The translations under genes were made by a program, and so were the position numbers. Below the pieces are notes generated by a model. The model did no database searches. It was not told the DNA's origin and saw nothing but the letters and a program-made list of their open reading frames with translations. A stretch of 64,000 bases of DNA from positions 69,832 to 133,831 of the forward strand of contig CAOJUB010000003.1 in the NCBI GenBank assembly GCA_948443805.1, read 5' to 3'. Origin of the DNA: an uncultured Clostridia bacterium. GTDB taxonomy: Bacteria; Bacillota; Clostridia; Oscillospirales; UBA644. Positions within the stretch are counted from its first letter, which is position 1, and each line of letters starts with the position of its first letter. Shown piece after piece: positions 1-64,000 of this stretch.

Positions 1-3
1 GCT

Positions 4-1332
4 GTGATTCAAGATGTTTTTCAGTATTCGCCTTTCAGGGGCAAAGTAAAAAAGGGCGATGATTTGATCCGGATCAACGGGAAGATTATTCACGATTTTT
101 TGGATTATATGTATTTCTCTTCCGAGATTGCGGATGAAAACGGGGAAATCCCGCCGCAGGAAGTGGAAATTACCGTTCGCCGCGGAAAAAAGTTGCTGAC
201 CTTCCGGGAGGTCGTCCGGGAAGGCGATCTTCGGTTGGATTTTGCCAACTATATTATGGATGACCAGAAGGTCTGCAAAAATAAATGCGTTTTCTGTTTT
301 ATTGACCAGATGCCGAAAGGCATGCGTGATACGCTCTATTATAAAGACGATGATTTCCGTCTTTCGCTGATTTACGGAAATTATGTGACGCTGACGAATC
401 TGACCGATGAGGAACTGGATCGGATTGTTTCGCTCCGGGTTTCACCGCTGAATGTTTCGGTTCACACAACCAACCCCGAACTTCGTGTCCGGATGATGGC
501 GAATCCCAATGCCGCCAAAATCATGGAAAATCTGAAAAAATTCTCCGATGCCGGAATTAATCTCCGCTGTCAGATTGTTCTCTGCAAAGGGCTCAACGAC
601 GGCGCGGAACTGGACCGGACCATGCGGGATTTGAAAAGTCTGTATCCGGCGGTTTCCAGCGTCTCTGTTGTTCCTGTCGGGCTGACGAAATACCGCGAAG
701 GGTTGTATCCGCTGGAGGCTTTTGAAAAAGAAGATTGCCGGGCGGTTCTGGAGCAGATTAACGCTTTCGGCGACCGGTGCCTGGAGGAACTGGGCGCCCG
801 GTTGTTTTATCCGTCGGACGAGTTCTATCTCAAGGCGGAGGCCGATTTGCCGGGATATGCGTATTATGAAGATTTTGAGCAGCTGGAAAACGGCGTTGGT
901 ATGCTGATGAGCTTTGCCGGCGAGTTTGCCGAACTGATGAAATATTATAAAGGAAGTGATGCGCCGATTTCTGTTTCGATGGCAACCGGCGTATCGGTCA
1001 AACCGTTTTTTGAAACGATTCTGAAAGGGCTGAAAAAACGTTTCCCGAATCTGAATTGCCGTGTATACGCGGTTCGGAACGATTTCTTCGGTGAAAAAAT
1101 CACCGTTTCCGGGCTGCTGACCGGGCAGGACATTCTAAAGCAGCTGAAAGGCCGGGAACTGGGTGATTATCTGCTGATCTCGCAGAACATGTTGCGGGGG
1201 AACACGTTTCTTGACGATATGACGACATACCGGCTCGGGAAAGAGCTGGGTGTCAAGATTAAAAAAACCGGCTATGGGGCGGAGGATTTTGTCCGCGCTG
1301 TTGCCGCCTGTAAAAAGAAACCGGGAAAATAA
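4..1332 (+). CDS. Radical SAM-type protein, DUF512 family (gene commonly found immediately upstream of der)
   Basis: 442-aa ORF. CKNKCVFC matches the CX3CX2C radical-SAM cysteine triad. N-terminal PDZ-like segment GDDLIRING. Lies directly upstream of der. The GTG at 4 is at the window edge, so the true start is uncertain. Confidence 0.7.
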   Translation: MIQDVFQYSPFRGKVKKGDDLIRINGKIIHDFLDYMYFSSEIADENGEIPPQEVEITVRRGKKLLTFREVVREGDLRLDFANYIMDDQKVCKNKCVFCFIDQMPKGMRDTLYYKDDDFRLSLIYGNYVTLTNLTDEELDRIVSLRVSPLNVSVHTTNPELRVRMMANPNAAKIMENLKKFSDAGINLRCQIVLCKGLNDGAELDRTMRDLKSLYPAVSSVSVVPVGLTKYREGLYPLEAFEKEDCRAVLEQINAFGDRCLEELGARLFYPSDEFYLKAEADLPGYAYYEDFEQLENGVGMLMSFAGEFAELMKYYKGSDAPISVSMATGVSVKPFFETILKGLKKRFPNLNCRVYAVRNDFFGEKITVSGLLTGQDILKQLKGRELGDYLLISQNMLRGNTFLDDMTTYRLGKELGVKIKKTGYGAEDFVRAVAACKKKPGK

Positions 1333-1362
1333 AACCGGACGGAAATTCGGGAGGAACATTCG

Positions 1363-2691
1363 ATGCATCCTTTAGTCGCCGTTGTCGGCAGACCGAACGT
1401 GGGGAAATCCACGCTTTTTAATAAAATAGCCGGGCAGCGGCTTTCGATAGTCGAAGATACGCCCGGCGTGACCCGGGATCGGATCTTTTTTGATACCGAA
1501 TGGAATGGGAAAAAATTTACGCTTGTCGATACCGGCGGTATCGAACCCCGCAGCGATGATGTGATCCTGGCGCAGATGCGCAGACAGGCGCAGATTGCTA
1601 TTGAGAAAGCGCATGTCGTGGTTATGCTGACCGATATCCGCACCGGAATGACGTCGACCGACAGCGAAGTGGCGCAGATGTTGCTGCGCGCCGATAAAAA
1701 AGTGATTTTATGCGTCAATAAAGTTGACCGGCCGGGAGACCCGCCGCCGGAATTGTATGAATTTTACAATCTGGGTCTCGGCGATCCGTATCCGGTTTCG
1801 GCCAGTCATGGTTTGGGCATCGGCGATTTGCTGGATGCAATCTGCAAAGAACTGGAAAGCGTTGTCCTTCCTGCCGAGGAGGAAAATGCCATTAAAGTGG
1901 CTGTGATCGGCAAGCCGAATGTCGGAAAATCGTCGCTGGTTAATTATATTCTCGGAGAAAACCGGCTTTTGGTTTCCGATATCCCGGGTACAACGCGGGA
2001 CGCTGTCGATGCGGTAAAAGAAAATGAACACGGCCGGTATGTGTTTATTGATACGGCGGGAATCCGCCGGAAGAATAAAATTTACGATAATATTGAGCGG
2101 TACAGCGTTGTCCGTTCCTATATGGCGGTCGATCGGGCGGATGTGGTTCTGATTCTGATTGACGCGAATCAGGGCGTGACCGAGCAGGATACCAAAATCG
2201 CCGGTTTTGCACATGAAAAGGGAAAAGCCGCCGTGATTGTCGTCAATAAATGGGATACGGTGGAAAAAGACGGAAACACGGTAAAACGATATTCCGAGAA
2301 AATCCGGGAAGACCTGAAATACATGTCCTATGCGCCGATCCTTTTTATTTCGGCGAAAACCGGGCAGCGGGTCGAGAAACTGTATGAGATGATCAACAGC
2401 GTGGACGAACAGCACCGGCGCAGGATTCCGACCGGCCTGCTGAATGATGTTCTTGCCGACAGCGTGATGAAGGTGCAGCCGCCTTCCGATAAAGGAAAAC
2501 GGCTGAAACTGAAATATATGACGCAGGTTTCTTCCGAACCTCCGGTGTTCGTTATTTTTGTCAACGATGCCGAACTGTTTCATTTTTCTTATCAGCGGTA
2601 TATCGAGAATCAGCTTCGTGAAACCTTCGGTTTTGAAGGGTCGCCGATCCGGATTCTTGCGCGCGAGACAAAAAAGGAAGATAAATTTTAA
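1363..2691 (+). CDS. der: Ribosome-associated GTPase Der/EngA
   Basis: Two tandem G domains: GRPNVGKST...DTGG...NKVD and GKPNVGKSS...DTAG...NKWD. 442 aa. GGAGG-like RBS before the ATG. Confidence 0.95.
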   Translation: MHPLVAVVGRPNVGKSTLFNKIAGQRLSIVEDTPGVTRDRIFFDTEWNGKKFTLVDTGGIEPRSDDVILAQMRRQAQIAIEKAHVVVMLTDIRTGMTSTDSEVAQMLLRADKKVILCVNKVDRPGDPPPELYEFYNLGLGDPYPVSASHGLGIGDLLDAICKELESVVLPAEEENAIKVAVIGKPNVGKSSLVNYILGENRLLVSDIPGTTRDAVDAVKENEHGRYVFIDTAGIRRKNKIYDNIERYSVVRSYMAVDRADVVLILIDANQGVTEQDTKIAGFAHEKGKAAVIVVNKWDTVEKDGNTVKRYSEKIREDLKYMSYAPILFISAKTGQRVEKLYEMINSVDEQHRRRIPTGLLNDVLADSVMKVQPPSDKGKRLKLKYMTQVSSEPPVFVIFVNDAELFHFSYQRYIENQLRETFGFEGSPIRILARETKKEDKF

Positions 2692-2738
2692 CAGTTAACG
2701 ATTATTTTCCGCCGCAGCGCGGAGGAATGGAGTGGAAT

Positions 2739-3398
2739 ATGAAATATTTGCTCATGCTTTTCCCCGGAATTTTGGGCTATCTGGTGGGTAGCGTCAATTT
2801 TTCGATTCTGGTATCGAAATATATCGGAAAATTTGATATTCACCAAAAGGGAAGCGGAAACGCAGGCGGAACGAACGTTGCTCGGACGATGGGGGCAGGA
2901 TGGGGGGTCGCCGTGATTGCGGCCGAAATTCTGAAAGGCGTTTTGGTCGGTCTGTTCGTCCGGTACATATTCCCGGTCGATCCTCTTTCTCTGGGTTCGC
3001 TTGGCCCGGCAATCACCGGCGCTTTTGCGGTCTTCTGCTGTTTTATCGGCAATGTTTTTCCTGTTTTTTATAAATTTCAGGGCGGCGGCAAGGGGGTTTC
3101 CGTCTGCGGCGCGATGATGACGATGCTGGATTATCGGGTCTTCTTGATCCTGTTTGGGATCTTCCTTCTGGTGTTTTTGCTGAGCCGCATGGTATCGATG
3201 GCTTCCATTATCGGCGTTATTTCCATGTCGGTTTCCACCGCTATTTTATATCATGGGCAGGATTACTGGTGGCTTCTGTTCCTGATTGTGACCGCTATGG
3301 CAATCGGGGTTATCATCCGGCATAAGGCGAATATTGTCCGGATTCTGCACGGCAATGAAAACCGTTTTTCCTTTTCGCGCAAGAAAAAAGAAAACTGA
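2739..3398 (+). CDS. plsY: Glycerol-3-phosphate acyltransferase PlsY
   Basis: GSGNAGGTNVAR signature and a multi-TM hydrophobic profile. ATG 2739 (GGAG 6 nt upstream) is preferred over the in-frame ATG at 2727. Confidence 0.9.
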   Translation: MKYLLMLFPGILGYLVGSVNFSILVSKYIGKFDIHQKGSGNAGGTNVARTMGAGWGVAVIAAEILKGVLVGLFVRYIFPVDPLSLGSLGPAITGAFAVFCCFIGNVFPVFYKFQGGGKGVSVCGAMMTMLDYRVFLILFGIFLLVFLLSRMVSMASIIGVISMSVSTAILYHGQDYWWLLFLIVTAMAIGVIIRHKANIVRILHGNENRFSFSRKKKEN

Positions 3399-3407
3399 AT
3401 AAAAAAA

Positions 3408-3452
3408 CCTCTGTGACCGGAAAGCATATACTGGTTACAGAGGTGATTTTTT
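3408..3452 (+). terminator. Intrinsic terminator after plsY
   Basis: CCTCTGTGACC (3408-3418) pairs with GGTTACAGAGG (3433-3443), 11 bp including one G-T pair. A T6 run follows at 3447-3452. Confidence 0.6.
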
Positions 3453-4094
3453 ATGGTGAAAACAGAAATTCTATCGGTTTCTGATTTGATTTTTTTCGAT
3501 ACGAAACCAATTCTTGAGATCAAGATCGATTATCCGCAGATTCAGGGGTTTATGCCGGATCGGGCGGAAAAACGGATCAATTCCTTTTTTGAAAACGATG
3601 CAAAACGGCAGAACCGAACGGCGCGCACTGTGCTTGCCGTAAAGGCAAAAGAAGCGTATCTTTACAGCAGGGAAAACGCCTTTCCGTTTCATTTGTGGTC
3701 ATATTTGCAGACGGTGGAGGAGACCTTTTCCGGAAGAGACAAGTGGTCGCTGTATGCCGACCGGTATGTTTACAGCGGGGGCGCGCACGGAGACACAATC
3801 CGGCGCGGATTTACCTTTTCTTTGAAAACCGGCCGCCGGCTTTCGCTTTCCGAAGTTTGCCCGGTCGGACAGAAAGAAATACTTGCTTCGGTCGTTCAGG
3901 AAATCCGCCGCAGCGAAGAGGGCATTTATTTTGAAGATGCGGAAATGCTTGCCGTGCGAAATTTTGATCCGAAAAATTTTTATCTGACAAAGGAAGGCGT
4001 GACGGTTTTTTATCCACTATATACCATTGCGCCTTATTCTTCGGGTATCCGGGAGTTTCTTATTCCCTGCTTCCGGGAAAACGGAGACCATTGA
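3453..4094 (+). CDS. DUF3298/DUF4163 domain protein (RsiV/PdaC-like fold)
   Basis: 213-aa ORF containing the YSGGAHG motif typical of DUF3298. Confidence 0.65.
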   Translation: MVKTEILSVSDLIFFDTKPILEIKIDYPQIQGFMPDRAEKRINSFFENDAKRQNRTARTVLAVKAKEAYLYSRENAFPFHLWSYLQTVEETFSGRDKWSLYADRYVYSGGAHGDTIRRGFTFSLKTGRRLSLSEVCPVGQKEILASVVQEIRRSEEGIYFEDAEMLAVRNFDPKNFYLTKEGVTVFYPLYTIAPYSSGIREFLIPCFRENGDH

Positions 4095-4109
4095 AAAAGA
4101 GTTTCAAGA

Positions 4110-4787
4110 TTATCGGTTTTTCAGCAGCAGTTCCGCCAGCAGAAGATCGTCGTCGGTTGTGATTTTGATATTTTCATAACTGCACAAACAGGTTTTAATC
4201 GGAATTCCGTGTTTTTCTGCGATCGAACAGTCGTCGGTAAAGTCGGCAAGCCGGTCTTTTTCCGCCTCCATCGCGGATAGGATTTGTTCTTTTCGGAAGA
4301 TCTGCGGGGTTGCTGCTTCGAACAGGGCGTCGCGTTTGGGAGTGAAAGCGATAAATCCGTTTTTGTCTGTTTGTTTGACGGTGCTTTTCGGTTTGGTTCC
4401 GCAGCATACTGCGCCGGTTTGATACGCAAGGCGAACGGCGCGGTCGATCTCTTCCGGTTGAATTAACGGCCGGGCGCCATCGTGAATGGCGACAAATTCA
4501 CTTTGAGGGTCGGCGGCGAGAATGCCGTTTCTTGCCGATTCTTCCCGGCAGGAGCCCCCTTCGGTAATGCAGGCGATTTTCTCGATGGTAAGCGTCCGGA
4601 CAAACGCGGCGATTTCTTCATTGGCAACAAGAATGATTTCGCTGACCGTTTCGGCTTTGTCAAACGCCGACAGGGTTCTTTCTATCACGCTCTTTCCGCC
4701 GATCAACGCCGTCTGCTTATTCGTGACGGCTGTCATCCGTGTTGCTTTTCCGGCGGCGAGCAGGATTGCCGATGTAAAATGTTTCAT
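4110..4787 (-). CDS. ispD: 2-C-methyl-D-erythritol 4-phosphate cytidylyltransferase
   Basis: 225 aa. N-terminal ILLAAGKATRM nucleotide-binding motif and family-typical length. Confidence 0.9.
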   Translation of the reverse strand: MKHFTSAILLAAGKATRMTAVTNKQTALIGGKSVIERTLSAFDKAETVSEIILVANEEIAAFVRTLTIEKIACITEGGSCREESARNGILAADPQSEFVAIHDGARPLIQPEEIDRAVRLAYQTGAVCCGTKPKSTVKQTDKNGFIAFTPKRDALFEAATPQIFRKEQILSAMEAEKDRLADFTDDCSIAEKHGIPIKTCLCSYENIKITTDDDLLLAELLLKNR

Positions 4788-4824
4788 TATTTTCCCCCAA
4801 TATGCTGCGTATCTTTTCCCGGAA

Positions 4825-5153
4825 AGAAGCGCAGGCTGTTTTTTGTTGCGATATCAAATTTGCGCCGAAAAAAAAGCGGTTATCCGGAACGGAGATTCAA
4901 CCGGAGGGTTGAAAGGCTTTTTTTAGAAGAACAGCTTGCTGTGTTTTTTGTTGCGATATCAAATTTGCGCCGAAAAAAAGCGGTTATCCGGAACGGAGAT
5001 TCAACCGGAGGGTTGAAAGGCTTTTTTTAGAAGAACAGCTTGCTGTGTTTTTTGTTGCGATATCAAATTTGCGCCGAAAAAAAGCGGTTATCCGGAACGG
5101 AGATTCAACCGGAGGGTTGAAACGCTTTTTTTAGAAGAACAGCTTGCTGTTCT
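4825..5153. repeat. Three head-to-tail copies of a 104-105 bp unit, each ending in an AGAACAGC..GCTGT dyad remnant
   Basis: The TTTTTTG unit landmarks fall at 4839, 4944 and 5048. The copies differ by one A in an A-run and a G/C change at 5123. A perfect 18-bp palindrome AGAACAGCTTGCTGTTCT sits at 5136-5153. Confidence 0.9.
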
Positions 5154-5155
5154 TT

Positions 5156-5184
5156 ATTGTACCACGGAAAGATTTTTCTGTCAA
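5156..5184 (-). promoter_or_regulatory. Sigma-A-type promoter reading toward ispD
   Basis: On the minus strand: TTGACA (5184-5179), 17-nt spacer, TACAAT (5161-5156). Then AA, then the 18-bp palindrome. Confidence 0.6.
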
Positions 5185-5206
5185 TATGGATTTCACAAAA
5201 AAAACC

Positions 5207-5235
5207 TTGATTTTTCAGGATAAATACGATATAAT
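5207..5235 (+). promoter_or_regulatory. Sigma-A-type promoter for the ymdB-like gene
   Basis: TTGATT (5207-5212), 17-nt spacer, TATAAT (5230-5235). Confidence 0.6.
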
Positions 5236-5286
5236 ACAAAATGTATAGGAATAAACTGGAATTTTTCGGAAAAAGAGGATACAGGA

Positions 5287-6042
5287 TTGAGGACCTTATT
5301 TATCGGAGATATTGTCGGTCCGGCCGGAATCGAGTTTACCGCCAGACTTCTGCCGGGATTGATTCGGGAGGAAAAAATTGATTTTGTAATCGCCAACGGC
5401 GAGAATTCCGCTCTTCACAACGGCATTACGCCTGCGGGCGCAGAAACGCTCCGGTATGCCGGTGTGGATGTGATTACGCTGGGCAATCATGCGTTCCGGC
5501 AAAAAAGCGGCTGCGATTTGATGTATGAGTGCGGATATGTCATCCGGCCGGGGAATTTTCCTTCGGAAGCGCCGGGACAGGGAACTGCTGCGGTGGACAC
5601 GCCGTTCGGCAGGGTTGGCGTAATCAACGCGATGGGTCAGCTGTATATGATCAGCTGCGACAATCCGTTTACCTTTGCGAAAAAAGCGGTGGAAAAACTT
5701 TCTGACTGCGATTATATTTTTATGGATTTTCATGCGGAAGCCACCAGTGAAAAGCAGGCGATGGGGTTTTATCTTGACGGAAAGATTACCTGTTTTTTCG
5801 GAACGCATACGCATGTACAGACCAATGACTTTCGTATACTGCCGAAAGGCAGCGGCTATATTTCCGATGTGGGAATGGTCGGCGGCAGAAATTCTGTTCT
5901 CGGCGTTTGCCCGGAGGGGCCGGTAAGCCGTTTTGTTACCGGGCTTCCGGCGGCTTTTGCACAGGCGGAGGAGGATTTGTCGTTCTGTTCGGTGATTTTT
6001 GATTCCGAAACCAAAGAAATGATTCCGAAAAATATTACCTGA
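5287..6042 (+). CDS. ymdB: YmdB-family metallophosphoesterase (2',3'-cyclic-nucleotide 2'-phosphodiesterase)
   Basis: N-terminus MRTLFIGDIVGPAG, plus GNH and GTHTH metal-ligand motifs. TTG start with AAAGAGGA upstream. Confidence 0.8.
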   Translation: MRTLFIGDIVGPAGIEFTARLLPGLIREEKIDFVIANGENSALHNGITPAGAETLRYAGVDVITLGNHAFRQKSGCDLMYECGYVIRPGNFPSEAPGQGTAAVDTPFGRVGVINAMGQLYMISCDNPFTFAKKAVEKLSDCDYIFMDFHAEATSEKQAMGFYLDGKITCFFGTHTHVQTNDFRILPKGSGYISDVGMVGGRNSVLGVCPEGPVSRFVTGLPAAFAQAEEDLSFCSVIFDSETKEMIPKNIT

Positions 6043-6120
6043 ACGCCTGCGGAGATTTTCAGCTGTGCAGGAAGAAAAACAGAGCAGAACGGTTTTCTGC
6101 TTAGAAAGGTCGGTTTCAAC

Positions 6121-6768
6121 ATGAAAATAGCGCCTTCGCTTCTGGCAAGCGATTTTAACTCGCTCTGCGATGAAATACAGAGCGTTTCCTGCGCGGATCT
6201 TCTTCATCTAGACGTGATGGATGGAATTTTTGTCCCGAATATCTCTTTCGGTCTTCCGGTGATTTCTTCTATCCGGAAAAAGAGCGATATGCTTTTTGAC
6301 GTGCATCTGATGATTACTGAGCCGGAGCGGTATCTTTCCGAATTTGCAGCGGCCGGCGCCGATTATATCACGGTTCATCAGGAAAGCACCGAACGAGCTG
6401 CGGAATGTCTGAAAACCATCCGGTCTCTGGGAAAAAAGGCGGGGCTTTCGGTCAAACCCTTAACGCCGGTGCAGGAGATTTTTCCGCTGCTTCCGCTTTG
6501 CGATCTGGTTTTGGTTATGACGGTTGAACCGGGTTTCGGCGGACAGAAATTGATTCCGGACTGTCTGGAAAAGGTCCGGCTGCTGGCCGACCGGAAAAAA
6601 GAGACAGGCCTTTCATTTTTGATTGAAGCCGACGGCGGTATCGGCGGGGAGAACCTTTCGTATGCCGCTTCTTTCGGTCTGGAGGCTGCGGTGATGGGGT
6701 CGGCACTGTTCCGTTTTGCACCGGAGCGCCGCGCTGAAGAGATTCATAAATTGCAGGCAATCGGCTGA
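6121..6768 (+). CDS. rpe: Ribulose-phosphate 3-epimerase
   Basis: IAPSLLASDF...LHLDVMDGIFVPNISFG...VEPGFGGQ motifs. 215 aa. Confidence 0.92.
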   Translation: MKIAPSLLASDFNSLCDEIQSVSCADLLHLDVMDGIFVPNISFGLPVISSIRKKSDMLFDVHLMITEPERYLSEFAAAGADYITVHQESTERAAECLKTIRSLGKKAGLSVKPLTPVQEIFPLLPLCDLVLVMTVEPGFGGQKLIPDCLEKVRLLADRKKETGLSFLIEADGGIGGENLSYAASFGLEAAVMGSALFRFAPERRAEEIHKLQAIG

Positions 6769-6856
6769 CCGGATTGCCGACGGTGTGAAGTTTCGCGCCG
6801 GAAAGAAAGTTTTTCTGCGCTTGATTTTTGATTTTTTGAAAGGATAGGACTGAAGA

Positions 6857-7492
6857 ATGGCGTTTTTTCGTTCGGATTTTGAAAAAACGGTGAGAGAAAT
6901 GGTGGTTCCGCTTCGCAGCCGGCCGTTAAATCCGAAAAAAACCGTTGTGGTCAATATGGATACCATTAACGGGTTTTTTGTTCACGGTGCGCTGGCTTCT
7001 CCGCGTCTGGCGGCGATCATTCCGCAGATTGTCCGGGTGAATGAGTATTTCGGTTTCAGCCGGAAGTTGTTCTTTATTGACCGGCATTATGAAAACAGCC
7101 CGGAATTTTCTGCGTATCCGGAGCATTGCGTCGATCTTTCGGAATGTGAGGTTATTGATGAACTCAAACCGTTTGCCGACCCGGTTTACGCATCGATTAT
7201 TTATAAAAATTCCACAAACGGTTTCCTTAGCGCGAAATTTGCCGTATGGCTCAAACGGAATATGGAACAATACGACCATTATGTGATTACCGGCGGCGCT
7301 ACCGATATTTGCGTTATGCAGTTTGCACTGAGTTTGAAGGCCTATTTTAACGAACATAATATAAAAAAAGAGATTGCCGTGATTGAAAACGCCGTGCAGA
7401 CTTATGACAATGAGGCGCATGACGGCGACAGGATGCATTATTTTGCTTTATATAATCTTATGATGAACGGGGTAAGGTTGTATTCGATATGA
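6857..7492 (+). CDS. Isochorismatase-family cysteine hydrolase
   Basis: VVVNMDTINGF near the N-terminus and ITGGATDICV, which carries the catalytic Cys context. Confidence 0.7.
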   Translation: MAFFRSDFEKTVREMVVPLRSRPLNPKKTVVVNMDTINGFFVHGALASPRLAAIIPQIVRVNEYFGFSRKLFFIDRHYENSPEFSAYPEHCVDLSECEVIDELKPFADPVYASIIYKNSTNGFLSAKFAVWLKRNMEQYDHYVITGGATDICVMQFALSLKAYFNEHNIKKEIAVIENAVQTYDNEAHDGDRMHYFALYNLMMNGVRLYSI

Positions 7493-8613
7493 GTAAGAAA
7501 ATGTTCAGGGATATTTTTCTGCTGATTCTGTACTGTCTGCTGCTGACAGTTGTCATCGTGAAAATTGATGCAGTGATCGGTTTTTTGCTGATGGTCTGTT
7601 CGCTGCTGTCGCCTCTGCTGATCGGGGCGTCGATTGCCGTCATTCTGAACCGGCCGAATAAAAAGTTTTATACCTTTTACTGCCGGCTGCTTTCTGGGGG
7701 AAAGGACCGGGGTTATTGCCGGATTTTCAGCATTATTACCGTGTATGTTCTTTTCGTTGCGGTGATTGCGGCGATCGTATGGATCGTTGTTCCTCAATTC
7801 GCCGACAGTTTTTCCAATATTGCGGCGAATCTGGAAAGTTATTACCGGAATGCTTCGTCCTTTTTTGAAACGGTTTCCCAGACCTATCATCTGGAGGTCG
7901 ATATTTCGGCGCTGGAAGGAAATCTGATTTCTTTTCTGGAAACTTTCAAGCAGCATATCAGCGATTCTCTTCCGCAGATTGTCGGGGCTACGACAGGACT
8001 GGTTTCGTCGGTGACGAATTTTGTTTTCGGGTTGATTTTTTCGATTTATCTTCTGATTGATAAAAACCGGCTGATTTATCAGGCAAAAAACCTGATCCGT
8101 GTGTTTTTGCCCGAACGGTTCGGCCGTTTATTGATTTCTTCCTGCAGCAGTATATCGGGTATTCTTCAGAATTATGTCGGCGTACGGCTGATGACCGGCC
8201 TGTTTTCCGGTATTTTCTGCTTTATCGGCATGACGGTTTTCGGCTTTGATTATGCGCTGCTGGTTTCGGCGCTGGTCGGGGTTCTGACGATCGTTCCGGT
8301 GTTCGGGCCTTGGTTCGGCTGCTTTGTTTGCCTGGTGCTTTCGCTCCTGGTGTATCCGGAAAAGGTTTTGTGGCTGTTGCTTCTGTATTGGGGGCTGTAT
8401 TTTGCGGAGCGGTTCTTTGTTTTCCCGTTTATTTTGGAACGGGAGACCGATCTTCCTCCGCTTTGGCGAATTGTCTCGGTTTCTTTTTTCGGCGCGGCGT
8501 TCGGTTTTAAAGGAATGTTGATTGCGATTCCTGTAACCGCATTTTTCTATGCGGTGTTTGCCGAATGGATTGCCGGCAGGGAACAGAAAAAGAAAGAAAA
8601 AATATCGGTATAA
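7489..8613 (+). CDS. AI-2E family transporter (PerM/UPF0118)
   Basis: 374-aa polytopic membrane protein with the TIVPVFGPW region typical of the family. ATGA overlap with the upstream gene. Confidence 0.8.
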   Translation: MSKKMFRDIFLLILYCLLLTVVIVKIDAVIGFLLMVCSLLSPLLIGASIAVILNRPNKKFYTFYCRLLSGGKDRGYCRIFSIITVYVLFVAVIAAIVWIVVPQFADSFSNIAANLESYYRNASSFFETVSQTYHLEVDISALEGNLISFLETFKQHISDSLPQIVGATTGLVSSVTNFVFGLIFSIYLLIDKNRLIYQAKNLIRVFLPERFGRLLISSCSSISGILQNYVGVRLMTGLFSGIFCFIGMTVFGFDYALLVSALVGVLTIVPVFGPWFGCFVCLVLSLLVYPEKVLWLLLLYWGLYFAERFFVFPFILERETDLPPLWRIVSVSFFGAAFGFKGMLIAIPVTAFFYAVFAEWIAGREQKKKEKISV

Positions 8614-8650
8614 TTTATTGGTGGCAGTTAGGGAAAGGACGGAATGGAAA

Positions 8651-9673
8651 ATGATAAAAAAACAATTGGAAGAAGTGAAAGAAAAGGCGCTTGAAGCGCT
8701 TTCTCATGCGGATATTCTGGATTCTTTGGAACAGGTTCGGGTTCGTTTTCTCGGCAAAAAGGGAGAAGTGACCGCGATTTTATCGCAGATGGGGAAACTC
8801 TCTCCGGAGGAACGCCCGGTAATCGGCCAGAAGGCCAATGAGGTTCGAGGGCTGATCGAAAAGAAAATTGCCGAACGGAAAGAGGAGCTTTCCAAAGCGG
8901 CGGCGGAGCAGAAACTGAAAAGCGAAAAGCTGGATATCACCCTGCCGGGAAAACGTTCGCGGATCGGGAAAAAACATCCGGTTTCTGTGGTTCTTGACGA
9001 AATTAAAGACGCGTTTGTTTCTATGGGATATTCGATTGCCGATGGACCGGAGGTCGAATACGATTATTATAATTTTGAAGCGCTGAATATTCCGAAATCC
9101 CATCCGGCCAGAGATACGCAGGATACCTTTTATTTCTCTCCGGAAATGCTACTGCGGACACAGACTTCTTCGGTGCAGATCCGGACAATGGAAAAAAGAA
9201 AGCCGCCGATTAAAATTCTTGCTCCCGGCAGAGTTTACCGTATCGATGAGATCGACGCGACGCATTCGCCTGTTTTTCATCAGATTGAGGGGCTGGTAGT
9301 CGATAAGGGCATTACCATGGCGCATCTGAAAGGCGCGCTGGATTCCATGGCGAAAAAGCTGTTCGGCGAAAATGTTACCACACGTATCCGTCCCGATTAT
9401 TTCCCCTTTACCGAACCTTCTGCCGAAATTTCGGTTTCGTGCTTTATGTGCGGCGGAGAAGGGTGTCCCTTCTGCAAAAACGAGGGCTGGGTCGAGATCG
9501 GCGGCGCAGGCATGGTCAATCCCAAGGTTCTGGAAGGCTGCGGGATCGATTCTTCCGAGTATACCGGTTTTGCTTTCGGCATGGGGCTGGAACGGCTGGT
9601 TATGCGGCGCTACCGGATTACCGATATCCGGATGCTGTTTGAAAACGACGTTCGTTTTTTGAACAATTTCTGA
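8651..9673 (+). CDS. pheS: Phenylalanine--tRNA ligase alpha subunit
   Basis: Class II aaRS motifs: HPARD, FRTQTS-like RTQTSSVQ, GAGMVNP, FGMGLERL. ATG 8651 gives the usual ~340 aa. The ORF-track start at 8549 lies inside the upstream gene. Confidence 0.95.
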   Translation: MIKKQLEEVKEKALEALSHADILDSLEQVRVRFLGKKGEVTAILSQMGKLSPEERPVIGQKANEVRGLIEKKIAERKEELSKAAAEQKLKSEKLDITLPGKRSRIGKKHPVSVVLDEIKDAFVSMGYSIADGPEVEYDYYNFEALNIPKSHPARDTQDTFYFSPEMLLRTQTSSVQIRTMEKRKPPIKILAPGRVYRIDEIDATHSPVFHQIEGLVVDKGITMAHLKGALDSMAKKLFGENVTTRIRPDYFPFTEPSAEISVSCFMCGGEGCPFCKNEGWVEIGGAGMVNPKVLEGCGIDSSEYTGFAFGMGLERLVMRRYRITDIRMLFENDVRFLNNF

Positions 9674-9718
9674 GATGTTTTCGGTTTGCTAAGTTTTTTG
9701 AGATGAGGAGAAAAAATC

Positions 9719-12106
9719 ATGGATATTTCATATAAATGGCTCAGACAATATACGCCGCTGACCGCAGAGCCCGGGGAATATATGCGGAAAATGTGCATGA
9801 CCGGTAATGAGGTGACAGGCTATGCCAATCATGCGGATCGCATTCACAACGTGGTGGTCGGAAAAGTTCTTTCTGTACGGAAACATCCGGACGCCGACAA
9901 ACTGTCGGTCAATTCGGTTGACGTCGGCAGCGGAGAGCCGATTCAGATTGTTACGGCGGCAACCAATGTTTTTGAAGGCGCATTGGTCCCGGTTGCGCTG
10001 CACAATTCATGCCTGTATGACGGAACCAAAATTACCAGAGGCAAACTGCGCGGCGAGGTCAGCAACGGGATGTTCTGTTCGGTTGCCGAACTCGGCTTGA
10101 CAACGCATGATTATCCCGGTTCGATCGAGGACGGAATTCTGATTCTTCACGAAGGAACGCCGGGGGATGATATCTGTCAGGTTTTAGGCCTTGACGACAC
10201 CGTTTTTACCGTTGATGTGGTTACGAACCGTCCCGACTGCCTGTCGGTTATTGGGATTGCCCGTGAGAGCGCCGCAACATTCGGCCTTCCTTTTCAGGTG
10301 GAAAAACCGGAAATCGCCTCTTTTGCTCCGGAAAAAGCATCGGATTTTCTGACTGTTTCTGTGGAAGCGCCCGATCTTTGTCCCCGCTACCGTGCGCGCG
10401 TGGTCAAAAATGTCAAGATTGGCCCGTCGCCGAAATGGATGATTGAGCAGCTGCGCAGCTGCGGCGTTCGTTCGATCAATAATATCGTGGATATTACCAA
10501 TTATGTCATGCTGGAATACGGTCAGCCAATGCATGCGTTTGACTATGCCTGCGTGGACGGCGGCTCAATCATTGTCAGAAGAGCGGCGTCGGGCGAAGTG
10601 ATGAAAACGCTGGACGGCCAGGAACGGAAGCTGACCGAGGAAATGCTGGTGATTGCCGATGACAAGAAGCCGGTTGCCGTTGCCGGCGTGATGGGCGGCG
10701 AAAACAGCGAAATTAAAGACACGACTTCAATGGTCGTGTTTGAATCGGCGAATTTCTTCGGGGCGTCTGTCAGAAAAACTTCAAAGGCGCTCGGAATGCG
10801 GACCGACGCTTCGGCGCGGTATGAAAAAAATCTGGATCCGAATCTGGTTGTCGACGCGCTGGACAGAGCCTGCCAGCTGGTAGAAGAACTCGGCGCCGGC
10901 GAAATTCTTTCCGGTGTGGTCGAGGTCGATCATTCCGATCATTCGGTCAGAACGATTCCCTTGGAAAAAGACTGGATCAATTCCTATATCAATGCTTCTC
11001 TTTCCGAGCAGGAAATGACGGGGATTCTTGAATCTCTCGGCTTTTCGGTGGAAAACGGGGTGGTTACGGTTCCGTCTTTCCGTTCGGATGTCGAGACCAA
11101 ATACGATCTTTCAGAGGAAATCGCGAAATTTTACGGTTATGACAATATTCCATCCGCTTCCTTCAAGAGTGATATCTCGGGCGGCGGCTATACCGAGGAA
11201 CAAAAATTTGAACGGGAACTTGGCGAAGCGCTCCGCGGAGTCGGCCTGAGCGAGATTTTGACCTATACTTTTGTCAGCCCCAGAATTTATGATAAATTAC
11301 GGGTTCCCGCCGACAGTCCGCTGCGGAATGCCTTGAAAATTTCCAACCCGCTCGGGGAAGATACGTCGGTTATGCGGACAACTACGCTTTCTTCCATGCT
11401 GGAGGTTCTTTCTCGCAATTACAATAACCGGAATTCCGAAGCCTATCTTTATGAGATCGGCAAGATTTATCTGAAGAATGCGGATGAAGCAGAACTTCCT
11501 GAAGAGCGGAAGATTGTTACGCTCGGTTTTTACGATTATGACGGGAAAGCGGATTTCTTCACGCTGAAGGGTATGGCGGAGGAAGTATTTGCTTCTTTGA
11601 ACCTCAAAGAGGCGGAATACCGTCCCTGTTCGGATCATCCTTCGTATCATCCCGGCCGGACGGCAGAGATTTGGATAGACCGAGAAAAGATCGGTATTCT
11701 CGGTCAGATTCATCCGGCTGTCGCCGAGGCGTTCGGTCTTTCGGGCGAAGTGTACTGTGCGGAGATTAGTTATCCGCTGTTGTATGCTTCCCGGGCGGCA
11801 GAACATGTGTATAAGCCGCTGCCGAAGTACCCCGCCGCAACAAGAGACCTGGCGCTTCTGTGTTCGGAGGATGTTTATAGCGGCGAGATCGAAAAGGTAA
11901 TCCGCAAAGCGGGCGGAAAGAATCTGGAAAGCGTATCCCTTTTTGACGTCTATACCGGCCGTCAGGTTAAGGAAGGGTATAAGAGCCTGGCCTACGCGCT
12001 TTCGTTCCGGCGGGATGATTCGACGATGTCCGATGAGGAAACCGACCGGCTGATCGAAAATATTCTTGCGGCTTTGGAAGAAAACGGCGTGCAGATTCGT
12101 TCGTAA
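9719..12106 (+). CDS. pheT: Phenylalanine--tRNA ligase beta subunit
   Basis: 795 aa. N-terminal MDISYKWLRQY, tRNA-binding, B3/4, B5 and FDX-ACB regions. Lies directly after pheS. Confidence 0.95.
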   Translation: MDISYKWLRQYTPLTAEPGEYMRKMCMTGNEVTGYANHADRIHNVVVGKVLSVRKHPDADKLSVNSVDVGSGEPIQIVTAATNVFEGALVPVALHNSCLYDGTKITRGKLRGEVSNGMFCSVAELGLTTHDYPGSIEDGILILHEGTPGDDICQVLGLDDTVFTVDVVTNRPDCLSVIGIARESAATFGLPFQVEKPEIASFAPEKASDFLTVSVEAPDLCPRYRARVVKNVKIGPSPKWMIEQLRSCGVRSINNIVDITNYVMLEYGQPMHAFDYACVDGGSIIVRRAASGEVMKTLDGQERKLTEEMLVIADDKKPVAVAGVMGGENSEIKDTTSMVVFESANFFGASVRKTSKALGMRTDASARYEKNLDPNLVVDALDRACQLVEELGAGEILSGVVEVDHSDHSVRTIPLEKDWINSYINASLSEQEMTGILESLGFSVENGVVTVPSFRSDVETKYDLSEEIAKFYGYDNIPSASFKSDISGGGYTEEQKFERELGEALRGVGLSEILTYTFVSPRIYDKLRVPADSPLRNALKISNPLGEDTSVMRTTTLSSMLEVLSRNYNNRNSEAYLYEIGKIYLKNADEAELPEERKIVTLGFYDYDGKADFFTLKGMAEEVFASLNLKEAEYRPCSDHPSYHPGRTAEIWIDREKIGILGQIHPAVAEAFGLSGEVYCAEISYPLLYASRAAEHVYKPLPKYPAATRDLALLCSEDVYSGEIEKVIRKAGGKNLESVSLFDVYTGRQVKEGYKSLAYALSFRRDDSTMSDEETDRLIENILAALEENGVQIRS

Positions 12107-12153
12107 AAGCCGTTCCGGCCAAGGTTTGGGGCAGCGGGCGCGCAGATAAGCAA

Positions 12154-12177
12154 AAGAGAAGGCAGCCCCTTCTTTTG
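12154..12177 (+). terminator. Possible terminator after pheT
   Basis: GAAGG (12158-62) pairs with CCTTC (12168-72), extended by A-T and G-T pairs, then TTTT. Short stem. Confidence 0.4.
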
Positions 12178-12223
12178 ATACAGAAAATTCGGGCGGAAAC
12201 GTCCGTTCAGAAAGGAGTCCGGC

Positions 12224-12469
12224 ATGATGGATAATACTATTCCTTTTTCCCTGAGAGACAGGCGCAACGATGATATGAGGAAAACGCTTATACAGGTATA
12301 CGACGCGCTGGTTGAAAAGGGGTACGATCCGATTAATCAGTTGGTCGGGTATATTCTTTCGGAAGATCCGACCTATATCACCAACCACGGAAACGCACGG
12401 AATCTGATTCGGAAGATCGACCGTGACGAGCTGCTGCACGTGTTGATTACCGAGTATCTGAATAACTGA
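12224..12469 (+). CDS. ireB: IreB-family regulatory phosphoprotein (UPF0297)
   Basis: [47 protein letters not shown] matches the UPF0297 core. 81 aa. Confidence 0.8.
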
Positions 12470-12572
12470 AGAGCCGGAAAACGGGTCAACCGGATTCTTT
12501 CCGGCAGGGTATTTGTTTGCCGTAATCCCGGAGGCGTTTTTTCTCTGGTGCGGCGGAATGGGGGTCAAAAGA

Positions 12573-13088
12573 ATGGATCATCTTTATGAACAGCTGTTTA
12601 AGAAAAAAAAGACGGGAAAGGATCATTGTCTTCGCGCCGCCATCTTTCTGGCAACGCTGGTAATTTCAGCGGTTGTTTTTTTCCTGCTGTGCAATCTGAT
12701 TCCGAATGCGTTCGGCCGACTTCTCGGCTCTTTTGCTATTATCGGGGTCGTTTACGCCGGGTATAAACTTTTTATGCTGACCGATGTGGAATATGAGTAT
12801 ATTTATATGGCCGGCGAAATCGATTTCGACCGGATTCTGGCCAAAAGCGACCGGAAACGGATTCTGACGGTCCGGTGTTCGGAGTTTGAAGATTTCGGCG
12901 AGTGGAACCAGTCTTCGGCGGAACGGCTGAAAAATATGCCGCTGGCCAAGCGGTACGATTTTACTTCGAATCAGGGCGGCGCCGTATACTATGCTGTTTT
13001 GAATCGGAAAGAAGTCGGAAAAATTGCGGTTCTGTTTGAGCCCGAAGAGCGGATTTTAACCGATATGAAGCGGTATATCAAAAGATAA
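12573..13088 (+). CDS. Hypothetical membrane-anchored protein
   Basis: The ORF has two predicted TM helices followed by a soluble domain. ATG 12573 (MDHLYEQ) follows GGGGG. No family recognised. Confidence 0.45.
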   Translation: MDHLYEQLFKKKKTGKDHCLRAAIFLATLVISAVVFFLLCNLIPNAFGRLLGSFAIIGVVYAGYKLFMLTDVEYEYIYMAGEIDFDRILAKSDRKRILTVRCSEFEDFGEWNQSSAERLKNMPLAKRYDFTSNQGGAVYYAVLNRKEVGKIAVLFEPEERILTDMKRYIKR

Positions 13089-13158
13089 ACATGTTTTTCG
13101 TTAAGAAAATGCAGGTTGATCCGGCGGCTTTGCAGAAGGAAAAACGATTGGGTCGAAA

Positions 13159-14661
13159 GTGGTGTTGGCGGAAATGACAGACTGGTATATTCTGCAGGCG
13201 GAACAGTTTCGCGCGGCGGACGGCTATGCGGTTTCGGAAATGGGTCTTTCTGTTCCGGAGCTGATGGAACGGGCGGCCGACGGGCTGTATAAGGGCTGTG
13301 TGGATCTCTGCGGTGAATCGTTGAAAAAAATTCCGGTGACGTTTCTTTGCGGAAAGGGAAACAACGGGGGAGACGGTTTTTGTCTTTGTGCACGGCTGGC
13401 GGAGGAAGGGTATGATGTTGCTGCGATTGCTGTTTTCGGAACCGGTGAACTTTCCGGCGCCGCCGCCGAAATGGCTTCCCGTGTTCCGGAAAACTGCCTG
13501 ATTAATCTGGTTTGCGAGACGGGGGAATCCATGGCATATCAGCGGATTGCCTGTTCCGGGTTGGTGGTTGACTGTGTTTTCGGCACTGGTTTTTCCGGCG
13601 TTCTTTCAGAAGAGATTCAGCGTCTGTTTGCGGCTGTTCAGGGAAAAAAGATTCTTGCCTGTGATCTTCCGTCGGGCGTTTCCTGCGACGGCGGACAGGT
13701 TTCGCCGGGTGCGTTGAAAGCGGATAAAACCATTACTTTTGCTGCCTGGAAACCGGCTTGTTTTTTATATCCGGGAAAGGATTTTTTCGGAGAAACCGAG
13801 GTCTGGGATATCGGGATTACCCGTGCGGTGGAAAAAAACGGCGGGGCGTTTCGTTTGATTACGGCTGATTTGGTTCGTCCGCTTTTAAAAGTACGGCCGG
13901 AGAATTCGCATAAAGGGACCTTCGGCGGCGTACAGCTGTGCTGCGGTTCCAAATGGATGAGCGGCGCCGCGGGGCTTGCCGCAAGAGCCGCTCTGAAAAG
14001 CGGGGTGGGGCTGGTTTATTTATCCTGCGGGAAAAAACTGCGGCGGATTTTGCAGACGTCGGTTTTGGAAGCGGTGTACACCAAACCGAAAGGAAAAACA
14101 AAAGCCGGTGCTTTTGTTGTCGGCTGCGGGCTCGGTAAAAAAGCGCGCTATCTGAAAAGTTATTGGAAACGGAAAAAACCGATGGTCGTGGACGGCGATG
14201 CGCTGAATTATTTGGCAAACCATCCGAAATTGCTGAAAAAGTCTCCTTCCTCAACAGTGCTTACACCGCATCCGCTGGAAATGGCAAGACTGCTGGGAAT
14301 TCCTGTTTCGGCGGTGGAATCTGACCGGATCGGCATTGCACGGTATGCGGCGGAAAGATTTTCTTCGGTCGTTGTGTTAAAAGGACGGCACACGGTAATC
14401 GCTTCGCCCGGCGGTAGCGTGTGGATTAACCGGGGAGGGAATTCTGCTTTGGCCAAAGGCGGCAGCGGCGATGTTCTTGCCGGTTTTCTCGGCGGCCTGC
14501 TTGCTTCCGGTTATTCTGCGGAAGAGGCTTCTGTCATTGCGGTATACGCGCATTCCCGGGCGGCGGAAATTCTGACGGCCGGCCGGCCGGAGGAGGGCGT
14601 TTTGCCTTCGGAGATTATTTCGTTGCTTGACAATGCCTTTTTTTTGCGGCAAAATTTATAA
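13159..14661 (+). CDS. nnr: Bifunctional NAD(P)H-hydrate repair enzyme Nnr (epimerase/dehydratase)
   Basis: N-terminal YjeF motif GKGNNGGDG. C-terminal carbohydrate-kinase motif GGSGDVLAG. Alternative start ATG 13174. Confidence 0.88.
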   Translation: MVLAEMTDWYILQAEQFRAADGYAVSEMGLSVPELMERAADGLYKGCVDLCGESLKKIPVTFLCGKGNNGGDGFCLCARLAEEGYDVAAIAVFGTGELSGAAAEMASRVPENCLINLVCETGESMAYQRIACSGLVVDCVFGTGFSGVLSEEIQRLFAAVQGKKILACDLPSGVSCDGGQVSPGALKADKTITFAAWKPACFLYPGKDFFGETEVWDIGITRAVEKNGGAFRLITADLVRPLLKVRPENSHKGTFGGVQLCCGSKWMSGAAGLAARAALKSGVGLVYLSCGKKLRRILQTSVLEAVYTKPKGKTKAGAFVVGCGLGKKARYLKSYWKRKKPMVVDGDALNYLANHPKLLKKSPSSTVLTPHPLEMARLLGIPVSAVESDRIGIARYAAERFSSVVVLKGRHTVIASPGGSVWINRGGNSALAKGGSGDVLAGFLGGLLASGYSAEEASVIAVYAHSRAAEILTAGRPEEGVLPSEIISLLDNAFFLRQNL

Positions 14662-14709
14662 GGATGAATGGCGGTGTTTTGATCGAAACGCACTGCCGGG
14701 GGAATAAAA

Positions 14710-15270
14710 ATGGAACAAAAGAATAATCAAAAAATCCGGAATCTGGTGCTTGCAGCGATGTTCCTTGCGCTGTGTCTGCTTCTTCCCTTTCTTACCGGAC
14801 AGATTCCCCAGGTCGGGAACGCTCTTTCTCCTATGCATATTCCGGTGCTTTTGTGCGGGTTTCTCTGCGGCTGGCCGTTCGGCCTTGCGGTCGGCGCAGC
14901 AGCGCCGCTTCTCCGTTTTTCTCTTTTCGGGTTGCCGCCTCTTTTTCCTACAGGGATCGCGATGTGTTTTGAACTTGCCGTATATGGGACGGTTTCTGGG
15001 ATTTGTTATCGGTTTTTTCCAAAAAAACCGATATATATTTATTTATCGCTGCTTATTTCCATGCTGGCAGGACGGTTTGTCTGGGGGGCGGTTCGCTGGA
15101 TTCTTGCTTTGCTGTTCGGGCTGGAATTTACATTTCAGATGTTTTTGGCCGGTGCGTTTGTCACGGCGTTTCCGGGGATTCTTTGTCATCTGCTTCTGAT
15201 TCCCCTTATTGTGATTCCGGTCGGCCGGTTTTCATCGTCTCCTGTGGCGACAATATCGGAAGGCCGCTGA
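14710..15270 (+). CDS. ECF transporter S (substrate-binding) component, substrate unknown
   Basis: 186-aa six-TM-like protein. N-terminal RNLVLAAMFLALCLLLPFL and MHIPVLLCGF resemble ECF S components. There is no space upstream for a riboswitch. Confidence 0.6.
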   Translation: MEQKNNQKIRNLVLAAMFLALCLLLPFLTGQIPQVGNALSPMHIPVLLCGFLCGWPFGLAVGAAAPLLRFSLFGLPPLFPTGIAMCFELAVYGTVSGICYRFFPKKPIYIYLSLLISMLAGRFVWGAVRWILALLFGLEFTFQMFLAGAFVTAFPGILCHLLLIPLIVIPVGRFSSSPVATISEGR

Positions 15271-15314
15271 AAAATGGAAAAACTGCGCCGTTTATTACGG
15301 CGGAAGGAGTTTTT

Positions 15315-15803
15315 ATGCAACGGGAATTTTCTCCGCAGCAAAAAACCGGCATCGGCCGGTATCTGTTGATCTTTGCCGGATGTATCGCGGCGTTTTGGGT
15401 CATCGAAAATATCCTTCCCGGCGGGCTGCATACCGCGCCGCTGGTCTTTTTGGTTTTTGCCGCAGCGGCTTTTGCCATGTACCGTATGCTGAAAACCAAT
15501 TACAGCCGCTGTGAGTTTGTTTTGACCGACGAAGGTTTTTTTGTTACAACAGCGATCGGGCATAAGGAACGGATTAATCTTTCGTTGCCCCTGAAAAATA
15601 TAAAAAAGTTATACGGAAAAAATGAAATCCCCGGTGATTTATCTGTATCGACAGAGGTCTACGGCGCGGAAGGAGAAGGGTATTCCGCTATTTTGTATTA
15701 TGATGAAACGTTAAAATGTGAAAAATTAGCGAAATTTTCCGTTTCAGATGATTTTTACCGCGCTTTTTCGGAAAAAATGCTTGACAAACGGGAATCCCTG
15801 TGA
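15315..15803 (+). CDS. Hypothetical membrane protein
   Basis: ATG 15315 follows GGAAGGAG. Two TM helices then a ~90-aa soluble domain. The ORF-track start at 15003 lies inside the previous gene. Confidence 0.5.
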   Translation: MQREFSPQQKTGIGRYLLIFAGCIAAFWVIENILPGGLHTAPLVFLVFAAAAFAMYRMLKTNYSRCEFVLTDEGFFVTTAIGHKERINLSLPLKNIKKLYGKNEIPGDLSVSTEVYGAEGEGYSAILYYDETLKCEKLAKFSVSDDFYRAFSEKMLDKRESL

Positions 15804-15810
15804 TATAATA
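15782..15810 (+). promoter_or_regulatory. Consensus sigma-A promoter of infC-rpmI-rplT
   Basis: TTGACA (15782-87), 17-nt spacer, TATAAT (15805-10). Confidence 0.7.
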
Positions 15811-15950
15811 GCAAAAGACAAAGAAGAAGAACTCGTTTCTCACCCTGCGCCAACGGTAGCAGCGGTCAATATGATAATTCGCCCTGCGCGGATTTATTTT
15901 ATTGAAGTGATTAACGGTGTTAATCGCTTTTTCTTTTGTATATAAAAAAA
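15811..15950 (+). promoter_or_regulatory. infC operon leader with terminator-like hairpin (candidate L20-responsive attenuator)
   Basis: ~140-nt untranslated leader. GTGATTAAC (15907-15) pairs with GTTAATCGC (15919-27), followed by TTTTTCTTTT. The position matches the L20 leader known in Firmicutes. Homology was not verified. Confidence 0.45.
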
Positions 15951-15965
15951 TCGGAGGTGTTTTTT

Positions 15966-16481
15966 ATTAAAGCGAAAGGCATGCAGATCAATGAGAATAT
16001 CAGAGATCCACAGGTGCGCCTGATCGGCGCGGACGGAGAACAGTTAGGTATTGTTTCTTCAGCAGATGCGCTGGATAAGGCCGAAAATCTGAATTTGGAT
16101 CTGGTTCTGATATCTCCCGCCGCCAATCCGCCGGTCTGTAAGATTATGGATTACAAGAAGTACTGTTTTGAACAGGAAAGACGGATGAAAGAAGCAAAGA
16201 AAAATCAGAAGATTGTCGATGTGAAGGAAATCCAGCTTTCGATTCGGATTGAAGACAATGATTTCAAGACCAAACTTAACCGCGCTATTAAATTTTTGTC
16301 GGGCGGCGATAAGGTCAAGGTCAGAGTCCGTTTCCGCGGAAGAGAGATTACGCATCCGGAACTCGGTATGGAGCTGACGGCCCGTTTCTTTGACGGCTGC
16401 AAAGAAGTTTCTTCAATTGAAAAGCCTGCGAAGCTTGACGGAAGAAATATCATTATGATTCTTGCGCCGAAAGCTGTGTAA
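15966..16481 (+). CDS. infC: Translation initiation factor IF-3, probable ATT start
   Basis: INENIRDPQVRLIGADGEQLGIV and the C-terminal domain are typical of IF-3. ATT at 15966 lies 8 nt after GGAGG (15953-57). The in-frame ATG at 15981 has no properly spaced SD. Confidence 0.85.
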   Translation: MKAKGMQINENIRDPQVRLIGADGEQLGIVSSADALDKAENLNLDLVLISPAANPPVCKIMDYKKYCFEQERRMKEAKKNQKIVDVKEIQLSIRIEDNDFKTKLNRAIKFLSGGDKVKVRVRFRGREITHPELGMELTARFFDGCKEVSSIEKPAKLDGRNIIMILAPKAV

Positions 16482-16520
16482 AAACACAACGATTCGTTAT
16501 CAAAAAAAGGAGAGATCAAC

Positions 16521-16718
16521 ATGGCAAAGCTGAAGACGCACAGAGGCGCCGCGAAAAGATTTAAAATTACCGCCGGCGGCAAAGTAAAGATGAACCACAC
16601 GAAAAGAAGACATATACTCACCAAGAAGACAACGAAGTTCAAGAGAGGCCTCCGGAAAGCAGGTTATGCTTCCCCGGCAAACGCCCCCACTGTAAAGAAA
16701 CTGTTGCCTTACGCATAA
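16521..16718 (+). CDS. rpmI: 50S ribosomal protein L35
   Basis: MAKLKTHRGAAKRFKITAGGKVK. 65 aa. Operon position. Confidence 0.95.
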   Translation: MAKLKTHRGAAKRFKITAGGKVKMNHTKRRHILTKKTTKFKRGLRKAGYASPANAPTVKKLLPYA

Positions 16719-16743
16719 GCAAGTAGGATAGGAGAATAGAAAA

Positions 16744-17097
16744 ATGGCTAGAATTAAAAGGGCTATGATGACCCGCAAAAGACGCAAAAAGGTTTTAAAA
16801 CTTGCCAAAGGTTACTTCGGCGCAAAATCCAAACTTTTCAGAACAGCCAACCAGGCGGTTATGAAATCTCTGACCTACGCTTATGTGGGAAGAAAGCAGA
16901 AAAAGAGAGATTTCCGTTCTCTCTGGATTACCAGAATTTCCGCTGCTGCAAAGGCAAATGGAATCAATTATTCGCGTTTGATGTACGGTTTGAAAAAGGC
17001 GAATATCGATCTGAACAGAAAAATGCTTGCCGAGATCGCTGTTTCTGACGCAAGCGCTTTCGCCGGCCTTGTTGAGAAAGCAAAGGCGGCTCTGTAA
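16744..17097 (+). CDS. rplT: 50S ribosomal protein L20
   Basis: [26 protein letters not shown]. 117 aa. Confidence 0.95.
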
Positions 17098-17130
17098 AAA
17101 TTGAAACCGCGCACTGCCGGTTTTATAAAA

Positions 17131-17158
17131 ATGGAGAGGGCTTTCCTCTCCATTTTTT
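17131..17158 (+). terminator. Intrinsic terminator after rplT
   Basis: ATGGAGAGG (17131-39) pairs with CCTCTCCAT (17145-53), 5-nt loop, then a T-run. Confidence 0.8.
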
Positions 17159-17194
17159 CAAATAAGGATTGTTTTTAACAAAGAATGGGGATTC

Positions 17195-17932
17195 TTGATG
17201 CAGAAGATACTGAGCCCTCTGCGCCGTGCGGTGGAGGATTATGATATGATAGCCGACGGGGAACGGATTGCCGTCGGGGTTTCGGGAGGTAAGGATTCGG
17301 TCACGCTTCTTGCCGCGCTGAAGAGGCTTTCTCTGTTTTATCCGAAACATTTTGAAGTGATCGGCATTACGCTGGATACTGGTATAGACGGTATGGATTT
17401 TTCTCCGTTGGAACGTTTTGCCAGAGAGGCGGATATTGAACTTCATGTGATAAAAACGAATATCAAGCAAGTAGTTTTTGATATCCGAAAAGAAAGCAAT
17501 CCCTGTTCTCTCTGTGCGATGCTCCGCCGCGGGGCTTTGCATGATGCGGTTAAGGAACTGGGCGTCAATAAACTGGCGCTCGGCCATCATTATGACGATG
17601 TCTCCGAAACCTTTATGCTGAATCTGATTTATGAGGGGCGGATTGGTTGTTTCCGGCCGGTGACCTATCTGGACCGCAAGGAGATTACCGTGATACGGCC
17701 GCTGATTTATGCAACGGAAAAAGAAGTCCGCGGCTGCGTTGCAAGAAATTCTCTTCCGGTCGTTCATAATCCCTGCCCGGCAAACGGAAAAACCGAACGC
17801 GAGGGAATGAAGCGTCTTTTGCAGGAGCTGGAAGACCGGTATCCCGGTGTAAATAAACGAATTTTCGGCGCCTTGCAGCGTTCCGGGATCGACGGTTGGC
17901 AGGAAAGCGTTCGGGGAAGGAAAAAAAAGTGA
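17195..17932 (+). CDS. ttcA: PP-loop ATPase, TtcA-like tRNA 2-thiocytidine biosynthesis protein
   Basis: SGGKDS PP-loop (VGVSGGKDSVTLL), CSLCAMLRRG and CPANG cysteine motifs. Start is TTG 17195 or ATG 17198. Confidence 0.72.
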   Translation: MMQKILSPLRRAVEDYDMIADGERIAVGVSGGKDSVTLLAALKRLSLFYPKHFEVIGITLDTGIDGMDFSPLERFAREADIELHVIKTNIKQVVFDIRKESNPCSLCAMLRRGALHDAVKELGVNKLALGHHYDDVSETFMLNLIYEGRIGCFRPVTYLDRKEITVIRPLIYATEKEVRGCVARNSLPVVHNPCPANGKTEREGMKRLLQELEDRYPGVNKRIFGALQRSGIDGWQESVRGRKKK

Positions 17933-17949
17933 AGTTTGTCGGCTAAGTC

Positions 17950-17978
17950 TTGAAAAAAGACGGGAATTATGGTATAAT
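17950..17978 (+). promoter_or_regulatory. Sigma-A-type promoter upstream of the alpha/beta hydrolase leader
   Basis: TTGAAA (17950-55), 17-nt spacer, TATAAT (17973-78). Confidence 0.7.
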
Positions 17979-17979
17979 A

Positions 17980-18123
17980 AAGAACAACAAGTTGTTCTTA
18001 GGAAAAAAGCGTTTCAACCATTCGGTTGAAGTTCCGTTTTGGATAACCGCTTTTTTCTGGTGCGAAATTCATGTGGTAGAAAAAGAACAGTAAACTTGTT
18101 CTCAAGAACAGCAAGCTGTTCTT
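17980..18123 (+). repeat. Single copy of the ispD-leader element, flanked by three AGAACA-N6/7-TGTTCT dyads
   Basis: Dyad A lies at 17981-17998, the core element at ~18004-18072, dyad B at 18084-18102 and dyad C at 18105-18122. The core aligns with the reverse complement of the 4825-5153 unit. Confidence 0.8.
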
Positions 18124-18131
18124 TGGAGGGG

Positions 18132-18821
18132 ATGATGTCAATTTCTCTTTTCTATATAGAACAAGGTTCGGGAGAGCCGCTCATTCTTCTGCATGGAAAC
18201 GGCGAAAACGGCGCTTATTTTTCTAATCAGATATCGTTTTTTTCCAAACGGTACCGGGTGATCGTGCCGGATACCCGGGGACACGGTCAATCGCCGCGGG
18301 GAACCGCCCCCTTTACTCTGGCGCAGTTTGTCGAAGATCTTTGCTCCTTTATGGATGAGCATGCCCTTCCAAAAGCAAATCTTCTCGGATTTTCCGATGG
18401 GGGGAATATCGCGCTTCTTTTTGCTTTGCGGTATCCGGAGCGGGTGTTGAAACTGGTTCTGAACGGGGCGAATCTTTCTCCTTCCGGGGTGAAGGCCTCT
18501 TTTCAGATTCCTATTATAATCGGTTATCAGATCGCATCGTTTTTCGGGCGTTGGCGTGATGAAGCAAAAAAACATGCGGACATGCTTGCGCTGATGGTCA
18601 AAGAACCGGATATCCGCCCGGAACAACTGAAAACGGTTGCGGTTCCTGCGTTGGTTATTGCCGGAACACGGGATATGATTAAGGAAAAACATACCCGGCT
18701 GCTTGCGGCGAGTTTGCCGGATTCCTCCTTGGTGTTCATTCCGGGCGATCATTTTATCGCCGCAAAAAAAACTGCGGCCTTTAACCAGGCTGTATTTGCG
18801 TTTTTAGATCAGGACTATTAA
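18132..18821 (+). CDS. Alpha/beta-fold hydrolase
   Basis: LILLHGNGENG, a nucleophile-elbow-like GFSDGG, and C-terminal GDH. ATG 18132 follows GGAGGGG. The ORF-track start at 18039 lies inside the repeat element. Confidence 0.8.
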   Translation: MMSISLFYIEQGSGEPLILLHGNGENGAYFSNQISFFSKRYRVIVPDTRGHGQSPRGTAPFTLAQFVEDLCSFMDEHALPKANLLGFSDGGNIALLFALRYPERVLKLVLNGANLSPSGVKASFQIPIIIGYQIASFFGRWRDEAKKHADMLALMVKEPDIRPEQLKTVAVPALVIAGTRDMIKEKHTRLLAASLPDSSLVFIPGDHFIAAKKTAAFNQAVFAFLDQDY

Positions 18822-18875
18822 CTTGGATCAAAAATAAACCGCTGCCGGACTGACTGCGGCGGAGGGGAGGTCATT

Positions 18876-19646
18876 ATGAATAAACCGTATGTTGTGCTGC
18901 TTGGGTCGTCGTACGATCCGCAGAGAGTTGTTGCTTCCGCGGCGAAACTGTGTTATTCTTCCTCGGATATCTCTGCTTTAGTGGAAAAGCAGACAGAGGA
19001 AAAAACCGCCGCTTTTATTGAAATGCTTGCCGATATGGGACATGAAAGCCCGATTGAACACGCAAGCTTCACTTTTGGTATCGAACATGTTTCGCGTGCG
19101 CTTCTGGCGCAGATTACGCGGCACCGGATCGCTTCTTTCAGCGTGCAGAGCCAGCGGTATGTCAAAGCGAAGCAGTTTGAATATGTAACGCCGCCCCGGA
19201 TTGCCGCAAATGCCGAAGCGCTTTCTGTTTATTCTTCTTTTATGGAGGAAGCGCAGAAAACCTATGATAAACTGGCGGCGCTTCTGGCGGAGGACGAACT
19301 GGCGGCTGTTGATTCTGCTCTCCCGGAAGAGGAGCGGAGAAAAAAGGCGGAGAAAGCGGTATTGGAAGACGCGCGTTTTGTTTTGCCGAACGCCGCCGCG
19401 ACCAAAATGGTTTTGACGATGAACGCCCGGAGCCTGCTGAACTTTTTCCGGCATCGCTGCTGCAACCGTGCGCAGTGGGAAATCCGTTCCCTGGCTGACC
19501 AGATGTTGAAGTTATGCCGGGAGGCTGCGCCTCAGATTTTTAAAAACGCAGGGCCTTCCTGTCTGTGCAAGGCTTGTCCGGAAGGAAAGATGAGCTGCGG
19601 AAAAATGCCGGAGGTCCGCGAAAAATATAAGAATCTGCTGGTTTAA
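18876..19646 (+). CDS. thyX: FAD-dependent thymidylate synthase ThyX
   Basis: ThyX signature RHRIASFSVQSQRY (RHRxxSxxxxSxR). Confidence 0.9.
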   Translation: MNKPYVVLLGSSYDPQRVVASAAKLCYSSSDISALVEKQTEEKTAAFIEMLADMGHESPIEHASFTFGIEHVSRALLAQITRHRIASFSVQSQRYVKAKQFEYVTPPRIAANAEALSVYSSFMEEAQKTYDKLAALLAEDELAAVDSALPEEERRKKAEKAVLEDARFVLPNAAATKMVLTMNARSLLNFFRHRCCNRAQWEIRSLADQMLKLCREAAPQIFKNAGPSCLCKACPEGKMSCGKMPEVREKYKNLLV

Positions 19647-19705
19647 TCGGCGGATCTGTTGCATTTGAAATTTTGATGCCGTTTGGCGGCGGAAAAGGAA
19701 GCGGT

Positions 19706-20371
19706 ATGTCTTTATTTATTATTGAAGGAATCGACGGCAGCGGAAAAAGCACGCAGATTGCACTTCTTTCTGAGCGGCTGCAATCAGAAGGCTTTGACGT
19801 GAAAACCGTAAAATTCCCCAATTATTCCGATCGGTCTTCCGAACCGGTAAAAATGTATCTGGAGGGGGAATTGGGGGCTGACCCAAGCGCGGTTAACGCC
19901 TATGCGGTTTCTGCTTTTTATGCGGTAGACCGGTTTATTTCCTATAAAAAATTATGGGAAAAAGAGTATGCTTCCGGGAAAATTATTCTGTCTGACCGGT
20001 ACACCATGTCAAATTATGTATATCAGGGATCAAAATTGAAACCGGAAGACCGAAAAGCCTATATAGAGTGGCTGTATGATTTTGAGTTCGGGAAAATGGG
20101 GATTCCCCAGCCGGACCGGACGTTTTATCTGGATGTGCCGCCGGATTATTCGATCCGGCAGGTGGAAAAGCGGTATCAGGGCGATGAAAGCAAAAAAGAT
20201 ATCCATGAGCAGAATCTTGACTATCTGCATCGCTGCTATCAGGCCGGACAGGAGGTTTTTTCCGCGACCGGCGCCGTGATGATAGAATGCGTCCGGAATG
20301 GGAAAATGCTGCCCCCGGAAGCGATACATGAAATGATTTATAACCACATTAAACAAGTAATAGACGGGTGA
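19706..20371 (+). CDS. tmk: dTMP (thymidylate) kinase
   Basis: IIEGIDGSGKSTQ P-loop. ATG 19706 follows AAAGGAAG. Adjacent to thyX. Confidence 0.87.
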   Translation: MSLFIIEGIDGSGKSTQIALLSERLQSEGFDVKTVKFPNYSDRSSEPVKMYLEGELGADPSAVNAYAVSAFYAVDRFISYKKLWEKEYASGKIILSDRYTMSNYVYQGSKLKPEDRKAYIEWLYDFEFGKMGIPQPDRTFYLDVPPDYSIRQVEKRYQGDESKKDIHEQNLDYLHRCYQAGQEVFSATGAVMIECVRNGKMLPPEAIHEMIYNHIKQVIDG

Positions 20372-20374
20372 TGT

Positions 20375-21280
20375 ATGGATTTCAGACCGATAGCCGTTGA
20401 AGACGGCCCGCTTTTCCGGGAATATGCCGGAAAAAGTTCTTTTCTTGGGACGGAAGTCAGTTTTACCGATATGTACAGCTGGGGCGCTAATTTCGGCTGC
20501 GAGATCGCCTTTTCTGACGGATTTCTGTTCCTCCGCGGTGTTCCGAAAGGCGATGAATCCAAAGCGTTTTATTTTTATCCTCTTGGCAGCGGCGACCAAA
20601 AACAGGCGTTGGATTTGGTGCTTGCGCTTGCCGAAAAAACGCAGAAGAAAGTGCTTTGTGCTGTTGACGACCAGCGCCGGGATGTTCTGGAATCGTATTT
20701 CCCCGGCAGATTTTCGTTCGAAGAACAGCGGGGAAGCTTTGATTATATCTATTTATCTTCTTCCCTGGCTTCTCTTTCGGGGAAGGCTCTTCATTCCAAA
20801 AAAAATCATCTGAATAAATTTTTAAAGAGGTATCCTGAACATACCGTGGAACCGGTTTCTTCGGAGAATTTTTCCGATTGTCTTGCCGTCAACCAGATGT
20901 GGTGCAGAAAACGCAGGGAAGCCGATCCTGCGGCGCCGCACTGTGAAAACGACGGGGAATTCTGTGCGGTGAAGCGGACATTGGCGCACTATGATGAACT
21001 GGGCTGCCGGGGAATTCTTCTTCGGATTGAGGGAAAACCGGTGGCGTTTACGATTGGAACCCCGGTTCGGGACAACCTGTTTGTCACCCATTTTGAAAAA
21101 GCGCTGACCGAATATCAGGGGGCGTTTGCCGCCGTGAATTATTTTTTTGCTCAGGAATTAACCCGTTATCAATATATTAACCGCGAGGAGGATATGGGGA
21201 TCGAAGGGCTCCGAAAGGCAAAACTGAGTTATTGCCCGGCGATTCTTTACCGGAAGTATCATGCAAAAATACTCTCCTGA
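20375..21280 (+). CDS. DUF2156 protein (phosphatidylglycerol lysyltransferase C-terminal-like fold)
   Basis: GKALHSKKNHLNKF and INREEDMGIEGLRKAKLSYCP match the conserved DUF2156 blocks. Confidence 0.72.
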   Translation: MDFRPIAVEDGPLFREYAGKSSFLGTEVSFTDMYSWGANFGCEIAFSDGFLFLRGVPKGDESKAFYFYPLGSGDQKQALDLVLALAEKTQKKVLCAVDDQRRDVLESYFPGRFSFEEQRGSFDYIYLSSSLASLSGKALHSKKNHLNKFLKRYPEHTVEPVSSENFSDCLAVNQMWCRKRREADPAAPHCENDGEFCAVKRTLAHYDELGCRGILLRIEGKPVAFTIGTPVRDNLFVTHFEKALTEYQGAFAAVNYFFAQELTRYQYINREEDMGIEGLRKAKLSYCPAILYRKYHAKILS

Positions 21281-22049
21281 GCTGATTCGCGGCTACAGCG
21301 ACCGGGGGCAGCTGAAAAAATTATGGGGCGAGGCTTTCGGTGATTCCGAAAGGTATCTCGATTTCTTGTATGACTGCGGATATCTGGCCGATTCGTATAT
21401 TTGGGCTCTGGCCGATTCCGGAAACCTTTTGTGCGCCTGTGCGTGTCTTCCTCTCTGCGGCCGGGACGCCTGCGTTTATCTTTGTTATGCGGCGACGTTC
21501 CGGGCTTTTCAGAAACAGGGGCTGATGTCTTGTTTGTTTGACGCGGTCAAAGCTTCCGGGTTCGAAATAGCGCTGATCCCTGCGGAAGAAAGCCTGTTTG
21601 ATTTTTATAAAAAGCAGGGGTTTGAACCGTCTCTTTTTCTTTGCCGCAAACATTTCCGGCATGATTCTCCGTGCGGCAAAAGGGAAATATTTTCCCCGGA
21701 ATCTTTTGATTTGGAGTCGATTTATCAGCTTTATCGGCAAACTTATGCGGCGTATCGGAATGTTTTGTATAAAAGTTATGATATGTTCCGGGCGGCGGTT
21801 TTGGAATCGGTATTTTTTCCCGGCGGCGGCTTTTTCCGGTGCGGCGGCGGATATGGGTTTGTTTTACTTTGTAAGGGGCGGCTGTATCTGCGGGAACCGT
21901 TTGGAAAGTGGGAAATGCTTGTCCGGTCTTTTTCTGAAATTACGGTGGAGCTGCCGCCTGAAAAGAACGACGGTAAAACGCCGGTCGGCTTTTTTTACAG
22001 CCCTCTGGGGCGTTGGGAAGGTTCGGTTAATCATTTGTTGAATGAATAA
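21261..22049 (+). CDS. Probable GNAT-family N-acetyltransferase
   Basis: 262 aa. The FRAFQKQGLMSCLF region resembles the acetyl-CoA-binding R/Q-x-x-G-x-G/A block. 20-nt overlap with the DUF2156 gene. Confidence 0.5.
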   Translation: MQKYSPELIRGYSDRGQLKKLWGEAFGDSERYLDFLYDCGYLADSYIWALADSGNLLCACACLPLCGRDACVYLCYAATFRAFQKQGLMSCLFDAVKASGFEIALIPAEESLFDFYKKQGFEPSLFLCRKHFRHDSPCGKREIFSPESFDLESIYQLYRQTYAAYRNVLYKSYDMFRAAVLESVFFPGGGFFRCGGGYGFVLLCKGRLYLREPFGKWEMLVRSFSEITVELPPEKNDGKTPVGFFYSPLGRWEGSVNHLLNE

Positions 22050-22075
22050 GAGACGATAAGAGGAGAAAAAGCAAT

Positions 22076-22633
22076 ATGGTTTTGATACTTTTTGCCGATG
22101 GTTTTGAAGAGGTTGAAGCGCTGACGCCCTGCGATTATCTGCGGCGGGCAGGGGCGGATGTTCTGATGGTTTCGATGAATGCTTCCCGAACCGTTACCGG
22201 CGCGCATGATATCGCAATTCTCTGCGATGTTACCGCCGATGATATTCTGCCGGAACTGTCTCCGGAAAAATTGGAAATGCTTCTGCTGCCGGGCGGAAAA
22301 GCCGGCGTTGACAATCTGGATTCCGACAGCCGCACCGACCGTTTTCTTTCGGAAGCAAAGAAGGCCGGCGCTTTTGTCTGCGCGATTTGCGCAGGACCTT
22401 CCCTTTTGGGAAAGAAAGGATGGCTGCGCGGAAAAAAGGCCGTATGTTACCCCGGTTTTGAATCCTATCTTCTGGATGCCGAAGTCTTGGACGAACCGGT
22501 GGTTTGCGATGGGAAAATAATAACGGCGAAAGCCGCCGGCGCAGCGCAGGAATTTTCATTTTCGCTCATCGAAGCCCTCCGGGGACGGGAAGCGGCCTTG
22601 CAGGTAAAAAATGCGGTGTATTTTGAAAAATAA
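22076..22633 (+). CDS. DJ-1/PfpI family protein
   Basis: FEEVEALTPCDYLRRAG and the nucleophile elbow AICAGP. 185 aa. Confidence 0.85.
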   Translation: MVLILFADGFEEVEALTPCDYLRRAGADVLMVSMNASRTVTGAHDIAILCDVTADDILPELSPEKLEMLLLPGGKAGVDNLDSDSRTDRFLSEAKKAGAFVCAICAGPSLLGKKGWLRGKKAVCYPGFESYLLDAEVLDEPVVCDGKIITAKAAGAAQEFSFSLIEALRGREAALQVKNAVYFEK

Positions 22634-22673
22634 TCGGGTGTGGTTTTAGGAACGGATCGAATAGGTGGTTTTT

Positions 22674-23246
22674 ATGGCGGAAAGAACAGCAGCGGAGCGC
22701 AAAAACAGCCTGCGCCGTTTGTATAAAGAAAAAAGAGAGGCGCTTTCGTTTCAGGATACGGCGTTTTTAGACAACCAGATTTCCGCCGTTCTTTTTGCAA
22801 CGGAGGAGTATCGCGGCGCTTCTCAGATTTTGCTGTATGCTTCGGTGAACCGGGAGGTCGATACCCGGCAGATATGCAGCCGGGCGGTTTCGGATGGCAA
22901 AAATGTTTTTTTCCCCCGCTGTGAAGGGGAGGGCAAAATGACCTTTTACCGAGCGGAACAGTTTCCTTCTGCGGCCGGCGCCTATGCTATTCCCGAACCG
23001 GAACCCGGTGAGGAATATTATCCGGGCAAACGCGATCTTTGCCTTGTTCCGGGGCTGGCGTTTGATCTGCATGGCTTTCGGCTTGGGTACGGAAAAGGGT
23101 TTTACGACCGGTTTTTGCCTGCTTTTCCGGGCGTTTGTTTCGGGCTGTGCCGCGCGGCGTTTCTGGCGGAAACGCTTCCGGCAGACGTCTACGACCGCCG
23201 GGTTGATGGTATCGTCACGGAAAACGGTTTTTTTTCTGCGAGGTAA
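22674..23246 (+). CDS. 5-formyltetrahydrofolate cyclo-ligase
   Basis: VPGLAFDLHGFRLGYGKGFYDRFL motif. ATG 22674 lies 6 nt after AGGTGG. Confidence 0.85.
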   Translation: MAERTAAERKNSLRRLYKEKREALSFQDTAFLDNQISAVLFATEEYRGASQILLYASVNREVDTRQICSRAVSDGKNVFFPRCEGEGKMTFYRAEQFPSAAGAYAIPEPEPGEEYYPGKRDLCLVPGLAFDLHGFRLGYGKGFYDRFLPAFPGVCFGLCRAAFLAETLPADVYDRRVDGIVTENGFFSAR

Positions 23247-23258
23247 GGAGTTTTCGAT

Positions 23259-24089
23259 ATGAATAAAATCATTGTTTCCGCAGCGACAAGTATTTTGCTT
23301 GTTGTGACGCTGAAAATTTTAAGTTTATTTTCTCTGCCGTTTCGGGAATTGATTTTCGCAGCGGTCAGTTTGTTTTATTTTTTGATTGGATGCGTTGTTT
23401 TAAAACGGCTATCCCCGAAGATTTCATCTAAAAAATTTTTTCGGTGTGTTCCGCTTCGCGGAGAGAATCTTGCGCTTACCGTATGGTTTACCTTTACGGT
23501 TATTGCCGGCGGAATGCTTCTGAACCTTCTGGAGGTATCGTTCTGGAGCAAGGTTGGGATAACGCTTCCGGCAAACAGCCTTGACGGACTTTCAATCGAC
23601 AATGCGGTTTTGATGCTTTTTCTGTTTGCGTTGATCCCCGCTGTGTTTGAAGAATTATTTTTCCGGGGGGCGGTTCTTTCTTCTTTGCAGAAAGTCGGCG
23701 GGTTCGGTTTTTCTATCGCGCTTTCCTCGCTGCTGTTTTTCCTTGCGCATGGCAGTTATTACTATGTGCTGTCGGTTCTTTTCAGCGGGGTTTGTTTTTC
23801 GTTGCTTGTTTATATGACCAATTCTATTTTTTCATCCATGGCGGTGCATTTTTTCAACAACGTTTTTTCTTATCTTTTGATGATTTTCAGCACCCGGCTG
23901 GCCAACGCCGGTTTTTCGGCTTTTGTGGTCTGCGGGCTGATCTTTTTTCTGCTGATCGGAATTTACGGCGTGATTGCCACCTATGAAAGAAAGATCAAAA
24001 ACGATCCTTCGGTCAGAATTGAAATTTTTAATGAGGGGGAACTCGTATGGCAAAGAGAAAGAAAACGAAGAAAAAGACAGGGAAAATAA
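23259..24089 (+). CDS. CPBP-family intramembrane glutamic endopeptidase (CAAX protease-like)
   Basis: EELFFRG, FLAHG and HFFNN motifs in a polytopic protein. The 3' end overlaps mltG by 43 nt. Confidence 0.8.
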   Translation: MNKIIVSAATSILLVVTLKILSLFSLPFRELIFAAVSLFYFLIGCVVLKRLSPKISSKKFFRCVPLRGENLALTVWFTFTVIAGGMLLNLLEVSFWSKVGITLPANSLDGLSIDNAVLMLFLFALIPAVFEELFFRGAVLSSLQKVGGFGFSIALSSLLFFLAHGSYYYVLSVLFSGVCFSLLVYMTNSIFSSMAVHFFNNVFSYLLMIFSTRLANAGFSAFVVCGLIFFLLIGIYGVIATYERKIKNDPSVRIEIFNEGELVWQRERKRRKRQGK

Positions 24090-25120
24090 TCGCGGTTGTT
24101 ATTGCGGTTTTTCTTGTTGTTGTAGTCGGCTTCGGCGCTTTTGCCGCCGTTCGTATTATGGGCGATATCCGCGGCGCCGATCAGGCAGAATCCGGAAATA
24201 CAGTTGAAATAGAAATTTCAGCGGGCGATACCGTTCGTACGGTTGCTTCGAAACTGAAGGCCGCCGGCGTGATTGAATATGAACGTATTTTTGCTTATTT
24301 TGCCGGAAAAAACGGCGTGGACACCAAACTGAAGGCCGGTGTTTTTCAGGTTCGGACCGGCGACGGTTACGATATGATTTTTGAAGCGATGCAGAAAACG
24401 GTGAGCGATGTGGTATTGCAGGAAAGTGTTCGTCTTGGTTTCCCCGAAGGCTATACAGTGGATCAGATCATCCGGAAACTGGTCGAAAACGGTATCGGCA
24501 ATGAGGAAACTTACCGTCAGATTATCGATACGGCGGATTTCGGCTATGCTTATCTCCCTGCCGCCGGGACGGAAAACCGGCTGGAGGGATACCTTTATCC
24601 GGATACCTATGATTTCTTTTTGAAGGAAGATGAGAAAAGCGTTTTGATGCGTTTTTTGAATAATTTCAATAAGAAAATCACGGAAAATCAGGTTTTGGAA
24701 AAAGCTCAGGAAATCGGTATGTCGCTGGAAGATACAATCAATCTTGCCTCAATTGTTCAGGCTGAGGGGATGGTTTCATCCGAACTTCCCTTGATTTCTT
24801 CGGTTTTTCACAACCGGATGGAGATCGGTATGAAGCTGGAAAGCGACGCAACGCTGAACTATACCTTCCCGGAAGGGGAGAAAAAATGGTATTTAACCTA
24901 TGCCGATATGAAAAGCGATAATCCGTATAATACCTATTATTACAACGGTCTTCCGCCCACTGCGATTATGAATCCCGGAATCGAGGCGATTCTTGCTGCA
25001 GTCAGCCCTGCGGATACCAAATATTTTTATTTCTGCGGCGTCGGCGATGGAACGCATGTCTTTTCGGAAACTTATGCGGAGCATGCGAAAAATGTAGATA
25101 AGTATATCAATAATAAATAA
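24047..25120 (+). CDS. mltG: Endolytic murein transglycosylase MltG (YceG-like)
   Basis: N-terminal Lys-rich tail plus one TM helix. LASIVQAEG, NPYNTYYYNGLPPTAIMNPG. Confidence 0.9.
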   Translation: MAKRKKTKKKTGKIIAVVIAVFLVVVVGFGAFAAVRIMGDIRGADQAESGNTVEIEISAGDTVRTVASKLKAAGVIEYERIFAYFAGKNGVDTKLKAGVFQVRTGDGYDMIFEAMQKTVSDVVLQESVRLGFPEGYTVDQIIRKLVENGIGNEETYRQIIDTADFGYAYLPAAGTENRLEGYLYPDTYDFFLKEDEKSVLMRFLNNFNKKITENQVLEKAQEIGMSLEDTINLASIVQAEGMVSSELPLISSVFHNRMEIGMKLESDATLNYTFPEGEKKWYLTYADMKSDNPYNTYYYNGLPPTAIMNPGIEAILAAVSPADTKYFYFCGVGDGTHVFSETYAEHAKNVDKYINNK

Positions 25121-25179
25121 TAAAACCGGACTCCTCTTTATGCAGAAGATTGTCCGGGCATGGAAAGAAACGGAATTGT

Positions 25180-25848
25180 ATGGAAAAAGACCGTATTGTT
25201 TATCCGTATATCAGCAGCTATATGCAGAAAAACCGCCGGAAAAGAAGCGGTTTTCTGGGGGAGCTGGAACAGCAGGCGCGGGCGGCGGATTATCCCATTT
25301 CCAACCCGGAAACTTCCGATCTGCTGGAAATACTCTGCCGGATCAAGCGGCCGGAAAAAATTCTGGAAATCGGTACCTGTATCGGATTTTCGGCGCTCTT
25401 GATGGAAGATTCTTCTCCCGCGGGCGTCCGGATCGACACGATTGAACGCAATCCGGTGATGCTTGCGCCGGCAAAAGAAAATCTGAAACGGTATTCCAAA
25501 GGCGGGATTACCATTCATGAAGGAAACGCGGTAGACCTGCTGCCGGGCTTTTCGGAAGAATATGATATGATTTTTATCGACGGGGCGAAGGGGCAGTATC
25601 CGGTGTTTTTCCGGGAATGCCGCCGGCTGCTGAAAAAGGACGGTATTTTAATTGCGGATAATGTCTTTTTTAATGGCTATGCGGCCGAAGGCCTTCCCGA
25701 TATCCGCCGGAACTGGACGATTGTCCGGCGGCTGAATGCCTATCTGGCAGAGCTGGAAAACGACGCTGATTTTAAGACGGTTATTTTGCCGATCAGCGAT
25801 GGGGTAACGCTTTCATACCGGATGGAAAAAACTGAAAATAAGGCCTGA
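25180..25848 (+). CDS. trmR: Class I SAM-dependent O-methyltransferase, TrmR/YrrM-like
   Basis: ILEIGTCIGFS SAM-binding motif and IFIDGAK. Synteny mltG-yrrM-U32 as in Bacillus. ATG 25180 gives the family-typical N-terminus. Confidence 0.72.
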   Translation: MEKDRIVYPYISSYMQKNRRKRSGFLGELEQQARAADYPISNPETSDLLEILCRIKRPEKILEIGTCIGFSALLMEDSSPAGVRIDTIERNPVMLAPAKENLKRYSKGGITIHEGNAVDLLPGFSEEYDMIFIDGAKGQYPVFFRECRRLLKKDGILIADNVFFNGYAAEGLPDIRRNWTIVRRLNAYLAELENDADFKTVILPISDGVTLSYRMEKTENKA

Positions 25849-25894
25849 TAAGGCGATCGACAGCGGTTTCTTTTTTTGAAATACAAATAGGACG

Positions 25895-27142
25895 GTGACA
25901 ACTTTGCAGACAATGAAAAAACCGGAACTTCTTGCGCCGGCGGGGGATTTCAGCCGCTTGAAATATGCGGTCGCCTATGGGGCGGACGCGGTGTATATCG
26001 GTGGGGAACACTTTTCTCTGCGGACGGCTTCTTCCAATTTTAATAGCGAAGAACTACAGAAAGCCGTTCGCTATGCGCATTCCCATCAGGTCAAGGTTTA
26101 CTGCGCGGTAAATGCGGTTCCCCGAAATGCTGAAATAGAGGAGTTTCCTTCGTATCTGAAATCCTTGTGCGATGCGGGAATCGATGCGGTTATCGTTTCG
26201 GATATCGGCCTTGTCAGTATGACAAGAGAATTGGCGCCGGAGATGAAAATTCATCTTTCCACACAGGCGAACGCTATTAATTATGCGGCCTGCAACGCCT
26301 GGTATCGGTTAGGGGTTCGCCGGATTGTTTTGGCCCGGGAATGTTCCCTGGAGGAAATCAAGGAGATCCGCGCCAATGTTCCGGAAGACCTGGAACTGGA
26401 GGCTTTTGTTCACGGCGCGATGTGTATGGCTTATTCCGGCCGGTGTCTGATTTCGTCGTTCATGACCGGACGGGATGCGAACCGGGGAAACTGTGCGCAG
26501 CCCTGCCGCTGGAAATATGCGGTTTGTGAAGAAACCCGTCCCGGCGAATATTTTCCGCTGGAAGAAGGGGACGGCGGCACGTTTTTGTTCAATTCGAAAG
26601 ACCTGTGCATGATCGACCATATTCCTGAATTATGTGCGGCAGGAGTCGGCAGTTTTAAAATTGAAGGCCGGGTAAAAACGGAATATTATGTCTCGTGTGT
26701 GACGAATACATATCGGCAGGCAATTGATGCTTGTTTTGACGATATCGACGGCTATGTGAAACGTCTGCCGGTTTATCTGGAGGAACTCAGCAAGGTCAGT
26801 CACCGGGAATATTCCACCGGATTTTATTACGGCAATCCCCTGGAACAGGGGCAGAATTATGAGAGCGCCGGATATCTCCGGGAATATGAAGTTGTCGGTC
26901 TGGTTGAGGGCTATGACAGCCTGAACCGGCGTTTGATCGTTTCTCAGCGCAATAAATTTTCTGCAGGGGAAACCCTGGAACTGGTGGAAGCCGGACGTCC
27001 GCCGGTTGAATTTTCTGCCGAGGTTCTGTATAACGGCAAGGGCGAGCGGATTCTTTCGGCACCGCATGCGGCTATGCGGGTAGAGATTGCATATGACCAT
27101 TATGTCGGCGGAATGTCTTTCTTGCGGAAGAAAAAATATTAA
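25895..27142 (+). CDS. Peptidase U32 family protein (YrrO/TrhP-type)
   Basis: KPELLAPAGDFSRLKYAVAYGADAVYIGG and an E-x-F-x-H-G-A-x-C-like FVHGAMCMAYSGRC motif. Start is TTG 25895 or ATG 25913. Confidence 0.85.
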   Translation: MTTLQTMKKPELLAPAGDFSRLKYAVAYGADAVYIGGEHFSLRTASSNFNSEELQKAVRYAHSHQVKVYCAVNAVPRNAEIEEFPSYLKSLCDAGIDAVIVSDIGLVSMTRELAPEMKIHLSTQANAINYAACNAWYRLGVRRIVLARECSLEEIKEIRANVPEDLELEAFVHGAMCMAYSGRCLISSFMTGRDANRGNCAQPCRWKYAVCEETRPGEYFPLEEGDGGTFLFNSKDLCMIDHIPELCAAGVGSFKIEGRVKTEYYVSCVTNTYRQAIDACFDDIDGYVKRLPVYLEELSKVSHREYSTGFYYGNPLEQGQNYESAGYLREYEVVGLVEGYDSLNRRLIVSQRNKFSAGETLELVEAGRPPVEFSAEVLYNGKGERILSAPHAAMRVEIAYDHYVGGMSFLRKKKY

Positions 27143-27187
27143 AAAAAACCCATTCATTCGGATTATTGGAATGAATGGGGTTTTTTA
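27141..27187. terminator. Bidirectional terminator between the U32 peptidase gene and tam
   Basis: A8, then CCCATTCATTC (27149-59) paired with GAATGAATGGG (27169-79), then T6. Confidence 0.7.
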
Positions 27188-27967
27188 TATCAGCGGCCGG
27201 TATCCTGCCAGCAGAAAGAGCCGGGGAAAACGAAAGAGGATCGTACCGTTTTTTTGCGGGGGATAGGCTTCGGCTATTTTTTGATAAATTTCTTTTTGGA
27301 ATTTTTCTTTGTCGGTTTCGTTCAGCGCTTCCAGATAGGGACGAAGCCCGGTGCCTTTATACCATTCCAGAATCGCGTTGTGCGAGGGCATTTCATGAAA
27401 ATATTCGGTTTGCCAGAGTTCGGAAAAAGGAAAAAGTTCCTGCATCAGATCAAAATATCCTTCCGGGCTGAGGTTATAGAATATCCGGGGATTTGCAATT
27501 TTTTCCCGCCATTCCGGCTGTAAGGCAGTTTCCCGGAGGATTTTATGCATCGGCATGTCGGCCGTCATCGGGGTCTGAACCGCCAGTATGCCGTTTTCTT
27601 TTAATATGTTTGCCATATTCCGGAAAAGCGCTGGATGATCGGGAATCCACTGGATACAGGCGTTGGAAAAAATCAGATCAAATTTTTTTCCGAGTTTTTT
27701 CAGATCGTCCGTAGCATCGAAGGAAAGAAAGGTTGCCTGAGGAACATTTTCTTTGGCCGTTTTCAGCATTTCCTCCGAGCTGTCGATTCCCCAGATATCC
27801 GCGTCCGGGAATCGGTCTTTGAGCGCTTGGGCGCTGTTCCCCGGGCCGCAGCCGAGGTCCAGAACCGCAGCCGGCCGGGAAAGCGGAATCCGTCGGATCA
27901 GATCAACTGCCGGCTGAGTCCGCTGTTTTTTAAACTGAAGATACTGCTCCGTATTCCAACTTGCCAT
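27185..27967 (-). CDS. tam: Trans-aconitate 2-methyltransferase-like SAM methyltransferase
   Basis: MASWNTEQYLQFKKQRTQPAVDLI and VLDLGCGPGNS. Confidence 0.78.
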   Translation of the reverse strand: MASWNTEQYLQFKKQRTQPAVDLIRRIPLSRPAAVLDLGCGPGNSAQALKDRFPDADIWGIDSSEEMLKTAKENVPQATFLSFDATDDLKKLGKKFDLIFSNACIQWIPDHPALFRNMANILKENGILAVQTPMTADMPMHKILRETALQPEWREKIANPRIFYNLSPEGYFDLMQELFPFSELWQTEYFHEMPSHNAILEWYKGTGLRPYLEALNETDKEKFQKEIYQKIAEAYPPQKNGTILFRFPRLFLLAGYRPLI

Positions 27968-27970
27968 GGT

Positions 27971-29164
27971 TCAGGATTCCTTTTCTTTTTGGATTTCTCC
28001 GAGAAAGCTTTTTCCGCTGCCGGCATACCGGCGGAGATGAAACAATTCGGCGATTGTCGCCGCAATATCGGAAAAGGTATTCCGGGTTTTCAGGTCTTTT
28101 GGCTGAGCCTGTTTGCCGTACACCAAAAGCGGCACATATTCTCTTGAATGATCGGTGGAGGCCGTTCCCGGGTCGCAGCCGTGGTCGGCGGTGAGAATCA
28201 GCCAGTCGTTTTCCTGCAATTGGGGAAGAAAGGTCTTTAGCCAATCGTCAAAAGCCGCAATCGCCTGCGCATAACCGTCAACATCGTTTCGGTGGCCGTA
28301 TAACATGTCGAAATCCACCAGGTTAACAAAGCAAAGTCCGTGAAAATCCTTTTGCAGCAGGTTTTCTGTAACCGCCATTCCCTCGGCGTTATTTTTTGTT
28401 TTATATTTTTCCGAAATTCCTCTTCCGGCAAAAATATCGCTGATTTTTCCGACAGAGAGAACGTCAAACCCTTCTTCGGTCAGGCTGTCAAGTAGGGTTT
28501 TCCCGGTCGGTTCCAAAGAAAAATCGCGGCGGTTTTCAGTTCGGATAAAGTTCGGCGCTGTTCCGGTAAACGGGCGGGCGATTACCCGTCCGACGCCGTG
28601 TTTTCCGGTCAGAAGCTCCCGGGCTGTTTCACAGAAGCGGTAAAGCGTCTGCGGCGGGAAGACCGATTCGTGTGCGGCGACCTGAAAAACACTGTCGGCA
28701 GAGGTATAGACAATCAGCGCTTTTTTGTCGATTTGTTCTTTTCCGTAATCGCGGATCACTTCCGTGCCGGAATACACTTTGTTGCACAGAACCGAACAAC
28801 CTGTTTTTTGTTCGAAAAGCGTAATGATTTCTTCCGGGAAACCGTTCGGATAGGTCGGAAAGGGTTGTTGGGTAATTAATCCTGCAATTTCCCAGTGTCC
28901 GGCTGTTGTGTCTTTGCCGGCAGAACGTTCCGCCATTCTGCCATAAGCGGCAAGGGGGGCGGCAGCTTTTTGAAAAGAGCCGTCTTTTTGTTCTGCGCCT
29001 TGAATCTGAAAAAGTCCGAGATTTTGTAACACGTCCGCGCGGAACTTTTCAGAAGAGGCGATGCTTCGCAGCGTATGGCTGTTTTCATCACCGTATCGGG
29101 CGGCGTCGGGCAGCGAGCCGATACCGAAACTGTCAAGAACAATCAGAAAAACACGTGTGTTCAT
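27971..29164 (-). CDS. deoB: Phosphopentomutase
   Basis: RVFLIVLDSFGIG N-terminus, the FVNLVDFDMLYGHRND block and TADHGCDP. Confidence 0.92.
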   Translation of the reverse strand: MNTRVFLIVLDSFGIGSLPDAARYGDENSHTLRSIASSEKFRADVLQNLGLFQIQGAEQKDGSFQKAAAPLAAYGRMAERSAGKDTTAGHWEIAGLITQQPFPTYPNGFPEEIITLFEQKTGCSVLCNKVYSGTEVIRDYGKEQIDKKALIVYTSADSVFQVAAHESVFPPQTLYRFCETARELLTGKHGVGRVIARPFTGTAPNFIRTENRRDFSLEPTGKTLLDSLTEEGFDVLSVGKISDIFAGRGISEKYKTKNNAEGMAVTENLLQKDFHGLCFVNLVDFDMLYGHRNDVDGYAQAIAAFDDWLKTFLPQLQENDWLILTADHGCDPGTASTDHSREYVPLLVYGKQAQPKDLKTRNTFSDIAATIAELFHLRRYAGSGKSFLGEIQKEKES

Positions 29165-29210
29165 AGAGATCTCCGTTTATCTGTTTTTTGCTGTCAAGCA
29201 AGGGAAATCG

Positions 29211-29927
29211 TCAGAGGCTGACCGCAGTATCCAGCGCCAGGCGGATCATGTTGTTGAGCGAAGTTTCCCTTTCCTGTGCCGTAAGTTCTTCTGTCGGATC
29301 GAAAAGCCGGTCCGAAACGGTCAGAAGGGACAGCGCCTTCTTTTTGCAGCGTGCGGCGGTCATATACAGCGCCGCTGTTTCCATCTCAACGGCAAGAACG
29401 CCCATTTTTTCCCATATCATCGCAGACTCGGAATCATCATAAAAGGTATCGGAGGTTAGAACCGTTCCAACCTGAAGCGGCGCGTTCTGTTTTTCTGCGG
29501 TCTGCACTGCTTTTTGCAGCAGGGAAAAAGTTGCTGCCGGTGCAAAAGTCCCCGGAAGGGAATACTGGGCGGCGAAATTGGAATTGGTGCAGGCGGCCTG
29601 CACGGCGATGATGTCCCTTAGTTTCAGTTCTTTGCAGATTGCCCCGGCGGAGCCGATCCGGATTATATTTTCCACACCGAAAAAGGTAAACAGTTCATAG
29701 GCGTAAATTCCCATGGAGGGCATTCCCATGCCGCTTGCCATCACAGTAATCGGGAGGTCTTTGTACCGGCCGTTATAGGCCGACATTCCTCTGACGCTGT
29801 TAATCAGAACAGGGGATTCCAGAAAGGTTTCGGCGATATGACCGGCTCGGAGCGGATCGCCCGGCATTAAAACGGTTTTATGGAACGAATCCCCGTCTTT
29901 GAGATTGATATGCGGCGTTTGTTTCAT
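29211..29927 (-). CDS. deoD: Purine nucleoside phosphorylase, DeoD type
   Basis: TPHINLKDGDSFHKTVLMPGDPLRA, MGMPSMGIYAYEL, EMETAALY. Confidence 0.9.
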   Translation of the reverse strand: MKQTPHINLKDGDSFHKTVLMPGDPLRAGHIAETFLESPVLINSVRGMSAYNGRYKDLPITVMASGMGMPSMGIYAYELFTFFGVENIIRIGSAGAICKELKLRDIIAVQAACTNSNFAAQYSLPGTFAPAATFSLLQKAVQTAEKQNAPLQVGTVLTSDTFYDDSESAMIWEKMGVLAVEMETAALYMTAARCKKKALSLLTVSDRLFDPTEELTAQERETSLNNMIRLALDTAVSL

Positions 29928-30796
29928 GGCCTGTTCTCTTCCTTTCCGTCCGGCTGTTTTTCTGAATTTTCCGCCTGAAGGGTTTCGGTTTTTTGGATAT
30001 CTTCATCATTAAGCACAATCGGGATAAATTGTCTGGCGATCGTACCCCGGCCTTTTTCTCTTCCTTTTACATATATGAATCCGATCACGCTGAATATGAC
30101 CGCGCCGATAAAATTGACAATCAGATCCTTCATGGTATCGAACAGACCGATATCAAGATATCCGTTAATTCCGAGTGATTGCCCGTTCACGGCGGTATCG
30201 GCGATATTGTCGACGACAACCGGAATATTGACGCCGTCCGGATTCAGATAAACCGAAGAAAAGGAAGTAACGACAAAATCTTTCTGCATGTCGGTGCCGA
30301 AAATCCGGTCGCAGCCAAATTCAAAAAATTCCCATAAAACGCCGATCGTCATGGAAAAACAAAAGGCGACAATGGCAAGATACAGCGGCGACATACGAAC
30401 GCTGAATTTCTGATTCCGGTTGAAGATATCGACAAGTGCAAACCCGAATGCGGCGAAAAGAAACCCGTTGACGGTATGCAGCATAGTGTCCCAGTAAGGG
30501 AATTTTACATAGTAGCTTTGCAGTTCCCCGAGAATTTCCGCCGCGAAAATAAAGAGCAGAACGATCACTTCCAGCGTTGTCGGCAGATCGATTTTAAAAC
30601 TGCGTTCAATCAGAGCCGGAATTTCGTAGAGAAGGAGAGTCAGCACACAGACAAAGACATTTTCATAGTTCTGCCGGAAAAGAGCGGCAACCAGCGCGAT
30701 CAGAACAAAAAGGCGCAGTATGATATAGGCGACGACGGTTGGTTTGTCCTTTTTCAGGTAGTTTGGAATCTGTTTTTGTTTGGTTTTCTTTTTCAT
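29924..30796 (-). CDS. Hypothetical polytopic membrane protein
   Basis: 290 aa with ~6 TM helices. Its stop overlaps the deoD start (ATGA). Family not recognised with confidence. Confidence 0.5.
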   Translation of the reverse strand: MKKKTKQKQIPNYLKKDKPTVVAYIILRLFVLIALVAALFRQNYENVFVCVLTLLLYEIPALIERSFKIDLPTTLEVIVLLFIFAAEILGELQSYYVKFPYWDTMLHTVNGFLFAAFGFALVDIFNRNQKFSVRMSPLYLAIVAFCFSMTIGVLWEFFEFGCDRIFGTDMQKDFVVTSFSSVYLNPDGVNIPVVVDNIADTAVNGQSLGINGYLDIGLFDTMKDLIVNFIGAVIFSVIGFIYVKGREKGRGTIARQFIPIVLNDEDIQKTETLQAENSEKQPDGKEENRP

Positions 30797-30850
30797 AGCG
30801 GTATTCCTTTCAAAGAATCAGGTTCATTGGCGGGTTTGCTTCTTTTTCCG

Positions 30851-31138
30851 TTAAAAAAAGGCGGTTATTTTTTCTTTGGTTATAAAAAATAAGAGAATAA
30901 CCGCCGTTTCCGCGACCGTTATGCTCCATACCGTAAACAGCAGTTTTTTATGCTTTGTTTTGTGCCGGAACAGATAAAAGGCGGCAAGAACGCCTGCTCC
31001 GCCCCCGAGTCCTGCCAGCTGCCGCATCGACCGTTCCGGAAGACGGCGTTTTTGTTTGATCGCCAGCCATTTGTCTGCCGCTGTGAGAAGGAAAGAGACG
31101 CTGTTGATCAGCAGCAGGTATCCCCAAAATATCTTCAT
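30851..31138 (-). CDS. DUF1294 membrane protein
   Basis: ADKWLAIKQKRRLPE...GGGAGVLAAFYLFRHKTKHKK matches the DUF1294 signature. Confidence 0.75.
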   Translation of the reverse strand: MKIFWGYLLLINSVSFLLTAADKWLAIKQKRRLPERSMRQLAGLGGGAGVLAAFYLFRHKTKHKKLLFTVWSITVAETAVILLFFITKEKITAFF

Positions 31139-31159
31139 GGCTTTTGTTTCCTTTTCTTT

Positions 31160-32128
31160 TTAGAAGGCGTTGGCCAGTTTTTCAATCCGTTTCAGTTTTT
31201 CTTTGACACAGCGGGGGGAATGCAAAATCACGGTTTCGCTGTTTTTATAGAGATATTTGATGGTTTCCGGCGTCAGTTTCAGCAAAATTTTTACCTGAAA
31301 CGAACCGTCCTCCGTTTTTTCTATAGCGCTGTCCTTGACCGCGTCTCCCTTTGCCAGATCGTCCAGCACTGCCGTCAGCTGGTTTTCCGGAACCGACAGT
31401 TCCAGTTCGACCGTCCGTCCGATCGGCGAGGCAATATTCTGGTCGAGATACTGCTTGAGGTCAAAACTGTCGCTGCCCGTTGTAACGGCCGCGGTTTCTG
31501 CCTTGCGGTCAAGCTGGATCATATCGGTAATATAGGAAAAATCAAAAAAATCGATGCCGTCTTTTAAGGTCCGGCTGCCGCCGACAAGATAAAGGCTCCG
31601 GTCTGCCGCCGCGATGGCAAAGGGCGAAAGGCGGATGGTGTTTCCCCGGTAGGTAAAGGTGACTTTTTTCTTTTCAAAAATAGAATCAAAGGCCAGCGTC
31701 AGTTCCTCCTGGATATTCCATTCTGAAAGCGGATAAAAGTTCAGCATCGCGCCGAGAATCCGGGCCCGGTTTTCTTCGGTTGTTTTTTTTGCCAGTTTCA
31801 GCGACAGGTTATTTTTTTCCGTTGTCGCCGCGAAATCGGTGCAGCCGACCAGGTATGCGAGTTTCCGGATATCGTTGCCGTTCAGACTGTCTCCGAGCAG
31901 ATGATAGGTCACGTTTTCCTGCGTTTTTCGTTTCTGAATTTCAAATCCCGCTTCTTTCAGGGCAGAAATATCCGAATAAATGGCTTTTCGTTCGGCGCTG
32001 ATCCCTTTTAGATACAGTTCGTCAAAAATTTCAGGAATGGTCAGACCTTTGTTTTCATCAGTTTTTTGCTGAAGCGTGTCGAGCAGATAGAGAATTTTAA
32101 TTTTTCGTCGGTTTTTGGTTTCTTCCAT
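31160..32128 (-). CDS. HTH plus WYL-like domain transcriptional regulator
   Basis: N-terminal winged-HTH-like segment (ILYLLDTLQQKTDENKGLTIPEIFDEL). Central VTFTYRG...LSPFAIAAADRSLYLVGG resembles the WYL domain core. Confidence 0.55.
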   Translation of the reverse strand: MEETKNRRKIKILYLLDTLQQKTDENKGLTIPEIFDELYLKGISAERKAIYSDISALKEAGFEIQKRKTQENVTYHLLGDSLNGNDIRKLAYLVGCTDFAATTEKNNLSLKLAKKTTEENRARILGAMLNFYPLSEWNIQEELTLAFDSIFEKKKVTFTYRGNTIRLSPFAIAAADRSLYLVGGSRTLKDGIDFFDFSYITDMIQLDRKAETAAVTTGSDSFDLKQYLDQNIASPIGRTVELELSVPENQLTAVLDDLAKGDAVKDSAIEKTEDGSFQVKILLKLTPETIKYLYKNSETVILHSPRCVKEKLKRIEKLANAF

Positions 32129-32325
32129 GACAAGGCTCCGTTTTCTGTCAGATTTTCTGGGGTTGCCGGGGATAAGTTATCGGAATTTTTCCGAAATGAC
32201 ATGGAAACTTAACAAATTTATGATAAGCTGATAAAAATAATAGATTCCCGGATTCTGTGGAATAAAAACCCTGTTTCGGGAATAGAATTTTCTGTTGACA
32301 GGTTTGAAGAAAGGTTGTGATACAA

Positions 32326-32586
32326 ATGGCAAGCGTAGAACTTCACAAAATTGATTTCCAAAAATTTATGGAAGCTATCGATAAATGTCAGGGGGATGTT
32401 TTTCTCGTTACCGAGGAAGGCGACAGATTGAATCTGAAAAGCAAACTCTGCCAGGTGATCGGATTAACAAAACTGGTAGAAGGCGGCGTTGTCGGATCGG
32501 CGAAGATTGTCTGTGAAAAGCCGGAGGATGAAAGCCTGCTTTTCCGTTTTAATCTTTTCGGCGATAAAGTGCTGGAGGAAAATTAA
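32326..32586 (+). CDS. Small hypothetical protein (86 aa)
   Basis: ORF divergent from the WYL regulator and followed by a strong terminator. Start is ATG 32326 or GTG 32317. No family recognised. Confidence 0.45.
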   Translation: MASVELHKIDFQKFMEAIDKCQGDVFLVTEEGDRLNLKSKLCQVIGLTKLVEGGVVGSAKIVCEKPEDESLLFRFNLFGDKVLEEN

Positions 32587-32609
32587 TAAAAAAGAATTTT
32601 TTTCTTTTT

Positions 32610-32636
32610 GCGCCCGGTTGTTCCGGGCGTTTTTTT
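32610..32636 (+). terminator. Intrinsic terminator
   Basis: CGCCCGG (32611-17) pairs with CCGGGCG (32623-29), followed by T7. Confidence 0.75.
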
Positions 32637-32967
32637 ATGCGAAAACGGTATGGATCAAAACCATGTACAGCACCGTTCCTCCTGCCATGCTGAGAAGAAT
32701 GTTCCGTTTCCAGACATGCAATACAACGACGGCGAGTACCGAGAGAATTTCTGCTGCACCGAAGGGAAAAACAGCAAAGCGGACATCTTTCAGACAGTAA
32801 ATAACCAGTGTTGATATAATGGCCGGGGGAAGGATATTCCCGAGGTATTTGACCCAGCCGGGGATTTCCCGCTTCCCGCCGAACAGCGCGAAGGGGGCAG
32901 AGCGGGTGAGAAACGTACAGATTCCCACGGTGGCGATTAACGCGATTGCATTCCAGAAAGGGATCAT
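32635..32967 (-). CDS. azlD: Branched-chain amino acid exporter small subunit AzlD
   Basis: ~110-aa hydrophobic protein starting MIPFWNAIALIATVGICTFLTRS. ATGA overlap with azlC. The upstream part of the ORF-track ORF overlaps azlC. Confidence 0.8.
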   Translation of the reverse strand: MIPFWNAIALIATVGICTFLTRSAPFALFGGKREIPGWVKYLGNILPPAIISTLVIYCLKDVRFAVFPFGAAEILSVLAVVVLHVWKRNILLSMAGGTVLYMVLIHTVFA

Positions 32968-33674
32968 TGTTTGGCTCCTTTCCGGGTTGTTTCTTCCAGC
33001 GGTTTCCGGAAGGCCAGCATGACGAGAACCGTTGTCATCAGCGAGGGGAGAAGAAAGGCGTCCGGCCCGAGAATCAACAAAAACAGGGCGGCCGAAAGGG
33101 CGCCGACAATGGCCGGTATATGGGTTTTGAATTGGATCCACTGTTCAACCAGCATCACGGTAAACAGCGCCGTCATCGAAAAATCCACGCCTTTGAAATC
33201 AAAGGGAATGTACTGTCCCATCAGCGAGCCGATAATTCCGCCGAGAATCCAGTAACAATGGTTAAACAGCGCCACATAAAAATAAACTTTTTTTTCATCG
33301 GTATTTTTCGGACATTTCATTCCGCAGAAAACGGTGTAGGTTTCATCGGTGAGGGAATGAATCATATAGAAAAAGCGTTTGCCCATGCTTTTAAATTTTT
33401 CGATAAACGAAAGGCCGTAGAACATGTGGCGGCTGTTGACAAATAGTGTGACCGCCGCTGCGGTAGGGATCGCCGTCCCTGCGCTCAGGAACGATACCAG
33501 CATAAACTGCATGGAACCGGCGTAAACAAAAATACTGATAAAAAATGCCCAGATAAAATTGTAGCCTGCCTGAAACAGCATAATCCCGAACGCAGAGCCG
33601 AGAAACAGGTAGCCGACCATGACCGGCAGGGATTTTTTAAAGGCAAAAGCGATTGTCTGCCTGTCTTTTTTCAT
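32964..33674 (-). CDS. azlC: Branched-chain amino acid exporter AzlC
   Basis: 236-aa polytopic protein. The N-terminal FKKSLPVMVGYLFLGSAFGI is typical of AzlC. Confidence 0.85.
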   Translation of the reverse strand: MKKDRQTIAFAFKKSLPVMVGYLFLGSAFGIMLFQAGYNFIWAFFISIFVYAGSMQFMLVSFLSAGTAIPTAAAVTLFVNSRHMFYGLSFIEKFKSMGKRFFYMIHSLTDETYTVFCGMKCPKNTDEKKVYFYVALFNHCYWILGGIIGSLMGQYIPFDFKGVDFSMTALFTVMLVEQWIQFKTHIPAIVGALSAALFLLILGPDAFLLPSLMTTVLVMLAFRKPLEETTRKGAKQ

Positions 33675-33697
33675 GTTTCTGTCCTTTACGATGATGT

Positions 33698-35497
33698 CTA
33701 AAATTGATTCAGATAAGTCCGGATCTTTTCCGCTAATTCTTCATTGACGCCTTTGACGGCAGTCAGTTCTTCGTTGGAGGCATTTTTTATTTTGTCCAGC
33801 GATTTGAATTTCATAAATAAGTCTCTTGCTTTGGTTTTCCCGACGCCGGGGATTTGCAGCAGTTCTGACTGCTGGGAAAATGAATCGCGGAGCTTCCGGT
33901 GATAGTCGATGGAATAGCGGTGAACTTCTTCCTGCAATCTTCCGCAGAAGGTGTGCGCTTCGTGATTTTTGGCAAGAAGCAGTTCCCGGCCGTCTTCATA
34001 AACAAATGATTTGGTCCGGTGCCGGCTGTCCTTTTTCAGCCCGGCGACGCGTATGACCAGCCCGGCTTCCTGAACGGCTGCCATGACGGCATGCACCTGG
34101 CCGAGACCGCCGTCGCAGAGAATCAGGTCGGGAAGGGGAGAAAATTTTTCATCACCGGCCAAAAACCGTTTTAAACGGCGGCTGACCGCTTCTTTCATAT
34201 AAGCGGTGTCGTCATTTCCGAGCGTTTTTTCTATTTTGAACCGGCGGTACCGGCTTTTCTGTAATTCTCCGTTTTTGCAAACGACCATCCCGCAGACGAT
34301 ATGGCTGCCGGCGATGGAGGATGTGTCGTAAATTTCGATCGTTTCGGTTTGATGTATGCCGGTAAAAGAGGAAAAGGCGGCGAGAAGCCGCTGTTGTTTC
34401 TTTGTTTTCCCTTCGAGCAGAAGCAGGCGTTCTTCGGCGTTGTTTTGCGCGATTTGAAGCAGTTTTTTATCCTGTTCAAAACGGGGAAGCGTAATTTTTT
34501 CTTTCAGCCATTGGTTGATCGGTTCAATTCCTGGCCGGAGAGCGGCAACATAGATTTTCCCCTCAGGCGGTTCTTCGGCGGAATAAAACCGGGAAAGATA
34601 GCTGCAGAAAAGTTCGTCGGTCAACGTTTCCTGAAAGGTATCGCAACGTTCGCCGACGACATATCCGTTCCGGATGCGAAGCATGAAAAAACAGGTTTTC
34701 GGCGCTTCTTTTTGATCGTTTTCCTTGCAGGCGATATAATCGGCGTTTCGGTTTTGCTGAATCAGCGGTTTCTGTTTGGTCTGAATAATGGAAAGCGAAT
34801 GCAGCCGGTCCCGCATCTGCGCGGCGTATTCAAAATTGAGTTTGTCCGCCGCCCGCAGCATTTCCTGTTCGGTCTTCTGATAGATATCATCTGTTTTTCC
34901 TTCCAGAATCGCGCAGATTTCTTTGAGAATCGCGTCGGTCTCTTCGGCAGAAACTTTCTGGCGGCAGAATCCCCGGCAGTTTTTTATGTGGTATTCCAGA
35001 CACAGTTTGTCCGGAATGCTTTTGGCGGAACAGGTGGGAAGCTGAAAGGCTTTTTGAATCAGCGAAATGAGAAGCGCGGCGTTTGTTTTCTGGGTGAAAG
35101 GACCGAAAAAACGGCCGCTTTTTTTCCCTTTGCTGTTTTCTCTGGCAATACGGGGAAACCCTTTTTCTTCCCAGACCCGGATAAAAGGATAGCCCTTGCC
35201 GTCCTTGAGCTTTATATTATACATCGGATCATGATGTTTTATAAGGCTGCATTCGGTCAGAAGGGCGTTTAATTCGCTGTCGGTAACAATAACTTCCAGA
35301 TTTCGTATCTCCGAAACCATTACCGCTGTTTTTCCGTAATGGGTGCCCCGAAAATAGCTGGTAACCCTGTTTTTGAGGTTTACCGCCTTGCCTACATAAA
35401 TAATGGTTCCTTTTTCGTCGTACATTTTATATACGCCGGGTTTTTCAGGCAGGCTGTTTGCTTTTTGGAGCAGTGCTTTGATTCTTTCGTTTTCCAT
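33698..35497 (-). CDS. uvrC: Excinuclease ABC subunit C
   Basis: GIY-YIG domain (PGVYKMYDEKGTIIYVGKA), UVR domain, and C-terminal (HhH)2 LLQIPGVGKTKA. Confidence 0.95.
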   Translation of the reverse strand: MENERIKALLQKANSLPEKPGVYKMYDEKGTIIYVGKAVNLKNRVTSYFRGTHYGKTAVMVSEIRNLEVIVTDSELNALLTECSLIKHHDPMYNIKLKDGKGYPFIRVWEEKGFPRIARENSKGKKSGRFFGPFTQKTNAALLISLIQKAFQLPTCSAKSIPDKLCLEYHIKNCRGFCRQKVSAEETDAILKEICAILEGKTDDIYQKTEQEMLRAADKLNFEYAAQMRDRLHSLSIIQTKQKPLIQQNRNADYIACKENDQKEAPKTCFFMLRIRNGYVVGERCDTFQETLTDELFCSYLSRFYSAEEPPEGKIYVAALRPGIEPINQWLKEKITLPRFEQDKKLLQIAQNNAEERLLLLEGKTKKQQRLLAAFSSFTGIHQTETIEIYDTSSIAGSHIVCGMVVCKNGELQKSRYRRFKIEKTLGNDDTAYMKEAVSRRLKRFLAGDEKFSPLPDLILCDGGLGQVHAVMAAVQEAGLVIRVAGLKKDSRHRTKSFVYEDGRELLLAKNHEAHTFCGRLQEEVHRYSIDYHRKLRDSFSQQSELLQIPGVGKTKARDLFMKFKSLDKIKNASNEELTAVKGVNEELAEKIRTYLNQF

Positions 35498-35772
35498 CAG
35501 GTGTTGGGATATCCGTCGAATCCCTTTTGGAGCAGAGCCACCAGTGCTTCCACTGCTTCTTTTTCATCGGCTCCGTTTGCGATAATGTCAATTTCCGTGT
35601 CTTTCACAATCCCCAGAGAAAGAATGCCGAGAAGACTTTTGGCATTGACTCTTCTGTCGTCGTGTTCAACCCAGATAGAAGATTTGAATTCATTCGCTTT
35701 CTGGATGAAAAAGGTGGCGGGTCTTGCGTGAAGACCGACCCGATTTGTGACTGTGACTTTTTTGTTTACCAT
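35497..35772 (-). CDS. ptsH: HPr-family phosphocarrier protein
   Basis: GLHARPA (His15 site) and NAKSLLGILSLG (Ser46 site). 91 aa. Confidence 0.85.
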   Translation of the reverse strand: MVNKKVTVTNRVGLHARPATFFIQKANEFKSSIWVEHDDRRVNAKSLLGILSLGIVKDTEIDIIANGADEKEAVEALVALLQKGFDGYPNT

Positions 35773-35789
35773 AATCTGAATTCTCCCCT

Positions 35790-37709
35790 TTATCTTACTC
35801 TTTGACCGAGAGGCGTGTCCTCGGAAAGAAATACTACTTTTACTTTGTCTTCACCGGAGGCAAGAATCATGCCGTTGCTTTCTTCTCCGCAGAGTTTTGC
35901 AGGGAGAAGGTTTGCGACAATGATTAATTTTTTCCCGATCAAATCTTCCGGTTGGTAAAATTTCGCGATACCCGATACGACCTGCCGGGTTTCATAACCG
36001 AGATCGACCTGCAGTTTGAGCAGCTTTTCCGACCGTTTTACTTTTTCACAGGCGGTAACCTGCGCGGTACGGAGTTCGACTTTCATAAAGTCGTCGATTC
36101 CGATTTTGGCGACGCCTTCCGGTTTCTTTGTTTCCGGTTTGTTTTGTTCCGCCTTTTCAGCAACGCTTTGCAGATATTTTTCTTTATCCACGCGGGCGAA
36201 AAGGTTTTCTGCTTTTCCGAGTTTTACCCCGGAGGTCAGCGCGCCGAATTCCTTCAGGGACGCGAAATCATTTTTTTCTGTATTCAGAATAGATAAAATT
36301 TTTTCCGATGTTTCGGGAAGATAGGGGGCGAGCATCACCGCGCCGAACCGGACGGCTTCGAGCAGGTTGTATAAAACGGTCTGCAGCCGCGGTTTGGTTT
36401 CTTCGCTTTTTGCCAGAATCCAGGGAGCAGTCTCGTCGATATATTTGTTTGTCCGGCGGAAGAAGGCGAAAATTTCTTCGATCGCTTCGGCGCAGTGCAG
36501 CGCTTCCATTTTTGAAAACATCTTTTTAAAAGCATCGTGCGCGGCCTGTTTGAGTTCTTTGTCCAACGGTTCTTCTTCTGCCGGAACCGGAATGACACTG
36601 CCGAAATATTTTTCGGTCATGGCCGCGGTACGGCTGACCAGATTACCCAAATTGTTGGCAAGATCGTTGTTATACCGTTCGACAACGGCTTCGTGGGTGA
36701 TCGAACCGTCGTTGGCATAGGGCATTTCCGAAAGCGCGTAGTGCCGCAGGCCGTCGGTTCCGAATACGGCCGCCAGTTCGTCGGCGTAAATGACATTGCC
36801 TTTGGATTTGCTCATTTTATCGTTGCCGAAATTGAACCACGGATGTCCGAATATCTGTTTGGGGAGCGGTTCGCCGAGCGCCATGAGCAGGATCGGCCAG
36901 TAAATGGTGTGGAACCGGAGAATATCTTTTCCTATAACATGTAGGTCGGCCGGCCAGTATTTTTTATATAATTCTCCCTGTTCATCGGTGTCATAGCCCA
37001 GCGCCGTAATATAGTTGGAGAGTGCGTCGATCCAGACATAAATTACGTGCTTGTCGTCAAACGGAACCGGAACGCCCCATTGGAAAGAGGAGCGGGAGAC
37101 GCAGAGATCCTGAAGCCCCGGTTTGAGGAAATTGTTGATCATTTCTTTTTTCCGGGATTCCGGAACGATAAAATCGGGATGTTCTTCGATATACTGCATC
37201 AGTCTGTCCTGATACGCGGACATTCTGAAAAAGTAGGCTTCTTCGTTGGTTTTAGTCAGCGGCCGGCCGCAGTCGGGGCAGATTCCGTCGGGCGCCTGTG
37301 TTTCGGTGAAAAAGCTTTCGCAGGGAACGCAGTATAAGCCTTCATACTGGCTTTTGTAGATATCTCCCTGTTCATAAAGCTTTTTGAATATATGCTGAAC
37401 GGCTTTTTCGTGGGAGGCGTCGGTTGTCCGGATGAAATGATCGAAATCTACGCCGGTGAGTTTCCAGAGCGCTTTAATCTGGTCGGAAATGCCGTCAACG
37501 TATTCCTTTGGCGTGACGTTCTGTTCTTTTGCCAGCGTTTCGATTTTTTGTCCGTGTTCATCGCTTCCGGTAAGAAAATAGACGTCGTATCCCGCCATTT
37601 TTTTAAAGCGGGCGAGCGCATCGGTAAAAATCGGTTCATAGGTGTTGCCGATGTGTGGTTTTCTTGAAGCGTATGCGATGGCAGTTGTCACATAAAATTT
37701 TTCTTTCAC
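35790..37709 (-). CDS. metG: Methionine--tRNA ligase with C-terminal tRNA-binding (EMAP-like) domain
   Basis: HIGN variant (PHIGNTYE), KMSKS, and a Zn knuckle CPDCG. GTG start 7 nt after AGGAGG. Confidence 0.95.
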   Translation of the reverse strand: MKEKFYVTTAIAYASRKPHIGNTYEPIFTDALARFKKMAGYDVYFLTGSDEHGQKIETLAKEQNVTPKEYVDGISDQIKALWKLTGVDFDHFIRTTDASHEKAVQHIFKKLYEQGDIYKSQYEGLYCVPCESFFTETQAPDGICPDCGRPLTKTNEEAYFFRMSAYQDRLMQYIEEHPDFIVPESRKKEMINNFLKPGLQDLCVSRSSFQWGVPVPFDDKHVIYVWIDALSNYITALGYDTDEQGELYKKYWPADLHVIGKDILRFHTIYWPILLMALGEPLPKQIFGHPWFNFGNDKMSKSKGNVIYADELAAVFGTDGLRHYALSEMPYANDGSITHEAVVERYNNDLANNLGNLVSRTAAMTEKYFGSVIPVPAEEEPLDKELKQAAHDAFKKMFSKMEALHCAEAIEEIFAFFRRTNKYIDETAPWILAKSEETKPRLQTVLYNLLEAVRFGAVMLAPYLPETSEKILSILNTEKNDFASLKEFGALTSGVKLGKAENLFARVDKEKYLQSVAEKAEQNKPETKKPEGVAKIGIDDFMKVELRTAQVTACEKVKRSEKLLKLQVDLGYETRQVVSGIAKFYQPEDLIGKKLIIVANLLPAKLCGEESNGMILASGEDKVKVVFLSEDTPLGQRVR

Positions 37710-37768
37710 TCCGCAGCCTCCTGAAAAGCAGTTGATGAGAACAACTTTGAAAATTTAATATATTTTAT

Positions 37769-37797
37769 AGTATATCACAAGAGTTCCGGAAAATCAA
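37769..37797 (-). promoter_or_regulatory. Candidate metG promoter
   Basis: On the minus strand: TTGATT (37797-92), 17-nt spacer, TATACT (37774-69). The leader is only ~50 nt. Confidence 0.5.
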
Positions 37798-37942
37798 TGA
37801 TTTTTTAAAAAAATTCATCAATTCTGAACAGAAATCGTTAAATGTGCAAAGAAAATTACCCGGTGTTCCTTCCATTTTTCGACAGTTTTATCATCTGCCG
37901 TTTAATTTCTGCAACAAAATTCGGAAATTGTCGGCGCTTCTC

Positions 37943-37971
37943 TTTACTTTGTTTCCATTCTATGGTATACT
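37943..37971 (+). promoter_or_regulatory. Candidate glyA promoter
   Basis: TTTACT (37943-48), 17-nt spacer, TATACT (37966-71), with TGG immediately upstream of the -10. Confidence 0.4.
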
Positions 37972-38059
37972 ATCAGGTAGAAAAATTGAACGGAGAGTCC
38001 GGCCGGGCAACGGCCTTCGCCGTTTGGTTGAAAAGATGATGAGAGGGCTTGAGAACAGG

Positions 38060-39298
38060 ATGGAAAATATCGATTTTGTAAAAAGATGGGATCCGGAAGT
38101 CGGTTCCGCAATGGAAAAAGAATTTAACCGCCAGTGCGGCAATATTGAGCTGATTGCTTCGGAGAATATTGTTTCCGAGGCTGTTATGGCGGCAATGGGC
38201 AGCATTCTTACCAATAAATATGCCGAAGGCTATCCGGGCAAACGGTATTACGGCGGCTGTGAGTGCGTGGATATTGTTGAGGATATCGCCCGCGACCGCG
38301 CGAAGAAACTGTTCGGGGCGGAGCATGCAAACGTTCAGGCGCACAGCGGCGCACAGGCCAATACCGCCGTTTATTTTGCGTTTCTGCGTCCCGGCGATAC
38401 CATTCTCGGGATGAATCTTGCGCATGGCGGACATCTGACGCACGGTTCTCCGGTGAATATCTCCGGTTCTTATTTTAATATCGTTCCTTACGGTGTGGAT
38501 GATGTGACGCACCGGATCAATTATGATGAAGTGGAACGGCTGGCCAAAGAACATAAACCGAAAATGATCGTTGCCGGCGCGAGCGCGTATCCGCGGACGA
38601 TTGATTTTGAACGGTTTGCCGAAATCGCGCATTCGGTCGGCGCGCTACTGATGGTCGATATGGCGCATATTGCGGGGCTTGTTGCAGCCGGTCTGCATCC
38701 GTCTCCTGTACCGTATGCCGATATTGTAACCACGACTACCCACAAAACGCTGCGGGGGCCGAGAGGCGGTCTGATTCTCTGCAAAGAAGAGTATGCAAAG
38801 GCGATAGACAAAGCGATCTTCCCCGGTATCCAGGGTGGTCCTTTGATGCACGTGATCGCATCGAAAGCCGTTTGTTTCGGCGAGGCTCTCAAACCCGAAT
38901 TTAAAGAATACCAGGCGCAGATTGTCAAGAATGCGAAGGTTTTGGCCGATTCGTTGGTAAACTATGGCTTTGACCTGGTTTCCGGCGGTACCGACAATCA
39001 TCTGATGCTGGTTGATCTCCGGAAATTCCATATTACCGGAAAAGAAATGGAAAAACGTCTTGACGAAGTCCGGATCACGGCAAACAAGAATGCGATTCCC
39101 AACGACCCCGAAACCCCGTTTGTTACCAGCGGCGTAAGGCTCGGCACGCCGGCTGTGACTTCAAGAGGCTTCAAGGAAGAAGATATGAAGATTGTTGCCG
39201 AATGTATTTACGATACCGCTGTTTCCGACGCGAAGAATGCGGAAACGCTGGAAAAAGTAAAGACGCTCTGCGAAAAACATCCGATTTATCAGGCCTGA
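38060..39298 (+). CDS. glyA: Serine hydroxymethyltransferase
   Basis: [41 protein letters not shown] (PLP lysine). ATG 38060 gives ~412 aa. The long N-terminal extension in the ORF track is unlikely. Confidence 0.93.
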
Positions 39299-39312
39299 CA
39301 ATATAAAAACAG

Positions 39313-39348
39313 ACCGCTTTCCCAATCGGTGGGGAAGCGGTTTTTTTT
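39313..39348 (+). terminator. Intrinsic terminator after glyA
   Basis: ACCGCTTTCCC (39313-23) pairs with GGGGAAGCGGT (39331-41), followed by T8. Confidence 0.8.
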
Positions 39349-39351
39349 CTA

Positions 39352-39384
39352 TGGAAAAACCGGGCTGTTGTTACAGCCCGGTTT
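39352..39384 (-). terminator. Intrinsic terminator after ackA
   Basis: AACCGGGCTGT (39358-68) pairs with ACAGCCCGGTT (39373-83). On the minus strand a T5 run follows. Confidence 0.75.
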
Positions 39385-39421
39385 GGAAATTCTGATTTTT
39401 TGCGGTCGCCGCAGCGGGGAC

Positions 39422-40645
39422 TTACTTTCCGCTTACAATTTCCATGGTGTCTTTGGCGATCATCAGTTCCTCGTTTGTCGGAACGACCATCAGGTGGAGT
39501 TTGGTCTGTTCGGGATTTTGGGAAAGATCCACTTCCACCCCGCGGGTGTTGTTTTTCTCTTCATCGATCTCTGCGCCGAGAAACGCCAGTTTATCTGCAA
39601 TCCGGGTGCGGTAATGCGGATTATTTTCGCCGATTCCTCCGGTGAAAACGACGGCATCAACGCCGCCCATGGCCGCCGCGTAGCCGCCGATCAGTTTCAC
39701 TAACTGATGGCAGAGCATATTTTCGATCAGCTGATAGCGTTTGTTTCCTTCTGCCGCGCCTTTCTCAATGTCGCGGTTATCGCTGGTAACGCCGCCGGTA
39801 ATCCCCAGGATTCCTGATTTTTTGTTCATGACTTCGTCAATCTGTTTGGCGTCAAGCCCTTCCTTCTGCATGAGCAGGGGGATGATGGCCGGGTCGATCG
39901 AACCGCAGCGGGTTCCCATCATAATCCCTTCCAGCGGCGTTAATCCCATGGAGGTGTCCAGACATTTTCCGCCGTCGACGGCTGCGACCGACGAGCCGTT
40001 TCCCAGATGGCAAGTGACGATTTTTAAATCTTTCGGGTCTTTGCCGAGAAGCTGAGCCGTTCTCATGCTGACATACCGGTGGGACGTTCCGTGGAATCCG
40101 TACCGTCTGATTTTATATTTTTCGTAATATTCATAGGGCAGGGCGTAGAGGTAGGCATAATCCGGCATGGTCTGGTGAAAGCCGGTATCGAATACGGCAA
40201 CCTGAGGGATTTTTCCCATGATTTCTTCACAGGCGAAAATTCCGGTCAGGTTATGCGGATTGTGAAGCGGGCCGAGTTCGGAACATTCCTTTACTGCTTC
40301 GACAACGTTATCATCAACGAGCACCGAACCGGAGAACTTTTCTCCGCCGTGCAGAACCCGGTGGCCAACGGCATCGATTTCCGACATGGAAGCGATAACG
40401 CCGTGCTCTTTATTGACCAGTGCGTCAACAATCAGCCGGATAGCATGGCTGTGGTTTTCGATCTGGATTTCTTTTTTATAGGTAAGATCTTTTTCCGGTA
40501 CCGTATGTTTGAAGTTCCCACCGGGAATACCGATTCTGTCGCACAGCCCCTTTGCCATGACCTTTTCGTTTGTCATATCAAAGAGCTGATATTTTACCGA
40601 AGACGATCCGGCGTTAATGACCAAAATTTTCATCTGTTTGTTCAT
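39422..40645 (-). CDS. ackA: Acetate kinase
   Basis: KILVINAGSSSVKYQLF, GFHGTSH, and the VVFTGGIGEN block. Alternative start ATG 40633. Confidence 0.93.
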   Translation of the reverse strand: MNKQMKILVINAGSSSVKYQLFDMTNEKVMAKGLCDRIGIPGGNFKHTVPEKDLTYKKEIQIENHSHAIRLIVDALVNKEHGVIASMSEIDAVGHRVLHGGEKFSGSVLVDDNVVEAVKECSELGPLHNPHNLTGIFACEEIMGKIPQVAVFDTGFHQTMPDYAYLYALPYEYYEKYKIRRYGFHGTSHRYVSMRTAQLLGKDPKDLKIVTCHLGNGSSVAAVDGGKCLDTSMGLTPLEGIMMGTRCGSIDPAIIPLLMQKEGLDAKQIDEVMNKKSGILGITGGVTSDNRDIEKGAAEGNKRYQLIENMLCHQLVKLIGGYAAAMGGVDAVVFTGGIGENNPHYRTRIADKLAFLGAEIDEEKNNTRGVEVDLSQNPEQTKLHLMVVPTNEELMIAKDTMEIVSGK

Positions 40646-40670
40646 CCCTTTTATTATTCAATATGATTGG

Positions 40671-40699
40671 ATTATACTATAGAATTGCTTGCTTTTCAA
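40671..40699 (-). promoter_or_regulatory. Sigma-A-type ackA promoter
   Basis: On the minus strand: TTGAAA (40699-94), 17-nt spacer, TATAAT (40676-71). Confidence 0.65.
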
Positions 40700-40767
40700 G
40701 AAATTTCCAGTAAAATTAAAAAAAATGTCAGAAACCCCGGCAGGAAAATTTGGAGTTGACAGAATTG

Positions 40768-41274
40768 CTATGCCGAACGGTTTGTTTTCATAATTCGTTC
40801 TGCAAGGTTGGAGACAAGAGGAATTTTTACCTCCTGATATTTCGCGGCGCCGATAATGCCGAAAATTTTTGCCGTGAGAAGCAAGACCGCCACGGCCAGA
40901 AGCAGCAGCGTTCCTATCAGCAGCGGGAGAATCATAACAATGACCGAGTTGGCAACGGCGGCTTCGCCTGCACCGTGAAGGGCGGCGGTTACCGAAGAGG
41001 TCAGGCCGAAAAGACTGAAAAAGATGATTCCGACTGCATAAATAAGGCTGGCGATTCCGGAAACACAGCCGAGAAGAAAGGCCTGCATGGCATGTTTTTT
41101 GACAAAACCGCTATTTTTTTCTACCAAATAAAGAACCAGCGGCGCAAGCCAGGAAAAACTGCCGACAAACGGAATGAAAGCAAGAATGATCGATGCGACG
41201 TAGGACAGCGCGGCGGCGATGTTGGCATCGAGGCCGAAAAGAGAGGATTGATGCGGCTGGCAGGAAACAGACAT
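40768..41274 (-). CDS. DUF4870-like membrane protein
   Basis: 168 aa with 4 TM helices. NIAAALSYVASIILAFIPFVGSFSWLAPLVLYLVEKNS resembles DUF4870. Confidence 0.6.
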   Translation of the reverse strand: MSVSCQPHQSSLFGLDANIAAALSYVASIILAFIPFVGSFSWLAPLVLYLVEKNSGFVKKHAMQAFLLGCVSGIASLIYAVGIIFFSLFGLTSSVTAALHGAGEAAVANSVIVMILPLLIGTLLLLAVAVLLLTAKIFGIIGAAKYQEVKIPLVSNLAERIMKTNRSA

Positions 41275-41392
41275 AAAGATTCCTCTTTCTGTATAAATTT
41301 TTCAGGAGAATTCAATTTTTTTCTTCTGAAATTATGATACCGTATTTTATCATGAGAATGTGACGAGTTTGTGACGGGGGATGCTTTCCGGC

Positions 41393-41421
41393 TTGACTTT
41401 TGATTTTGGTTATGGTATCAT
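41393..41421 (+). promoter_or_regulatory. Candidate topB promoter
   Basis: TTGACT (41393-98), 17-nt spacer, TATCAT (41416-21). Confidence 0.55.
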
Positions 41422-41456
41422 ATAAACCAAAATGAAATCAGGAAGGGTGGGAAAAG

Positions 41457-43583
41457 ATGCAGGTTATTATTGCCGAAAAACCGAGTTTGGCGCGGAATAT
41501 CGTGGCGGGAATCGAATCGTTCTGCGATTTCAGGATGGCAAAGCGCGGCGGGTATTATGAAGGCGGCGATTATCTTGTTACCTGGGCGTTCGGGCATCTT
41601 TTTTCGCTCGCCGATATTGAGGAATATAACCCGAATCCCGATGGGAACAACCGCTGGACGATGAAAAATCTTCCGTGTCTTCCGGAAACGTTCAAATTTA
41701 ACCTGCGGCGGGACGCGGCAAAACAGACCGACAGCGGTGTGGAAAAACAGTTTTCAACGATCAAACATCTCTGCGCCCGGCCGGACGTTGATTGTATCGT
41801 GAATGCGGGAGACGCCGACCGCGAAGGAGAGATTATTGTCCGGCTTTGTATTCAGCATGCCGAAATTGCGGGAAAAACTTTGAAAAGATTGTGGCTGCCC
41901 GATCAGACGCCCGAGACCATCCGGAACGCGCTGATGGAAATGAAAGAGGACGCCGCATATGACAATCTGGCCAATGAAGGGTTTTCCCGGACATATATCG
42001 ACTGGCTGTACGGCGTGAACCTGACCCGGTATGCAACGCTGAAAACCGGCACACTGCTGCGGGTCGGCCGGGTCATTGTTCCGATTGTCCGGGCGATTTA
42101 CGACCGGGATCTGTCGATCCGGAATTTTGTGCCGGAAACCTATTTCGCGATGGTCAGCAAAGCCGAAACAAACGGCGAGATGATTGAACTGGTCAGCAAG
42201 GAGCGGTTTGACAAAAAGGAGGAGCAGAAAGCGCTGGCCCGCTGTGCGGAATACAACGCCGCCGGCGCGCGGGTGCTTTCGGTCAAGAAAAAAAAGGATA
42301 CGGTCAAGCCCGGCAAGCTGTATTCTTTGACAAAACTGCAGAATATGCTCGGCAAAAAATATAAAATGCCGATGGAACAAAGCCTTGCGGCGCTGCAAAA
42401 ACTGTATGAGGCGGGGTATGTGACGTATCCGAGAACCAATTCGGAATACCTGGCGACGGCGGAAAAAGGAAAGATAAAAAAGATTCTGTCCAACGTTGAA
42501 AAAATGGGATATCCGGTGGCATTTAAGGATGCGAAAACCATTTTTGACGATGCCAAAATTGAATCCCATTCAGCCTTGACGCCTACCTATAAAATTCCGG
42601 ATCCCCAAAAGCTTTCTCTTGACGAACGGCAGGTTTATACGGCGGTTTTCCGCCGGTTTGCCGCGGTATTCTGTTCAGAGCCCTGTATTGCCGAGCGTTC
42701 GGAAATCAAAATCGCCGTTGGAACGGCGGGGCAGCCGCCGCTGGAAGAATTTACGCTGAAGGGAACGGTCATTACCGAAAAGGGCTGGACAAAATTTGAT
42801 GATTATAACCAGAAAGACAAGCTGCTGCCGAAACTGGAAAAGGGCGATGAAGTGGCCGTCCATTTTGTCCCGACCGAAAAAGAAACAACGCCGCCCCGCC
42901 ATTATACAATAGAAACGCTGAATAATTACCTGAAAAATCCGTTTAAAGAAGAAAAAGCGGCGGCGTCTGAAAACGAAAGCGACGAAGAAGAATACCGCGC
43001 GGTGTTTGAGGGGCTGGAGCTCGGTACCGAGGCAACGCGGACAGGAATTATTGACAATGCGAGAAAAAGCGGCTATATCAACCTGAAAAAAGATGTATAC
43101 ACCATTCTTCCCGGCGGAGAATATCTGATCGAATCGCTGGAACGGATGGGAATTATGATGGATAAATACAAAACGTCGGAATTGGGCCGGGCGCTTAAAA
43201 AGGTGTTCCGCGGTGAAATTACGGTAGAGGACAGCGTAAAAATCGCCAAAGATGAAATTCTCCGTGTGTTTAACCGACCGGTTCAGACGGATCCGTCGCT
43301 GGATACCGACACCGGTTTCTTCGGCGATGTTGCCGGGAAATGTCCGCTCTGCGGAAACGAGGTTCGGCGGACAAAATTCGGGTATGGCTGCGCCGGTTAC
43401 AAGGAAGGCTGTAAATTTTCGATCAATGCCTTTATCTGCGGCCGGGCGATTTCTCTTTCCAATGTCCGCCAGCTGCTGCAAACGGGGAAGAGTTATAAAA
43501 TCAGGGGATTTCTTTCAAAAAATAAAAAAGAGTTCGACGCCTTTCTGAAACTGGAAGAAGGCAGGGCGAAGTTCGAATTTTAA
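41457..43583 (+). CDS. topB: DNA topoisomerase III
   Basis: Toprim N-terminus (VIIAEKPSLARNI), the GYVTYPRTNSEY active-site Tyr block, and C-terminal Zn ribbons CPLCG / CAGYKEGC. Confidence 0.92.
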   Translation: MQVIIAEKPSLARNIVAGIESFCDFRMAKRGGYYEGGDYLVTWAFGHLFSLADIEEYNPNPDGNNRWTMKNLPCLPETFKFNLRRDAAKQTDSGVEKQFSTIKHLCARPDVDCIVNAGDADREGEIIVRLCIQHAEIAGKTLKRLWLPDQTPETIRNALMEMKEDAAYDNLANEGFSRTYIDWLYGVNLTRYATLKTGTLLRVGRVIVPIVRAIYDRDLSIRNFVPETYFAMVSKAETNGEMIELVSKERFDKKEEQKALARCAEYNAAGARVLSVKKKKDTVKPGKLYSLTKLQNMLGKKYKMPMEQSLAALQKLYEAGYVTYPRTNSEYLATAEKGKIKKILSNVEKMGYPVAFKDAKTIFDDAKIESHSALTPTYKIPDPQKLSLDERQVYTAVFRRFAAVFCSEPCIAERSEIKIAVGTAGQPPLEEFTLKGTVITEKGWTKFDDYNQKDKLLPKLEKGDEVAVHFVPTEKETTPPRHYTIETLNNYLKNPFKEEKAAASENESDEEEYRAVFEGLELGTEATRTGIIDNARKSGYINLKKDVYTILPGGEYLIESLERMGIMMDKYKTSELGRALKKVFRGEITVEDSVKIAKDEILRVFNRPVQTDPSLDTDTGFFGDVAGKCPLCGNEVRRTKFGYGCAGYKEGCKFSINAFICGRAISLSNVRQLLQTGKSYKIRGFLSKNKKEFDAFLKLEEGRAKFEF

Positions 43584-43607
43584 CGGCTGAACGGGGGAGG
43601 GGAGGCT

Positions 43608-44306
43608 GTGAAACGGCTTATGCAGGTTCTGGCGGCGGTTTTTTTGTTTGTTGCCGCCGTTGGTTTTTCCGTGTTGTTTACCTTGCATTTCCGGCCGCTG
43701 TATTATTTTGATATCGGGTATCTGAATCTGTCTGCCGATTCGGGACTGGTCGAGACTGAGATTCGGGAGAATTACGATGCGCTGATTGACTATTGCACCG
43801 GATTTTCCGACCGGGAACTGCAGCTGCCGTCTTTGCCGTCATCGGAACAGGGGACGGTTCATTTTGCGGAAGTGCAGACGATTTTTCGGATGTTTGGGGT
43901 TCTTTTTCTTGCGGGTTTCCTGCTTTCGGCGCTTTTTATTTGGCTGCTGCGGCGGGAAAAACCGGCGTACCTGCTGATTTTTTCGGCGTTTTCTATTGCC
44001 ATTCCCGCGATAATCGGTCTGTCGATTGCGATCAACTGGCAGGCGGTGTTTTTTCTGATGCACCGGGTTCTTTTCCGGAATACCTATTGGTTTTTTGATC
44101 CGGAGACCGATCCCGTAATCCTGATTTTGCCATCGGAATTTTTTATGCACTGCGGCGTAATGATCGTCTGTTTGATTCTTTTATTCGCCGCCGTTTCTTT
44201 CGGGATTTATTGGGTTATGCGGCGCCGGCTGAGGAAAAAAAGACAGATCATAAAAGTTTCGGCAGAACAGAAACCGGAGGAAAAGCAGCCGGTTTCTGTT
44301 TCCTGA
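43608..44306 (+). CDS. TIGR01906/DUF1461 integral membrane protein (Lit-like)
   Basis: FRPLYYFDIGYLNLS...EIRENYDALIDYC...VHFAEVQTIF pattern. 4-5 TM helices. GTG start after a G-rich SD. Confidence 0.68.
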   Translation: MKRLMQVLAAVFLFVAAVGFSVLFTLHFRPLYYFDIGYLNLSADSGLVETEIRENYDALIDYCTGFSDRELQLPSLPSSEQGTVHFAEVQTIFRMFGVLFLAGFLLSALFIWLLRREKPAYLLIFSAFSIAIPAIIGLSIAINWQAVFFLMHRVLFRNTYWFFDPETDPVILILPSEFFMHCGVMIVCLILLFAAVSFGIYWVMRRRLRKKRQIIKVSAEQKPEEKQPVSVS

Positions 44307-44317
44307 GAAAATCGGAT

Positions 44318-44355
44318 AAAAAAAACGGCGCGGAAATTTCCGCGCCGCTGTTTTT
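44318..44355. terminator. Bidirectional terminator
   Basis: A8, then the perfect 22-nt palindrome CGGCGCGGAAATTTCCGCGCCG (44326-47), then CTG and T5. Confidence 0.8.
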
Positions 44356-45595
44356 ATGAACCGGACGGTTCTTCGCTGCTTTTGCCTAAAAGGTGGGCGA
44401 TATACTGCCGTGCCGTACGGCCGGAAAGACCGCCTTTATGCAGTCCCCAAATTCTTGCGCCGTTGAGAAGTTCGGTTTCTTCCAAAGTGATTCCCGCTTT
44501 TTTTGCAAGATGTTTTACAATATCGTAATAATCCTTTTGCAGCGGTTTGATAAAGCAGATGGAAAGACCGAACCGGTCGGCCAGAGACAGTTTTTCCTGA
44601 ACCGAATCGGAACGGTGCAGTTCCTGGTCGGCCTGCTGCTTGTCGGCATAGGTTTCTTTTACAATATGGCGGCGGTTAGAGGTTGCATAGATCAGGATAT
44701 TTTTCGGGGAAGGGCAGAGTCCGCCCTCGATGACGGCTTTGAAATATTTGTATTCCACTTCGAATTCTTCAAAGGAAAGGTCATCGATATAAAGAATGAA
44801 AAAATAATTTCGTTTGGACAGTTCTTCCGCTATTTTTTTTAGGTGGACAAACGCGTGCCGGGTAATTTCGACCATCCGCAGTCCCTGCTCTCCGTATTCG
44901 GTAACGAGCGCGCGGACGCAGGTTGATTTTCCGGTTCCGCTGTCGCCGAAAAGCAGCGTGTTGTTCCCGCCCCGTCCGGCGAGAAAGCCCTCGGTGTTTT
45001 CTGTCAGTTGTTTTTTTTGTTCCGGATAACCCCACAGGTCGGAAAGGCGGGTTGGCTCCATGCGTTTGATCGGCATCATTTTTGCCGATTCGCTGTTGCC
45101 ATCGATATAAAAAGCGGTGTAAAGACCGAATTTTCCGGCTCCATGGTTCAGATAGAACGCCGTAACGGCATCGGCAAAGGCGGCGGCGCTGCGGCACTGA
45201 TCCAGCGTTTGCACGAAGTCTCGGATTTTCTGCGTTGCCTGGTTGGTTGTCATTCGCTTTTGCGTGAAAGACAAAAGCGGTTTCAGTTCCTTTTCAAAAG
45301 CGCTTTCCGAAAACGGAAAGGTATATAGCTGATACAGTTCCCGGAAATCCCGGATAGCCAGCGGACGCAGATCCTCGGCCCGGTCTTTTCTTTCACAGGC
45401 GAGGGTATACGGGTTTTCGTCTAAGATCATACCGGCGGCGATAATTCCGTGCCATAGGTTGCCGTCGATTCCGTACCGGGCGGCATAAGAAAGAAGTTCT
45501 GGTAGCAGGAGAAGGGCGTCCGGGTCGTTTTGCCGGATTTTTTCCCGCAGCGAAGACAGCGTCTGAAGAATTTTGGATTTTCCGTAAAATATCAT
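44354..45595 (-). CDS. DUF815 AAA-type ATP-binding protein
   Basis: GDSGTGKST P-loop, FILYIDDLSFEEFEVEYKYFKAVIEGG and IYATSNRRH blocks characteristic of DUF815. Confidence 0.8.
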   Translation of the reverse strand: MIFYGKSKILQTLSSLREKIRQNDPDALLLLPELLSYAARYGIDGNLWHGIIAAGMILDENPYTLACERKDRAEDLRPLAIRDFRELYQLYTFPFSESAFEKELKPLLSFTQKRMTTNQATQKIRDFVQTLDQCRSAAAFADAVTAFYLNHGAGKFGLYTAFYIDGNSESAKMMPIKRMEPTRLSDLWGYPEQKKQLTENTEGFLAGRGGNNTLLFGDSGTGKSTCVRALVTEYGEQGLRMVEITRHAFVHLKKIAEELSKRNYFFILYIDDLSFEEFEVEYKYFKAVIEGGLCPSPKNILIYATSNRRHIVKETYADKQQADQELHRSDSVQEKLSLADRFGLSICFIKPLQKDYYDIVKHLAKKAGITLEETELLNGARIWGLHKGGLSGRTARQYIAHLLGKSSEEPSGS

Positions 45596-45662
45596 ATTTC
45601 TTACTCTTTTCTTTTTCGGTCGGGTTTGGTCAGGTTTCGTTCCCGGCTCCTTTTTCTTCCTT

Positions 45663-45692
45663 ATTATACTACTTCTTCCTGCGGTTTGTCAA
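45663..45692 (-). promoter_or_regulatory. Candidate promoter of the DUF815 gene
   Basis: On the minus strand: TTGACA (45692-87), 18-nt spacer, TATAAT (45668-63). Confidence 0.55.
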
Positions 45693-45797
45693 TCGGTATT
45701 TTTACAGGGAAAAAGAGAATGTTTTGTTTAAAATTACCATAAAAAAAACAAAAATTAAATATTATCTATAAAAAAGGCAGAAATACCGCCGGTATGC

Positions 45798-45826
45798 TTG
45801 AAATGTCACAATTACTGTGTTATAAT
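45798..45826 (+). promoter_or_regulatory. Sigma-A-type promoter of the ilv-leu operon
   Basis: TTGAAA (45798-803), 17-nt spacer ending in TGT, TATAAT (45821-26). Confidence 0.7.
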
Positions 45827-45876
45827 ATACCCAACAAACTTCAGCGTGATAAAGTCGCTGGACAAAGAGGTTACGT

Positions 45877-45966
45877 ATGAGCTTTTCTTTTGCAGTGCTT
45901 GGCATACTTATTAGCATTATTAGCCTAGTCGTCGTGATTAGAAATAATGCCGAAAGTTGTGCCTGA
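45877..45966 (+). CDS. Candidate ilv-leu leader peptide (29 aa, MSFSFAVLGILISIISLVVVIRNNAESCA)
   Basis: AAAGAGG SD 6 nt before the ATG. 12 of the 15 residues at positions 7-21 are Ile, Leu or Val. It lies between the operon promoter and a terminator. It is below the ORF-track size cutoff. Confidence 0.6.
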   Translation: MSFSFAVLGILISIISLVVVIRNNAESCA

Positions 45967-46016
45967 AATTGCAAAGTAACAGTTCATTCGTGGAAACGGT
46001 GAAAAAATAGCTTTAC

Positions 46017-46052
46017 AAACCTATGGTATGACTTTCATCCATAGGTTTTTTT
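46017..46052 (+). terminator. Attenuator terminator upstream of ilvB
   Basis: AAACCTATGG(T)ATGA pairs with TCATCCATAGGTTT, 14 bp with one bulge and a CTT loop. The T-run extends to 46052. It ends about 50 nt before the ilvB start. Confidence 0.75.
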
Positions 46053-46103
46053 GTTGCTTTGGACCGGGACGGATTCCCGGAATGAAAAGGAGAGTGAACG
46101 GAT

Positions 46104-47765
46104 ATGAAAATGACAGGCTCGCAAATTCTGATAGAAACGCTTATCGAGCAGGGAACCGACGTTGTTTTCGGCTATCCCGGCGGGCAGGTTTTGAATATTT
46201 ATGATGAATTGTATCTGAATTCCGATCGGATCAGTCATGTTCTTACCGCGCATGAACAGGGAGCGGCGCATGCAGCCGACGGATATGCCAGGGCGACCGG
46301 AAAGGTCGGTGTTGTGATTGCGACTTCCGGTCCGGGCGCGACCAATCTGGTAACGGGTATTGCCACGGCGTACCTGGATTCGGTTCCCATGGTTGCCATT
46401 ACCGGCAACGTACCGACCGGGCTTCTGGGACGGGACAGTTTTCAGGAAGTGGATATTGTCGGCATTACCATGCCGGTGACAAAGCATAATTATATGGTAA
46501 AAAATGTCGCCGATCTGGCTGATACCATCCGGGAGGCTTTTGCCATTGCCAAATCGGGAAGGCCCGGCCCAGTATTGATCGATATTCCGAAAGACGTGCA
46601 GACGGCACAGACGGAATATTGTGCAGGGGAGCCTGCGCCGGAAGCAGAAACGCCGGATATTTCAGACGATGTTCTGAAACGGGCTGCGGAAATGATCAAT
46701 CAGTCGGAAAAACCGTATATTTACTGCGGCGGCGGCGCGATCCGCAGCGGCTGCGGAGAAGAAATCCTTGCAATTGCCGATAAGATTGATGCGCCGATCG
46801 GTTCCAGCCTGATGGGGCTTTCCGCAATTCCGACCGCCTCGGAAAGGGCGCTTGGCATGACCGGAATGCACGGCACCTATACGTCTTCTATGGCGAAGGC
46901 CGAGTCGGATCTGATTCTTGCCTTCGGCGTCCGGTTCAGCGACCGGGCAACCGGCGATAAGAGCCGTTATGCCGAGCATGCAAAAATTATTCATGTCGAT
47001 ATCGACGATGCGGAACTGAATAAAAATATCCCGGCGGATCTGGGAATTCACGGCGATATGAAAAAGATACTTTCCCGCCTCTGCGCGATGGTGGAAAAAT
47101 CCGAGAAACCGGATTGGCACGCGCATATCGCTTCCTTGCGGGAATATGAAAAGAAAAATGTTTTTTACGGTTCGGGCAAGCTTACGCCGAAAACGGTAAT
47201 CGATATGGTTTCCGCCGAGGCTTCGGAGAAAACGCCGATTGCCACCGACGTCGGGCAGCACCAGATGTGGACGGCTCAGTTCTATAATTTCAGAACCCCC
47301 CGCACCTTTATTTCCAGCGGCGGTCTTGGAACGATGGGGTTTGGAATGGGCGCCGCGATCGGCGCTTCGGTTGCAACGGGAGAACGGACGGTTCTGGTAA
47401 CCGGCGACGGCAGTTTCGGCATGAATCTTAATGAATTGGCGACGGCCGTTTCTCAGCGTATCCCGCTGGTTGTTGTTCTGATGAACAACGGCGTTCTGGG
47501 GATGGTCCGGCAGTGGCAGACAATCTTTTTCAACAAGCATTATGCGCAGACAACCCTTGAACGGAAGACCGATTTTACGGCGCTTGCCAAAGCTTTCGGC
47601 GCCGAGGGGCTGACGGCCGATACGCCGGAAACCTTTGCCGCTGCCCTGAAAACCGCTTTTTCAACCGACGGACCGGTGGTGATTGACTGCCGGATTGATC
47701 AGGATGAGCGGGTTCTTCCGATGATTCCGCCGAACAGTACGGTAGACAAGATGATTATTGATTAA
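46104..47765 (+). CDS. ilvB: Acetolactate synthase large subunit (biosynthetic)
   Basis: TPP enzyme with GYPGG, the GPGATNLVTGIA block and GLGTMGFGMGAAIGA...GDGSFGMN. 553 aa. Confidence 0.93.
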   Translation: MKMTGSQILIETLIEQGTDVVFGYPGGQVLNIYDELYLNSDRISHVLTAHEQGAAHAADGYARATGKVGVVIATSGPGATNLVTGIATAYLDSVPMVAITGNVPTGLLGRDSFQEVDIVGITMPVTKHNYMVKNVADLADTIREAFAIAKSGRPGPVLIDIPKDVQTAQTEYCAGEPAPEAETPDISDDVLKRAAEMINQSEKPYIYCGGGAIRSGCGEEILAIADKIDAPIGSSLMGLSAIPTASERALGMTGMHGTYTSSMAKAESDLILAFGVRFSDRATGDKSRYAEHAKIIHVDIDDAELNKNIPADLGIHGDMKKILSRLCAMVEKSEKPDWHAHIASLREYEKKNVFYGSGKLTPKTVIDMVSAEASEKTPIATDVGQHQMWTAQFYNFRTPRTFISSGGLGTMGFGMGAAIGASVATGERTVLVTGDGSFGMNLNELATAVSQRIPLVVVLMNNGVLGMVRQWQTIFFNKHYAQTTLERKTDFTALAKAFGAEGLTADTPETFAAALKTAFSTDGPVVIDCRIDQDERVLPMIPPNSTVDKMIID

Positions 47766-47778
47766 GGAGACGGGAACG

Positions 47779-49333
<1,555 letters not shown>

Positions 49334-49434
49334 TTTCCTTCTGAAAAGAACGGCCGTCCTCCTAAAGAGGGCGGCCGCTATGAAAAAAAAGGCGTTTTTT
49401 GATTTGATTTTCCAGAGAAAAGGATGGGCGTAAT

Positions 49435-51096
49435 ATGCGAAGCGACAAGATGAAAAAAGGGGCGGAAAGAGCGCCCCAGAGATCCCTGCTGAAAGCCATG
49501 GGATATACCAACGAACAGATTCGAAAACCGTTGATCGGTATTGTCAATTCCTTCAACGAGGTGATTCCGGGACATATCCATTTGCAGACTGTGGCCAGAA
49601 GCGTGAAAGACGGTGTTCTGATGGCCGGCGGTACGCCGATGGAATTCAATGTTATCGGTGTATGTGACGGGATTGCCATGGGGCATGAGGGAATGAAATA
49701 CTCTCTCGCTTCCAGAGAACTGATCGCCGACAGTATTGAATGCATGGCGAAAGCGCACTGCTTCGACGGTCTTGTTTTTATCCCCAATTGCGATAAGATT
49801 GTTCCCGGCATGCTGATTGCCGCGGCGAGACTGAATCTTCCTTCGATTTTTGTTTCAGGCGGACCGATGCTTTCTAACTGTTCCGACGAAGGAAAGGCGA
49901 TGGATCTCAACAGTGTGTTTGAGGCGGTCGGCGCTTATAAAAACGGCACAATCGATGAGGATCGTCTGGAATATTTTGAGGAAAATGCCTGTCCCGGCTG
50001 CGGTTCCTGTTCCGGGATGTTTACCGCAAACTCGATGAACTGTCTTTGCGAGGTTCTCGGCATGGCGCTGAAGGGCAACGGAACCGTTCCCGCCGTTCAC
50101 GCTTCCCGGCTGCGTCTTGCCAAAGCTGCCGGCATGCGTTCGGTCGGGCTGGTGGAGGAAAACCTCCGTCCGCTGGATATTATGACGCCGAAGGCATTTG
50201 AAAATGCCCTGGTTGTCGATATGGCGCTGGGCTGTTCCAGCAACTCGCTTCTGCATCTGACGGCCGTTGCGCATCAGGCCGGGGTGGAACTGGATCTGAA
50301 AAAGGTCAATGAAATCAGCGAGCATACGCCGAATCTTTGCCGGCTGGCTCCGGCGGGCGGCCACCACGTGCAGGAACTCAACGATGCGGGCGGCGTTTAT
50401 GCGGTTATGAATGAAATTTCCAAAGGCGGACGACTGGACCTTTCGCTGAAAACCGTAACCGGAAAAACCGTTGGGGAAAACATTGCCGGTTGCCCGGTCA
50501 GAAACCGGGAGGTTATCCGTTCTTTTGAAGAACCGTATTCAAAAACCGGCGGTTTGGCCGTTTTGTTCGGATCTCTTGCTGAAAACGGCGCGGTTGTCAA
50601 ACGCAGCGCGGTAGCGCCGGAAATGCTTGTTCACAAAGGTCCTGCGCGTGTATTCAACAGCGAAGAAGAAGCAATTGCCGCGATTTATAATGCGGAAATC
50701 AAGAGCGGCGATGTTGTTGTGATCCGCTATGAAGGTCCTGCGGGAGGCCCCGGTATGCGGGAAATGCTTTCCCCGACTTCGGCAATTGCCGGTATGGGGC
50801 TGGATAAAGAGGTTGCGCTGGTTACCGACGGAAGATTCTCCGGGGCGACAAGAGGCGCATCGATCGGGCATGTATCTCCCGAAGCGGTCAGCGGCGGCAC
50901 GATCGCCTATGTGCAGGAGGGGGATCTGATATCGATCGATATTCCGAATTATTCGATTGAACTGGAGATTTCTCCCGAAGAATTGGAAAACCGCAGAAAA
51001 ACCATGGCGATTCAGAAAAAAGACAATGTGACCGGCTATCTTGCCAAATATGCGAGAAGCGTTTCTTCCGCCGATAAAGGCGCGGTTATTGATTAG
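49435..51096 (+). CDS. ilvD: Dihydroxy-acid dehydratase
   Basis: NCDKIVPGM, the [17 protein letters not shown] Fe-S ligand block, [13 protein letters not shown]. Confidence 0.95.
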
Positions 51097-51138
51097 GCAT
51101 AAAAAATTGCCGCTTTGTGCGGCGAAAGGAGGCGTTCT

Positions 51139-52635
51139 ATGAGACGAATCAAAATTTTTGACACAACATTGCGGGACGGGGAACAGTCGCCCGGCTGCAC
51201 GATGAATCTTCAGGAGAAAATTGAAATTGCCAAGGCGCTTGAAAAGCTGAAGGTTGACGTCATTGAAGCCGGTTTTGCCATTTCTTCTCCGGGCGATTTC
51301 GAGTCGGTGAAGACCATTGCGGAAACGGTTCGGGACTGTTCGGTTGCTTCGCTTGCCCGGCTGACCGAAAAAGATATTGACGCGGCCTATGAGGCGGTGA
51401 AAGGCGGAGCCGATCCCCGGATTCATGTTTTTATTGCGACTTCTCCGGTACATATGGAATATAAACTGAAAATGTCTCCCGAACAGGTTCTGGAAAAAAC
51501 GCGCGCGGCGGTTGCCTATGCGAAAAAATACTGTTCGAATATTGAGTTCTCCGCGGAGGACGCCACACGGAGCGATCCGGAATTTTTGGCGAAAGTCGTT
51601 TCGGCGGCGATTCAGAGCGGGGCTACCGTTATTAATGTTCCCGATACGGTGGGGTATACCACGCCGCAGGAAATGCAGGAACGGATTGCCTATCTGATTG
51701 CCAACGTGGAAAACAGCGACCGGGTGGAATTTTCGGTGCACTGCCATAACGATCTCGGCATGGCGGTGGCGAACTCCCTCGGCGGTGTGAGAGGCGGCGC
51801 TCTGCAGATTGAATGTACCGTCAACGGAATCGGAGAACGTGCGGGCAACACATCGCTGGAAGAAGTGGTAATGGCCATGCATACGCGCCCGGATTTGTAT
51901 CCGAATATGCCGCGGATCGAAACGAAAAGGATTTATAAAACCAGCAAAATGGTGTATCACACGATCGGACAGACGCCTTCTCCGAACAAACCGATTGTCG
52001 GTGAAAATGCTTTTGCGCATGAATCGGGGATTCATCAGCATGGCGTTCTTGCCAATAAAAATACTTATGAAATTATGACGCCGGAATCGGTCGGAATTCA
52101 GGAAAAACAGTTGGTATTGGGCAAACATTCGGGAAAACATGCATTTGAGGCGCGTCTTTCCGAACTGGGGTATGATCTTTCTCCCGATGAACTGGCCGAG
52201 TGTTTTGTCCGTTTCAAGGATCTGTGCGATAAGAAAAAAATGGTCAACGACCGTGATGTGGAAGCGCTGGTTCATAATAAGGCGGTGACTTCCAGCAAAT
52301 ATACGCTGGACCGTTTCGACGTTCATGCCGGAAATGTAACGACGGCAACCTGTACGATTCGTCTGAAAAAAGACGGAGAAGTGCTGGAAGAGGTTTCTCT
52401 CGGCGACGGGCCGATCGATGCGGCTTACAATGCGATCGATAAAATTATTCTTCCGCCCGCGCATACGCTGGATAAATATTCGATCAACGCGGTTTCAGAA
52501 GGCAAAGATACTCTGGGCGAGGTTATTGTCAAGCTGAAGTCCGAAAGCGGAGTTGTGAACGGCAGAGGGCTTTCCACCGATATTATCGAGGCGAGCATTC
52601 TCGCGTATCTGAACGCGGTTGATAAACTTCTTTGA
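51139..52635 (+). CDS. leuA: 2-isopropylmalate synthase
   Basis: IFDTTLRDGEQSPG, HCHNDLGMAVANSL, and a C-terminal LeuA dimerisation/regulatory domain. ATG 51139 follows GAAAGGAGG. Confidence 0.9.
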   Translation: MRRIKIFDTTLRDGEQSPGCTMNLQEKIEIAKALEKLKVDVIEAGFAISSPGDFESVKTIAETVRDCSVASLARLTEKDIDAAYEAVKGGADPRIHVFIATSPVHMEYKLKMSPEQVLEKTRAAVAYAKKYCSNIEFSAEDATRSDPEFLAKVVSAAIQSGATVINVPDTVGYTTPQEMQERIAYLIANVENSDRVEFSVHCHNDLGMAVANSLGGVRGGALQIECTVNGIGERAGNTSLEEVVMAMHTRPDLYPNMPRIETKRIYKTSKMVYHTIGQTPSPNKPIVGENAFAHESGIHQHGVLANKNTYEIMTPESVGIQEKQLVLGKHSGKHAFEARLSELGYDLSPDELAECFVRFKDLCDKKKMVNDRDVEALVHNKAVTSSKYTLDRFDVHAGNVTTATCTIRLKKDGEVLEEVSLGDGPIDAAYNAIDKIILPPAHTLDKYSINAVSEGKDTLGEVIVKLKSESGVVNGRGLSTDIIEASILAYLNAVDKLL

Positions 52636-52649
52636 GAGGATCGGGAAGT

Positions 52650-54215
52650 ATGAGGAAGATAGAAATATTTGATTCTACCCTGCGGGACGGTTCGCAGGGG
52701 GAGGGCATTTCCTTTTCGGTGCAGGATAAGCTGAATATCGTCAAAAAGCTGGATGAATTCGGCGTGACCTATATCGAGGCGGGAAATCCCGGTTCCAATC
52801 CGAAAGATCTTCGTTTTTTTGAAGCGTTGAAAGACGTTTCGCTCAAACAGGCGAAAATCTGTGCGTTCGGCAGCACGGCGCGGAGCAATATTCCGGTAGA
52901 GGAAGATAAAAACCTAATCAGCCTGTTATCGGCGGAAACGCCCTGCGTTTCGGTTTTCGGCAAATCGTGGGATCTGCATGTGACGGAAATTCTGAAAATT
53001 TCGCTGGAAGAAAATCTCCGGATTGTAACAGAAACGCTTGCCTATCTGAAAAGCAAAGGCAAAGAAGTGATTTTTGATGCGGAGCATTTTTTCGACGGAT
53101 ACAAGGCAAATCCTGAATATACGATGAAGGTCCTCGGCGCGGCGGTTTCCGGCGGGGCAGAGGTTCTCTGCCTGTGCGATACCAATGGCGGATGTATTCC
53201 GGATTTTATCGGAAAGGTGACCTCTGAGGTGTGCAAAGCATTTCCTCAGTTGCGGGTGGGCATCCACTGTCATGACGATATCGGTTGTGCTACGGCAAAT
53301 TCGGTTGTAGCGGTTCAGAACGGTGCGGTTCAGGTTCAGGGGACTTTTATCGGTTTCGGCGAACGCTGCGGCAATGCCGATCTGAGTACTATCATGCCTA
53401 CGCTGGCATTTAAATGCGGGTTTCCGCTCGCGGTCGATTTTTCAAATCTCAAACAGACGGCAAGAACGATAGGAGAGATATCCAACGTCCGGATTCACCG
53501 GAATCATCCCTATATCGGAAAAAGCGCGTTTGCCCATAAAGGCGGCATGCATATCGACGGGGTTCAGAAGCTTCCTGCTTCTTTTGAGCATATCGATCCC
53601 GCTCTTGTCGGAAACGAACGGAAATTTCTGCTCAGCGAGGTTTCGGGAAGAGGCACGGTGCTTCCCCGGATTCAGAAATTTCTGCCCTTTCTTACCAAAC
53701 AGTCTCCCGAGACCGGAATGATTACCGAGGAACTGAAAAAACAGGAATATAACGGTTATCAGTATGAGGGTGCGGACGCTTCGTTTGAACTGTTCGTCAA
53801 AAAACAGCTCGGTCTCTGGACGCCTCATTTTCATGTGATTATGTATAAGGTAATCGACGATTTTCCGGCGCCCGACGGCGAACAGCAGTCGAACGCGATG
53901 GTGAAAATCGAGGTTGAGGGGAAAACCGAACTGACCTGCGGCAGCGGAAACGGTCCGGTAAATGCGCTGGACAGCGCTCTGCGTACGGCGATTGGGATGT
54001 TTTATCCGGAAATCAGCGATATGCACCTGCTGGATTATAAAGTCCGCGTGATCGATACCGGAAAGGCGACCGACGCAAAAACCCGTGTTTTAATTGAATC
54101 TGCCGACATGGACTCGTCTTTTACGACGATCGGCGTATCAACCGACATCATAGAAGCAAGTTTTATGGCGCTGATGGATTCGTTTGAATATAAATTATCG
54201 AAAAAGGAGTTGTAA
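52650..54215 (+). CDS. cimA: Citramalate synthase (LeuA paralogue, CimA type)
   Basis: [35 protein letters not shown]. ~520 aa with a LeuA_dimer-like C-terminus. The DGSQ/GISFS variant is typical of the TIGR00977-type citramalate synthases. Confidence 0.78.
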
Positions 54216-54219
54216 ACAA

Positions 54220-55482
54220 ATGGCGATGACCATGACACAGAAAATTCTGGCCGCGCATGCGGGACTTGATTCCGTTTCTGCCGGACAGCTGATCCTGGCA
54301 AACGTAGATATGGTGCTGGGAAATGATATTACCTCTCCGGTTGCAATCAGAGAATATAAAAAACTCGGCCGGGATTCGGTATTTGACAAGGAAAAGGTTG
54401 CGATGGTAATGGACCATTTCGCACCGAATAAAGATATCAAGGCTGCGGAACAGTGCAAAATGTGCCGTAATTTCTGCGGCGATATGGATATTACGAATTT
54501 TTACGATGTCGGTCAGATGGGCGTAGAACATGCGCTTCTTCCCGAACGGGGGCTGGTTGTCAGCGGAGACGTTGTTATCGGCGCCGATTCTCATACCTGC
54601 ACCTATGGCGCGCTCGGCGCTTTTTCCACCGGCGTGGGGTCTACCGACATGGCTTGCGGCATGGCAACCGGAAAAGCCTGGTTTAAAGTTCCTTCCGCGC
54701 TCAAATTTGAGCTGAAGGGAAAGTTGAACAAGGATGTGTACGGTAAAGATGTCATTCTGCATATTATCGGTATGATCGGCGTTGACGGCGCGCTGTATAA
54801 ATCCATGGAGTTCTGCGGCGAAGGCCTGCATACGCTTTCTGTCAGCGACCGGCTTTGTATGGCGAATATGGCGATTGAAGCCGGTGCGAAAAACGGAATT
54901 TTCGAAGTGGACGATCAGACGCTTTCCTTTATCCGGGAAGCGGGCGGCAAAGAACCGACGGTCTATGCGGCCGATGCCGATGCGGAATATGAACAGACCT
55001 ATGTGATTGATCTTTCGGAGATCAAACCGACCGTTGCGTTCCCGCATTTGCCTGAAAATACGCATACCGTTGACGAGATTGACGATATCGCAATCGATCA
55101 GGTTGTGATTGGTTCCTGCACCAACGGCCGTCTGGAAGACCTGGTAATCGCCGCTGCTGTTCTGAAGGGCAGGCAAGTGAAAAAAGGCGTGAGAACCATT
55201 GTAATTCCCGCTACGCAGAAAATTTATATGCAGGCTATGGAAATGGGCCTTCTGAAAACCTTTATCGAAGCCGGCGCAACCGTTTCTACGCCGACCTGCG
55301 GCCCGTGTCTCGGCGGCCATATGGGAATCCTCGCCGAAGGGGAAAGAGCCGTTGCGACCACCAACAGAAATTTTGTCGGAAGAATGGGACATCCGAAATC
55401 CGAGGTTTATCTGGCAAGTCCGGCAGTGGCCGCGGCTTCGGCAATCACCGGTAAAATTTCCCAGCCTTCTGATTTGGACTGA
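54220..55482 (+). CDS. leuC: 3-isopropylmalate dehydratase large subunit
   Basis: Aconitase-family motifs: [33 protein letters not shown] 54220 follows AAGGAG. Confidence 0.92.
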
Positions 55483-55506
55483 TAGAAGGAAAGGAGCGTT
55501 ATTATC

Positions 55507-56001
55507 ATGAAATTCCAGGGCGATGTAATCAAATACGGCGATAATGTCGATACCGACGTTATTATTCCGGCGCGTTATCTGAACACCATTGATAAAAAAG
55601 AGTTGGCAAGCCATTGTATGGAGGATCTGGATCAGACGTTTGTTTCCCGGGTCAAACAGGGCGATATTATGGTTGCCGGTTTTAATTTCGGCTGCGGTTC
55701 TTCTCGTGAACATGCGCCGATTGCCATTAAGGAAAGCGGCATAGCCCTTGTAATTGCCAAGAGTTTTGCCAGAATTTTTTACCGGAATTCGATCAATATC
55801 GGTCTTCCGATTATTGAATGCCCCGAAGCTGCCGAGGCGATCGCCGAAGGCAACCGGTTGGATGTGGATATGGATCAGGGCATAATCCGGAATGTAACGA
55901 CCGGTGCGGAATACAAAACGGAACCTTTCCCGGAATTTGTACAGAAAATTATTACTTCCGGCGGATTGATTGAATCAATTAAGAAAGGAACTATTCAATA
56001 G
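55507..56001 (+). CDS. leuD: 3-isopropylmalate dehydratase small subunit
   Basis: [15 protein letters not shown] and [12 protein letters not shown]. 164 aa. Confidence 0.92.
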
Positions 56002-56013
56002 AGGTGACTGAAA

Positions 56014-57087
56014 ATGGATTTGAACATTGCTTTGCTGAAGGGCGACGGAATTGGCCCTGAAATTGTTGACAGCACGGTTGCCGTTCTGGAAAAGATCGGT
56101 AAAAAATTCGGACATCGCTTTACTTTTACGCCGTATCTTGCCGGCGGCTGCGCCATTGACGCGACCGGCGAGCCGCTTCCGCAGGAAACGGTTGACGGCT
56201 GCAAGGCGAGCGACAGCGTCCTTCTCGGCGCGGTGGGCGGCCCGAAATGGGATACCCTTCCGGGACATCTCCGTCCGGAAAGAGCGCTTCTCGGTATGCG
56301 TTCGGCGCTGGGACTGTATACCAATATCCGTCCGGCAAAACTGTATTCTGCGCTGAAAGCAGAATGCCTTCTCCGGGAAGATATTGTGGCCAAAGGCGTT
56401 GATCTGGTGATGATCCGTGAACTGACCGGCGGTATTTATTTCGGTGAAAGAGGCCGCAGACAGGGCGCGATGGGCGAAGAAGCCTATGATACTGAGTGCT
56501 ACAGTGAAAAAGAGGTAGAACGGATTGCGCGGGTCGCTTTTGAAACGGCGAAGAAGAGAAGCAAAAAAGTAACGAGCATCGATAAAGCGAATGTGCTGGA
56601 GAGTTCCCGGCTCTGGAGAGAAGTGATGCACCGGGTTGCGGCGGAATATCCGGAGATTGAATGTACGGATATGCTGGTTGATAATGCTGCGATGCAGCTG
56701 ATTAAAAATCCGTCGCAGTTTGATGTGGTTGTCACTTCCAATATGTTCGGCGATATTTTGTCGGATGAGTCGTCGCAGATCACCGGTTCGATCGGGCTGC
56801 TGCCGTCGGCTTCGCTGGGCGACAGCAAATGCGGGATGTATGAGCCGATTCACGGTTCCGCTCCGGATATTGCCGGGCAGAACAAATCGAATCCGATCGC
56901 TACCGTGCTTTCGGGCGCGATGATGCTCCGCTATTCGTTCGATCTGGAGGAAGAAGCCAGAGCGATTGAAGCCGCAGTTGACAATGTGCTTAACGCCGGG
57001 TGGAGAACGGCGGATATCCTCGGTACTTCTACGGCGGCTCCGCTTTCCTGTACCGAAATGACTGAAAAAATTCTTGAGCAGATATAA
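56014..57087 (+). CDS. leuB: 3-isopropylmalate dehydrogenase
   Basis: [39 protein letters not shown]. Confidence 0.93.
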
Positions 57088-57102
57088 TCGGAGGCGATTG
57101 AA

Positions 57103-58173
57103 TTGCTGAATATCAGGATTGAAAAAACAACCGAACCCAAACAAAAACCTGCCGCCGGGCAGAAGCTTGGTTTCGGGAAGATTTTTACCGACCATATGTT
57201 TGTCATGAACTATACCGAAGGCAAGGGATGGTATGATGCGAGAGTGGTTCCTTTTTCAAGAATCTCGCTTTCTCCCGCAGCCATGGTTTTCCATTACGGA
57301 CAGGAAATGTTCGAGGGACTGAAGGCGTACCGGGGGGCGGACGGCAAGGCGTATCTTTTCCGTCCGGATATGAATGCGAAAAGAACCAATGCGACAAACC
57401 GGAGGCTTTGTATTCCTGAAATCCCCGAAGAGGATTTTGTTCAGGCGGTGAAAACCGTTGTCGACGTTGACAGCGACTGGATTCCGCGGGAAGAAGGCAC
57501 ATCGCTGTATATCCGGCCATTTATCATTGCAACCGATGAATTTCTCGGCGTAGCGCCTTCACAGAATTATCTGTTTATGGTGATTCTTTCTCCGAGCGGC
57601 GCTTACTATGAAAACGGTCTGGCGCCGGTCGGCATTTGGATTGAGGACGAGTATGTGCGGGCCGTTAAGGGCGGTATCGGTTTTGCAAAAACCGGCGGAA
57701 ATTATGCGGCAAGCCTGATTGCTCAGGTTAAAGCGCATGACGAAGGTTTTTCTCAGGTTCTCTGGCTGGACGGCGTTGAACGCAAATATATCGAAGAAGT
57801 TGGCGCGATGAATATCTTCTTTAAAATCAACGGCACGGTGGTAACGCCGATGCTGAACGGAAGTATTCTTCCCGGCATTACCCGGGATTCCGTTCTGCAT
57901 CTCTGCCGCGAATGGGGAATCCCTACCGAAGAACGGAGAATCTCGGTCGAAGAGCTTCTTCTTGCTCAGCAGAACGGAACGCTGGAAGAGGTTTTCGGCA
58001 CCGGAACGGCGGCGGTGATCTCGCCTGTCGGGAAACTTCGTTTTAAAGACGATGTCATGACGATCCACGATGGCAAGATCGGTCCTCTCAGCCAGAAACT
58101 GTATGACGCCGTTACCGGAATTCAGCGCGGCGGAGCGGAGGATCCGTTCGGCTGGCGGGTATTGGTAAAATAG
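57103..58173 (+). CDS. ilvE: Branched-chain amino acid aminotransferase
   Basis: 356-aa class IV aminotransferase with FEGLKAYR and GTGTAAVISPV. TTG start. Confidence 0.88.
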   Translation: MLNIRIEKTTEPKQKPAAGQKLGFGKIFTDHMFVMNYTEGKGWYDARVVPFSRISLSPAAMVFHYGQEMFEGLKAYRGADGKAYLFRPDMNAKRTNATNRRLCIPEIPEEDFVQAVKTVVDVDSDWIPREEGTSLYIRPFIIATDEFLGVAPSQNYLFMVILSPSGAYYENGLAPVGIWIEDEYVRAVKGGIGFAKTGGNYAASLIAQVKAHDEGFSQVLWLDGVERKYIEEVGAMNIFFKINGTVVTPMLNGSILPGITRDSVLHLCREWGIPTEERRISVEELLLAQQNGTLEEVFGTGTAAVISPVGKLRFKDDVMTIHDGKIGPLSQKLYDAVTGIQRGGAEDPFGWRVLVK

Positions 58174-58210
58174 TATTGTTTTGTTGCTTTACAACACTGT
58201 AAAAACTGAA

Positions 58211-58246
58211 AAAACCCACAGTTCAAAAAGAACTGTGGGTTTTTTA
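58211..58246 (+). terminator. Intrinsic terminator closing the ilv-leu operon
   Basis: AACCCACAGTTC (58213-24) pairs with GAACTGTGGGTT (58230-41), AAAAA loop, then a T-run. Confidence 0.85.
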
Positions 58247-58304
58247 TTTTTTCCGGTTTCGGGTCGGGAATTTTAATCTTTTTGTGAATTATCAGGCGGA
58301 GGGG

Positions 58305-58345
58305 TTGACAATCTTGGTTGATCTGTATATACTGTATATATACAG
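58305..58345 (+). promoter_or_regulatory. Promoter plus dyad operator of the ytrA-like operon
   Basis: TTGACA (58305-10), 17-nt spacer, TATACT (58328-33). CTGTATATA (58323-31) and TATATACAG (58337-45) form a 9-bp inverted repeat across the -10 and +1. Confidence 0.6.
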
Positions 58346-58378
58346 TTTGGGGATGAAACGATAAAGCGAGTTGAGGGA

Positions 58379-58762
58379 ATGAATCTTTTTATTGATAATA
58401 AGAGCGGAAGTCCGATTTATGATCAGATTTTTACGCAGATGAAAAGCCACATTCTTACCGGCGTGTTGCCGGAAGGGGCGCTGCTGCCTTCGATTCGGGC
58501 GCTGGCAAAGGATTTGCGGATTAGTGTGATTACCACCAAACGCGCCTACGATGAATTGGAGCGGGAGGGGTATATTTACGGCGTTGCAGGGAAAGGTTTT
58601 TTTGTGGCAAAGAGGAATCCGTCGCTTGTTTATGAAGAAGGGCTTCGGAAAATTGAGGAATATTTGCAGCATGCCGTTTTTCTTGCCGCGGAGTGCGGTC
58701 TGTCGAAAAATGATCTGCATGATATGCTGAAAATACTGACGGAGGAAGATCATCGGTCTTAG
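58379..58762 (+). CDS. GntR-family transcriptional regulator, YtrA subfamily
   Basis: 127 aa. PIYDQIFTQMKSHILTGVLPEGALLPSIRALAKDLRISVITTKRAYDELEREGYI is a GntR winged HTH with the short C-terminus typical of YtrA. Confidence 0.85.
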   Translation: MNLFIDNKSGSPIYDQIFTQMKSHILTGVLPEGALLPSIRALAKDLRISVITTKRAYDELEREGYIYGVAGKGFFVAKRNPSLVYEEGLRKIEEYLQHAVFLAAECGLSKNDLHDMLKILTEEDHRS

Positions 58763-58791
58763 CGGCGGATGGAAGGAAAGAAAGGAGCCAA

Positions 58792-59643
58792 ATGTTGATG
58801 GATGCGATTGTTGTAAAAAATCTCAGGAAGGAATATGCCGGTTTTACCCTGCGGGATTGTTCTCTGACCTTGCCTGCGGGATGCGTGATGGGGCTGATCG
58901 GAGAAAACGGAGCCGGGAAAAGCACGGTGATCCGCTGTCTGCTTCATATGATAGAACGCACGGCGGGCGATATTTTCCTTCTGGGAAAAAATATTGATGA
59001 TAAGGATTTTGATTCGGTGAAAGAATCGGTCGGCGTGGTGTTGGATGAAGCGATGTTTCCGCCGGTGATTCATGCGCGGCAGCTGAACCGGATTTTAAAA
59101 AACAGCTATAAAAATTGGGAAGAAACGCTGTATTTTTCTTATTTGAAAAAGTTTTCTCTCCCAGAAAAATTGCCGTTTTCAAAATATTCCAAGGGCATGA
59201 AAATGAAGCTTTCCATTGCGGCGGCACTTTCTCATCGGGCAAAATTATTGATTCTGGACGAAGCGACATCGGGGCTGGATCCGGTGGTTCGGGATGAGAT
59301 TCTGGATATATTTAATGATTTTACGCGGGAAAACGATTGTTCGATTTTGATTTCGTCCCATATCGTCAGCGATCTGGAAAAGATTTGCGATTATATCGCG
59401 TTTCTGCATCAGGGGGAACTTCTCTGCTGTGAAGAGAAAGACCGGCTTCTGGAAAAGTATGGCCTGATTCACTGCACGAAAGCAGATTTTTCTGCCATTC
59501 CAGCCGAAGCGGTGATCGGAAAAAAAGAGTCACCGTATGGGATCGAGGCTTTGGTACTCCGGGAAAAAATATCGGCCGATTTGGCGGTTTCTCCTGTGGG
59601 GATTGAGGATATTTTTCTTTACTTTGTAAAATTCGGAAAATAA
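58792..59643 (+). CDS. ABC transporter ATP-binding protein
   Basis: Walker A GENGAGKST, signature YSKGMKMKL, Walker B LLILDEATSGLD. Confidence 0.88.
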   Translation: MLMDAIVVKNLRKEYAGFTLRDCSLTLPAGCVMGLIGENGAGKSTVIRCLLHMIERTAGDIFLLGKNIDDKDFDSVKESVGVVLDEAMFPPVIHARQLNRILKNSYKNWEETLYFSYLKKFSLPEKLPFSKYSKGMKMKLSIAAALSHRAKLLILDEATSGLDPVVRDEILDIFNDFTRENDCSILISSHIVSDLEKICDYIAFLHQGELLCCEEKDRLLEKYGLIHCTKADFSAIPAEAVIGKKESPYGIEALVLREKISADLAVSPVGIEDIFLYFVKFGK

Positions 59644-59659
59644 TGTCCGGAAAGAAAGG

Positions 59660-60289
59660 TTGATTTCTATGAAGGGAATTTTGATCAAGGATTCTTATGT
59701 GGTCTGGGGATATGGAAAAAGTTTATTTGTCATATGCGGTTTTTTTCTGCTGATTTCGCTGTTCAGTCCGGATGTTGATTTTACTTATCTGATCGGGGCG
59801 CTGTTTTCTATGCTTACAGTGACTTCTCTTTCCATTGATGAACGCTGCGGGTGGGAAAAATATGCCAATGTCCTTCCGGTTTCAAGGAAACAGGTTGTTT
59901 TGGCAAAATATTTGCTGAACTGGATATTGGTTGCCGTTTCTTCTGTTCTGGTATCGGTAATCACTGCAGTTGTTGAGTATGTGCAGTATCATTCATTTCC
60001 GGAAAATATTTTGGAGAACGGGTTTTGCATGGCGGCGTTGGCTCTGCTTTACAGTGCGCTCTGTTTACCGATTATTTTTCGGTACGGCGTTGAAAAAGGA
60101 AGGCTGTTTTATATGTTTTTCATGGCGTTTCTTGCCTTTTTCATGTCCTTTGTTTCCCGATTCTTATCAGAAGATGTTTCCATGCTGGCCGGCGGTTTCT
60201 TCGGCGTGATTTTGTTCGGTATAGCAGTTGTTTGTTCCGGTATTTCTTTCGGGCTTTCGATTTGGCTTTATAAGAAAAAGGAATTTTAA
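59660..60289 (+). CDS. ABC-2-type transporter permease
   Basis: ~205-aa six-TM protein immediately after the ATPase, a YtrA-operon-like layout. Alternative start ATG 59669. Confidence 0.62.
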   Translation: MISMKGILIKDSYVVWGYGKSLFVICGFFLLISLFSPDVDFTYLIGALFSMLTVTSLSIDERCGWEKYANVLPVSRKQVVLAKYLLNWILVAVSSVLVSVITAVVEYVQYHSFPENILENGFCMAALALLYSALCLPIIFRYGVEKGRLFYMFFMAFLAFFMSFVSRFLSEDVSMLAGGFFGVILFGIAVVCSGISFGLSIWLYKKKEF

Positions 60290-60364
60290 GCGGATAATCG
60301 TGGTTTCTTTGCACAGACTAAGCGCAGACGCTGCGCGTTTGGCGGCGGAAAGGAGCAAAGAATC

Positions 60365-60562
60365 ATGATAGATAAAACAAAAGGGGAGATGCCGCTCGGT
60401 TTCGGGATGGCGTTAGCACAGAACGAAGCGGCAATGCAGGCATTTTCATCGTTGTCGGCGGAACAGAAAAAAGACTGCCTTGCAAAGGCAAAAAAAGTTT
60501 CGTCAAAGGACGAGATGACGGCTCTTGTCGACAGTTTATCCCCGACAAGAACAGAAGGTTAG
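60365..60562 (+). CDS. Small hypothetical protein (65 aa)
   Basis: AAAGGAG SD before the ATG and a strong terminator after it. No family recognised. Confidence 0.4.
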   Translation: MIDKTKGEMPLGFGMALAQNEAAMQAFSSLSAEQKKDCLAKAKKVSSKDEMTALVDSLSPTRTEG

Positions 60563-60565
60563 AAA

Positions 60566-60598
60566 GAACCCCGGAGCATTTGCTCCGGGGTTCTTTTT
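60566..60598. terminator. Bidirectional terminator
   Basis: GAACCCCGGAGC (60566-77) pairs with GCTCCGGGGTTC (60582-93), then T5. AGAAA lies on the other side. Confidence 0.8.
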
Positions 60599-60634
60599 CA
60601 GAATATCTGTTTTTCCGCAGATATTTTTTTTGCT

Positions 60635-61120
60635 TTATGCATCATCATGTAAACGGTAATCAATTCTGTCGCGGTCGAGCCGGAGAACGGCATATTCCCC
60701 CCGGCAACCGACAGAGCCCGGGTTGAGCAGCAGAATCCCGTTTTTATCATATTCTGCAAATTGCCGGTGCGTATGGCCGAAAAGAGCGGCCTGACAGTTT
60801 TTTTGCTTTGCCGATAACGAAAGCGGAAGCAGCGTTTGCTTGACGTTGTATTTGTGACCGTGGCAGACAAGAAGGGATAGGTTGTCTTCACGGAAAATTT
60901 TTTCATACTGCGGTTCCGGAAGAAAATCGTTGTTTCCGGTAACTGTTATGATTTTTTCCTGCGGAAAAAGACGGGAAATCATACGGATATCGTCTTCCAC
61001 ATCCCCCAGAAACAGAATCCGGTTGTGCGGAACAGAGGCAATGATTTTTTCCATGCCGGAAATCCGGTGATGGGAATCTGAAAAAACAAGAATCGTTGTC
61101 AAAGAAAAAGTCTCCTGCAT
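60635..61120 (-). CDS. YfcE/MJ0936-family metallophosphoesterase
   Basis: ILVFSDSHH, FLGD, GNND, CHGH and GHTH metal-binding motifs in order. ATG 61120. The ORF-track extension to 61420 lacks any motif. Confidence 0.8.
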   Translation of the reverse strand: MQETFSLTTILVFSDSHHRISGMEKIIASVPHNRILFLGDVEDDIRMISRLFPQEKIITVTGNNDFLPEPQYEKIFREDNLSLLVCHGHKYNVKQTLLPLSLSAKQKNCQAALFGHTHRQFAEYDKNGILLLNPGSVGCRGEYAVLRLDRDRIDYRLHDDA

Positions 61121-61198
61121 ATGATAGAGTAAGGACGGTTTTTTGCCGTCGAGGTTTCCGGTCTGCCGGAAAAAATTTGATAGGACGGGGTGTGCGGT

Positions 61199-61456
61199 AT
61201 GGAAGATTTTACGAAAAAAATTAATCCGAAACATTTGGAAAGCGCGGTGGAGATGCTTCGGGGAAGCCTCGGAAACAAAGAGGCGGAAAAAATAAAACAG
61301 GCGGCGGAAAACAGCGACGCCTTCCGGGAGCTGACAAAAAATATTTCGGAAAAGGACCTGGATATGGTGGTAAAGGTAATCAACAACCCGGAAGCTCTGA
61401 AGATGATCTTGTCTTCTCAAAAAGCGAGGGAAGGTTTGAAGAACTTCCTGAAATAA
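61199..61456 (+). CDS. Small hypothetical protein (85 aa, helical, Lys/Glu-rich)
   Basis: ATG 61199 lies 8 nt after AGGACGGGG. No family recognised. Confidence 0.4.
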   Translation: MEDFTKKINPKHLESAVEMLRGSLGNKEAEKIKQAAENSDAFRELTKNISEKDLDMVVKVINNPEALKMILSSQKAREGLKNFLK

Positions 61457-61534
61457 CGGCGCAGTTTTGAAAAATGTTTGATTTCTGCCCGGAATCGGAC
61501 GGTTTTGTTCCGGCCGGGTGAGGAGGTGTTGGGA

Positions 61535-61879
61535 ATGGATGAAATGTTTTCGAAAATTTCAAAGTTGCTTGAAAACCCAGAGACCGCAGGAAAGCTTAAG
61601 GATATTGCGGCCTCTGTTATGGCAGACGGCTCTTCAGAAACCGACGGTGCGGACGCACCGAATCTTGAGACGCTGGCTCCGTTTTCCGATGCGCCGGCGG
61701 TAGCCGGTGAAAAAACGGGGATAGAACCTTCGTCGGTGTTTCCGGGCTTTTCGGCGGATGACCGCAGCGTCAATCTGCTGCGGGCGATCAAACCGTATAT
61801 GCGGGAATCCCGTGCCGGAAAAATCGATTCGGCAATCCGGATTATGCAGATGCTGAAAGTGATCGGTCAGCTGAAATAG
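61535..61879 (+). CDS. Small hypothetical protein (114 aa)
   Basis: ATG 61535 follows GAGGAGG. Acidic low-complexity centre. Conserved-looking C-terminus LLRAIKPYMRESRAGKIDSAIRIMQML. Confidence 0.45.
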   Translation: MDEMFSKISKLLENPETAGKLKDIAASVMADGSSETDGADAPNLETLAPFSDAPAVAGEKTGIEPSSVFPGFSADDRSVNLLRAIKPYMRESRAGKIDSAIRIMQMLKVIGQLK

Positions 61880-61896
61880 AAAAGGGGGAAAGACGG

Positions 61897-62205
61897 ATGT
61901 ACAATGAAAAAAGCCGGACGCGGCCGGGAGAAACCAATCGGCTCAGCGATTTTTACGCCAAATCGCCGGAAGAAGAACAAAAATCAAGAGATCTTCCTGG
62001 GAAGAAAAATTCCGGGTTGGGGAAATTGAACCGGCTGTTTTCGGGAGATAAAGCATCGTCTCTGACTTCGTTGTTTTCAGGAACGCTTGCGAATATTAAA
62101 GATGACGATGTGCTGCTGTTGCTGATTGTCTTTCTTCTTTTTAATGAAAACCGGGAAGACGACTATCTGGTTCTGATTGTTTTGGGGGCTCTTTTGCTGA
62201 GCTGA
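61897..62205 (+). CDS. Small hypothetical protein (102 aa) with C-terminal hydrophobic segments
   Basis: ATG follows AAGGGGGAA. C-terminal DDDVLLLLIVFLLFNENREDDYLVLIVLGALLLS. Confidence 0.4.
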   Translation: MYNEKSRTRPGETNRLSDFYAKSPEEEQKSRDLPGKKNSGLGKLNRLFSGDKASSLTSLFSGTLANIKDDDVLLLLIVFLLFNENREDDYLVLIVLGALLLS

Positions 62206-62207
62206 TG

Positions 62208-63215
62208 TCAGGCGTTTTCAATTGACATGGTCGCGTAGGCGTTCAGGTCGTATCCCGCTGTTTTTCCGGCAAGATATTCATAGTATCCTTGGGATGCGAT
62301 CATTGCGCCGTTGTCTCCGCAAAGAGCTTTCTGCGGGAGATAAAGCCGGATTCCTTTTTGACGGCAGGCATTTTCCAAACCTTCTCTCAAAAAAGAATTT
62401 GCGCCGACGCCGCCGGCCAGCACCAGTTTTCCGCAGCCTGACATTTCAGCTGCCAGAACGGCCTTTTCTGTCAGCACACCGCAGACGGCTTCGGTAAACG
62501 CCGCCGCAACGTCGGGGGCGGAATAGGCGGTCTGGGTCTGCTTTTTTGTGTGGATATAGTTGATAACAGCCGTTTTTACGCCGCTGAAGGAAAAATCGTA
62601 CGGGCTGTCGGGAAAATGTACTTTGGGAAACGAGATTGCCGTCGGATCGCCGGTTTTTGCCAGCTCTTCCATTTTTGCGCCGCCCGGATATCCCAGGCCG
62701 AGAACGCGGGCCGCTTTGTCAAAAGCTTCCCCTGCGGCGTCATCGCGGGTGTGGCCGATGATTTTATAGGTGGTATAATCCAATACTTCAACAATATGGC
62801 TGTGCCCGCCTGAGGCGATTAGGGCGGTGAAGGGCGGGGTGAGATCGGGGTGCGTGATATAGTTGGCGGCAACATGGCCTTTCAGATGATGAACCGGAAC
62901 AAGCGGTTTGCCGGCTGAAAAGGCAAGGCTTTTTGCAAAATTCATGCCGACCAGAAGAGCGCCGATCAGCCCGGGCGCGTTGGTGACGGCAATTGCTTCT
63001 ATCGTTTCAAGGCCGCCGGCTTCCCGGATCGCTTTTTTCGCCAGACCGCTGATGGCTTCACAGTGTGCGCGCGCGGCAATTTCCGGAACAACGCCGCCGT
63101 ACAGTTGATGAATGTCGATTTGTGACAATATCGTATTGGAAAGAATTTTTCTTCCGTCTTCCACAACAGAAACGGCGGTTTCGTCGCAGGAGGATTCGAT
63201 GCCGAGTATTTTCAT
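62208..63215 (-). CDS. tsaD: tRNA N6-adenosine threonylcarbamoyltransferase
   Basis: ILGIESSCDETAVSVV, the HHLKGHV block, SGGHSH, LAGGVGAN. Confidence 0.95.
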   Translation of the reverse strand: MKILGIESSCDETAVSVVEDGRKILSNTILSQIDIHQLYGGVVPEIAARAHCEAISGLAKKAIREAGGLETIEAIAVTNAPGLIGALLVGMNFAKSLAFSAGKPLVPVHHLKGHVAANYITHPDLTPPFTALIASGGHSHIVEVLDYTTYKIIGHTRDDAAGEAFDKAARVLGLGYPGGAKMEELAKTGDPTAISFPKVHFPDSPYDFSFSGVKTAVINYIHTKKQTQTAYSAPDVAAAFTEAVCGVLTEKAVLAAEMSGCGKLVLAGGVGANSFLREGLENACRQKGIRLYLPQKALCGDNGAMIASQGYYEYLAGKTAGYDLNAYATMSIENA

Positions 63216-63652
63216 GGTAGTTTGATTCCTTTTCTCATGGTAATGCCGTCTTCGGGCGGGGCGGAATAAAAATTTTTCCGCAGGGCGATTTTTTCAAATC
63301 CGTATTTTTCATACAGACGGATCGCCGGAAGGTTGGAAATCCGGACTTCCAGAAGCATTTCAATAGCGTCGTTCCGGAATGTTTGCTTTTCTGTTTCTTC
63401 CAGAAGTTTTGTTGCCAGTCCCTTTTCCCGGAACGCCGGAAGAACGGCGACAGAAAGGATTTCAGCCGTTTCTCCGGTAAAAAGAATCGCAGCGTGGCCG
63501 GCAAAGGTTCCCTGATCTTCCGCTACCAAAAAAAGATAGAGCGGATTTTTCAGCATGTCGGCAATTGCTCTGGCCGAAAGAGGGAGCGGAAAACAGCAGG
63601 CTTCACAGGCGGCGATTTGGGAGATATCGCATTCCCCGGCTTTTCGGATCAT
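63212..63652 (-). CDS. rimI: Ribosomal-protein-alanine N-acetyltransferase
   Basis: 146-aa GNAT with AFREKGLATKLL. 4-nt overlap with tsaD, the classic rimI-tsaD pairing. Confidence 0.85.
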   Translation of the reverse strand: MIRKAGECDISQIAACEACCFPLPLSARAIADMLKNPLYLFLVAEDQGTFAGHAAILFTGETAEILSVAVLPAFREKGLATKLLEETEKQTFRNDAIEMLLEVRISNLPAIRLYEKYGFEKIALRKNFYSAPPEDGITMRKGIKLP

Positions 63653-64000
63653 TGGATTTCTCCTAAGATTTTTTGAATTGCTTTTTCAATGTCATCGGCG
63701 GCTTTCCGATAGGCGGCCATATCTTTTCCGTAAGGATCAGCAACCGGTACTGAAGACAGCGGTTTGATTTTTTTTGCCGATCCGGGAAACCAAGCCTGTG
63801 CCGCAAGGCAGTGTTCCGGCGTCATGGCGTAAACTGAGTCGGCGGTTTTCAGCAATTCTTCGGTCGCCTGTTTGGAGCGGAATGCGGACAGGTCAAGGCC
63901 TCGTTCCCGCATAACGGCGATTGCATTCTCTGAAGCGGGGCTTCCCGGATAGGCTGCCAGCCCCGCGCTGTCGGCGGAGAGGTTCAGTTTATGTTCTTTT
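63649..64000 (-). CDS. Low-molecular-weight phosphatase (LMW-PTP/ArsC superfamily), 5' end beyond the window
   Basis: The in-frame translation continues upstream of the listed Met: ...GLAAYPGSPASENAIAVMRERGLDLSAFRSKQ...DPYG. The CX5R P-loop would lie past 64000. Confidence 0.72.
   Translation of the reverse strand, partial: KEHKLNLSADSAGLAAYPGSPASENAIAVMRERGLDLSAFRSKQATEELLKTADSVYAMTPEHCLAAQAWFPGSAKKIKPLSSVPVADPYGKDMAAYRKAADDIEKAIQKILGEIQ

Follow-up and report, generated by a model that had tools for sequence, protein, structure and literature searches.

The intergenic region between ispD and the ymdB-like gene

The window, by which we mean the whole stretch of 64,000 nucleotides that was analysed, carries a divergent pair of genes, ispD and a ymdB-like gene. 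The former is a normally essential gene of the MEP pathway (committed step). The features of the two genes and of the region between them are as follows.

4110–4787, minus strand: ispD coding sequence (open reading frame; Pfam PF01128, IspD)
4821–4838, minus strand: degenerate repeat of the loop and right arm of palindrome P, CAGCCTGCGCTTCTTTCC (sequence reading, compared with CAGCAAGCTGTTCTTCT)
4837–5150, minus strand: tandem array of three 104- to 105-bp units (Tandem Repeats Finder; junction common to other assemblies)
4846–4926, minus strand: unit c, the copy nearest to ispD, a module and its spacer of the GCC variant, with T8 (91.6 bits with covariance model R1)
4951–5030, minus strand: unit b, a module and its spacer of the GCC variant (96 bits with covariance model R1)
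5055–5134, minus strand: unit a, the copy nearest to the promoter, a module and its spacer (99.2 bits with covariance model R1)
5135–5154, no strand: palindrome P, AAGAACAGC-tt-GCTGTTCTT, 20 bp with two 9-bp arms and a 2-nt centre
5156–5184, minus strand: putative ispD promoter, −35 TTGACA (5184–5179), 17-nt spacer, TG-extended −10 TACAAT (5161–5156), matching the consensus at 11 of 12 positions
5287–6042, plus strand: ymdB-like gene (open reading frame; PF13277, YmdB)

Tandem Repeats Finder detected one strong array in the window, at 4837–5150, with a period of 104, 3.0 copies, 99% matches and a score of 612. A second repeat search found the same array, with unit spacings of 105 and 104. The first-pass annotation had described three head-to-tail units of 104–105 bp that differ solely by one A within an A run and by a G/C change at 5123, and both descriptions were correct. 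The A run at 4866–4873 has eight A residues in one unit and seven in the other two; position 5123 is C, and the equivalent positions 4915 and 5019 are G, which is the one substitution among the ispD units. Read in the sense of the transcript, this substitution gives unit a GCG in the outer stem of the fold described below, whereas units b and c have GCC there. Unit a reads, in order, A7-GCG, hairpin 1, hairpin 2, CGC-T7 and then CGGCGCAAATTTGATATCGCAAC, and approximately 25 nt past the T run of the module are also conserved. The hairpin motif occurs four times in the window against 0.33 expected, and the array is closed at its ispD end by CAGCCTGCGCTTCTTTCC.

The promoter at 5184–5156 was the sole minus-strand promoter-like site within 4000–6200. 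This agrees with the first-pass annotation, which had proposed a near-consensus promoter here and had seen no better one closer to the gene. Neither the promoter scan nor reading of the sequence revealed a promoter between the last unit and ispD, and an internal ispD promoter downstream of the array was rejected on that ground. The TTGACA-17 nt-TACAAT sequence is very likely to be the true ispD promoter, since promoter-like hexamers with the same spacing, along with a good part of the flanks, are retained in two species whose IspD proteins are 67–69% identical to that of the window. Given that no promoter-like site lies nearer to ispD, the units of the array should be transcribed with the gene, as part of a leader of approximately 360 nt. 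The ribosome-binding site of ispD lies at about 4792–4799, and the ymdB-like gene has a promoter-like site of its own at 5207–5235.

Palindrome P begins 2 nt past the −10 hexamer and reads AAGAACAGC-aa-GCTGTTCTT in the direction of the transcript. It had been called an 18-bp perfect palindrome, which is right in substance, with 9-bp arms placed around 2 nt; it can also be parsed as 7-bp arms around a 6-bp asymmetric centre. In folding of the leader, P forms an 8-bp hairpin. It would form such a hairpin at or near the 5′ end of the transcript, or would serve as a site on the DNA. Perfect matches to P occur in the window only at 5135, 17980 and 18104, and 13 matches with three or fewer mismatches were found, against 3.7 expected.

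Copies of the module in a hydrolase leader and at a third locus

The fourth copy mentioned in the first-pass annotation exists, at approximately 17968–18084 and in the opposite orientation. It lies between ttcA (17195–17932) and an alpha/beta hydrolase gene, in the following arrangement.

17950–17978, plus strand: putative hydrolase promoter, TTGAAA, 17 nt, TG-extended TATAAT, matching the consensus at 11 of 12 positions
17980–17999, no strand: palindrome P1, AAGAACAACAAGTTGTTCTT, the left edge of a 121-nt insertion/deletion
18000–18079, plus strand: fourth module and its spacer, within the 5′ leader of the hydrolase gene (89.9 bits with covariance model R1)
18085–18123, no strand: palindromes P2 (imperfect) and P3 (AAGAACAGCAAGCTGTTCTT, 18104–18123), found by repeat and palindrome searches; P3 is the right edge of the 121-nt insertion/deletion
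18132–18821, plus strand: alpha/beta hydrolase gene (PF00561, PF12146, PF12697)

This copy is about 80–86% alike to an ispD unit (86% over palindrome and module; 85.7% over 77 nt by blastn). The layout of the locus parallels that of ispD, with promoter, palindrome and module plus spacer in the same order, followed by two more palindromes (P2 and P3) directly 5′ of the ribosome-binding site GGAGGGG.

A sister lineage, represented by contigs from four independent samples (L030–L033; flanks 97% and 91.5% identical, hydrolase 93%), carries the hydrolase gene without the unit. There, TGGTATAATAAAAAACAACAAGTTGTTCTT is followed directly by TGGAGGCTATGATG, so that an identical promoter, one palindrome and the ribosome-binding site are present and the module is absent. 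Relative to this allele the window has 121 additional bases between GTTGTTCTT and TGGAGG, bounded by two palindromes. The empty allele has its own junction sequence and is, therefore, not an assembly collapse. More distant hydrolase orthologues (67%) lie inside operons and have no leader, and are thus uninformative as to whether the 121 bases were inserted in one lineage or deleted in the other.

When the sample was extended by 10 kb on each side, a third locus was found approximately 6 kb to the left of the window (2596–2680 of contig L037). Here a diverged module plus spacer lies between convergent htrA-like and Lactamase_B genes, 11 nt past the stop codon of the Lactamase_B gene; the htrA-like gene has its own terminator. 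Promoter, palindrome and evident flanking repeat are all absent from this third copy.

A covariance model built from five distinct copies and searched over 134 kb recovered only the three loci of this genome, within about 84 kb, and a copy in a related species, species B. The best further match in the window by blastn-short and the covariance model, at 60561–60635 (20.6 bits), was rejected as a family member and is an ordinary double terminator. The description of the module as a dispersed family is drawn from this small sample of three loci in about 84 kb, and extrapolation from it would give tens of copies per genome. Whenever a promoter precedes the module, the orientation is the same and the module lies directly behind the promoter-proximal palindrome. 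This constancy makes purely random insertion insufficient as an explanation. For the module, the approximately 84 kb revealed neither a transposase nor clear terminal inverted repeats nor a short target-site duplication.

Unit number in near-identical assemblies

We compared the window with contigs that encode IspD or neighbour proteins identical to those of the window and that are 99.6–99.9% identical to it in DNA sequence. The number of units before ispD was as follows.

L001 (ERZ13410455): 1 unit
L002/L037 (GCA_965619005.1): 1 unit
L038 (ERZ13410457): 2 units
L003 (ERZ13410438): at least 2 units, the contig beginning within the array
Window: 3 units
L044 (ERZ4221984; IspD slightly different): at least 3 units, the contig beginning within the array
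L036 (ERZ28572728): at least 2 units and a 100-N scaffold gap inside the array
L004, L020 and L045: contigs break within the ispD array

The existence of arrays with two, three and at least three units is secure. Because two (L038), at least two (L003) and at least three units (L044) were found in independent assemblies, the tandem layout is not an artefact of one assembly. The single-copy alleles are possibly collapsed arrays, the distinguishing sites within units being spaced beyond the usual assembly k-mers. Five contigs end in the array and one scaffold is gapped there, showing that the locus breaks or collapses short-read assemblies.

The junction between units, AAAAAACA followed by CAGCAAGCTG, is identical in all arrays in which it was read (L003, L036, L038 and L044). 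One shared junction implies a single founding duplication, with about 1 nt of microhomology, and later gain or loss of whole units. The first-pass annotation had attributed the near-identity of the units to recent duplication or strong constraint, and it had named beforehand, as counter-evidence to a leader function, a variable number of units among related strains with no effect on expression. Variation in number was found (one, two, three and at least three units), and among assemblies so nearly identical it supports recent duplication and argues against strong constraint.

The ispD leader in related species

A search among 5.8 billion proteins found two moderately close relatives of the window's IspD, with 69% and 67% identity, and the next at approximately 51%, from which we conclude that the organism belongs to an isolated, uncultured Clostridia lineage. 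We refer to the species of the window as species A and to the relatives as species B (67%) and species C (69%). In both, ymdB and ispD are likewise divergent, and ispD is preceded by TTGACA, 17 nt, TAAAAT within flanks that are in large part preserved.

In species B, a homologous but much diverged module lies behind the same promoter. A palindrome occupies the same position as P and has a different sequence, GAATCAAAAGAC-tctac-GTCTTTTGATTC; the module is followed by a second copy of the loop and right arm of that palindrome (93% over 29 nt). Species A has the same flanking layout in degenerate form, CAGCCTGCGCTTCTTTCC at 4838–4821. Species C keeps the promoter, and its leader is plain, about 60 nt long, and contains neither palindrome nor module.

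These comparisons bear on the role of the palindrome. One possible hypothesis is that P is the operator of a repressor common to ispD and the hydrolase gene, and that the module is a passenger between operators. P lies at or just past the predicted transcription start in both promoters and, in the sister lineage, between the −10 hexamer and the ribosome-binding site; its half-site also appears to resemble GTTCTYT, the SinR motif. However, the palindrome of species B is unrelated and species C has none, which fits a conserved hairpin better than a protein site. Moreover, further P sites are absent from 84 kb, and no regulator gene adjoins either locus. We consider a common operator quite unlikely. 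A LexA or SinR operator in particular seems unlikely, as the spacing is unlike GAAC-N4-GTTC and the species B palindrome is different.

Alternatively, P might be a recombination or hairpin-recognition site, such that exchange between two P sites excises, inserts and amplifies the unit. The filled and empty hydrolase alleles do differ exactly by the stretch between direct-repeat P sites, with one P kept in the empty allele, although a simple deletion between two 20-bp direct repeats would explain that allele equally well. Perfect P sites were found solely beside units in approximately 84 kb, yet the third copy has no P. The centre CAAG has one orientation in every P, and the species B module is flanked by its own palindrome and the second right-half copy. 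The ispD junction, however, falls inside the left arm of P and shows microhomology of only about 1 nt, so that illegitimate duplication fits better than site-specific exchange, and no recombinase was identified. Exchange at P, therefore, seems an unlikely origin of the units.

Searches for known relatives of the module

The Rfam search proposed for the units in the first-pass annotation gave no match: Rfam 15 yielded none at E ≤ 10 in 4000–6000 and none at the gathering score across the whole window. At permissive thresholds, the four module loci gave chance-level matches at most. We also scanned for the pattern TTCAACC-N3-6-GGTTGAA-N5-25-ATAACCGC, which is too strict for diverged members and misses the third copy. 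The GTDB representative genomes, among which the window's species is not included, contained four matches, all in unrelated Proteobacteria or Acidobacteria and all due to chance. Twelve matches were obtained in JGI metagenomes, one of them real, namely the same ispD leader on a 1.1-kb contig, and none in IMG/VR. Blastn of the array against phage and plasmid records matched nothing. The match to an already described repeat family that the first-pass annotation had allowed for was thus not found in Rfam, the GTDB representatives, JGI, IMG/VR, phages or plasmids. The best reading is that the module is a previously undescribed repeat restricted to one uncultured Clostridia lineage.

Fold of the unit

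Folding of the leader bore out the anatomy that had been read from each unit (A7-GC, two hairpins, GC-T7), which also shows compensatory changes. An outer stem, A7-GC(G)/(C)GC-U7, encloses the hairpins UUCAACC/GGUUGAA and UCCG/CGGA. The three-helix fold was tested on an alignment of five copies from four independent lineages. Standard pairs made up 91.4% of alignment cells, and in a control in which the 3′ partners were slid by 1–3 columns, pairing dropped to 35–57% of cells. Both sides had changed in 7 of the 21 pairs, and in the core of hairpin 2 all four pairs differ between species A and species B. These results are indicative of a fold conserved across diverged copies in the four lineages. 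Three G-U pairs occur on the strand that runs from the A run to the T run and none on the opposite strand, which hints weakly that the former is the relevant strand, as RNA or as single-stranded DNA. No unpaired core is conserved, the loops being CUCC or AUUC in hairpin 1 and UUC or UUU in hairpin 2.

Two simple roles for the unit were rejected. A leader peptide is not encoded, given that the unit has neither ATG nor GTG on the sense strand and that its length of 104 or 105 breaks the reading frame. The CUCC loop of hairpin 1 does not qualify as an anti-Shine-Dalgarno sequence, as both the hydrolase copy and species B have AUUC in its place.

The first-pass annotation had proposed the logic of an attenuator or riboswitch. 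On such a reading, a metabolite or an RNA-binding protein would make each unit switch between an anti-terminator and a terminator, and three units would sharpen ispD control. The units do lie in a predicted transcribed leader behind a conserved promoter, their conserved fold shows covariation, a T7-8 run stands 3′ of the structure, the three G-U pairs are on the sense strand with none on the antisense strand, and both leaders and species B have the module in one and the same orientation. The terminator stem proposed as the competing fold, CGGUU/AACCG, can be drawn, but its calculated energy is −6.4 kcal/mol, whereas hairpins 1 and 2 reach −10.6 and the closed form −18.3. It is thus about 4 kcal/mol worse than the hairpin to be displaced. 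Its pairing probability was 0.005 with the U tract withheld, and it was absent among the suboptimal structures within 3 kcal/mol when the minus-strand leader was folded as the annotation had suggested. In species B, only two of the five alternative-stem pairs are possible, and the terminator-like stem shares no bases with hairpin 1.

The distribution of the module also argues against such a switch. The sister lineage dispenses with the module before the hydrolase gene, as species C does before ispD, one copy lies without a promoter between convergent genes, and unit number differs among near-identical strains. A riboswitch would be expected to have two mutually exclusive folds of comparable stability, conservation before orthologues and a match to a curated RNA family. 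We found instead an alternative stem of much lower stability, orthologues that lack the module (species C ispD, sister-lineage hydrolase and the distant hydrolase orthologues) and no match in Rfam 15, nor is there a conserved unpaired core in the loops. The weak alternative stem, the occurrence of the module at other loci and its absence in relatives leave the attenuator logic unsupported, and we regard it as improbable.

The U7-8 tract stands behind a stem of only three G-C pairs that closes a three-way junction, with a closing probability of 0.36. In a simple terminator scan, neither ispD nor the hydrolase gene showed the canonical signature on the sense strand; at both, it lay on the antisense strand. 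The antisense position fits the need for read-through into the normally essential ispD, although the third copy departs from this antisense-strand rule. As regards placement, the third copy is at the 3′ end of a transcription unit, as a terminator would be; the ispD and hydrolase copies are in 5′ leaders.

One could also envision a small RNA gene, in which promoter, P hairpin, module and T run specify an RNA of about 80 nt and ispD and the hydrolase gene are expressed by read-through. Both leader copies have a strong promoter directly 5′ and a T run about 80 nt 3′, and the conserved fold with strand-specific G-U pairs would suit an RNA product. Units b and c, however, lack promoters of their own, as does the third copy, the sense strand has no canonical terminator in the simple scan, and efficient termination would starve ispD, which is normally essential and has no alternative promoter. 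We think that a small RNA gene is very unlikely.

Discussion

We propose that the module is a lineage-restricted, terminator-like dispersed repeat that has been tandemly amplified in the ispD leader, where its effect is probably passive and no sensing of a signal is apparent. We favour this reading with some confidence. The view that the array units are a dedicated riboswitch-like control device is not supported; the module is also found in the hydrolase leader and between convergent genes, and is absent in the sister lineage and in species C, and is, therefore, not dedicated to ispD.

The history of the locus may be pictured as follows. The module plus spacer, of approximately 80 nt, would adopt a single-stranded fold shaped like a bidirectional terminator. 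In the founding state, a single module probably lay between the conserved ispD promoter and ispD. A second copy would have arisen by illegitimate duplication at about 1 nt of microhomology, where ACA meets CAGC at the junction. Slippage or unequal exchange between the 104-bp repeats could then have led to one, two, three or more units per strain, making the array a variable-number tandem repeat. Lacking another promoter, the gene would be co-transcribed with the units. The most likely role is a passive one, in the form of partial termination or pausing, or of altered mRNA stability, and such an effect would be expected to scale with unit number.

With respect to the class of element, the array has the head-to-tail units, differing in number among close strains, that define a variable-number tandem repeat, with the single-copy alleles being possibly short-read collapses. 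The module also resembles a MITE in having dispersed copies (three loci in about 84 kb) as well as filled and empty sites (the hydrolase alleles and the ispD leaders). Its ends are inverted, AAAAAAAGCG(T)TT versus AAAAAAAGCG(G)TT on the other strand, but any bidirectional terminator would have this appearance. The stretch that is present or absent at the hydrolase locus reaches past the module ends to the palindromes, and the short target-site duplication of a MITE is lacking there, the two 20-bp palindromes sharing only TGTTCTT at the crossover.

A more elaborate possibility is that the units are palindrome-bounded cassettes, which palindrome-directed recombination or hairpin targeting sets and amplifies behind promoters. 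Copy number would then be a heritable, reversible dial for read-through into ispD, and the strand-specific, covarying junction would be the functional RNA part. The palindrome boundaries, the conserved 25 nt and the question of how the module spreads lead us to give such an expression-tuning cassette a small chance, and we hold it to be doubtful.

The analysis removes a false lead, that of three riboswitch-like modules governing a gene of the MEP pathway. In its place stands a small, structure-conserving, terminator-like repeat, caught amplifying inside the leader of a normally essential gene. If unit number alters ispD expression, the locus would be a natural case in which a variable tandem repeat of a 5′ UTR tunes expression at the level of strains. 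The array could also be used as a strain marker. The combination of a unit with a promoter-proximal palindrome, and of one palindrome at the empty site, hints at a new means of spread.

Comparison with known systems

Tandem glycine or T-box leaders are built from old, diverged copies that are conserved across species and contain ligand-binding cores and competing terminator and anti-terminator stems. The ispD leader is similar to such tandem riboswitches or attenuators in that repeated structured modules are placed serially between a promoter and a gene. In contrast, its units have no competitive alternative fold, are 99% identical and vary in number among strains.

Mycobacterial interspersed repetitive units (MIRU-type minisatellites), which are used for VNTR typing, contain short reading frames coupled to the flanking genes. 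They share with the module a unit of 40–100 bp placed intergenically within transcription units, occurrence at several loci and a strain-variable tandem number. The unit described here, by contrast, keeps no frame at a length of 104 or 105, has no start codon, and has secondary structure as its conserved feature.

The closest described elements appear to be SPRITE and BOX of pneumococci, a comparison made by architecture only. SPRITE elements are dispersed, terminator-like intergenic repeats (PMC3049150, 2011). SPRITE and the module are both small dispersed intergenic repeats in which a predicted stem is followed by a U-rich tract, and both are atypical as terminators; both lie near gene ends and are present in some strains and absent from others (PMC3049150). 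Shared sequence is not indicated, and the hosts are Streptococcus in one case and an uncultured Clostridia lineage in the other. The module is a three-way junction closed by an A/U-plus-GC stem, whereas SPRITE is an 18-bp duplex. SPRITE is enriched at 3′ ends, while the module stands in 5′ leaders at two of its three known loci and, unlike SPRITE, forms tandem arrays.

BOX elements of S. pneumoniae consist of boxA, a variable number of boxB and boxC, and the number of tandem modules varies among strains; BOX modules have been reported to raise or lower the expression of downstream genes (PMC3049150). The unit of 104 bp is larger than boxB (45 bp), equivalents of boxA and boxC were not identified for the module unless the palindromes fill that role, a related insertion sequence was not found, and amplification is seen at one of three loci. 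The two are nevertheless alike in being modular dispersed repeats that are often transcribed along with neighbouring genes, as the module would be, and in which the internal tandem module number varies by strain and locus.

Palindrome and module in species B and left of the window

The ispD leader of a related species (species B, whose IspD is 67% identical to that of the window) and a further copy of the module, the ~80-nt hairpin-forming repeat, lie at the following positions.

L009:2797-2940, species B ispD leader, with a 29-nt palindrome after the −10 element at the same position as the palindrome of the window
L037:2596-2680, ~6 kb beyond the left end of the window, a third, diverged module plus spacer between the convergent htrA-like protease and Lactamase_B genes

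The species B palindrome is unrelated in sequence to that of the window, and its loop and right arm recur 95 nt downstream with 93% identity, from which we infer that the palindrome sequence changed at both places together while the layout of palindrome, module and half-palindrome was kept. The third module copy, which is also carried by L036 and L038 (like L037, contigs from assemblies near-identical to the window), is preceded by the htrA-like protease gene's own strong terminator (L037:2553-2597), and both promoter and palindrome are absent at this locus.

Palindrome-like elements elsewhere in the window

18085-18123, two additional palindrome copies, back to back, directly 5′ of the hydrolase ribosome-binding site
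60561-60635, two neighbouring terminator-like hairpins, with a Metallophos_2 gene on one side and a small ORF on the other

One copy upstream of the hydrolase gene is imperfect (AAGAACAGTAAACTTGTTCT) and the other perfect (AAGAACAGCAAGCTGTTCTT); folding predicts that the two could form a single long hairpin that stops 1-2 nt short of GGAGGGG. Another retrieved contig, L029, has a C-to-A change in the perfect palindrome of the hydrolase leader (AAGAAAAGC...). The paired hairpins are AAGAACCCCGGAGC...GCTCCGGGGTTCTTTTT followed by AATATCTG...CAGATATTTTTTTT, and the outer arms of the first (AAGAAC/GTTCTT) resemble the palindrome, a likeness that is probably coincidental.

The plus strand across ispD and the array

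4482-5030 (182 aa) and 4522-4926 (134 aa), plus strand, antisense ORFs running across the ispD start into the repeat array
4094-4110, 15-nt gap between the convergent PdaC/DUF3298 gene (plus strand, end 4094) and ispD (minus strand, end 4110)

Both ORFs, which automated gene callers might annotate, are almost certainly spurious. The 15-nt gap contains no clear terminator, and any plus-strand read-through from the PdaC/DUF3298 gene would be antisense across ispD and into the array. Three canonical-looking terminators are found on the plus strand of the array (4896, 5000 and 5104).

Comparison with Rfam families

No Rfam family matched at gathering score across the whole window (1-64000, 64 kb), the region upstream of infC-rpmI-rplT (about 15.9-17.1 kb) included. 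In Firmicutes, an L20 leader is common upstream of these genes.

Follow-up and report, generated by a model that had tools for sequence, protein, structure and literature searches.

A candidate lineage-restricted, dyad-bounded 5'-leader repeat of variable copy number upstream of ispD and a hydrolase gene in an uncultured Clostridia bacterium

Two genes of unrelated function, ispD and a gene for an alpha/beta-fold hydrolase, carry leaders of the same construction in the window (the whole stretch of DNA that was analysed, 64,000 nucleotides of an uncultured, gut-type Clostridia bacterium). What kind of element gives rise to this likeness? A preliminary description had proposed a small regulon, a leader RNA class or a mobile promoter-carrying cassette, and had named a REP/MITE-like repeat as the alternative. 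The reading favoured here, with moderate confidence, is a lineage-restricted, dyad-bounded and structured 5'-leader repeat that is VNTR- or BOX-like, and that is neither a promoter cassette nor a ligand-sensing RNA.

The hydrolase leader (17950-18131, plus strand) had been described as a promoter, a dyad, a core, further dyads and a ribosome-binding site. Each of these features was recovered in place, as follows:

17950-17978, plus strand: native sigma-70-type promoter of the hydrolase gene (TTGAAA at 17950-17955, 17-nt spacer, TG-extended TATAAT at 17973-17978), outside the repeat.
17981-17998, plus strand: dyad D1, AGAACAAC-AA-GTTGTTCT, 2 nt after the -10 box.
17999-18122, plus strand: 124-nt segment (linker, core, spacer, D2 and D3), missing in a sister lineage as a clean gap in four independent contigs.
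18003-18056, plus strand: core with a Y-shaped fold and T6 at its end, delimited by folding, pair counts and covariance model R1.
18057-18083, plus strand: spacer 3' of the core, CTGGTGCGAAATTCATGTGGTAGAAAA, homologous in alignments to the ispD spacer CGGCGCAAATTTGATATCGCAACAAAA.
18084-18102, plus strand: dyad D2, AGAACAGT-AAA-CTTGTTCT.
18105-18122, plus strand: dyad D3, AGAACAGC-AA-GCTGTTCT, ending 2 nt 5' of the ribosome-binding site and matching the ispD dyad with 0 mismatches.
18125-18821, plus strand: ribosome-binding site GGAGGGG (18125-18131) and coding sequence of the alpha/beta-fold hydrolase (ATG at 18132).

The hydrolase promoter scored 11/12 with TG in a promoter scan. Its -10 box is followed by AA and by the dyad AGAACAACAAGTTGTTCT at 17981-17998, the left arm of which contains the predicted transcription start of the hydrolase gene. 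D2 and D3 were reported by Tandem Repeats Finder as a 21-nt repeat in 2 copies. The hydrolase protein gave generic alpha/beta-fold matches only, all below the curated cut-offs.

The ispD leader (about 4790-5184, minus strand) starts in the same way, as had been proposed: TTGACA, 17 nt, TACAAT, AA and AGAACAGCAAGCTGTTCT. Its features are the following:

5156-5184, minus strand: native ispD promoter (TTGACA, 17 nt, TG-extended TACAAT), scored 12/13 in the promoter scan and kept in two related species.
5136-5153, minus strand: ispD dyad AGAACAGCAAGCTGTTCT, beginning 2 nt past the ispD -10 box.
4837-5150, minus strand: three 104-nt units in tandem, each with the dyad 3' part, linker, core and spacer.
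5084-5125, 4980-5021 and 4876-4917, minus strand: cores of the ispD array.
4110-4787, minus strand: coding sequence of ispD (2-C-methyl-D-erythritol 4-phosphate cytidylyltransferase), with TIGR00453 at 189.2 bits against a cut-off of 181.3.

Tandem Repeats Finder gave a period of 104, 3.0 copies and 99% identity for the array (4837-5150), whose tandem nature the preliminary description of the two leaders did not mention. The units lie head-to-tail in the intergenic interval between the ispD promoter and the ispD ribosome-binding site, as is expected of a VNTR or minisatellite, and the internal dyads of the array have a degenerate left arm (AACACAGCAAGCTGTTCT).

Both leaders thus hold the dyad (AGAACAnCAAGnTGTTCT) 2 nt after the -10 box, the 54-nt core, the spacer and further dyad copies. 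The reported identity of the 18-mer at 18105-18122 (plus strand) and 5136-5153 (minus strand) was confirmed letter for letter; with up to 3 mismatches allowed, the 18-mer matched 7 times in the 64-kb window (0.01 expected from shuffles). A 42-nt core pattern had 4 matches in the window (three at ispD and one in the hydrolase leader; 0.00 expected), and covariance model R1 recovered all four copies at 83-92 bits (hydrolase core, 91.5 bits). The seven differences that had been counted over the 54-nt core were also found: two in the hairpin 1 loop, two in the junction, one in the hairpin 2 loop, one that replaces a G-C pair by G-T, and one A/G at the base of the outer stem. The two leaders remain homologous beyond the core and across the spacer (about 79% identity over 134 nt, blastn), and related units at more than one locus are a further VNTR or minisatellite feature. 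The hydrolase and ispD copies are about 21% different, more than the 6-7% between the sister lineage and this lineage.

In the sister lineage (four samples, L018-L021, with 93-94% nucleotide identity in the flanks), exactly 124 nt (17999-18122) are lacking from a hydrolase leader that otherwise has the same promoter, a single dyad and the ribosome-binding site. D1 is retained there as AAAACAACAAGTTGTTCT with TTGGAGG directly after it, and the junction, read directly from the sequences, is TATAATAAAAAACAACAAGTTGTTCT/TTGGAGG; because of the repeated flanks, the missing segment can equally be placed at 17993-18116 in the alignment. In another strain, L050, with 98% identity, the sequence of the hydrolase leader departs from that of the window immediately behind TATAAT. 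Since the sister lineage keeps the hydrolase promoter without the element, the promoter is not part of the repeat. The ispD promoter was conserved in two related species, L011 and L015; in L015, a third species, the ispD leader has neither the element nor the dyad. On these comparisons, both promoters are native to their loci, and the proposal of a mobile promoter-carrying cassette is refuted. Absence from the orthologous loci of close relatives, which the preliminary description had listed, together with unchanged expression, as an argument against a regulatory role, was what was found, and it favours the REP/MITE-like repeat alternative.

The ispD leader of L011 (IspD 67% identical) contains a diverged homologue of the element with 7 compensatory base-pair changes, and the identity of the flanking genes in this species is no more than about 74%. 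The orthologue has kept hairpin 1, including the loop, and the spacer block CGGCGCAAA; its dyad is different, being an unrelated 12-5-12 palindrome (GAATCAAAAGAC-N5-GTCTTTTGATTC) of which the right arm alone is repeated. At the orthologous ispD promoters of L011 and L015, the dyad D thus lacks the conservation that would be expected of an operator. Hydrolase homologues at 64-68% identity (L017, L022-L028, L051-L053) belong to operons that are not syntenic and have intergenic gaps of 3-70 nt; they are uninformative on dyad conservation.

Among ispD loci that were at least 99.3% identical, the unit was present once (L003, L006, L077), twice (L076) or three times (the window, L004, L005), a strain-variable number as in VNTRs, with the reservation that these counts come from short-read metagenome assemblies, in which 104-nt repeats may collapse or be miscounted. 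Many short-read contigs terminate within both elements. Metagenome-assembled genomes that include the region are GCA_965617495.1, GCA_965619005.1 and GCA_965613545.1. As judged from this variation between strains and from its absence in a close relative, the unit is dispensable. A 31-nt TTCT-to-TTCT deletion in L047/L079, which takes out the ribosome-binding site and the ATG, was counted as support for deletion-prone short repeats. The orientation of the unit relative to the downstream gene was constant in all assemblies examined, and no inverted segment was seen among about 25 assemblies. One apparent third locus (L035: 117 nt identical to the ispD leader, followed by a ParA-like gene) was judged to be a low-coverage chimera and was set aside.

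The core consists of A6-GCG, two hairpins and CGC-T6-8, and was predicted to fold into a Y shape. In the hydrolase copy, the outer stem is formed by 18003-18011 and 18048-18056, hairpin 1 occupies 18013-18030 and hairpin 2 occupies 18033-18043. The minimum free energy of the cores was -16.5 to -17.2 kcal/mol (z = -3.2 to -4.3; hydrolase core -16.5 kcal/mol, z = -3.2), and the fold is followed by T6-T8. For the Y shape, 95% of the cells were paired and 7 pairs were changed on both sides (slid controls, 0-2; shuffles, 0/500); all four hairpin 2 pairs were compensatory in L011, and all of the covariation derives from this one divergent sequence. Since compensatory changes preserve the Y fold in one related species, some structural constraint exists by this alignment.

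Other properties of the core bear on its possible action as a terminator. It is branched, its closing stem has just 3 G-C pairs below the multiloop, and a terminator scan did not call the core and flagged hairpin 1 alone, with a poor tail. The minimum-energy fold of the L011 homologue is without the outer (closing) stem, and its U-run is just 5 nt. In two of the three copies of the ispD array in the window, a pair-breaking variant (GCC) is tolerated. Minimum-energy folds, which alone cannot exclude a competing antiterminator, contained a dyad hairpin and the Y-shaped core without one. The core folds equally well on both DNA strands, so that its folding does not distinguish a role at the RNA level from one at the DNA level.

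Further copies were searched for in several collections. Covariance model R1 found no further copy of the unit in the 64-kb window (an extra match at 60560-60621, 23.5 bits, was a plain hairpin terminator on inspection), and a 'dispersed repeat family' thus counts two loci (n = 2) in the window and about 20 kb of flanks. Rfam gave no match at the gathering threshold anywhere in the window, and the best sub-threshold matches at either locus (E of at least 0.85) were to unrelated families. A pattern scan of 185,579 species-representative genomes, evidently without this species, gave one chance match, inside a coding region; a pattern of this sequence-specific kind would miss homologues as diverged as the L011 copy. 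The JGI metagenome scan returned 15 stretches: 14 ordinary terminators or coding matches, and the ispD locus itself. In viral contigs, the core had 0 matches and the dyad had 22, apparently all within protein-coding sequence and none beside a promoter; blastn against plasmid and phage collections gave nothing. In the genomes, the metagenomes, the sister hydrolase leader and the L015 ispD leader, no conservation upstream of functionally related genes in many taxa was found.

Several other identities were tried and rejected. The dyad has the form GAAC-N8-GTTC, and the LexA (SOS) box of Firmicutes has the form CGAAC-N4-GTTCG (consensus CGAACATATGTTCG; PMC8270828), so the spacing is wrong. Integron attC core sites (GTTRRRY) were absent by eye. 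A leader peptide was rejected, as the unit is closed in all three sense frames and conserved short ORFs are absent; a comparison of the array's open antisense frame with the protein database, meant to reveal copies hidden as falsely called ORFs, gave no candidate. An invertible DNA switch (cwpV/inverton type) was rejected on the single orientation of the core in every assembly examined.

Under the favoured reading, one unit of about 104 nt is made up of the 3' part of the 18-bp palindrome (D), an A-rich linker, the 54-nt Y-shaped core with its T-run, and the spacer; the element spans roughly 104-124 bases, and the D copies that bound it are direct repeats of one another. Through recombination or slipped replication between these repeats, the unit may be amplified, contracted or deleted. 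Deletion would leave a 'solo D', matching the sister lineage, and the second locus could have arisen by ectopic copying primed at D. Because the unit would be transcribed from the upstream promoter, the Y-shaped hairpin and U-tract could act as a partial intrinsic terminator or RNA roadblock, and expression of the downstream gene would be lowered stepwise with unit number. From its predicted fold, the unit is probably a partial terminator, and the promoter-adjacent D may double as a DNA operator or a 5' hairpin. It counts against this explanation that ispD, presumably an essential gene, nonetheless tolerates three units. Both elements also begin 1-2 nt past a -10 box, for which plain recombination gives no explanation. 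A more far-reaching version, which is very unlikely in its full form, would make the copy-number-variable terminator module a heritable expression rheostat (0, 1, 2 or 3 units immediately past the transcription start, via palindrome recombination), with the dyad as a docking site for a recombinase or a transcription-coupled process that moves the module between promoters; a docking site would explain why both copies start where they do.

The rival explanations differ in which part of the element they hold to be functional. Were D the operator of a dimeric repressor over ispD and the hydrolase gene, the downstream D copies (about 104 and 124 bp away) would add cooperativity, looping or a roadblock, and the core would be a passenger. 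The small regulon of the preliminary description stands in this form as a possibility for the promoter-proximal dyad only, which the sister lineage retains although it has no core. D forms a perfect palindrome (8-2-8), its position 2 nt after the -10 box is the placement expected of an operator, only 2 of the 9 strong promoter-like sites in the window (these two) carry such a dyad, and its left arm, upstream of or on the predicted transcription start, could not be used by an RNA hairpin. The D1-to-D2 spacing and the ispD period are moreover close to 104 bp, near 10 helical turns. Nevertheless, the dyad is missing (L015) or replaced by an unrelated palindrome (L011) at the orthologous ispD promoters, no candidate regulator gene adjoins either locus in the gene lists, and no further D site was found within the 64-kb window at 1 mismatch or fewer. 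The downstream copies are degenerate (left arm AACACA in the ispD array, right arm only in L011), a pattern that suggests leftovers of duplication more than operators under selection. The regulon is therefore rated as unlikely. A conditional leader RNA (a riboswitch or protein-dependent attenuator), with a signal-sensing three-way junction that governs termination at the U-tract and tandem copies that sharpen the response, would fit the sense orientation between promoter and ribosome-binding site at both loci, the low-energy junction fold, and the compensatory changes and conserved blocks of L011. This proposal did not find support: the element has no matching Rfam family and no true match to its sequence pattern in the genomes or the JGI metagenomes, varies from one to three copies among near-identical strains, is missing in a 93-94% identical lineage and in the L015 orthologue, tolerates the GCC variant, shows no alternative antiterminator pairing in the minimum-energy folds, and owes its covariation to a single divergent sequence. 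A ligand- or protein-responsive leader is highly doubtful on this evidence.

A non-autonomous mobile element, MITE-like or a site-specific cassette, could instead insert at or beside D-like palindromes with a transposase or recombinase supplied in trans, and would then have entered the hydrolase leader recently. The filled and empty sites form a clean pair, with direct TGTTCT(T) or D repeats on either side of the element, 13 kb separate the two loci, many short-read contigs break off within both elements, and the identity of the hydrolase copy, about 79%, is too low for recent derivation from the ispD copies, which hints at another donor. Deletion between direct repeats accounts equally well for the empty site, however, and other features do not fit a MITE: all bounding dyads have central AA (CAAG, not CTTG) and are thus direct repeats, leaving no terminal inverted repeats, and the shared flank, at 16-18 nt (the dyad or its TGTTCT(T) end), greatly exceeds the usual length of a target-site duplication and is not locus-specific, since both loci have the same one. 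There is no third copy and no link to a transposase in the window, nothing was found in the viral, plasmid and phage collections, and the homologue at the same ispD position in the distant relative L011 argues for long residence and not for recent hopping. Mobility of this kind is quite unlikely. Presence/absence and copy-number polymorphism among close strains, together with a pair-breaking variant and a ribosome-binding-site deletion tolerated nearby, would also be seen with a neutral minisatellite, an easily duplicating and tolerated leader segment with no effect on expression. Such neutrality is extremely improbable: two hairpins were kept through 7 compensatory changes where the flanking genes are only about 74% identical, and orientation and position relative to the -10 box are the same at both loci.

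If the role proposed for the dyad-bounded leader repeat holds, the number of terminator-like units would determine, from strain to strain within one species, how strongly ispD, a presumably essential gene of the isoprenoid pathway, and the hydrolase gene are expressed. Such heritable tuning would leave promoter and coding sequence unchanged, and would therefore be easily missed. The element also calls for caution in annotation, as it resembles a riboswitch or a regulon signature and behaves as a VNTR, and it fragments short-read assemblies at both loci.

The closest known systems share some of these features each. In Clostridioides difficile, the cwpV switch is an invertible stretch of DNA that lies between promoter and gene and forms a terminator in one of its orientations. 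Like this and other 5'-leader terminators or attenuators, the element follows the order promoter, repeat, structured segment with U-tract, repeat, ribosome-binding site and gene, with a leader hairpin before a U-run. It differs in that the stem is branched, the closing helix is weak and no antiterminator is evident; unlike at cwpV, no inversion was seen in the assemblies, and inversion would change little since the core folds equally on both strands. BOX elements of Streptococcus pneumoniae are modular boxA-boxB(n)-boxC intergenic repeats. Both they and the present element are short, modular and intergenic, with predicted stable hairpins and an internal unit in tandem and variable number; BOX elements are co-transcribed with neighbouring genes and able to change their expression, an effect that is counted as a likeness here on the strength of the proposed mechanism. 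They differ in having more than 100 copies per genome (two loci seen here) and no sequence similarity to the unit, which is bounded by an 18-bp palindrome and lies immediately past a -10 box.

MIRU-type VNTRs of Mycobacterium tuberculosis are 46-101-bp intergenic tandem repeats at about 40 loci. Shared features are a unit of about 100 nt, intergenic tandem arrays within transcription units, strain-variable copy number and related units at more than one locus; MIRUs lie between operon genes, often with small overlapping ORFs, and have neither palindromic boundaries nor a Y-shaped, terminator-like fold. STAR elements of Staphylococcus aureus are reportedly species-restricted intergenic repeats, dispersed and with an internal tandem repeat, and are said to modulate the transcription of neighbouring genes. 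BrickBuilt of Porphyromonas gingivalis is described as a MITE with an internal minisatellite (PMC4596501), and is likewise a species-restricted intergenic repeat that combines a dispersed element with an internal tandem repeat and has a proposed role in modulating neighbour transcription. In BrickBuilt, the unit measures 23 nt, the ends are small inverted repeats, there are 19 copies per genome, and the element has promoter activity of its own (PMC4596501), whereas the leader repeat described here has a 104-nt unit, direct-repeat ends and native promoters.

The promoter, dyads, core, GGAGGGG motif and ATG assigned by the preliminary description to the leader of the alpha/beta-hydrolase gene (17950-18131, plus strand) were all confirmed by reading the sequence, as was, on the minus strand, its statement that the ispD leader (about 4790-5184) opens in the same way. 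The features are listed below; D1, D2 and D3 are dyad copies, and the core is a 54-nt segment predicted to fold into a Y shape with two hairpins.

17950-17955, plus strand: hydrolase -35 box TTGAAA, followed by a 17-nt spacer
17973-17978, plus strand: hydrolase -10 box TATAAT, TG-extended, followed by AA
17981-17998, plus strand: dyad D1, AGAACAACAAGTTGTTCT
18003-18056, plus strand: core, A6GCG...CGCT6
18084-18102, plus strand: dyad D2
18105-18122, plus strand: dyad D3
18125-18131, plus strand: hydrolase GGAGGGG, with the ATG at 18132
ispD leader start, minus strand: TTGACA, 17 nt, TG-extended TACAAT, AA, AGAACAGCAAGCTGTTCT

The likeness of the two leaders far exceeds chance: the 18-mer dyad gave seven matches at up to three mismatches (0.01 expected) and a 42-nt core pattern gave four (0.00 expected). 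Alignment placed the seven differences within the 54-nt core at the positions already reported. Two features are additional to the earlier account: at ispD the element forms a tandem array of a 104-nt unit (3.0 copies, 99% identity, 4837-5150), and the homology between the hydrolase and ispD leaders runs on past the core through the spacer (~79% over 134 nt).

The similarity had been interpreted as a small regulon, a leader-RNA class or a mobile promoter-carrying cassette; the observation itself is real, but these interpretations are mostly unsupported. In a sister lineage, known from four contigs (L018-L021) assembled from independent samples, the hydrolase is 93% identical and the flanks are 93-94% identical to the window, with a single clean 124-nt gap. 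The sister leader reads ...TTGAAAAAAGACGGGAATTATGGTATAATAAAAAACAACAAGTTGTTCT joined to TTGGAGGCTATGATG, and retains the promoter, one dyad and the ribosome-binding site; linker, core, spacer, D2 and D3 (17999-18122) are absent. At ispD, two related species (IspD 67-69% identical) show strong conservation of the -35/-10 region; in one of them, L015/L016, the leader is only ~60 nt long, with neither dyad nor core. Because promoters were kept at both loci where the element is missing, a promoter-carrying cassette is excluded; both promoters are native, and the element is an indel. The window and the sister lineage also differ by a second, small indel of 10 nt (18820-18829), located where the hydrolase gene ends, in or beside the hydrolase-thyX intergenic region.

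The hydrolase and ispD copies differ by ~21%, against only 6-7% between the sister lineages. Two scenarios follow: the element may have resided at the hydrolase locus for a long time and been deleted between D1 and D3 in the sister lineage, or it may have come from a donor outside the sequence read.

Among ispD loci that share at least 99.3% identity with the window, copy number varied: one 104-nt unit was found in L003, L006 and L077, two in L076 and three in the window, L004 and L005, counts that come from short-read assemblies and are provisional until long-read confirmation. The one-copy allele ends in a degenerate partial dyad, AAAACAGCCTGCGCTTCT, the residue expected of a contracted tandem array. 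The region is deletion-prone between short repeats: in L047/L079 (the same contig, from a strain 99.3% identical), 31 nt are missing between two TTCT motifs (L047 5340-5365, corresponding to window 18123-18153). The hydrolase gene loses its ribosome-binding site and ATG to this deletion and is annotated at 185 aa. The strain either can do without the gene or carries it as a pseudogene, unless the deletion is an assembly artefact.

Many short-read contigs end within the elements. At least six samples yielded Logan contigs of 12,883-12,888 nt (L080-L083, L048-L049) that span window positions from about 5135 to 18017, with one end precisely at the ispD dyad and the other in the opening bases of the hydrolase core; both elements thus interrupt k-mer assembly at set points. 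On the hydrolase side, the break is not accounted for by the 17 nt in common with ispD and may reflect strain polymorphism or unseen copies. One further contig, L050 (98.1% identical), diverges directly after TATAAT (L050 5206-5233, window 17970-17979 onward), reads ATACGCAGAAAGCCTTGCA and then ends. This 19-mer had no other occurrence in the window or the fetched loci, and L050 may represent a third allele at this junction between promoter and dyad.

A diverged homologue was found in the ispD leader of the other of the two related species (L011-L014; IspD 67% identical, flanking genes ~74% identical in nucleotides). This leader follows the same plan, with a conserved promoter, a different perfect palindrome 1 nt past the -10 box (GAATCAAAAGAC-TCTAC-GTCTTTTGATTC), an A-run, a homologous hairpin 1 (TTTCGACC-ATTC-GGTC), a hairpin 2 with a wholly different stem (CAGTAT-TTC-ATACTG), GCTTTTTCCGGCGCAAA, and finally a 28-nt direct repeat of the 3' half of the palindrome (26/28 positions matching). 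In the ungapped alignment, 95% of the cells of the Y-shaped structure were paired and seven pairs were changed on both sides, compared with 0-2 in slid controls and with none of 500 shuffles reaching the observed value; four of the four hairpin 2 pairs were compensatory, all of this covariation deriving from one divergent sequence. The homologue retains the hairpins; in L011 the outer stem is largely lost from the predicted fold. Because either strand folds as well as the other, the constraint might be on the RNA or on the DNA. Palindromes could also stay perfect in the absence of selection, through templated 'quasipalindrome correction'.

The Rfam search gave no match. A scan of 185,579 species genomes, which evidently do not include this organism (present in the ENA, Logan and NCBI MAG sets), matched the core pattern once, within a coding sequence, and this was rejected as a chance match. 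The JGI metagenome scan gave one true match, the ispD locus itself; nothing relevant was found among viral contigs, plasmids and phages. The covariance model R1, derived from the known copies, recovered only the four known cores in the window, beyond one ordinary terminator, and among the loci of relatives only the L011/L012 ispD leader (78.5 bits). The extra match (60560-60621, 23.5 bits) was rejected as a core homologue, being a simple-hairpin terminator after a small gene (AGAACCCCGGAGCATTTGCTCCGGGGTTCTTTTT). Together, these searches point to an element confined to a narrow clade, with two loci, 13 kb apart, in the sequence read. In the JGI contig (L035 1-1106, 2.8x coverage), 117 nt match the ispD leader exactly, covering core, spacer and degenerate dyad; a ParA/Soj-like ATPase gene that the window lacks comes next. 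The contig is probably chimeric, but may represent a third genomic context.

The downstream genes encode a bona fide IspD (TIGR00453, 189.2 bits, cut-off 181.3) and a generic alpha/beta-fold hydrolase, and the closest named homologues were from Evtepia and 'Clostridiales' metagenome-assembled genomes (63-68% identity), which identifies the source as an uncultured bacterium of Oscillospirales type. A TtcA/TilS-like gene precedes the hydrolase gene in the same direction; ymdB and ispD are divergently oriented. Some 70 nt located 5' of the ispD -35 box, including GAAAAATCAAGGTTTTTTTGTGAAATCC, are conserved across three species (window 5185-5286, L011 9700-9790, L015 4830-4920) beyond the flanking coding sequences (~74% identical), which points to a regulatory site that the back-to-back ymdB and ispD promoters have in common. 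A 182-aa ORF (4482-5030, plus strand) runs opposite the repeat array and the 5' end of ispD, and owes its existence solely to one open antisense frame in the 104-nt unit; the array-encoded peptide from the adjacent antisense frame retrieved no candidate as a protein-database query, so the ORF is probably spurious.

Most likely, the data describe a dyad-bounded structured repeat resident in 5' leaders. Such a repeat would amplify and contract by recombination or slippage between direct dyad repeats, its removal would leave a solo dyad, and a second promoter could have acquired or kept a copy. As to function, the most economical guess is that each unit acts as a partial intrinsic terminator or attenuator, with the dose set by copy number, a guess based on its sense-oriented position between promoter and ribosome-binding site and on its T6-T8 end; against this, the closing helix is weak, the core was not called by the terminator scan and three copies are tolerated at ispD. 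Both elements and the L011 homologue start 1-2 nt past the -10 hexamer, which places the outer dyad arm at or upstream of the predicted transcription start. Such a position speaks for the first dyad acting at the DNA level, whether as an operator or as a site of recombination or docking. What speaks against a conserved regulator is that the dyad sequence differs from species to species.

Assignment to a known Rfam family, a LexA box or an invertible switch was rejected after the tests for each failed, and a MITE was rejected because terminal inverted repeats are lacking and the flanking repeat is identical at both loci; the tests for an intergenic VNTR were positive. The closest analogues are BOX elements, MIRU-type VNTRs and the MITE-with-minisatellite BrickBuilt (PMC4596501), all of them short, structured repeats between genes, whose internal tandem units vary and which can influence the genes beside them. 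The element is a new member of this known class of small structured intergenic repeats, distinguished by dyad-bounded units placed exactly at the transcript start, where they possibly tune expression by copy number.

Follow-up and report, generated by a model that had tools for sequence, protein, structure and literature searches.

The question raised by this locus is how the branched-chain amino acid (ilv-leu) operon of an uncultured Clostridia bacterium is controlled. In Bacillus subtilis, the ilv-leu operon is regulated by a tRNA-Leu T-box, and in some Firmicutes a ppGpp (ykkC subtype 2a) riboswitch precedes ilvB. The enterobacterial ilvGMEDA and ilvBN operons are preceded by leader ORFs with Ile/Leu/Val codons (IlvL and IvbL, respectively), and their leader transcripts form either the 1:2 and 3:4 (terminator) pairings or the 2:3 (antiterminator) pairing. 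An earlier note on this DNA had read the region upstream of ilvB as a ribosome-mediated attenuator. The promoter, the 29-codon ORF preceded by a Shine-Dalgarno (SD) sequence, its run of branched-chain codons, the hairpin with a T-run and the ilvB SD, on which that reading was built, were all found in place. The elements of the leader, in coordinates of the window (the whole 64-kb stretch of DNA analysed), are as follows.

45798-45826, plus strand: sigma-70-type promoter of the leader and the ilv-leu operon, from sequence (11 of 12 consensus positions)
45840-45862, plus strand: 5'-proximal stem-loop UUCAGCG ... CGCUGGA, 7 bp, from the minimum free energy (MFE) fold
45866-45870, plus strand: SD of the leader ORF, AGAGG, 6 nt upstream of the ATG at 45877
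45871-45993, plus strand: long imperfect hairpin ("1:2") enclosing the whole leader ORF, from the MFE fold
45877-45966, plus strand: leader ORF, 29 codons plus UGA, from sequence, encoding MSFSFAVLGILISIISLVVVIRNNAESCA
45895-45939, plus strand: regulatory codon run, codons 7-21, 12 of 15 Ile/Leu/Val
45952-45963, plus strand: predicted 5' strand of the antiterminator (core of region 2), GAAAGUUGUGCC, codons 26-29, abutting the stop codon
46017-46052, plus strand: intrinsic terminator ("3:4"), stem 46017-46048 plus U7 at 46046-46052, from folding
46025-46036, plus strand: predicted 3' strand of the antiterminator (core of region 3), GGUAUGACUUUC, pairing with 45952-45963
46064-46080, plus strand: small hairpin, CCGGGA-cggau-UCCCGG, downstream of the terminator and upstream of the ilvB SD
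46086-47765, plus strand: ilvB SD AAAGGAGAG (46086-46094) and the ilvB gene (46104-47765), assigned by Pfam

The promoter consists of TTGAAA (45798-45803) and TATAAT (45821-45826) with a 17-nt spacer and an extended -10 element (TG at 45818-45819). Transcription would start about 7 nt past the -10 box, at approximately 45833-45834. The 5'-proximal stem-loop directly follows this putative start and may possibly be an mRNA-stabilising 5' hairpin. No CodY-box-like site was detected near the promoter within 3 mismatches. Downstream, ilvB starts with ATG at 46104 and, by Pfam assignment, is the first gene in the order ilvB-ilvN-ilvC-ilvD-leuA-(second leuA-like gene)-leuC-leuD-leuB. No promoter-like site was found in the 51 nt separating the terminator from ilvB (46052-46104); thus, expression of ilvB depends on read-through. 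The small hairpin in this interval contains a GGGAC motif that lies 8-13 nt past the terminator in four leaders (the window, L011, L081, and L070), and most core members of the leader family described below have no counterpart of this hairpin.

The leader ORF ends with UGA at 45964, and residues 7-21 of its product comprise five Ile, three Leu, and four Val. We scanned the whole 64 kb on both strands, allowing any start codon, and this was the sole ORF of 10-60 amino acids with at least 9 Ile/Leu/Val per 12-residue window. An antisense ORF (45762-45974, 70 amino acids, TTG start) has no family match and was treated as spurious.

Downstream of the leader ORF, the terminator hairpin begins 50 nt past the stop codon. 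Its 14-bp stem is composed of a 10-bp lower part, a 1-nt bulge and a 4-bp upper part with a CUU loop (-15.0 to -15.6 kcal/mol), and seven T residues occupy 46046-46052. A simple terminator scan did not list this hairpin (46017-46048), which fits the criteria of the scan (no bulge allowed, loop of at most 8 nt).

The reader who wrote the earlier note had not been able to make out a helix that would compete for the upper part of this terminator. Such a helix was identified between 45952-45963 and 46025-46036: it has 12 bp and an energy of -16.3 kcal/mol, against -9.5 +/- 2.3 kcal/mol for dinucleotide shuffles (p=0.008). Its 3' strand spans the upper portion of the terminator 5' arm together with the loop and extends 2 nt into the 3' arm, and during transcription the helix is completed before the terminator. 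The lower 8 bp of the terminator (46017-24 with 46041-48) are not covered by this helix and would be blocked only topologically, because forming them needs a pseudoknot. When the RNA is free from 45950 onward, the antiterminator and terminator folds are nearly isoenergetic (-25.3 and -25.9, respectively); with a ribosome at the stop codon, the terminator fold alone remains among the computed folds. By computational geometry with generic ribosome footprint edges (+12/13 nt), a ribosome at the stop codon covers all 14 nt of 45951-45964 (the 5' strand and its flanks), and a ribosome whose A site is at any codon up to I21 leaves 45952-45963 free.

The same strand is also engaged by the long hairpin. 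Codons 9-12 (45901-45912) pair with 11 of the 14 nt at 45951-45964 in the MFE fold, and sequestering of the antiterminator strand by the 1:2 pairing was also observed in most relatives. The conserved upper part of the hairpin is formed by GCAUUAUU (45914-45921) and AAUAAUGC (45943-45950), with its apex at the Val codons. The hairpin is a candidate anti-antiterminator and, probably, a pause structure.

In summary, the interval from the promoter to ilvB contains an SD-preceded ORF rich in codons for the amino acids that the operon produces, a terminator with no promoter-like site between it and ilvB, a mutually exclusive antiterminator and a 1:2 pairing. We therefore consider it very probable that a classical ribosome-mediated (leader-peptide) transcription attenuator controls the ilvBNCD-leuA-leuCDB operon. 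The attenuation reading of the earlier note is thus supported, as the computational checks that were run (antiterminator, conservation, and Rfam) all turned out in its favour. That the leader is translated, that transcription ends prematurely and that this responds to branched-chain amino acids are predictions made here from sequence.

The proposed mechanism would work as follows. After transcription starts past the -10 box, a ribosome would load on the leader ORF. When charged tRNA-Ile, tRNA-Leu, and tRNA-Val are plentiful, it would reach the UGA at 45964 with its footprint over 45952-45963. With this strand masked and unable to pair with 46025-46036, the terminator (46017-46052) would form and RNA polymerase would stop before ilvB. 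If any one of the three tRNAs is scarce, the ribosome would stall within codons 7-21 and hold the long hairpin by its 5' arm, to which codons 9-12 belong, with the ribosome's leading edge at approximately 45950 or earlier. The freed 45952-45963 strand could then pair with 46025-46036 as soon as the latter is transcribed and before the 3' arm of the terminator exists; the antiterminator would pre-empt the terminator and the operon would be transcribed. Without translation, the hairpin at 45871-45993 and the terminator would form, leading to termination (super-attenuation).

The earlier note had made its reading hinge on conservation of the mini-ORF and its codon run in relatives, and such conservation was observed. 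Ile/Leu/Val-rich mini-ORFs were detected upstream of ilvB at 20 of 153 related loci, compared with 1/153 for the reverse complement and 0/153 for shuffled sequences, and they are also preceded by SD-like sequences. Together with the uniqueness of the mini-ORF in the 64 kb and the stability of the leader fold relative to dinucleotide shuffles (z=-5.16), these counts show that the feature exceeds what chance would give. Carriers of the same layout (about 20 of the 153 loci) belong to Oscillospiraceae, Christensenella, Oribacterium sinus (leader at L020:2836-2981), and Oligosphaera (Lentisphaerota). Another mini-ORF, "M[FY]HLKLL.ADL..LL.KAI", recurs upstream of ilvB in Lachnospiraceae and was suspected to be a T-box or a Leu leader; it was rejected, and in the locus inspected (L036) it proved to be the out-of-frame 3' end of the ilvD coding sequence.

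We then searched 21 leaders for the best helix between the segment following the codon run, which ends at the terminator in this search, and the terminator top. The 5' strand of this helix lies over the 3' end or stop codon of the ORF in most leaders. It reached p<=0.05 in 15 of the 21 and did not in the other six, and these shuffle p-values are not independent since the sequences are related. In the alignment, the antiterminator helix is paired in 79.5% of cases, versus 28-60% for slid controls. Changes on both sides, that is, compensatory changes, were observed in nine of its 11 pairs, and its covariation score was reached by none of 500 shuffles. This helix had been left out of the model used for aligning the sequences. 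The terminators of the relatives occupy the same position and have compensatory changes in 11 of 12 pairs, in an alignment fitted to the model. The 1:2 helix is conserved as well. MAFFT leader alignments (A1-A3) misalign the 5' hairpin because of its variable loop lengths; the P1 counts were therefore taken from an alignment fitted to the covariance model, which makes them less strong evidence than those for the antiterminator.

A family model (R1, clostridial ilvB leader family) was built without the window. It describes leaders directly upstream of ilvB in which a GCAUUAU...AUAAUGC hairpin covers the Ile-Ile/Val codons, the 3' end of the ORF supplies an antiterminator strand, and a terminator follows. 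R1 recovers the core family with E values of 1e-11 to 1e-17, and L089 with 3e-7. In a local search of 501 nt with filters off, it matched 45913-46052 from end to end, in the position expected for the leader, including the upper hairpin of the window (15.8 bits, E=0.0037); an R1 search of 620 kb did not report the window leader. The window leader has all architectural features of the family, and these scores weakly suggest its homology to the family core. IlvB scans of genome and metagenome contigs revealed no relative closer than 63% identity, which precludes a fine-scale alignment of the window's own leader.

We next considered whether a known type of RNA element could account for the leader. 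The earlier note had seen no T-box features, and Rfam agrees: the T-box model (RF00230) gave no hit when the window was scanned with the gathering threshold, nor when 45600-46200 was scanned with a cut-off of E<=10. As a positive control, it did recover T-boxes at two related loci (L011 and L012), at sites distant from ilvB. Matches to ppGpp/ykkC and other riboswitch or leader families were also absent at E<=10, the only hits being noise (snoRNA, miRNA, and ctRNA; E>0.6).

These results bear on the possibility that the leader is a translation-independent RNA switch (a riboswitch, or a terminator controlled by tRNA sensing or by an RNA-binding protein), with the ORF as a by-product of structure. 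The RNA is indeed highly structured (z=-5.16; 0/200 dinucleotide shuffles as stable), its conserved motifs (GCAUUAU ... AUAAUGC and GCGUUGUGCUG) might be a binding site, and ilvB is under T-box or ppGpp riboswitch control in other Firmicutes (PMC10272879). However, besides the lack of Rfam matches, the fold is one long hairpin rather than a junction resembling a ligand pocket. Moreover, the SD, start codon and ORF are maintained across divergent relatives of differing lengths, Ile/Leu/Val residues are enriched only in this reading frame and on this strand, and the stop codon keeps its place beside the antiterminator strand. Such a switch is therefore considered very unlikely.

Slightly less probable again is that the hairpin acts as a partial, constitutive terminator or serves mRNA stability; in that case the ORF might be translated, but termination would be uncoupled from amino acid supply. 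The limited reach of the window antiterminator, which with its 12 bp takes only the upper terminator, and the near-isoenergetic folds would be compatible with this explanation. On the other hand, stall sites, footprint, stop codon and antiterminator strand fit together precisely, relatives show the same arrangement with compensatory changes, and it would otherwise be hard to explain why the enriched codons are just those for the operon's end products.

The least likely of the three alternatives, that the mini-ORF is a gene in its own right, which encodes a small hydrophobic peptide that inserts into the membrane, ends in its own terminator and lies only incidentally next to an ilvB expressed from elsewhere, finds some support in the peptide, which resembles a single transmembrane helix, has an LPXTG-anchor hydrophobic segment as its only (sub-threshold) Pfam match and is hydrophobic in relatives too, but it hardly fits the lack of a promoter-like site before ilvB, terminators that end merely 13-21 nt from ilvB in many relatives, the conservation of Ile/Leu/Val enrichment and RNA-level motifs rather than of peptide length or sequence, a Val-only run in L089, and the covariation of the ORF 3' end with the terminator loop, which would be meaningless for a membrane peptide.

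The attenuator proposed here can be compared with known systems. The earlier note had likened the leader to IlvL and IvbL; this holds for architecture and composition and fails for the peptide sequence. Like those attenuators, the window has an SD-preceded Ile/Leu/Val ORF and four alternately pairing RNA segments, and the antiterminator is predicted to be blocked by a ribosome at the stop codon and freed by a stalled one. However, there is no sequence relationship: the window peptide is unmatched by the leader-peptide models (Pfam PF08049, IlvB_leader; NCBIfam NF007579, IvbL), and two relatives' peptides reach 10 bits with these models against cut-offs of 25 and 60 (E 0.6-0.7). The window ORF also lies wholly inside one hairpin of about 120 nt, with its last four sense codons serving as the antiterminator 5' strand. 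T-boxes and ppGpp riboswitches occupy the same genomic position and also make a terminator/antiterminator decision before the ilv genes, as predicted for the window, but their direct ligands are uncharged tRNA or ppGpp, and no translation is involved.

Within Gram-positive bacteria, the mechanism is less unusual than the earlier note implied in not knowing it as the textbook mechanism of Clostridia-type ilv operons, since leader-peptide control of ilv genes has been demonstrated experimentally in Bacilli. Genetic evidence supports a translated Ile/Leu-rich leader ORF with a terminator and antiterminator for the ilvD attenuator peptide of Staphylococcus aureus (Kaiser et al. 2018, PMC5794164), and ilv-leu control by such an ORF for Rli60 of Listeria monocytogenes (Brenner et al. 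2018, PMC5864092). These leaders share with the window a Firmicute ilv-leu operon and the combination of leader ORF, terminator and antiterminator. They differ in that they come from Bacilli with ilvD as the first gene (ilvB in the clostridial window), their sequences are unrelated, and they act jointly with CodY, whereas the window promoter has no CodY-box-like site nearby. In addition, the antiterminator proposed for S. aureus sequesters the poly-U, whereas that of the window takes the hairpin top.

The Corynebacterium ilvB-II motif/C. glutamicum ilvBNC leader and the ilvB-OMG and Leptospira ilvB motifs have been reinterpreted as uORF attenuators rich in branched-chain codons (PMC10272879), and they likewise represent conserved RNA upstream of ilvB with a branched-chain-codon uORF. 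The published ilvB-OMG and Leptospira alignments are from other phyla and are GC-rich or otherwise unrelated (e.g., AGUACCCUCAUCCUCUGGCC...), dissimilar to the window and its relatives; ilvB-OMG was accordingly rejected as the same family. No clostridial ilvB leader peptide was described in the literature searched, although an earlier prediction is possible since older surveys (Vitreschak et al. 2004; Lopatovskaya et al. 2010) lie outside that search.

A reasonable hypothesis, which we consider fairly likely, is that the window leader is a divergent member of an uncatalogued RNA/uORF family of ilvB attenuators found in several orders of Clostridia, which ilv operon transfer would presumably also have carried into Lentisphaerota (Oligosphaera). 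In this family, the Ile-Ile/Val codons would themselves build the conserved pause/anti-antiterminator hairpin, and leaders of individual lineages may suit different amino acids, such as that of L089 with its Val-only run.

The mechanism is already known, as leader-peptide control of ilv genes has been proven in Bacilli, and no new principle is revealed here. Synthesis of branched-chain amino acids in gut Clostridia is important both to the host's metabolism and to cross-feeding within the community, and to our knowledge the way in which these lineages, most of them uncultured, regulate it has hardly been characterised. If the attenuator is real and conserved, it would fill an annotation gap, because its mini-ORFs and RNA elements are recognised by none of Rfam, Pfam, and NCBIfam, and it would add Clostridia to Proteobacteria, Actinobacteria, and Bacilli as groups with ribosome-mediated ilv attenuation. 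It would also represent a compact, predictable Ile/Leu/Val-responsive switch, which can be tested in two cultured carriers, Oribacterium sinus DSM 17245 and Oligosphaera ethanolica DSM 24202. Should the leaders indeed form one uncatalogued family, attenuation, and not T-box or ppGpp sensing, would be a major form of branched-chain control in gut Clostridia.

The leader of the ilv-leu operon occupies the RNA between a promoter and the ilvB ATG, and its elements and neighbors are as follows.

Leader elements and neighboring features (window coordinates)
44354-45595 (-): DUF815 AAA ATPase gene, the upstream neighbor, with its own divergent consensus promoter
45663-45692 (-): that promoter, TTGACA, 18-nt spacer, TATAAT (12/12 consensus)
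45776-45790 (-): terminator-like hairpin and T-run just upstream of the leader promoter -35 box, within a spacer that is elsewhere strongly AT-rich
45798-45826: leader promoter, TTGAAA, 17-nt spacer, TATAAT (11/12 positions match, extended -10 TG)
45840-45862: 7-bp stem-loop directly after the predicted transcription start
45866-45870: Shine-Dalgarno (SD) sequence AGAGG of the leader ORF
45877-45966: leader ORF, 29 codons (ATG 45877, UGA 45964-45966), peptide MSFSFAVLGILISIISLVVVIRNNAESCA
46017-46048: terminator hairpin, 10-bp stem, bulged U, 4-bp stem, loop CUU (-15.0 to -15.6 kcal/mol)
46064-46080: small hairpin, CCGGGA-cggau-UCCCGG, between terminator and ilvB SD
46104: ilvB ATG, preceded by its SD, 3' of the terminator
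52632-54215: second LeuA-like gene, directly 3' of leuA within the operon (HMGL-like and LeuA_dimer domains, 527 aa)

The promoter, SD, Ile/Leu/Val-rich ORF of 29 codons and hairpin with T-run before ilvB, from which the earlier note had proposed leader-peptide attenuation, are all present. Residues 7-21 of the peptide include five Ile, three Leu and four Val. The terminator hairpin lies 50 nt from the ORF and is followed by seven U (to 46052), where transcription would end prematurely; it was absent from a simple terminator scan, consistent with a scan rule that allowed no bulge and loops of at most 8 nt. According to Pfam, the operon comprises ilvB, ilvN, ilvC, ilvD, leuA, the second LeuA-like gene, leuC, leuD and leuB. 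The second LeuA-like gene is plausibly a citramalate synthase (cimA), which, if true, would provide a threonine-independent isoleucine route. The stem-loop at 45840-45862 may be a 5' mRNA-stabilizing hairpin; to the eye, locus L070 also has a hairpin 5' of its leader ORF. No CodY-box-like site was found near the leader promoter; the main specific control may thus be the attenuator, although other regulators are possible.

An alternative helix sequestering the top of the terminator, which the earlier note had suggested looking for and its author could not identify by eye, emerged in folds with the ribosome footprint masked and in folds restricted to RNA downstream of a stalled ribosome. This 12-bp antiterminator pairs GAAAGUUGUGCC (45952-45963, codons 26-29) with GGUAUGACUUUC (46025-46036), the latter running from the top of the 5' arm of the terminator through the loop into the first two nucleotides of the 3' arm. 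The duplex energy of the antiterminator is -16.3 kcal/mol, compared with -9.5 ± 2.3 when the 5' segment is dinucleotide-shuffled 500 times (P = 0.008). When the RNA is free from 45950, the antiterminator and terminator folds are nearly isoenergetic (-25.3 vs. -25.9), and the antiterminator is completed earlier in transcription than the terminator 3' arm. A ribosome whose A site is at any Ile/Leu/Val codon as far as I21 (45937) would shield the RNA to ~45950 and thus leave 45952-45963 free, whereas at the UGA it would cover this strand fully, and in masked folding only the terminator fold remains. In untranslated RNA, the pairing partner of 45952-45963 is codons 9-12, within an extended hairpin (45871-45993) spanning the entire ORF. 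As modeled, this stall and stop-codon geometry fits the textbook attenuation model exactly.

Several comparisons with chance were made. In a scan of both strands of the 64-kb window (ATG, GTG or TTG starts; any 12-residue window), the leader ORF was the only ORF of 10–60 aa with at least 9 Ile/Leu/Val per 12 residues. The 228-nt leader folds at -73.1 kcal/mol, vs. -49.5 ± 4.6 in dinucleotide shuffles (z = -5.16, 0/200). For comparison, 80 GTDB-genome loci and 80 metagenome loci with an IlvB relative were used (160 in total), in which the closest relative shares only 63% identity. Mini-ORFs with an ATG start and at least 9/12 Ile/Leu/Val, no more than 400 nt upstream of ilvB, were detected in 20 of the 153 usable loci, vs. 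1/153 in the reverse complement and 0/153 in shuffled sequence; the mini-ORF and its branched-chain run, whose conservation the earlier note had proposed to check, thus recur in related loci. A MYHLKLLWADLSLLLRKAI-type mini-ORF upstream of ilvB in Lachnospiraceae was rejected: in locus L036 (2720-2780) it is the out-of-frame conserved 3' end of ilvD. There ilvB lies 3' of ilvD rather than first in its operon, and it lacks its own leader; if this arrangement is common in the 153 loci, 20/153 is too low for operon-first ilvB genes. Similar ORFs occur in L023, L035, L037, L038, L044 and L047, L036 being the one inspected.

A common plan was observed in L019, L084/L085, L020 (Oribacterium sinus), L021, L087, L088, L091, L097, L003, L016 (Christensenella), L012, L001, L089 and L018 (Oligosphaera ethanolica, Lentisphaerota). 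It consists of an SD and ORF bearing the Ile/Leu/Val run; a conserved hairpin GCAUUAU(C/U)...(G/A)AUAAUGC, whose 5' strand forms Ile-Ile codons and whose apex forms Val codons; a complementary pair formed by the 3' end of the ORF (consensus GCGUUGUGCUG) and the top of the terminator (CAGCAUAACGC); and a terminator directly 5' of ilvB. L011, L081, L082, L052, L070 and L064 follow the same logic with different sequences. When the post-run segment (ending at the terminator) is paired with the terminator top, the 5' strand of the best helix falls on the 3' end or stop codon of the ORF in most of 21 leaders, with P ≤ 0.05 against shuffles in 15 of them; in most, folding without constraints pairs this strand with ORF codons farther upstream.

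Some leaders show particular features. That of L089 (1257-1399) starts with TTG (MFNRLFSNNVVVVSVVVGCACWRCAEPR) and has seven Val as its only regulatory codons, with a single Leu beyond the run and Ile absent, which points to tuning to one amino acid in particular lineages. In L018 (2798-2958, O. ethanolica DSM 24202), a GTG-start ORF (MFISLANLIIVIILSVIVLLGVSALGVLPEPT) places the architecture outside Bacillota and raises the possibility that the ilv operon and its attenuator were transferred horizontally together. AT-rich mini-ORFs ending in Ile/Leu runs (e.g., MKSFFKHFNQTNISIILLSLIIIL) lie ~90-225 nt upstream of ilvB in L060 (Brachyspira pilosicoli) and L144; judging from sequence, they may be analogous attenuators in Spirochaetes. 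A GGGAC motif is located 8-13 nt past the terminator in the window, L011, L081 and L070, and 46 nt past it in L084 (5/21 leaders vs. ~0.7 expected matches); most core family members lack it.

The antiterminator strands differ pairwise between loci, and where the sequence differs both sides change.

Antiterminator strands in the window and relatives
Window: GAAAGUUGUGCC / GGUAUGACUUUC
L018: GGGUUUUGCCG / CGGCGGAACCC, fully compensated
L016: GGUUU(U)GCC / GGCAAACC
L003: UUGUGUAU-GC / GCAAUACACAA

R1, a covariance model of the family, was trained on eight relatives, the window being left out, with the upper hairpin and the terminator as its only structure. R1 recovers the core family (E = 1e-11 to 1e-17), adds L089 (E = 3e-7) and gives weak but correctly placed matches in L012, L018, L016, L001 and L003. 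The antiterminator helix, which was not fitted in the R1 alignment used for the counts, is paired in 79.5% of cells, vs. 28-60% with slid partners; 9 of 11 pairs show both-side changes, and its covariation score was reached in 0/500 shuffles. For the helices that were fitted, pairing is 89.5% and 20/21 pairs carry compensatory changes; the fitting biases these counts. On the window, R1 aligns 45913-46052 end to end in the expected place, with upper hairpin, GUUGUGC and terminator in register; at 15.8 bits (E = 0.0037, 501-nt search) the match is weak, and the leader went unreported in a large search, so the window element is a divergent member or close analogue of the family. A weak R1 match at 58158-58247 (19.9 bits, E = 0.72), downstream of leuB and overlapping the 3' end of ORF 57103-58173, is possibly not a second leader but a terminator hairpin.

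Rfam 15 gave no match in the whole window at gathering thresholds and only noise in 45600-46200 at E ≤ 10, in agreement with the earlier note's failure to see T-box features. Relatives' leaders gave none either (20 at gathering thresholds, 11 at E ≤ 5). As a positive control, the T-box model finds bona fide T-boxes (105 bits) ~2 kb from the ilvB leaders in L011 (656-906, +) and L012 (18-231, -), which indicates that both control types are used in these lineages. In L021, the mir-633 model matches both strands of a repeated palindrome of ~105 nt (1293-1400 and 6266-6374; E 3e-7 to 2e-4); rather than a microRNA, this is probably a miniature mobile or repetitive extragenic element. The earlier note had likened the leader to enterobacterial ilvL and ivbL; the textbook mechanism proposed here is the same, but the peptide matches neither Pfam IlvB_leader nor NCBIfam IvbL.

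Taken together, the elements, their geometry, the folding energies, and the conservation and covariation seen here make the leader very likely a classical ribosome-mediated attenuator responding to charged tRNA-Ile, -Leu and -Val; its transcription start, ORF translation, termination at the U tract and amino-acid response are predictions. A translation-independent RNA switch is improbable, given the lack of an Rfam match, an SD, start, frame and stop that even divergent sequences keep, and an Ile/Leu/Val enrichment specific to frame and strand. Also improbable is a constitutive partial terminator, which would leave codon content and geometry unexplained. The least probable reading, that the mini-ORF is an independent small membrane-peptide gene, conflicts with the lack of a promoter before ilvB, the unconserved peptide sequence and the covariation of the ORF end with the terminator.

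The principle itself is already known, not new. Lactococcus and Streptococcus are predicted to use leader-peptide attenuation. Among Firmicutes, genetic work has established the mechanism in S. aureus ilvD (PMC5794164) and Listeria Rli60 (PMC5864092). Outside them, Corynebacterium has a described uORF attenuator of ilvB, and the ilvB-OMG and Leptospira motifs are proposed to be further examples (PMC10272879); the published alignments of these two motifs are unrelated to the leader in sequence. A clostridial ilvB leader-peptide attenuator is not described in the searchable literature, though older surveys may include predictions, and no Rfam, Pfam or NCBIfam model recognizes the leaders of the window and its relatives. 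These leaders are probably a new family of leader-peptide attenuators, whose value lies in annotation and in insight into branched-chain amino-acid control in gut Clostridia.
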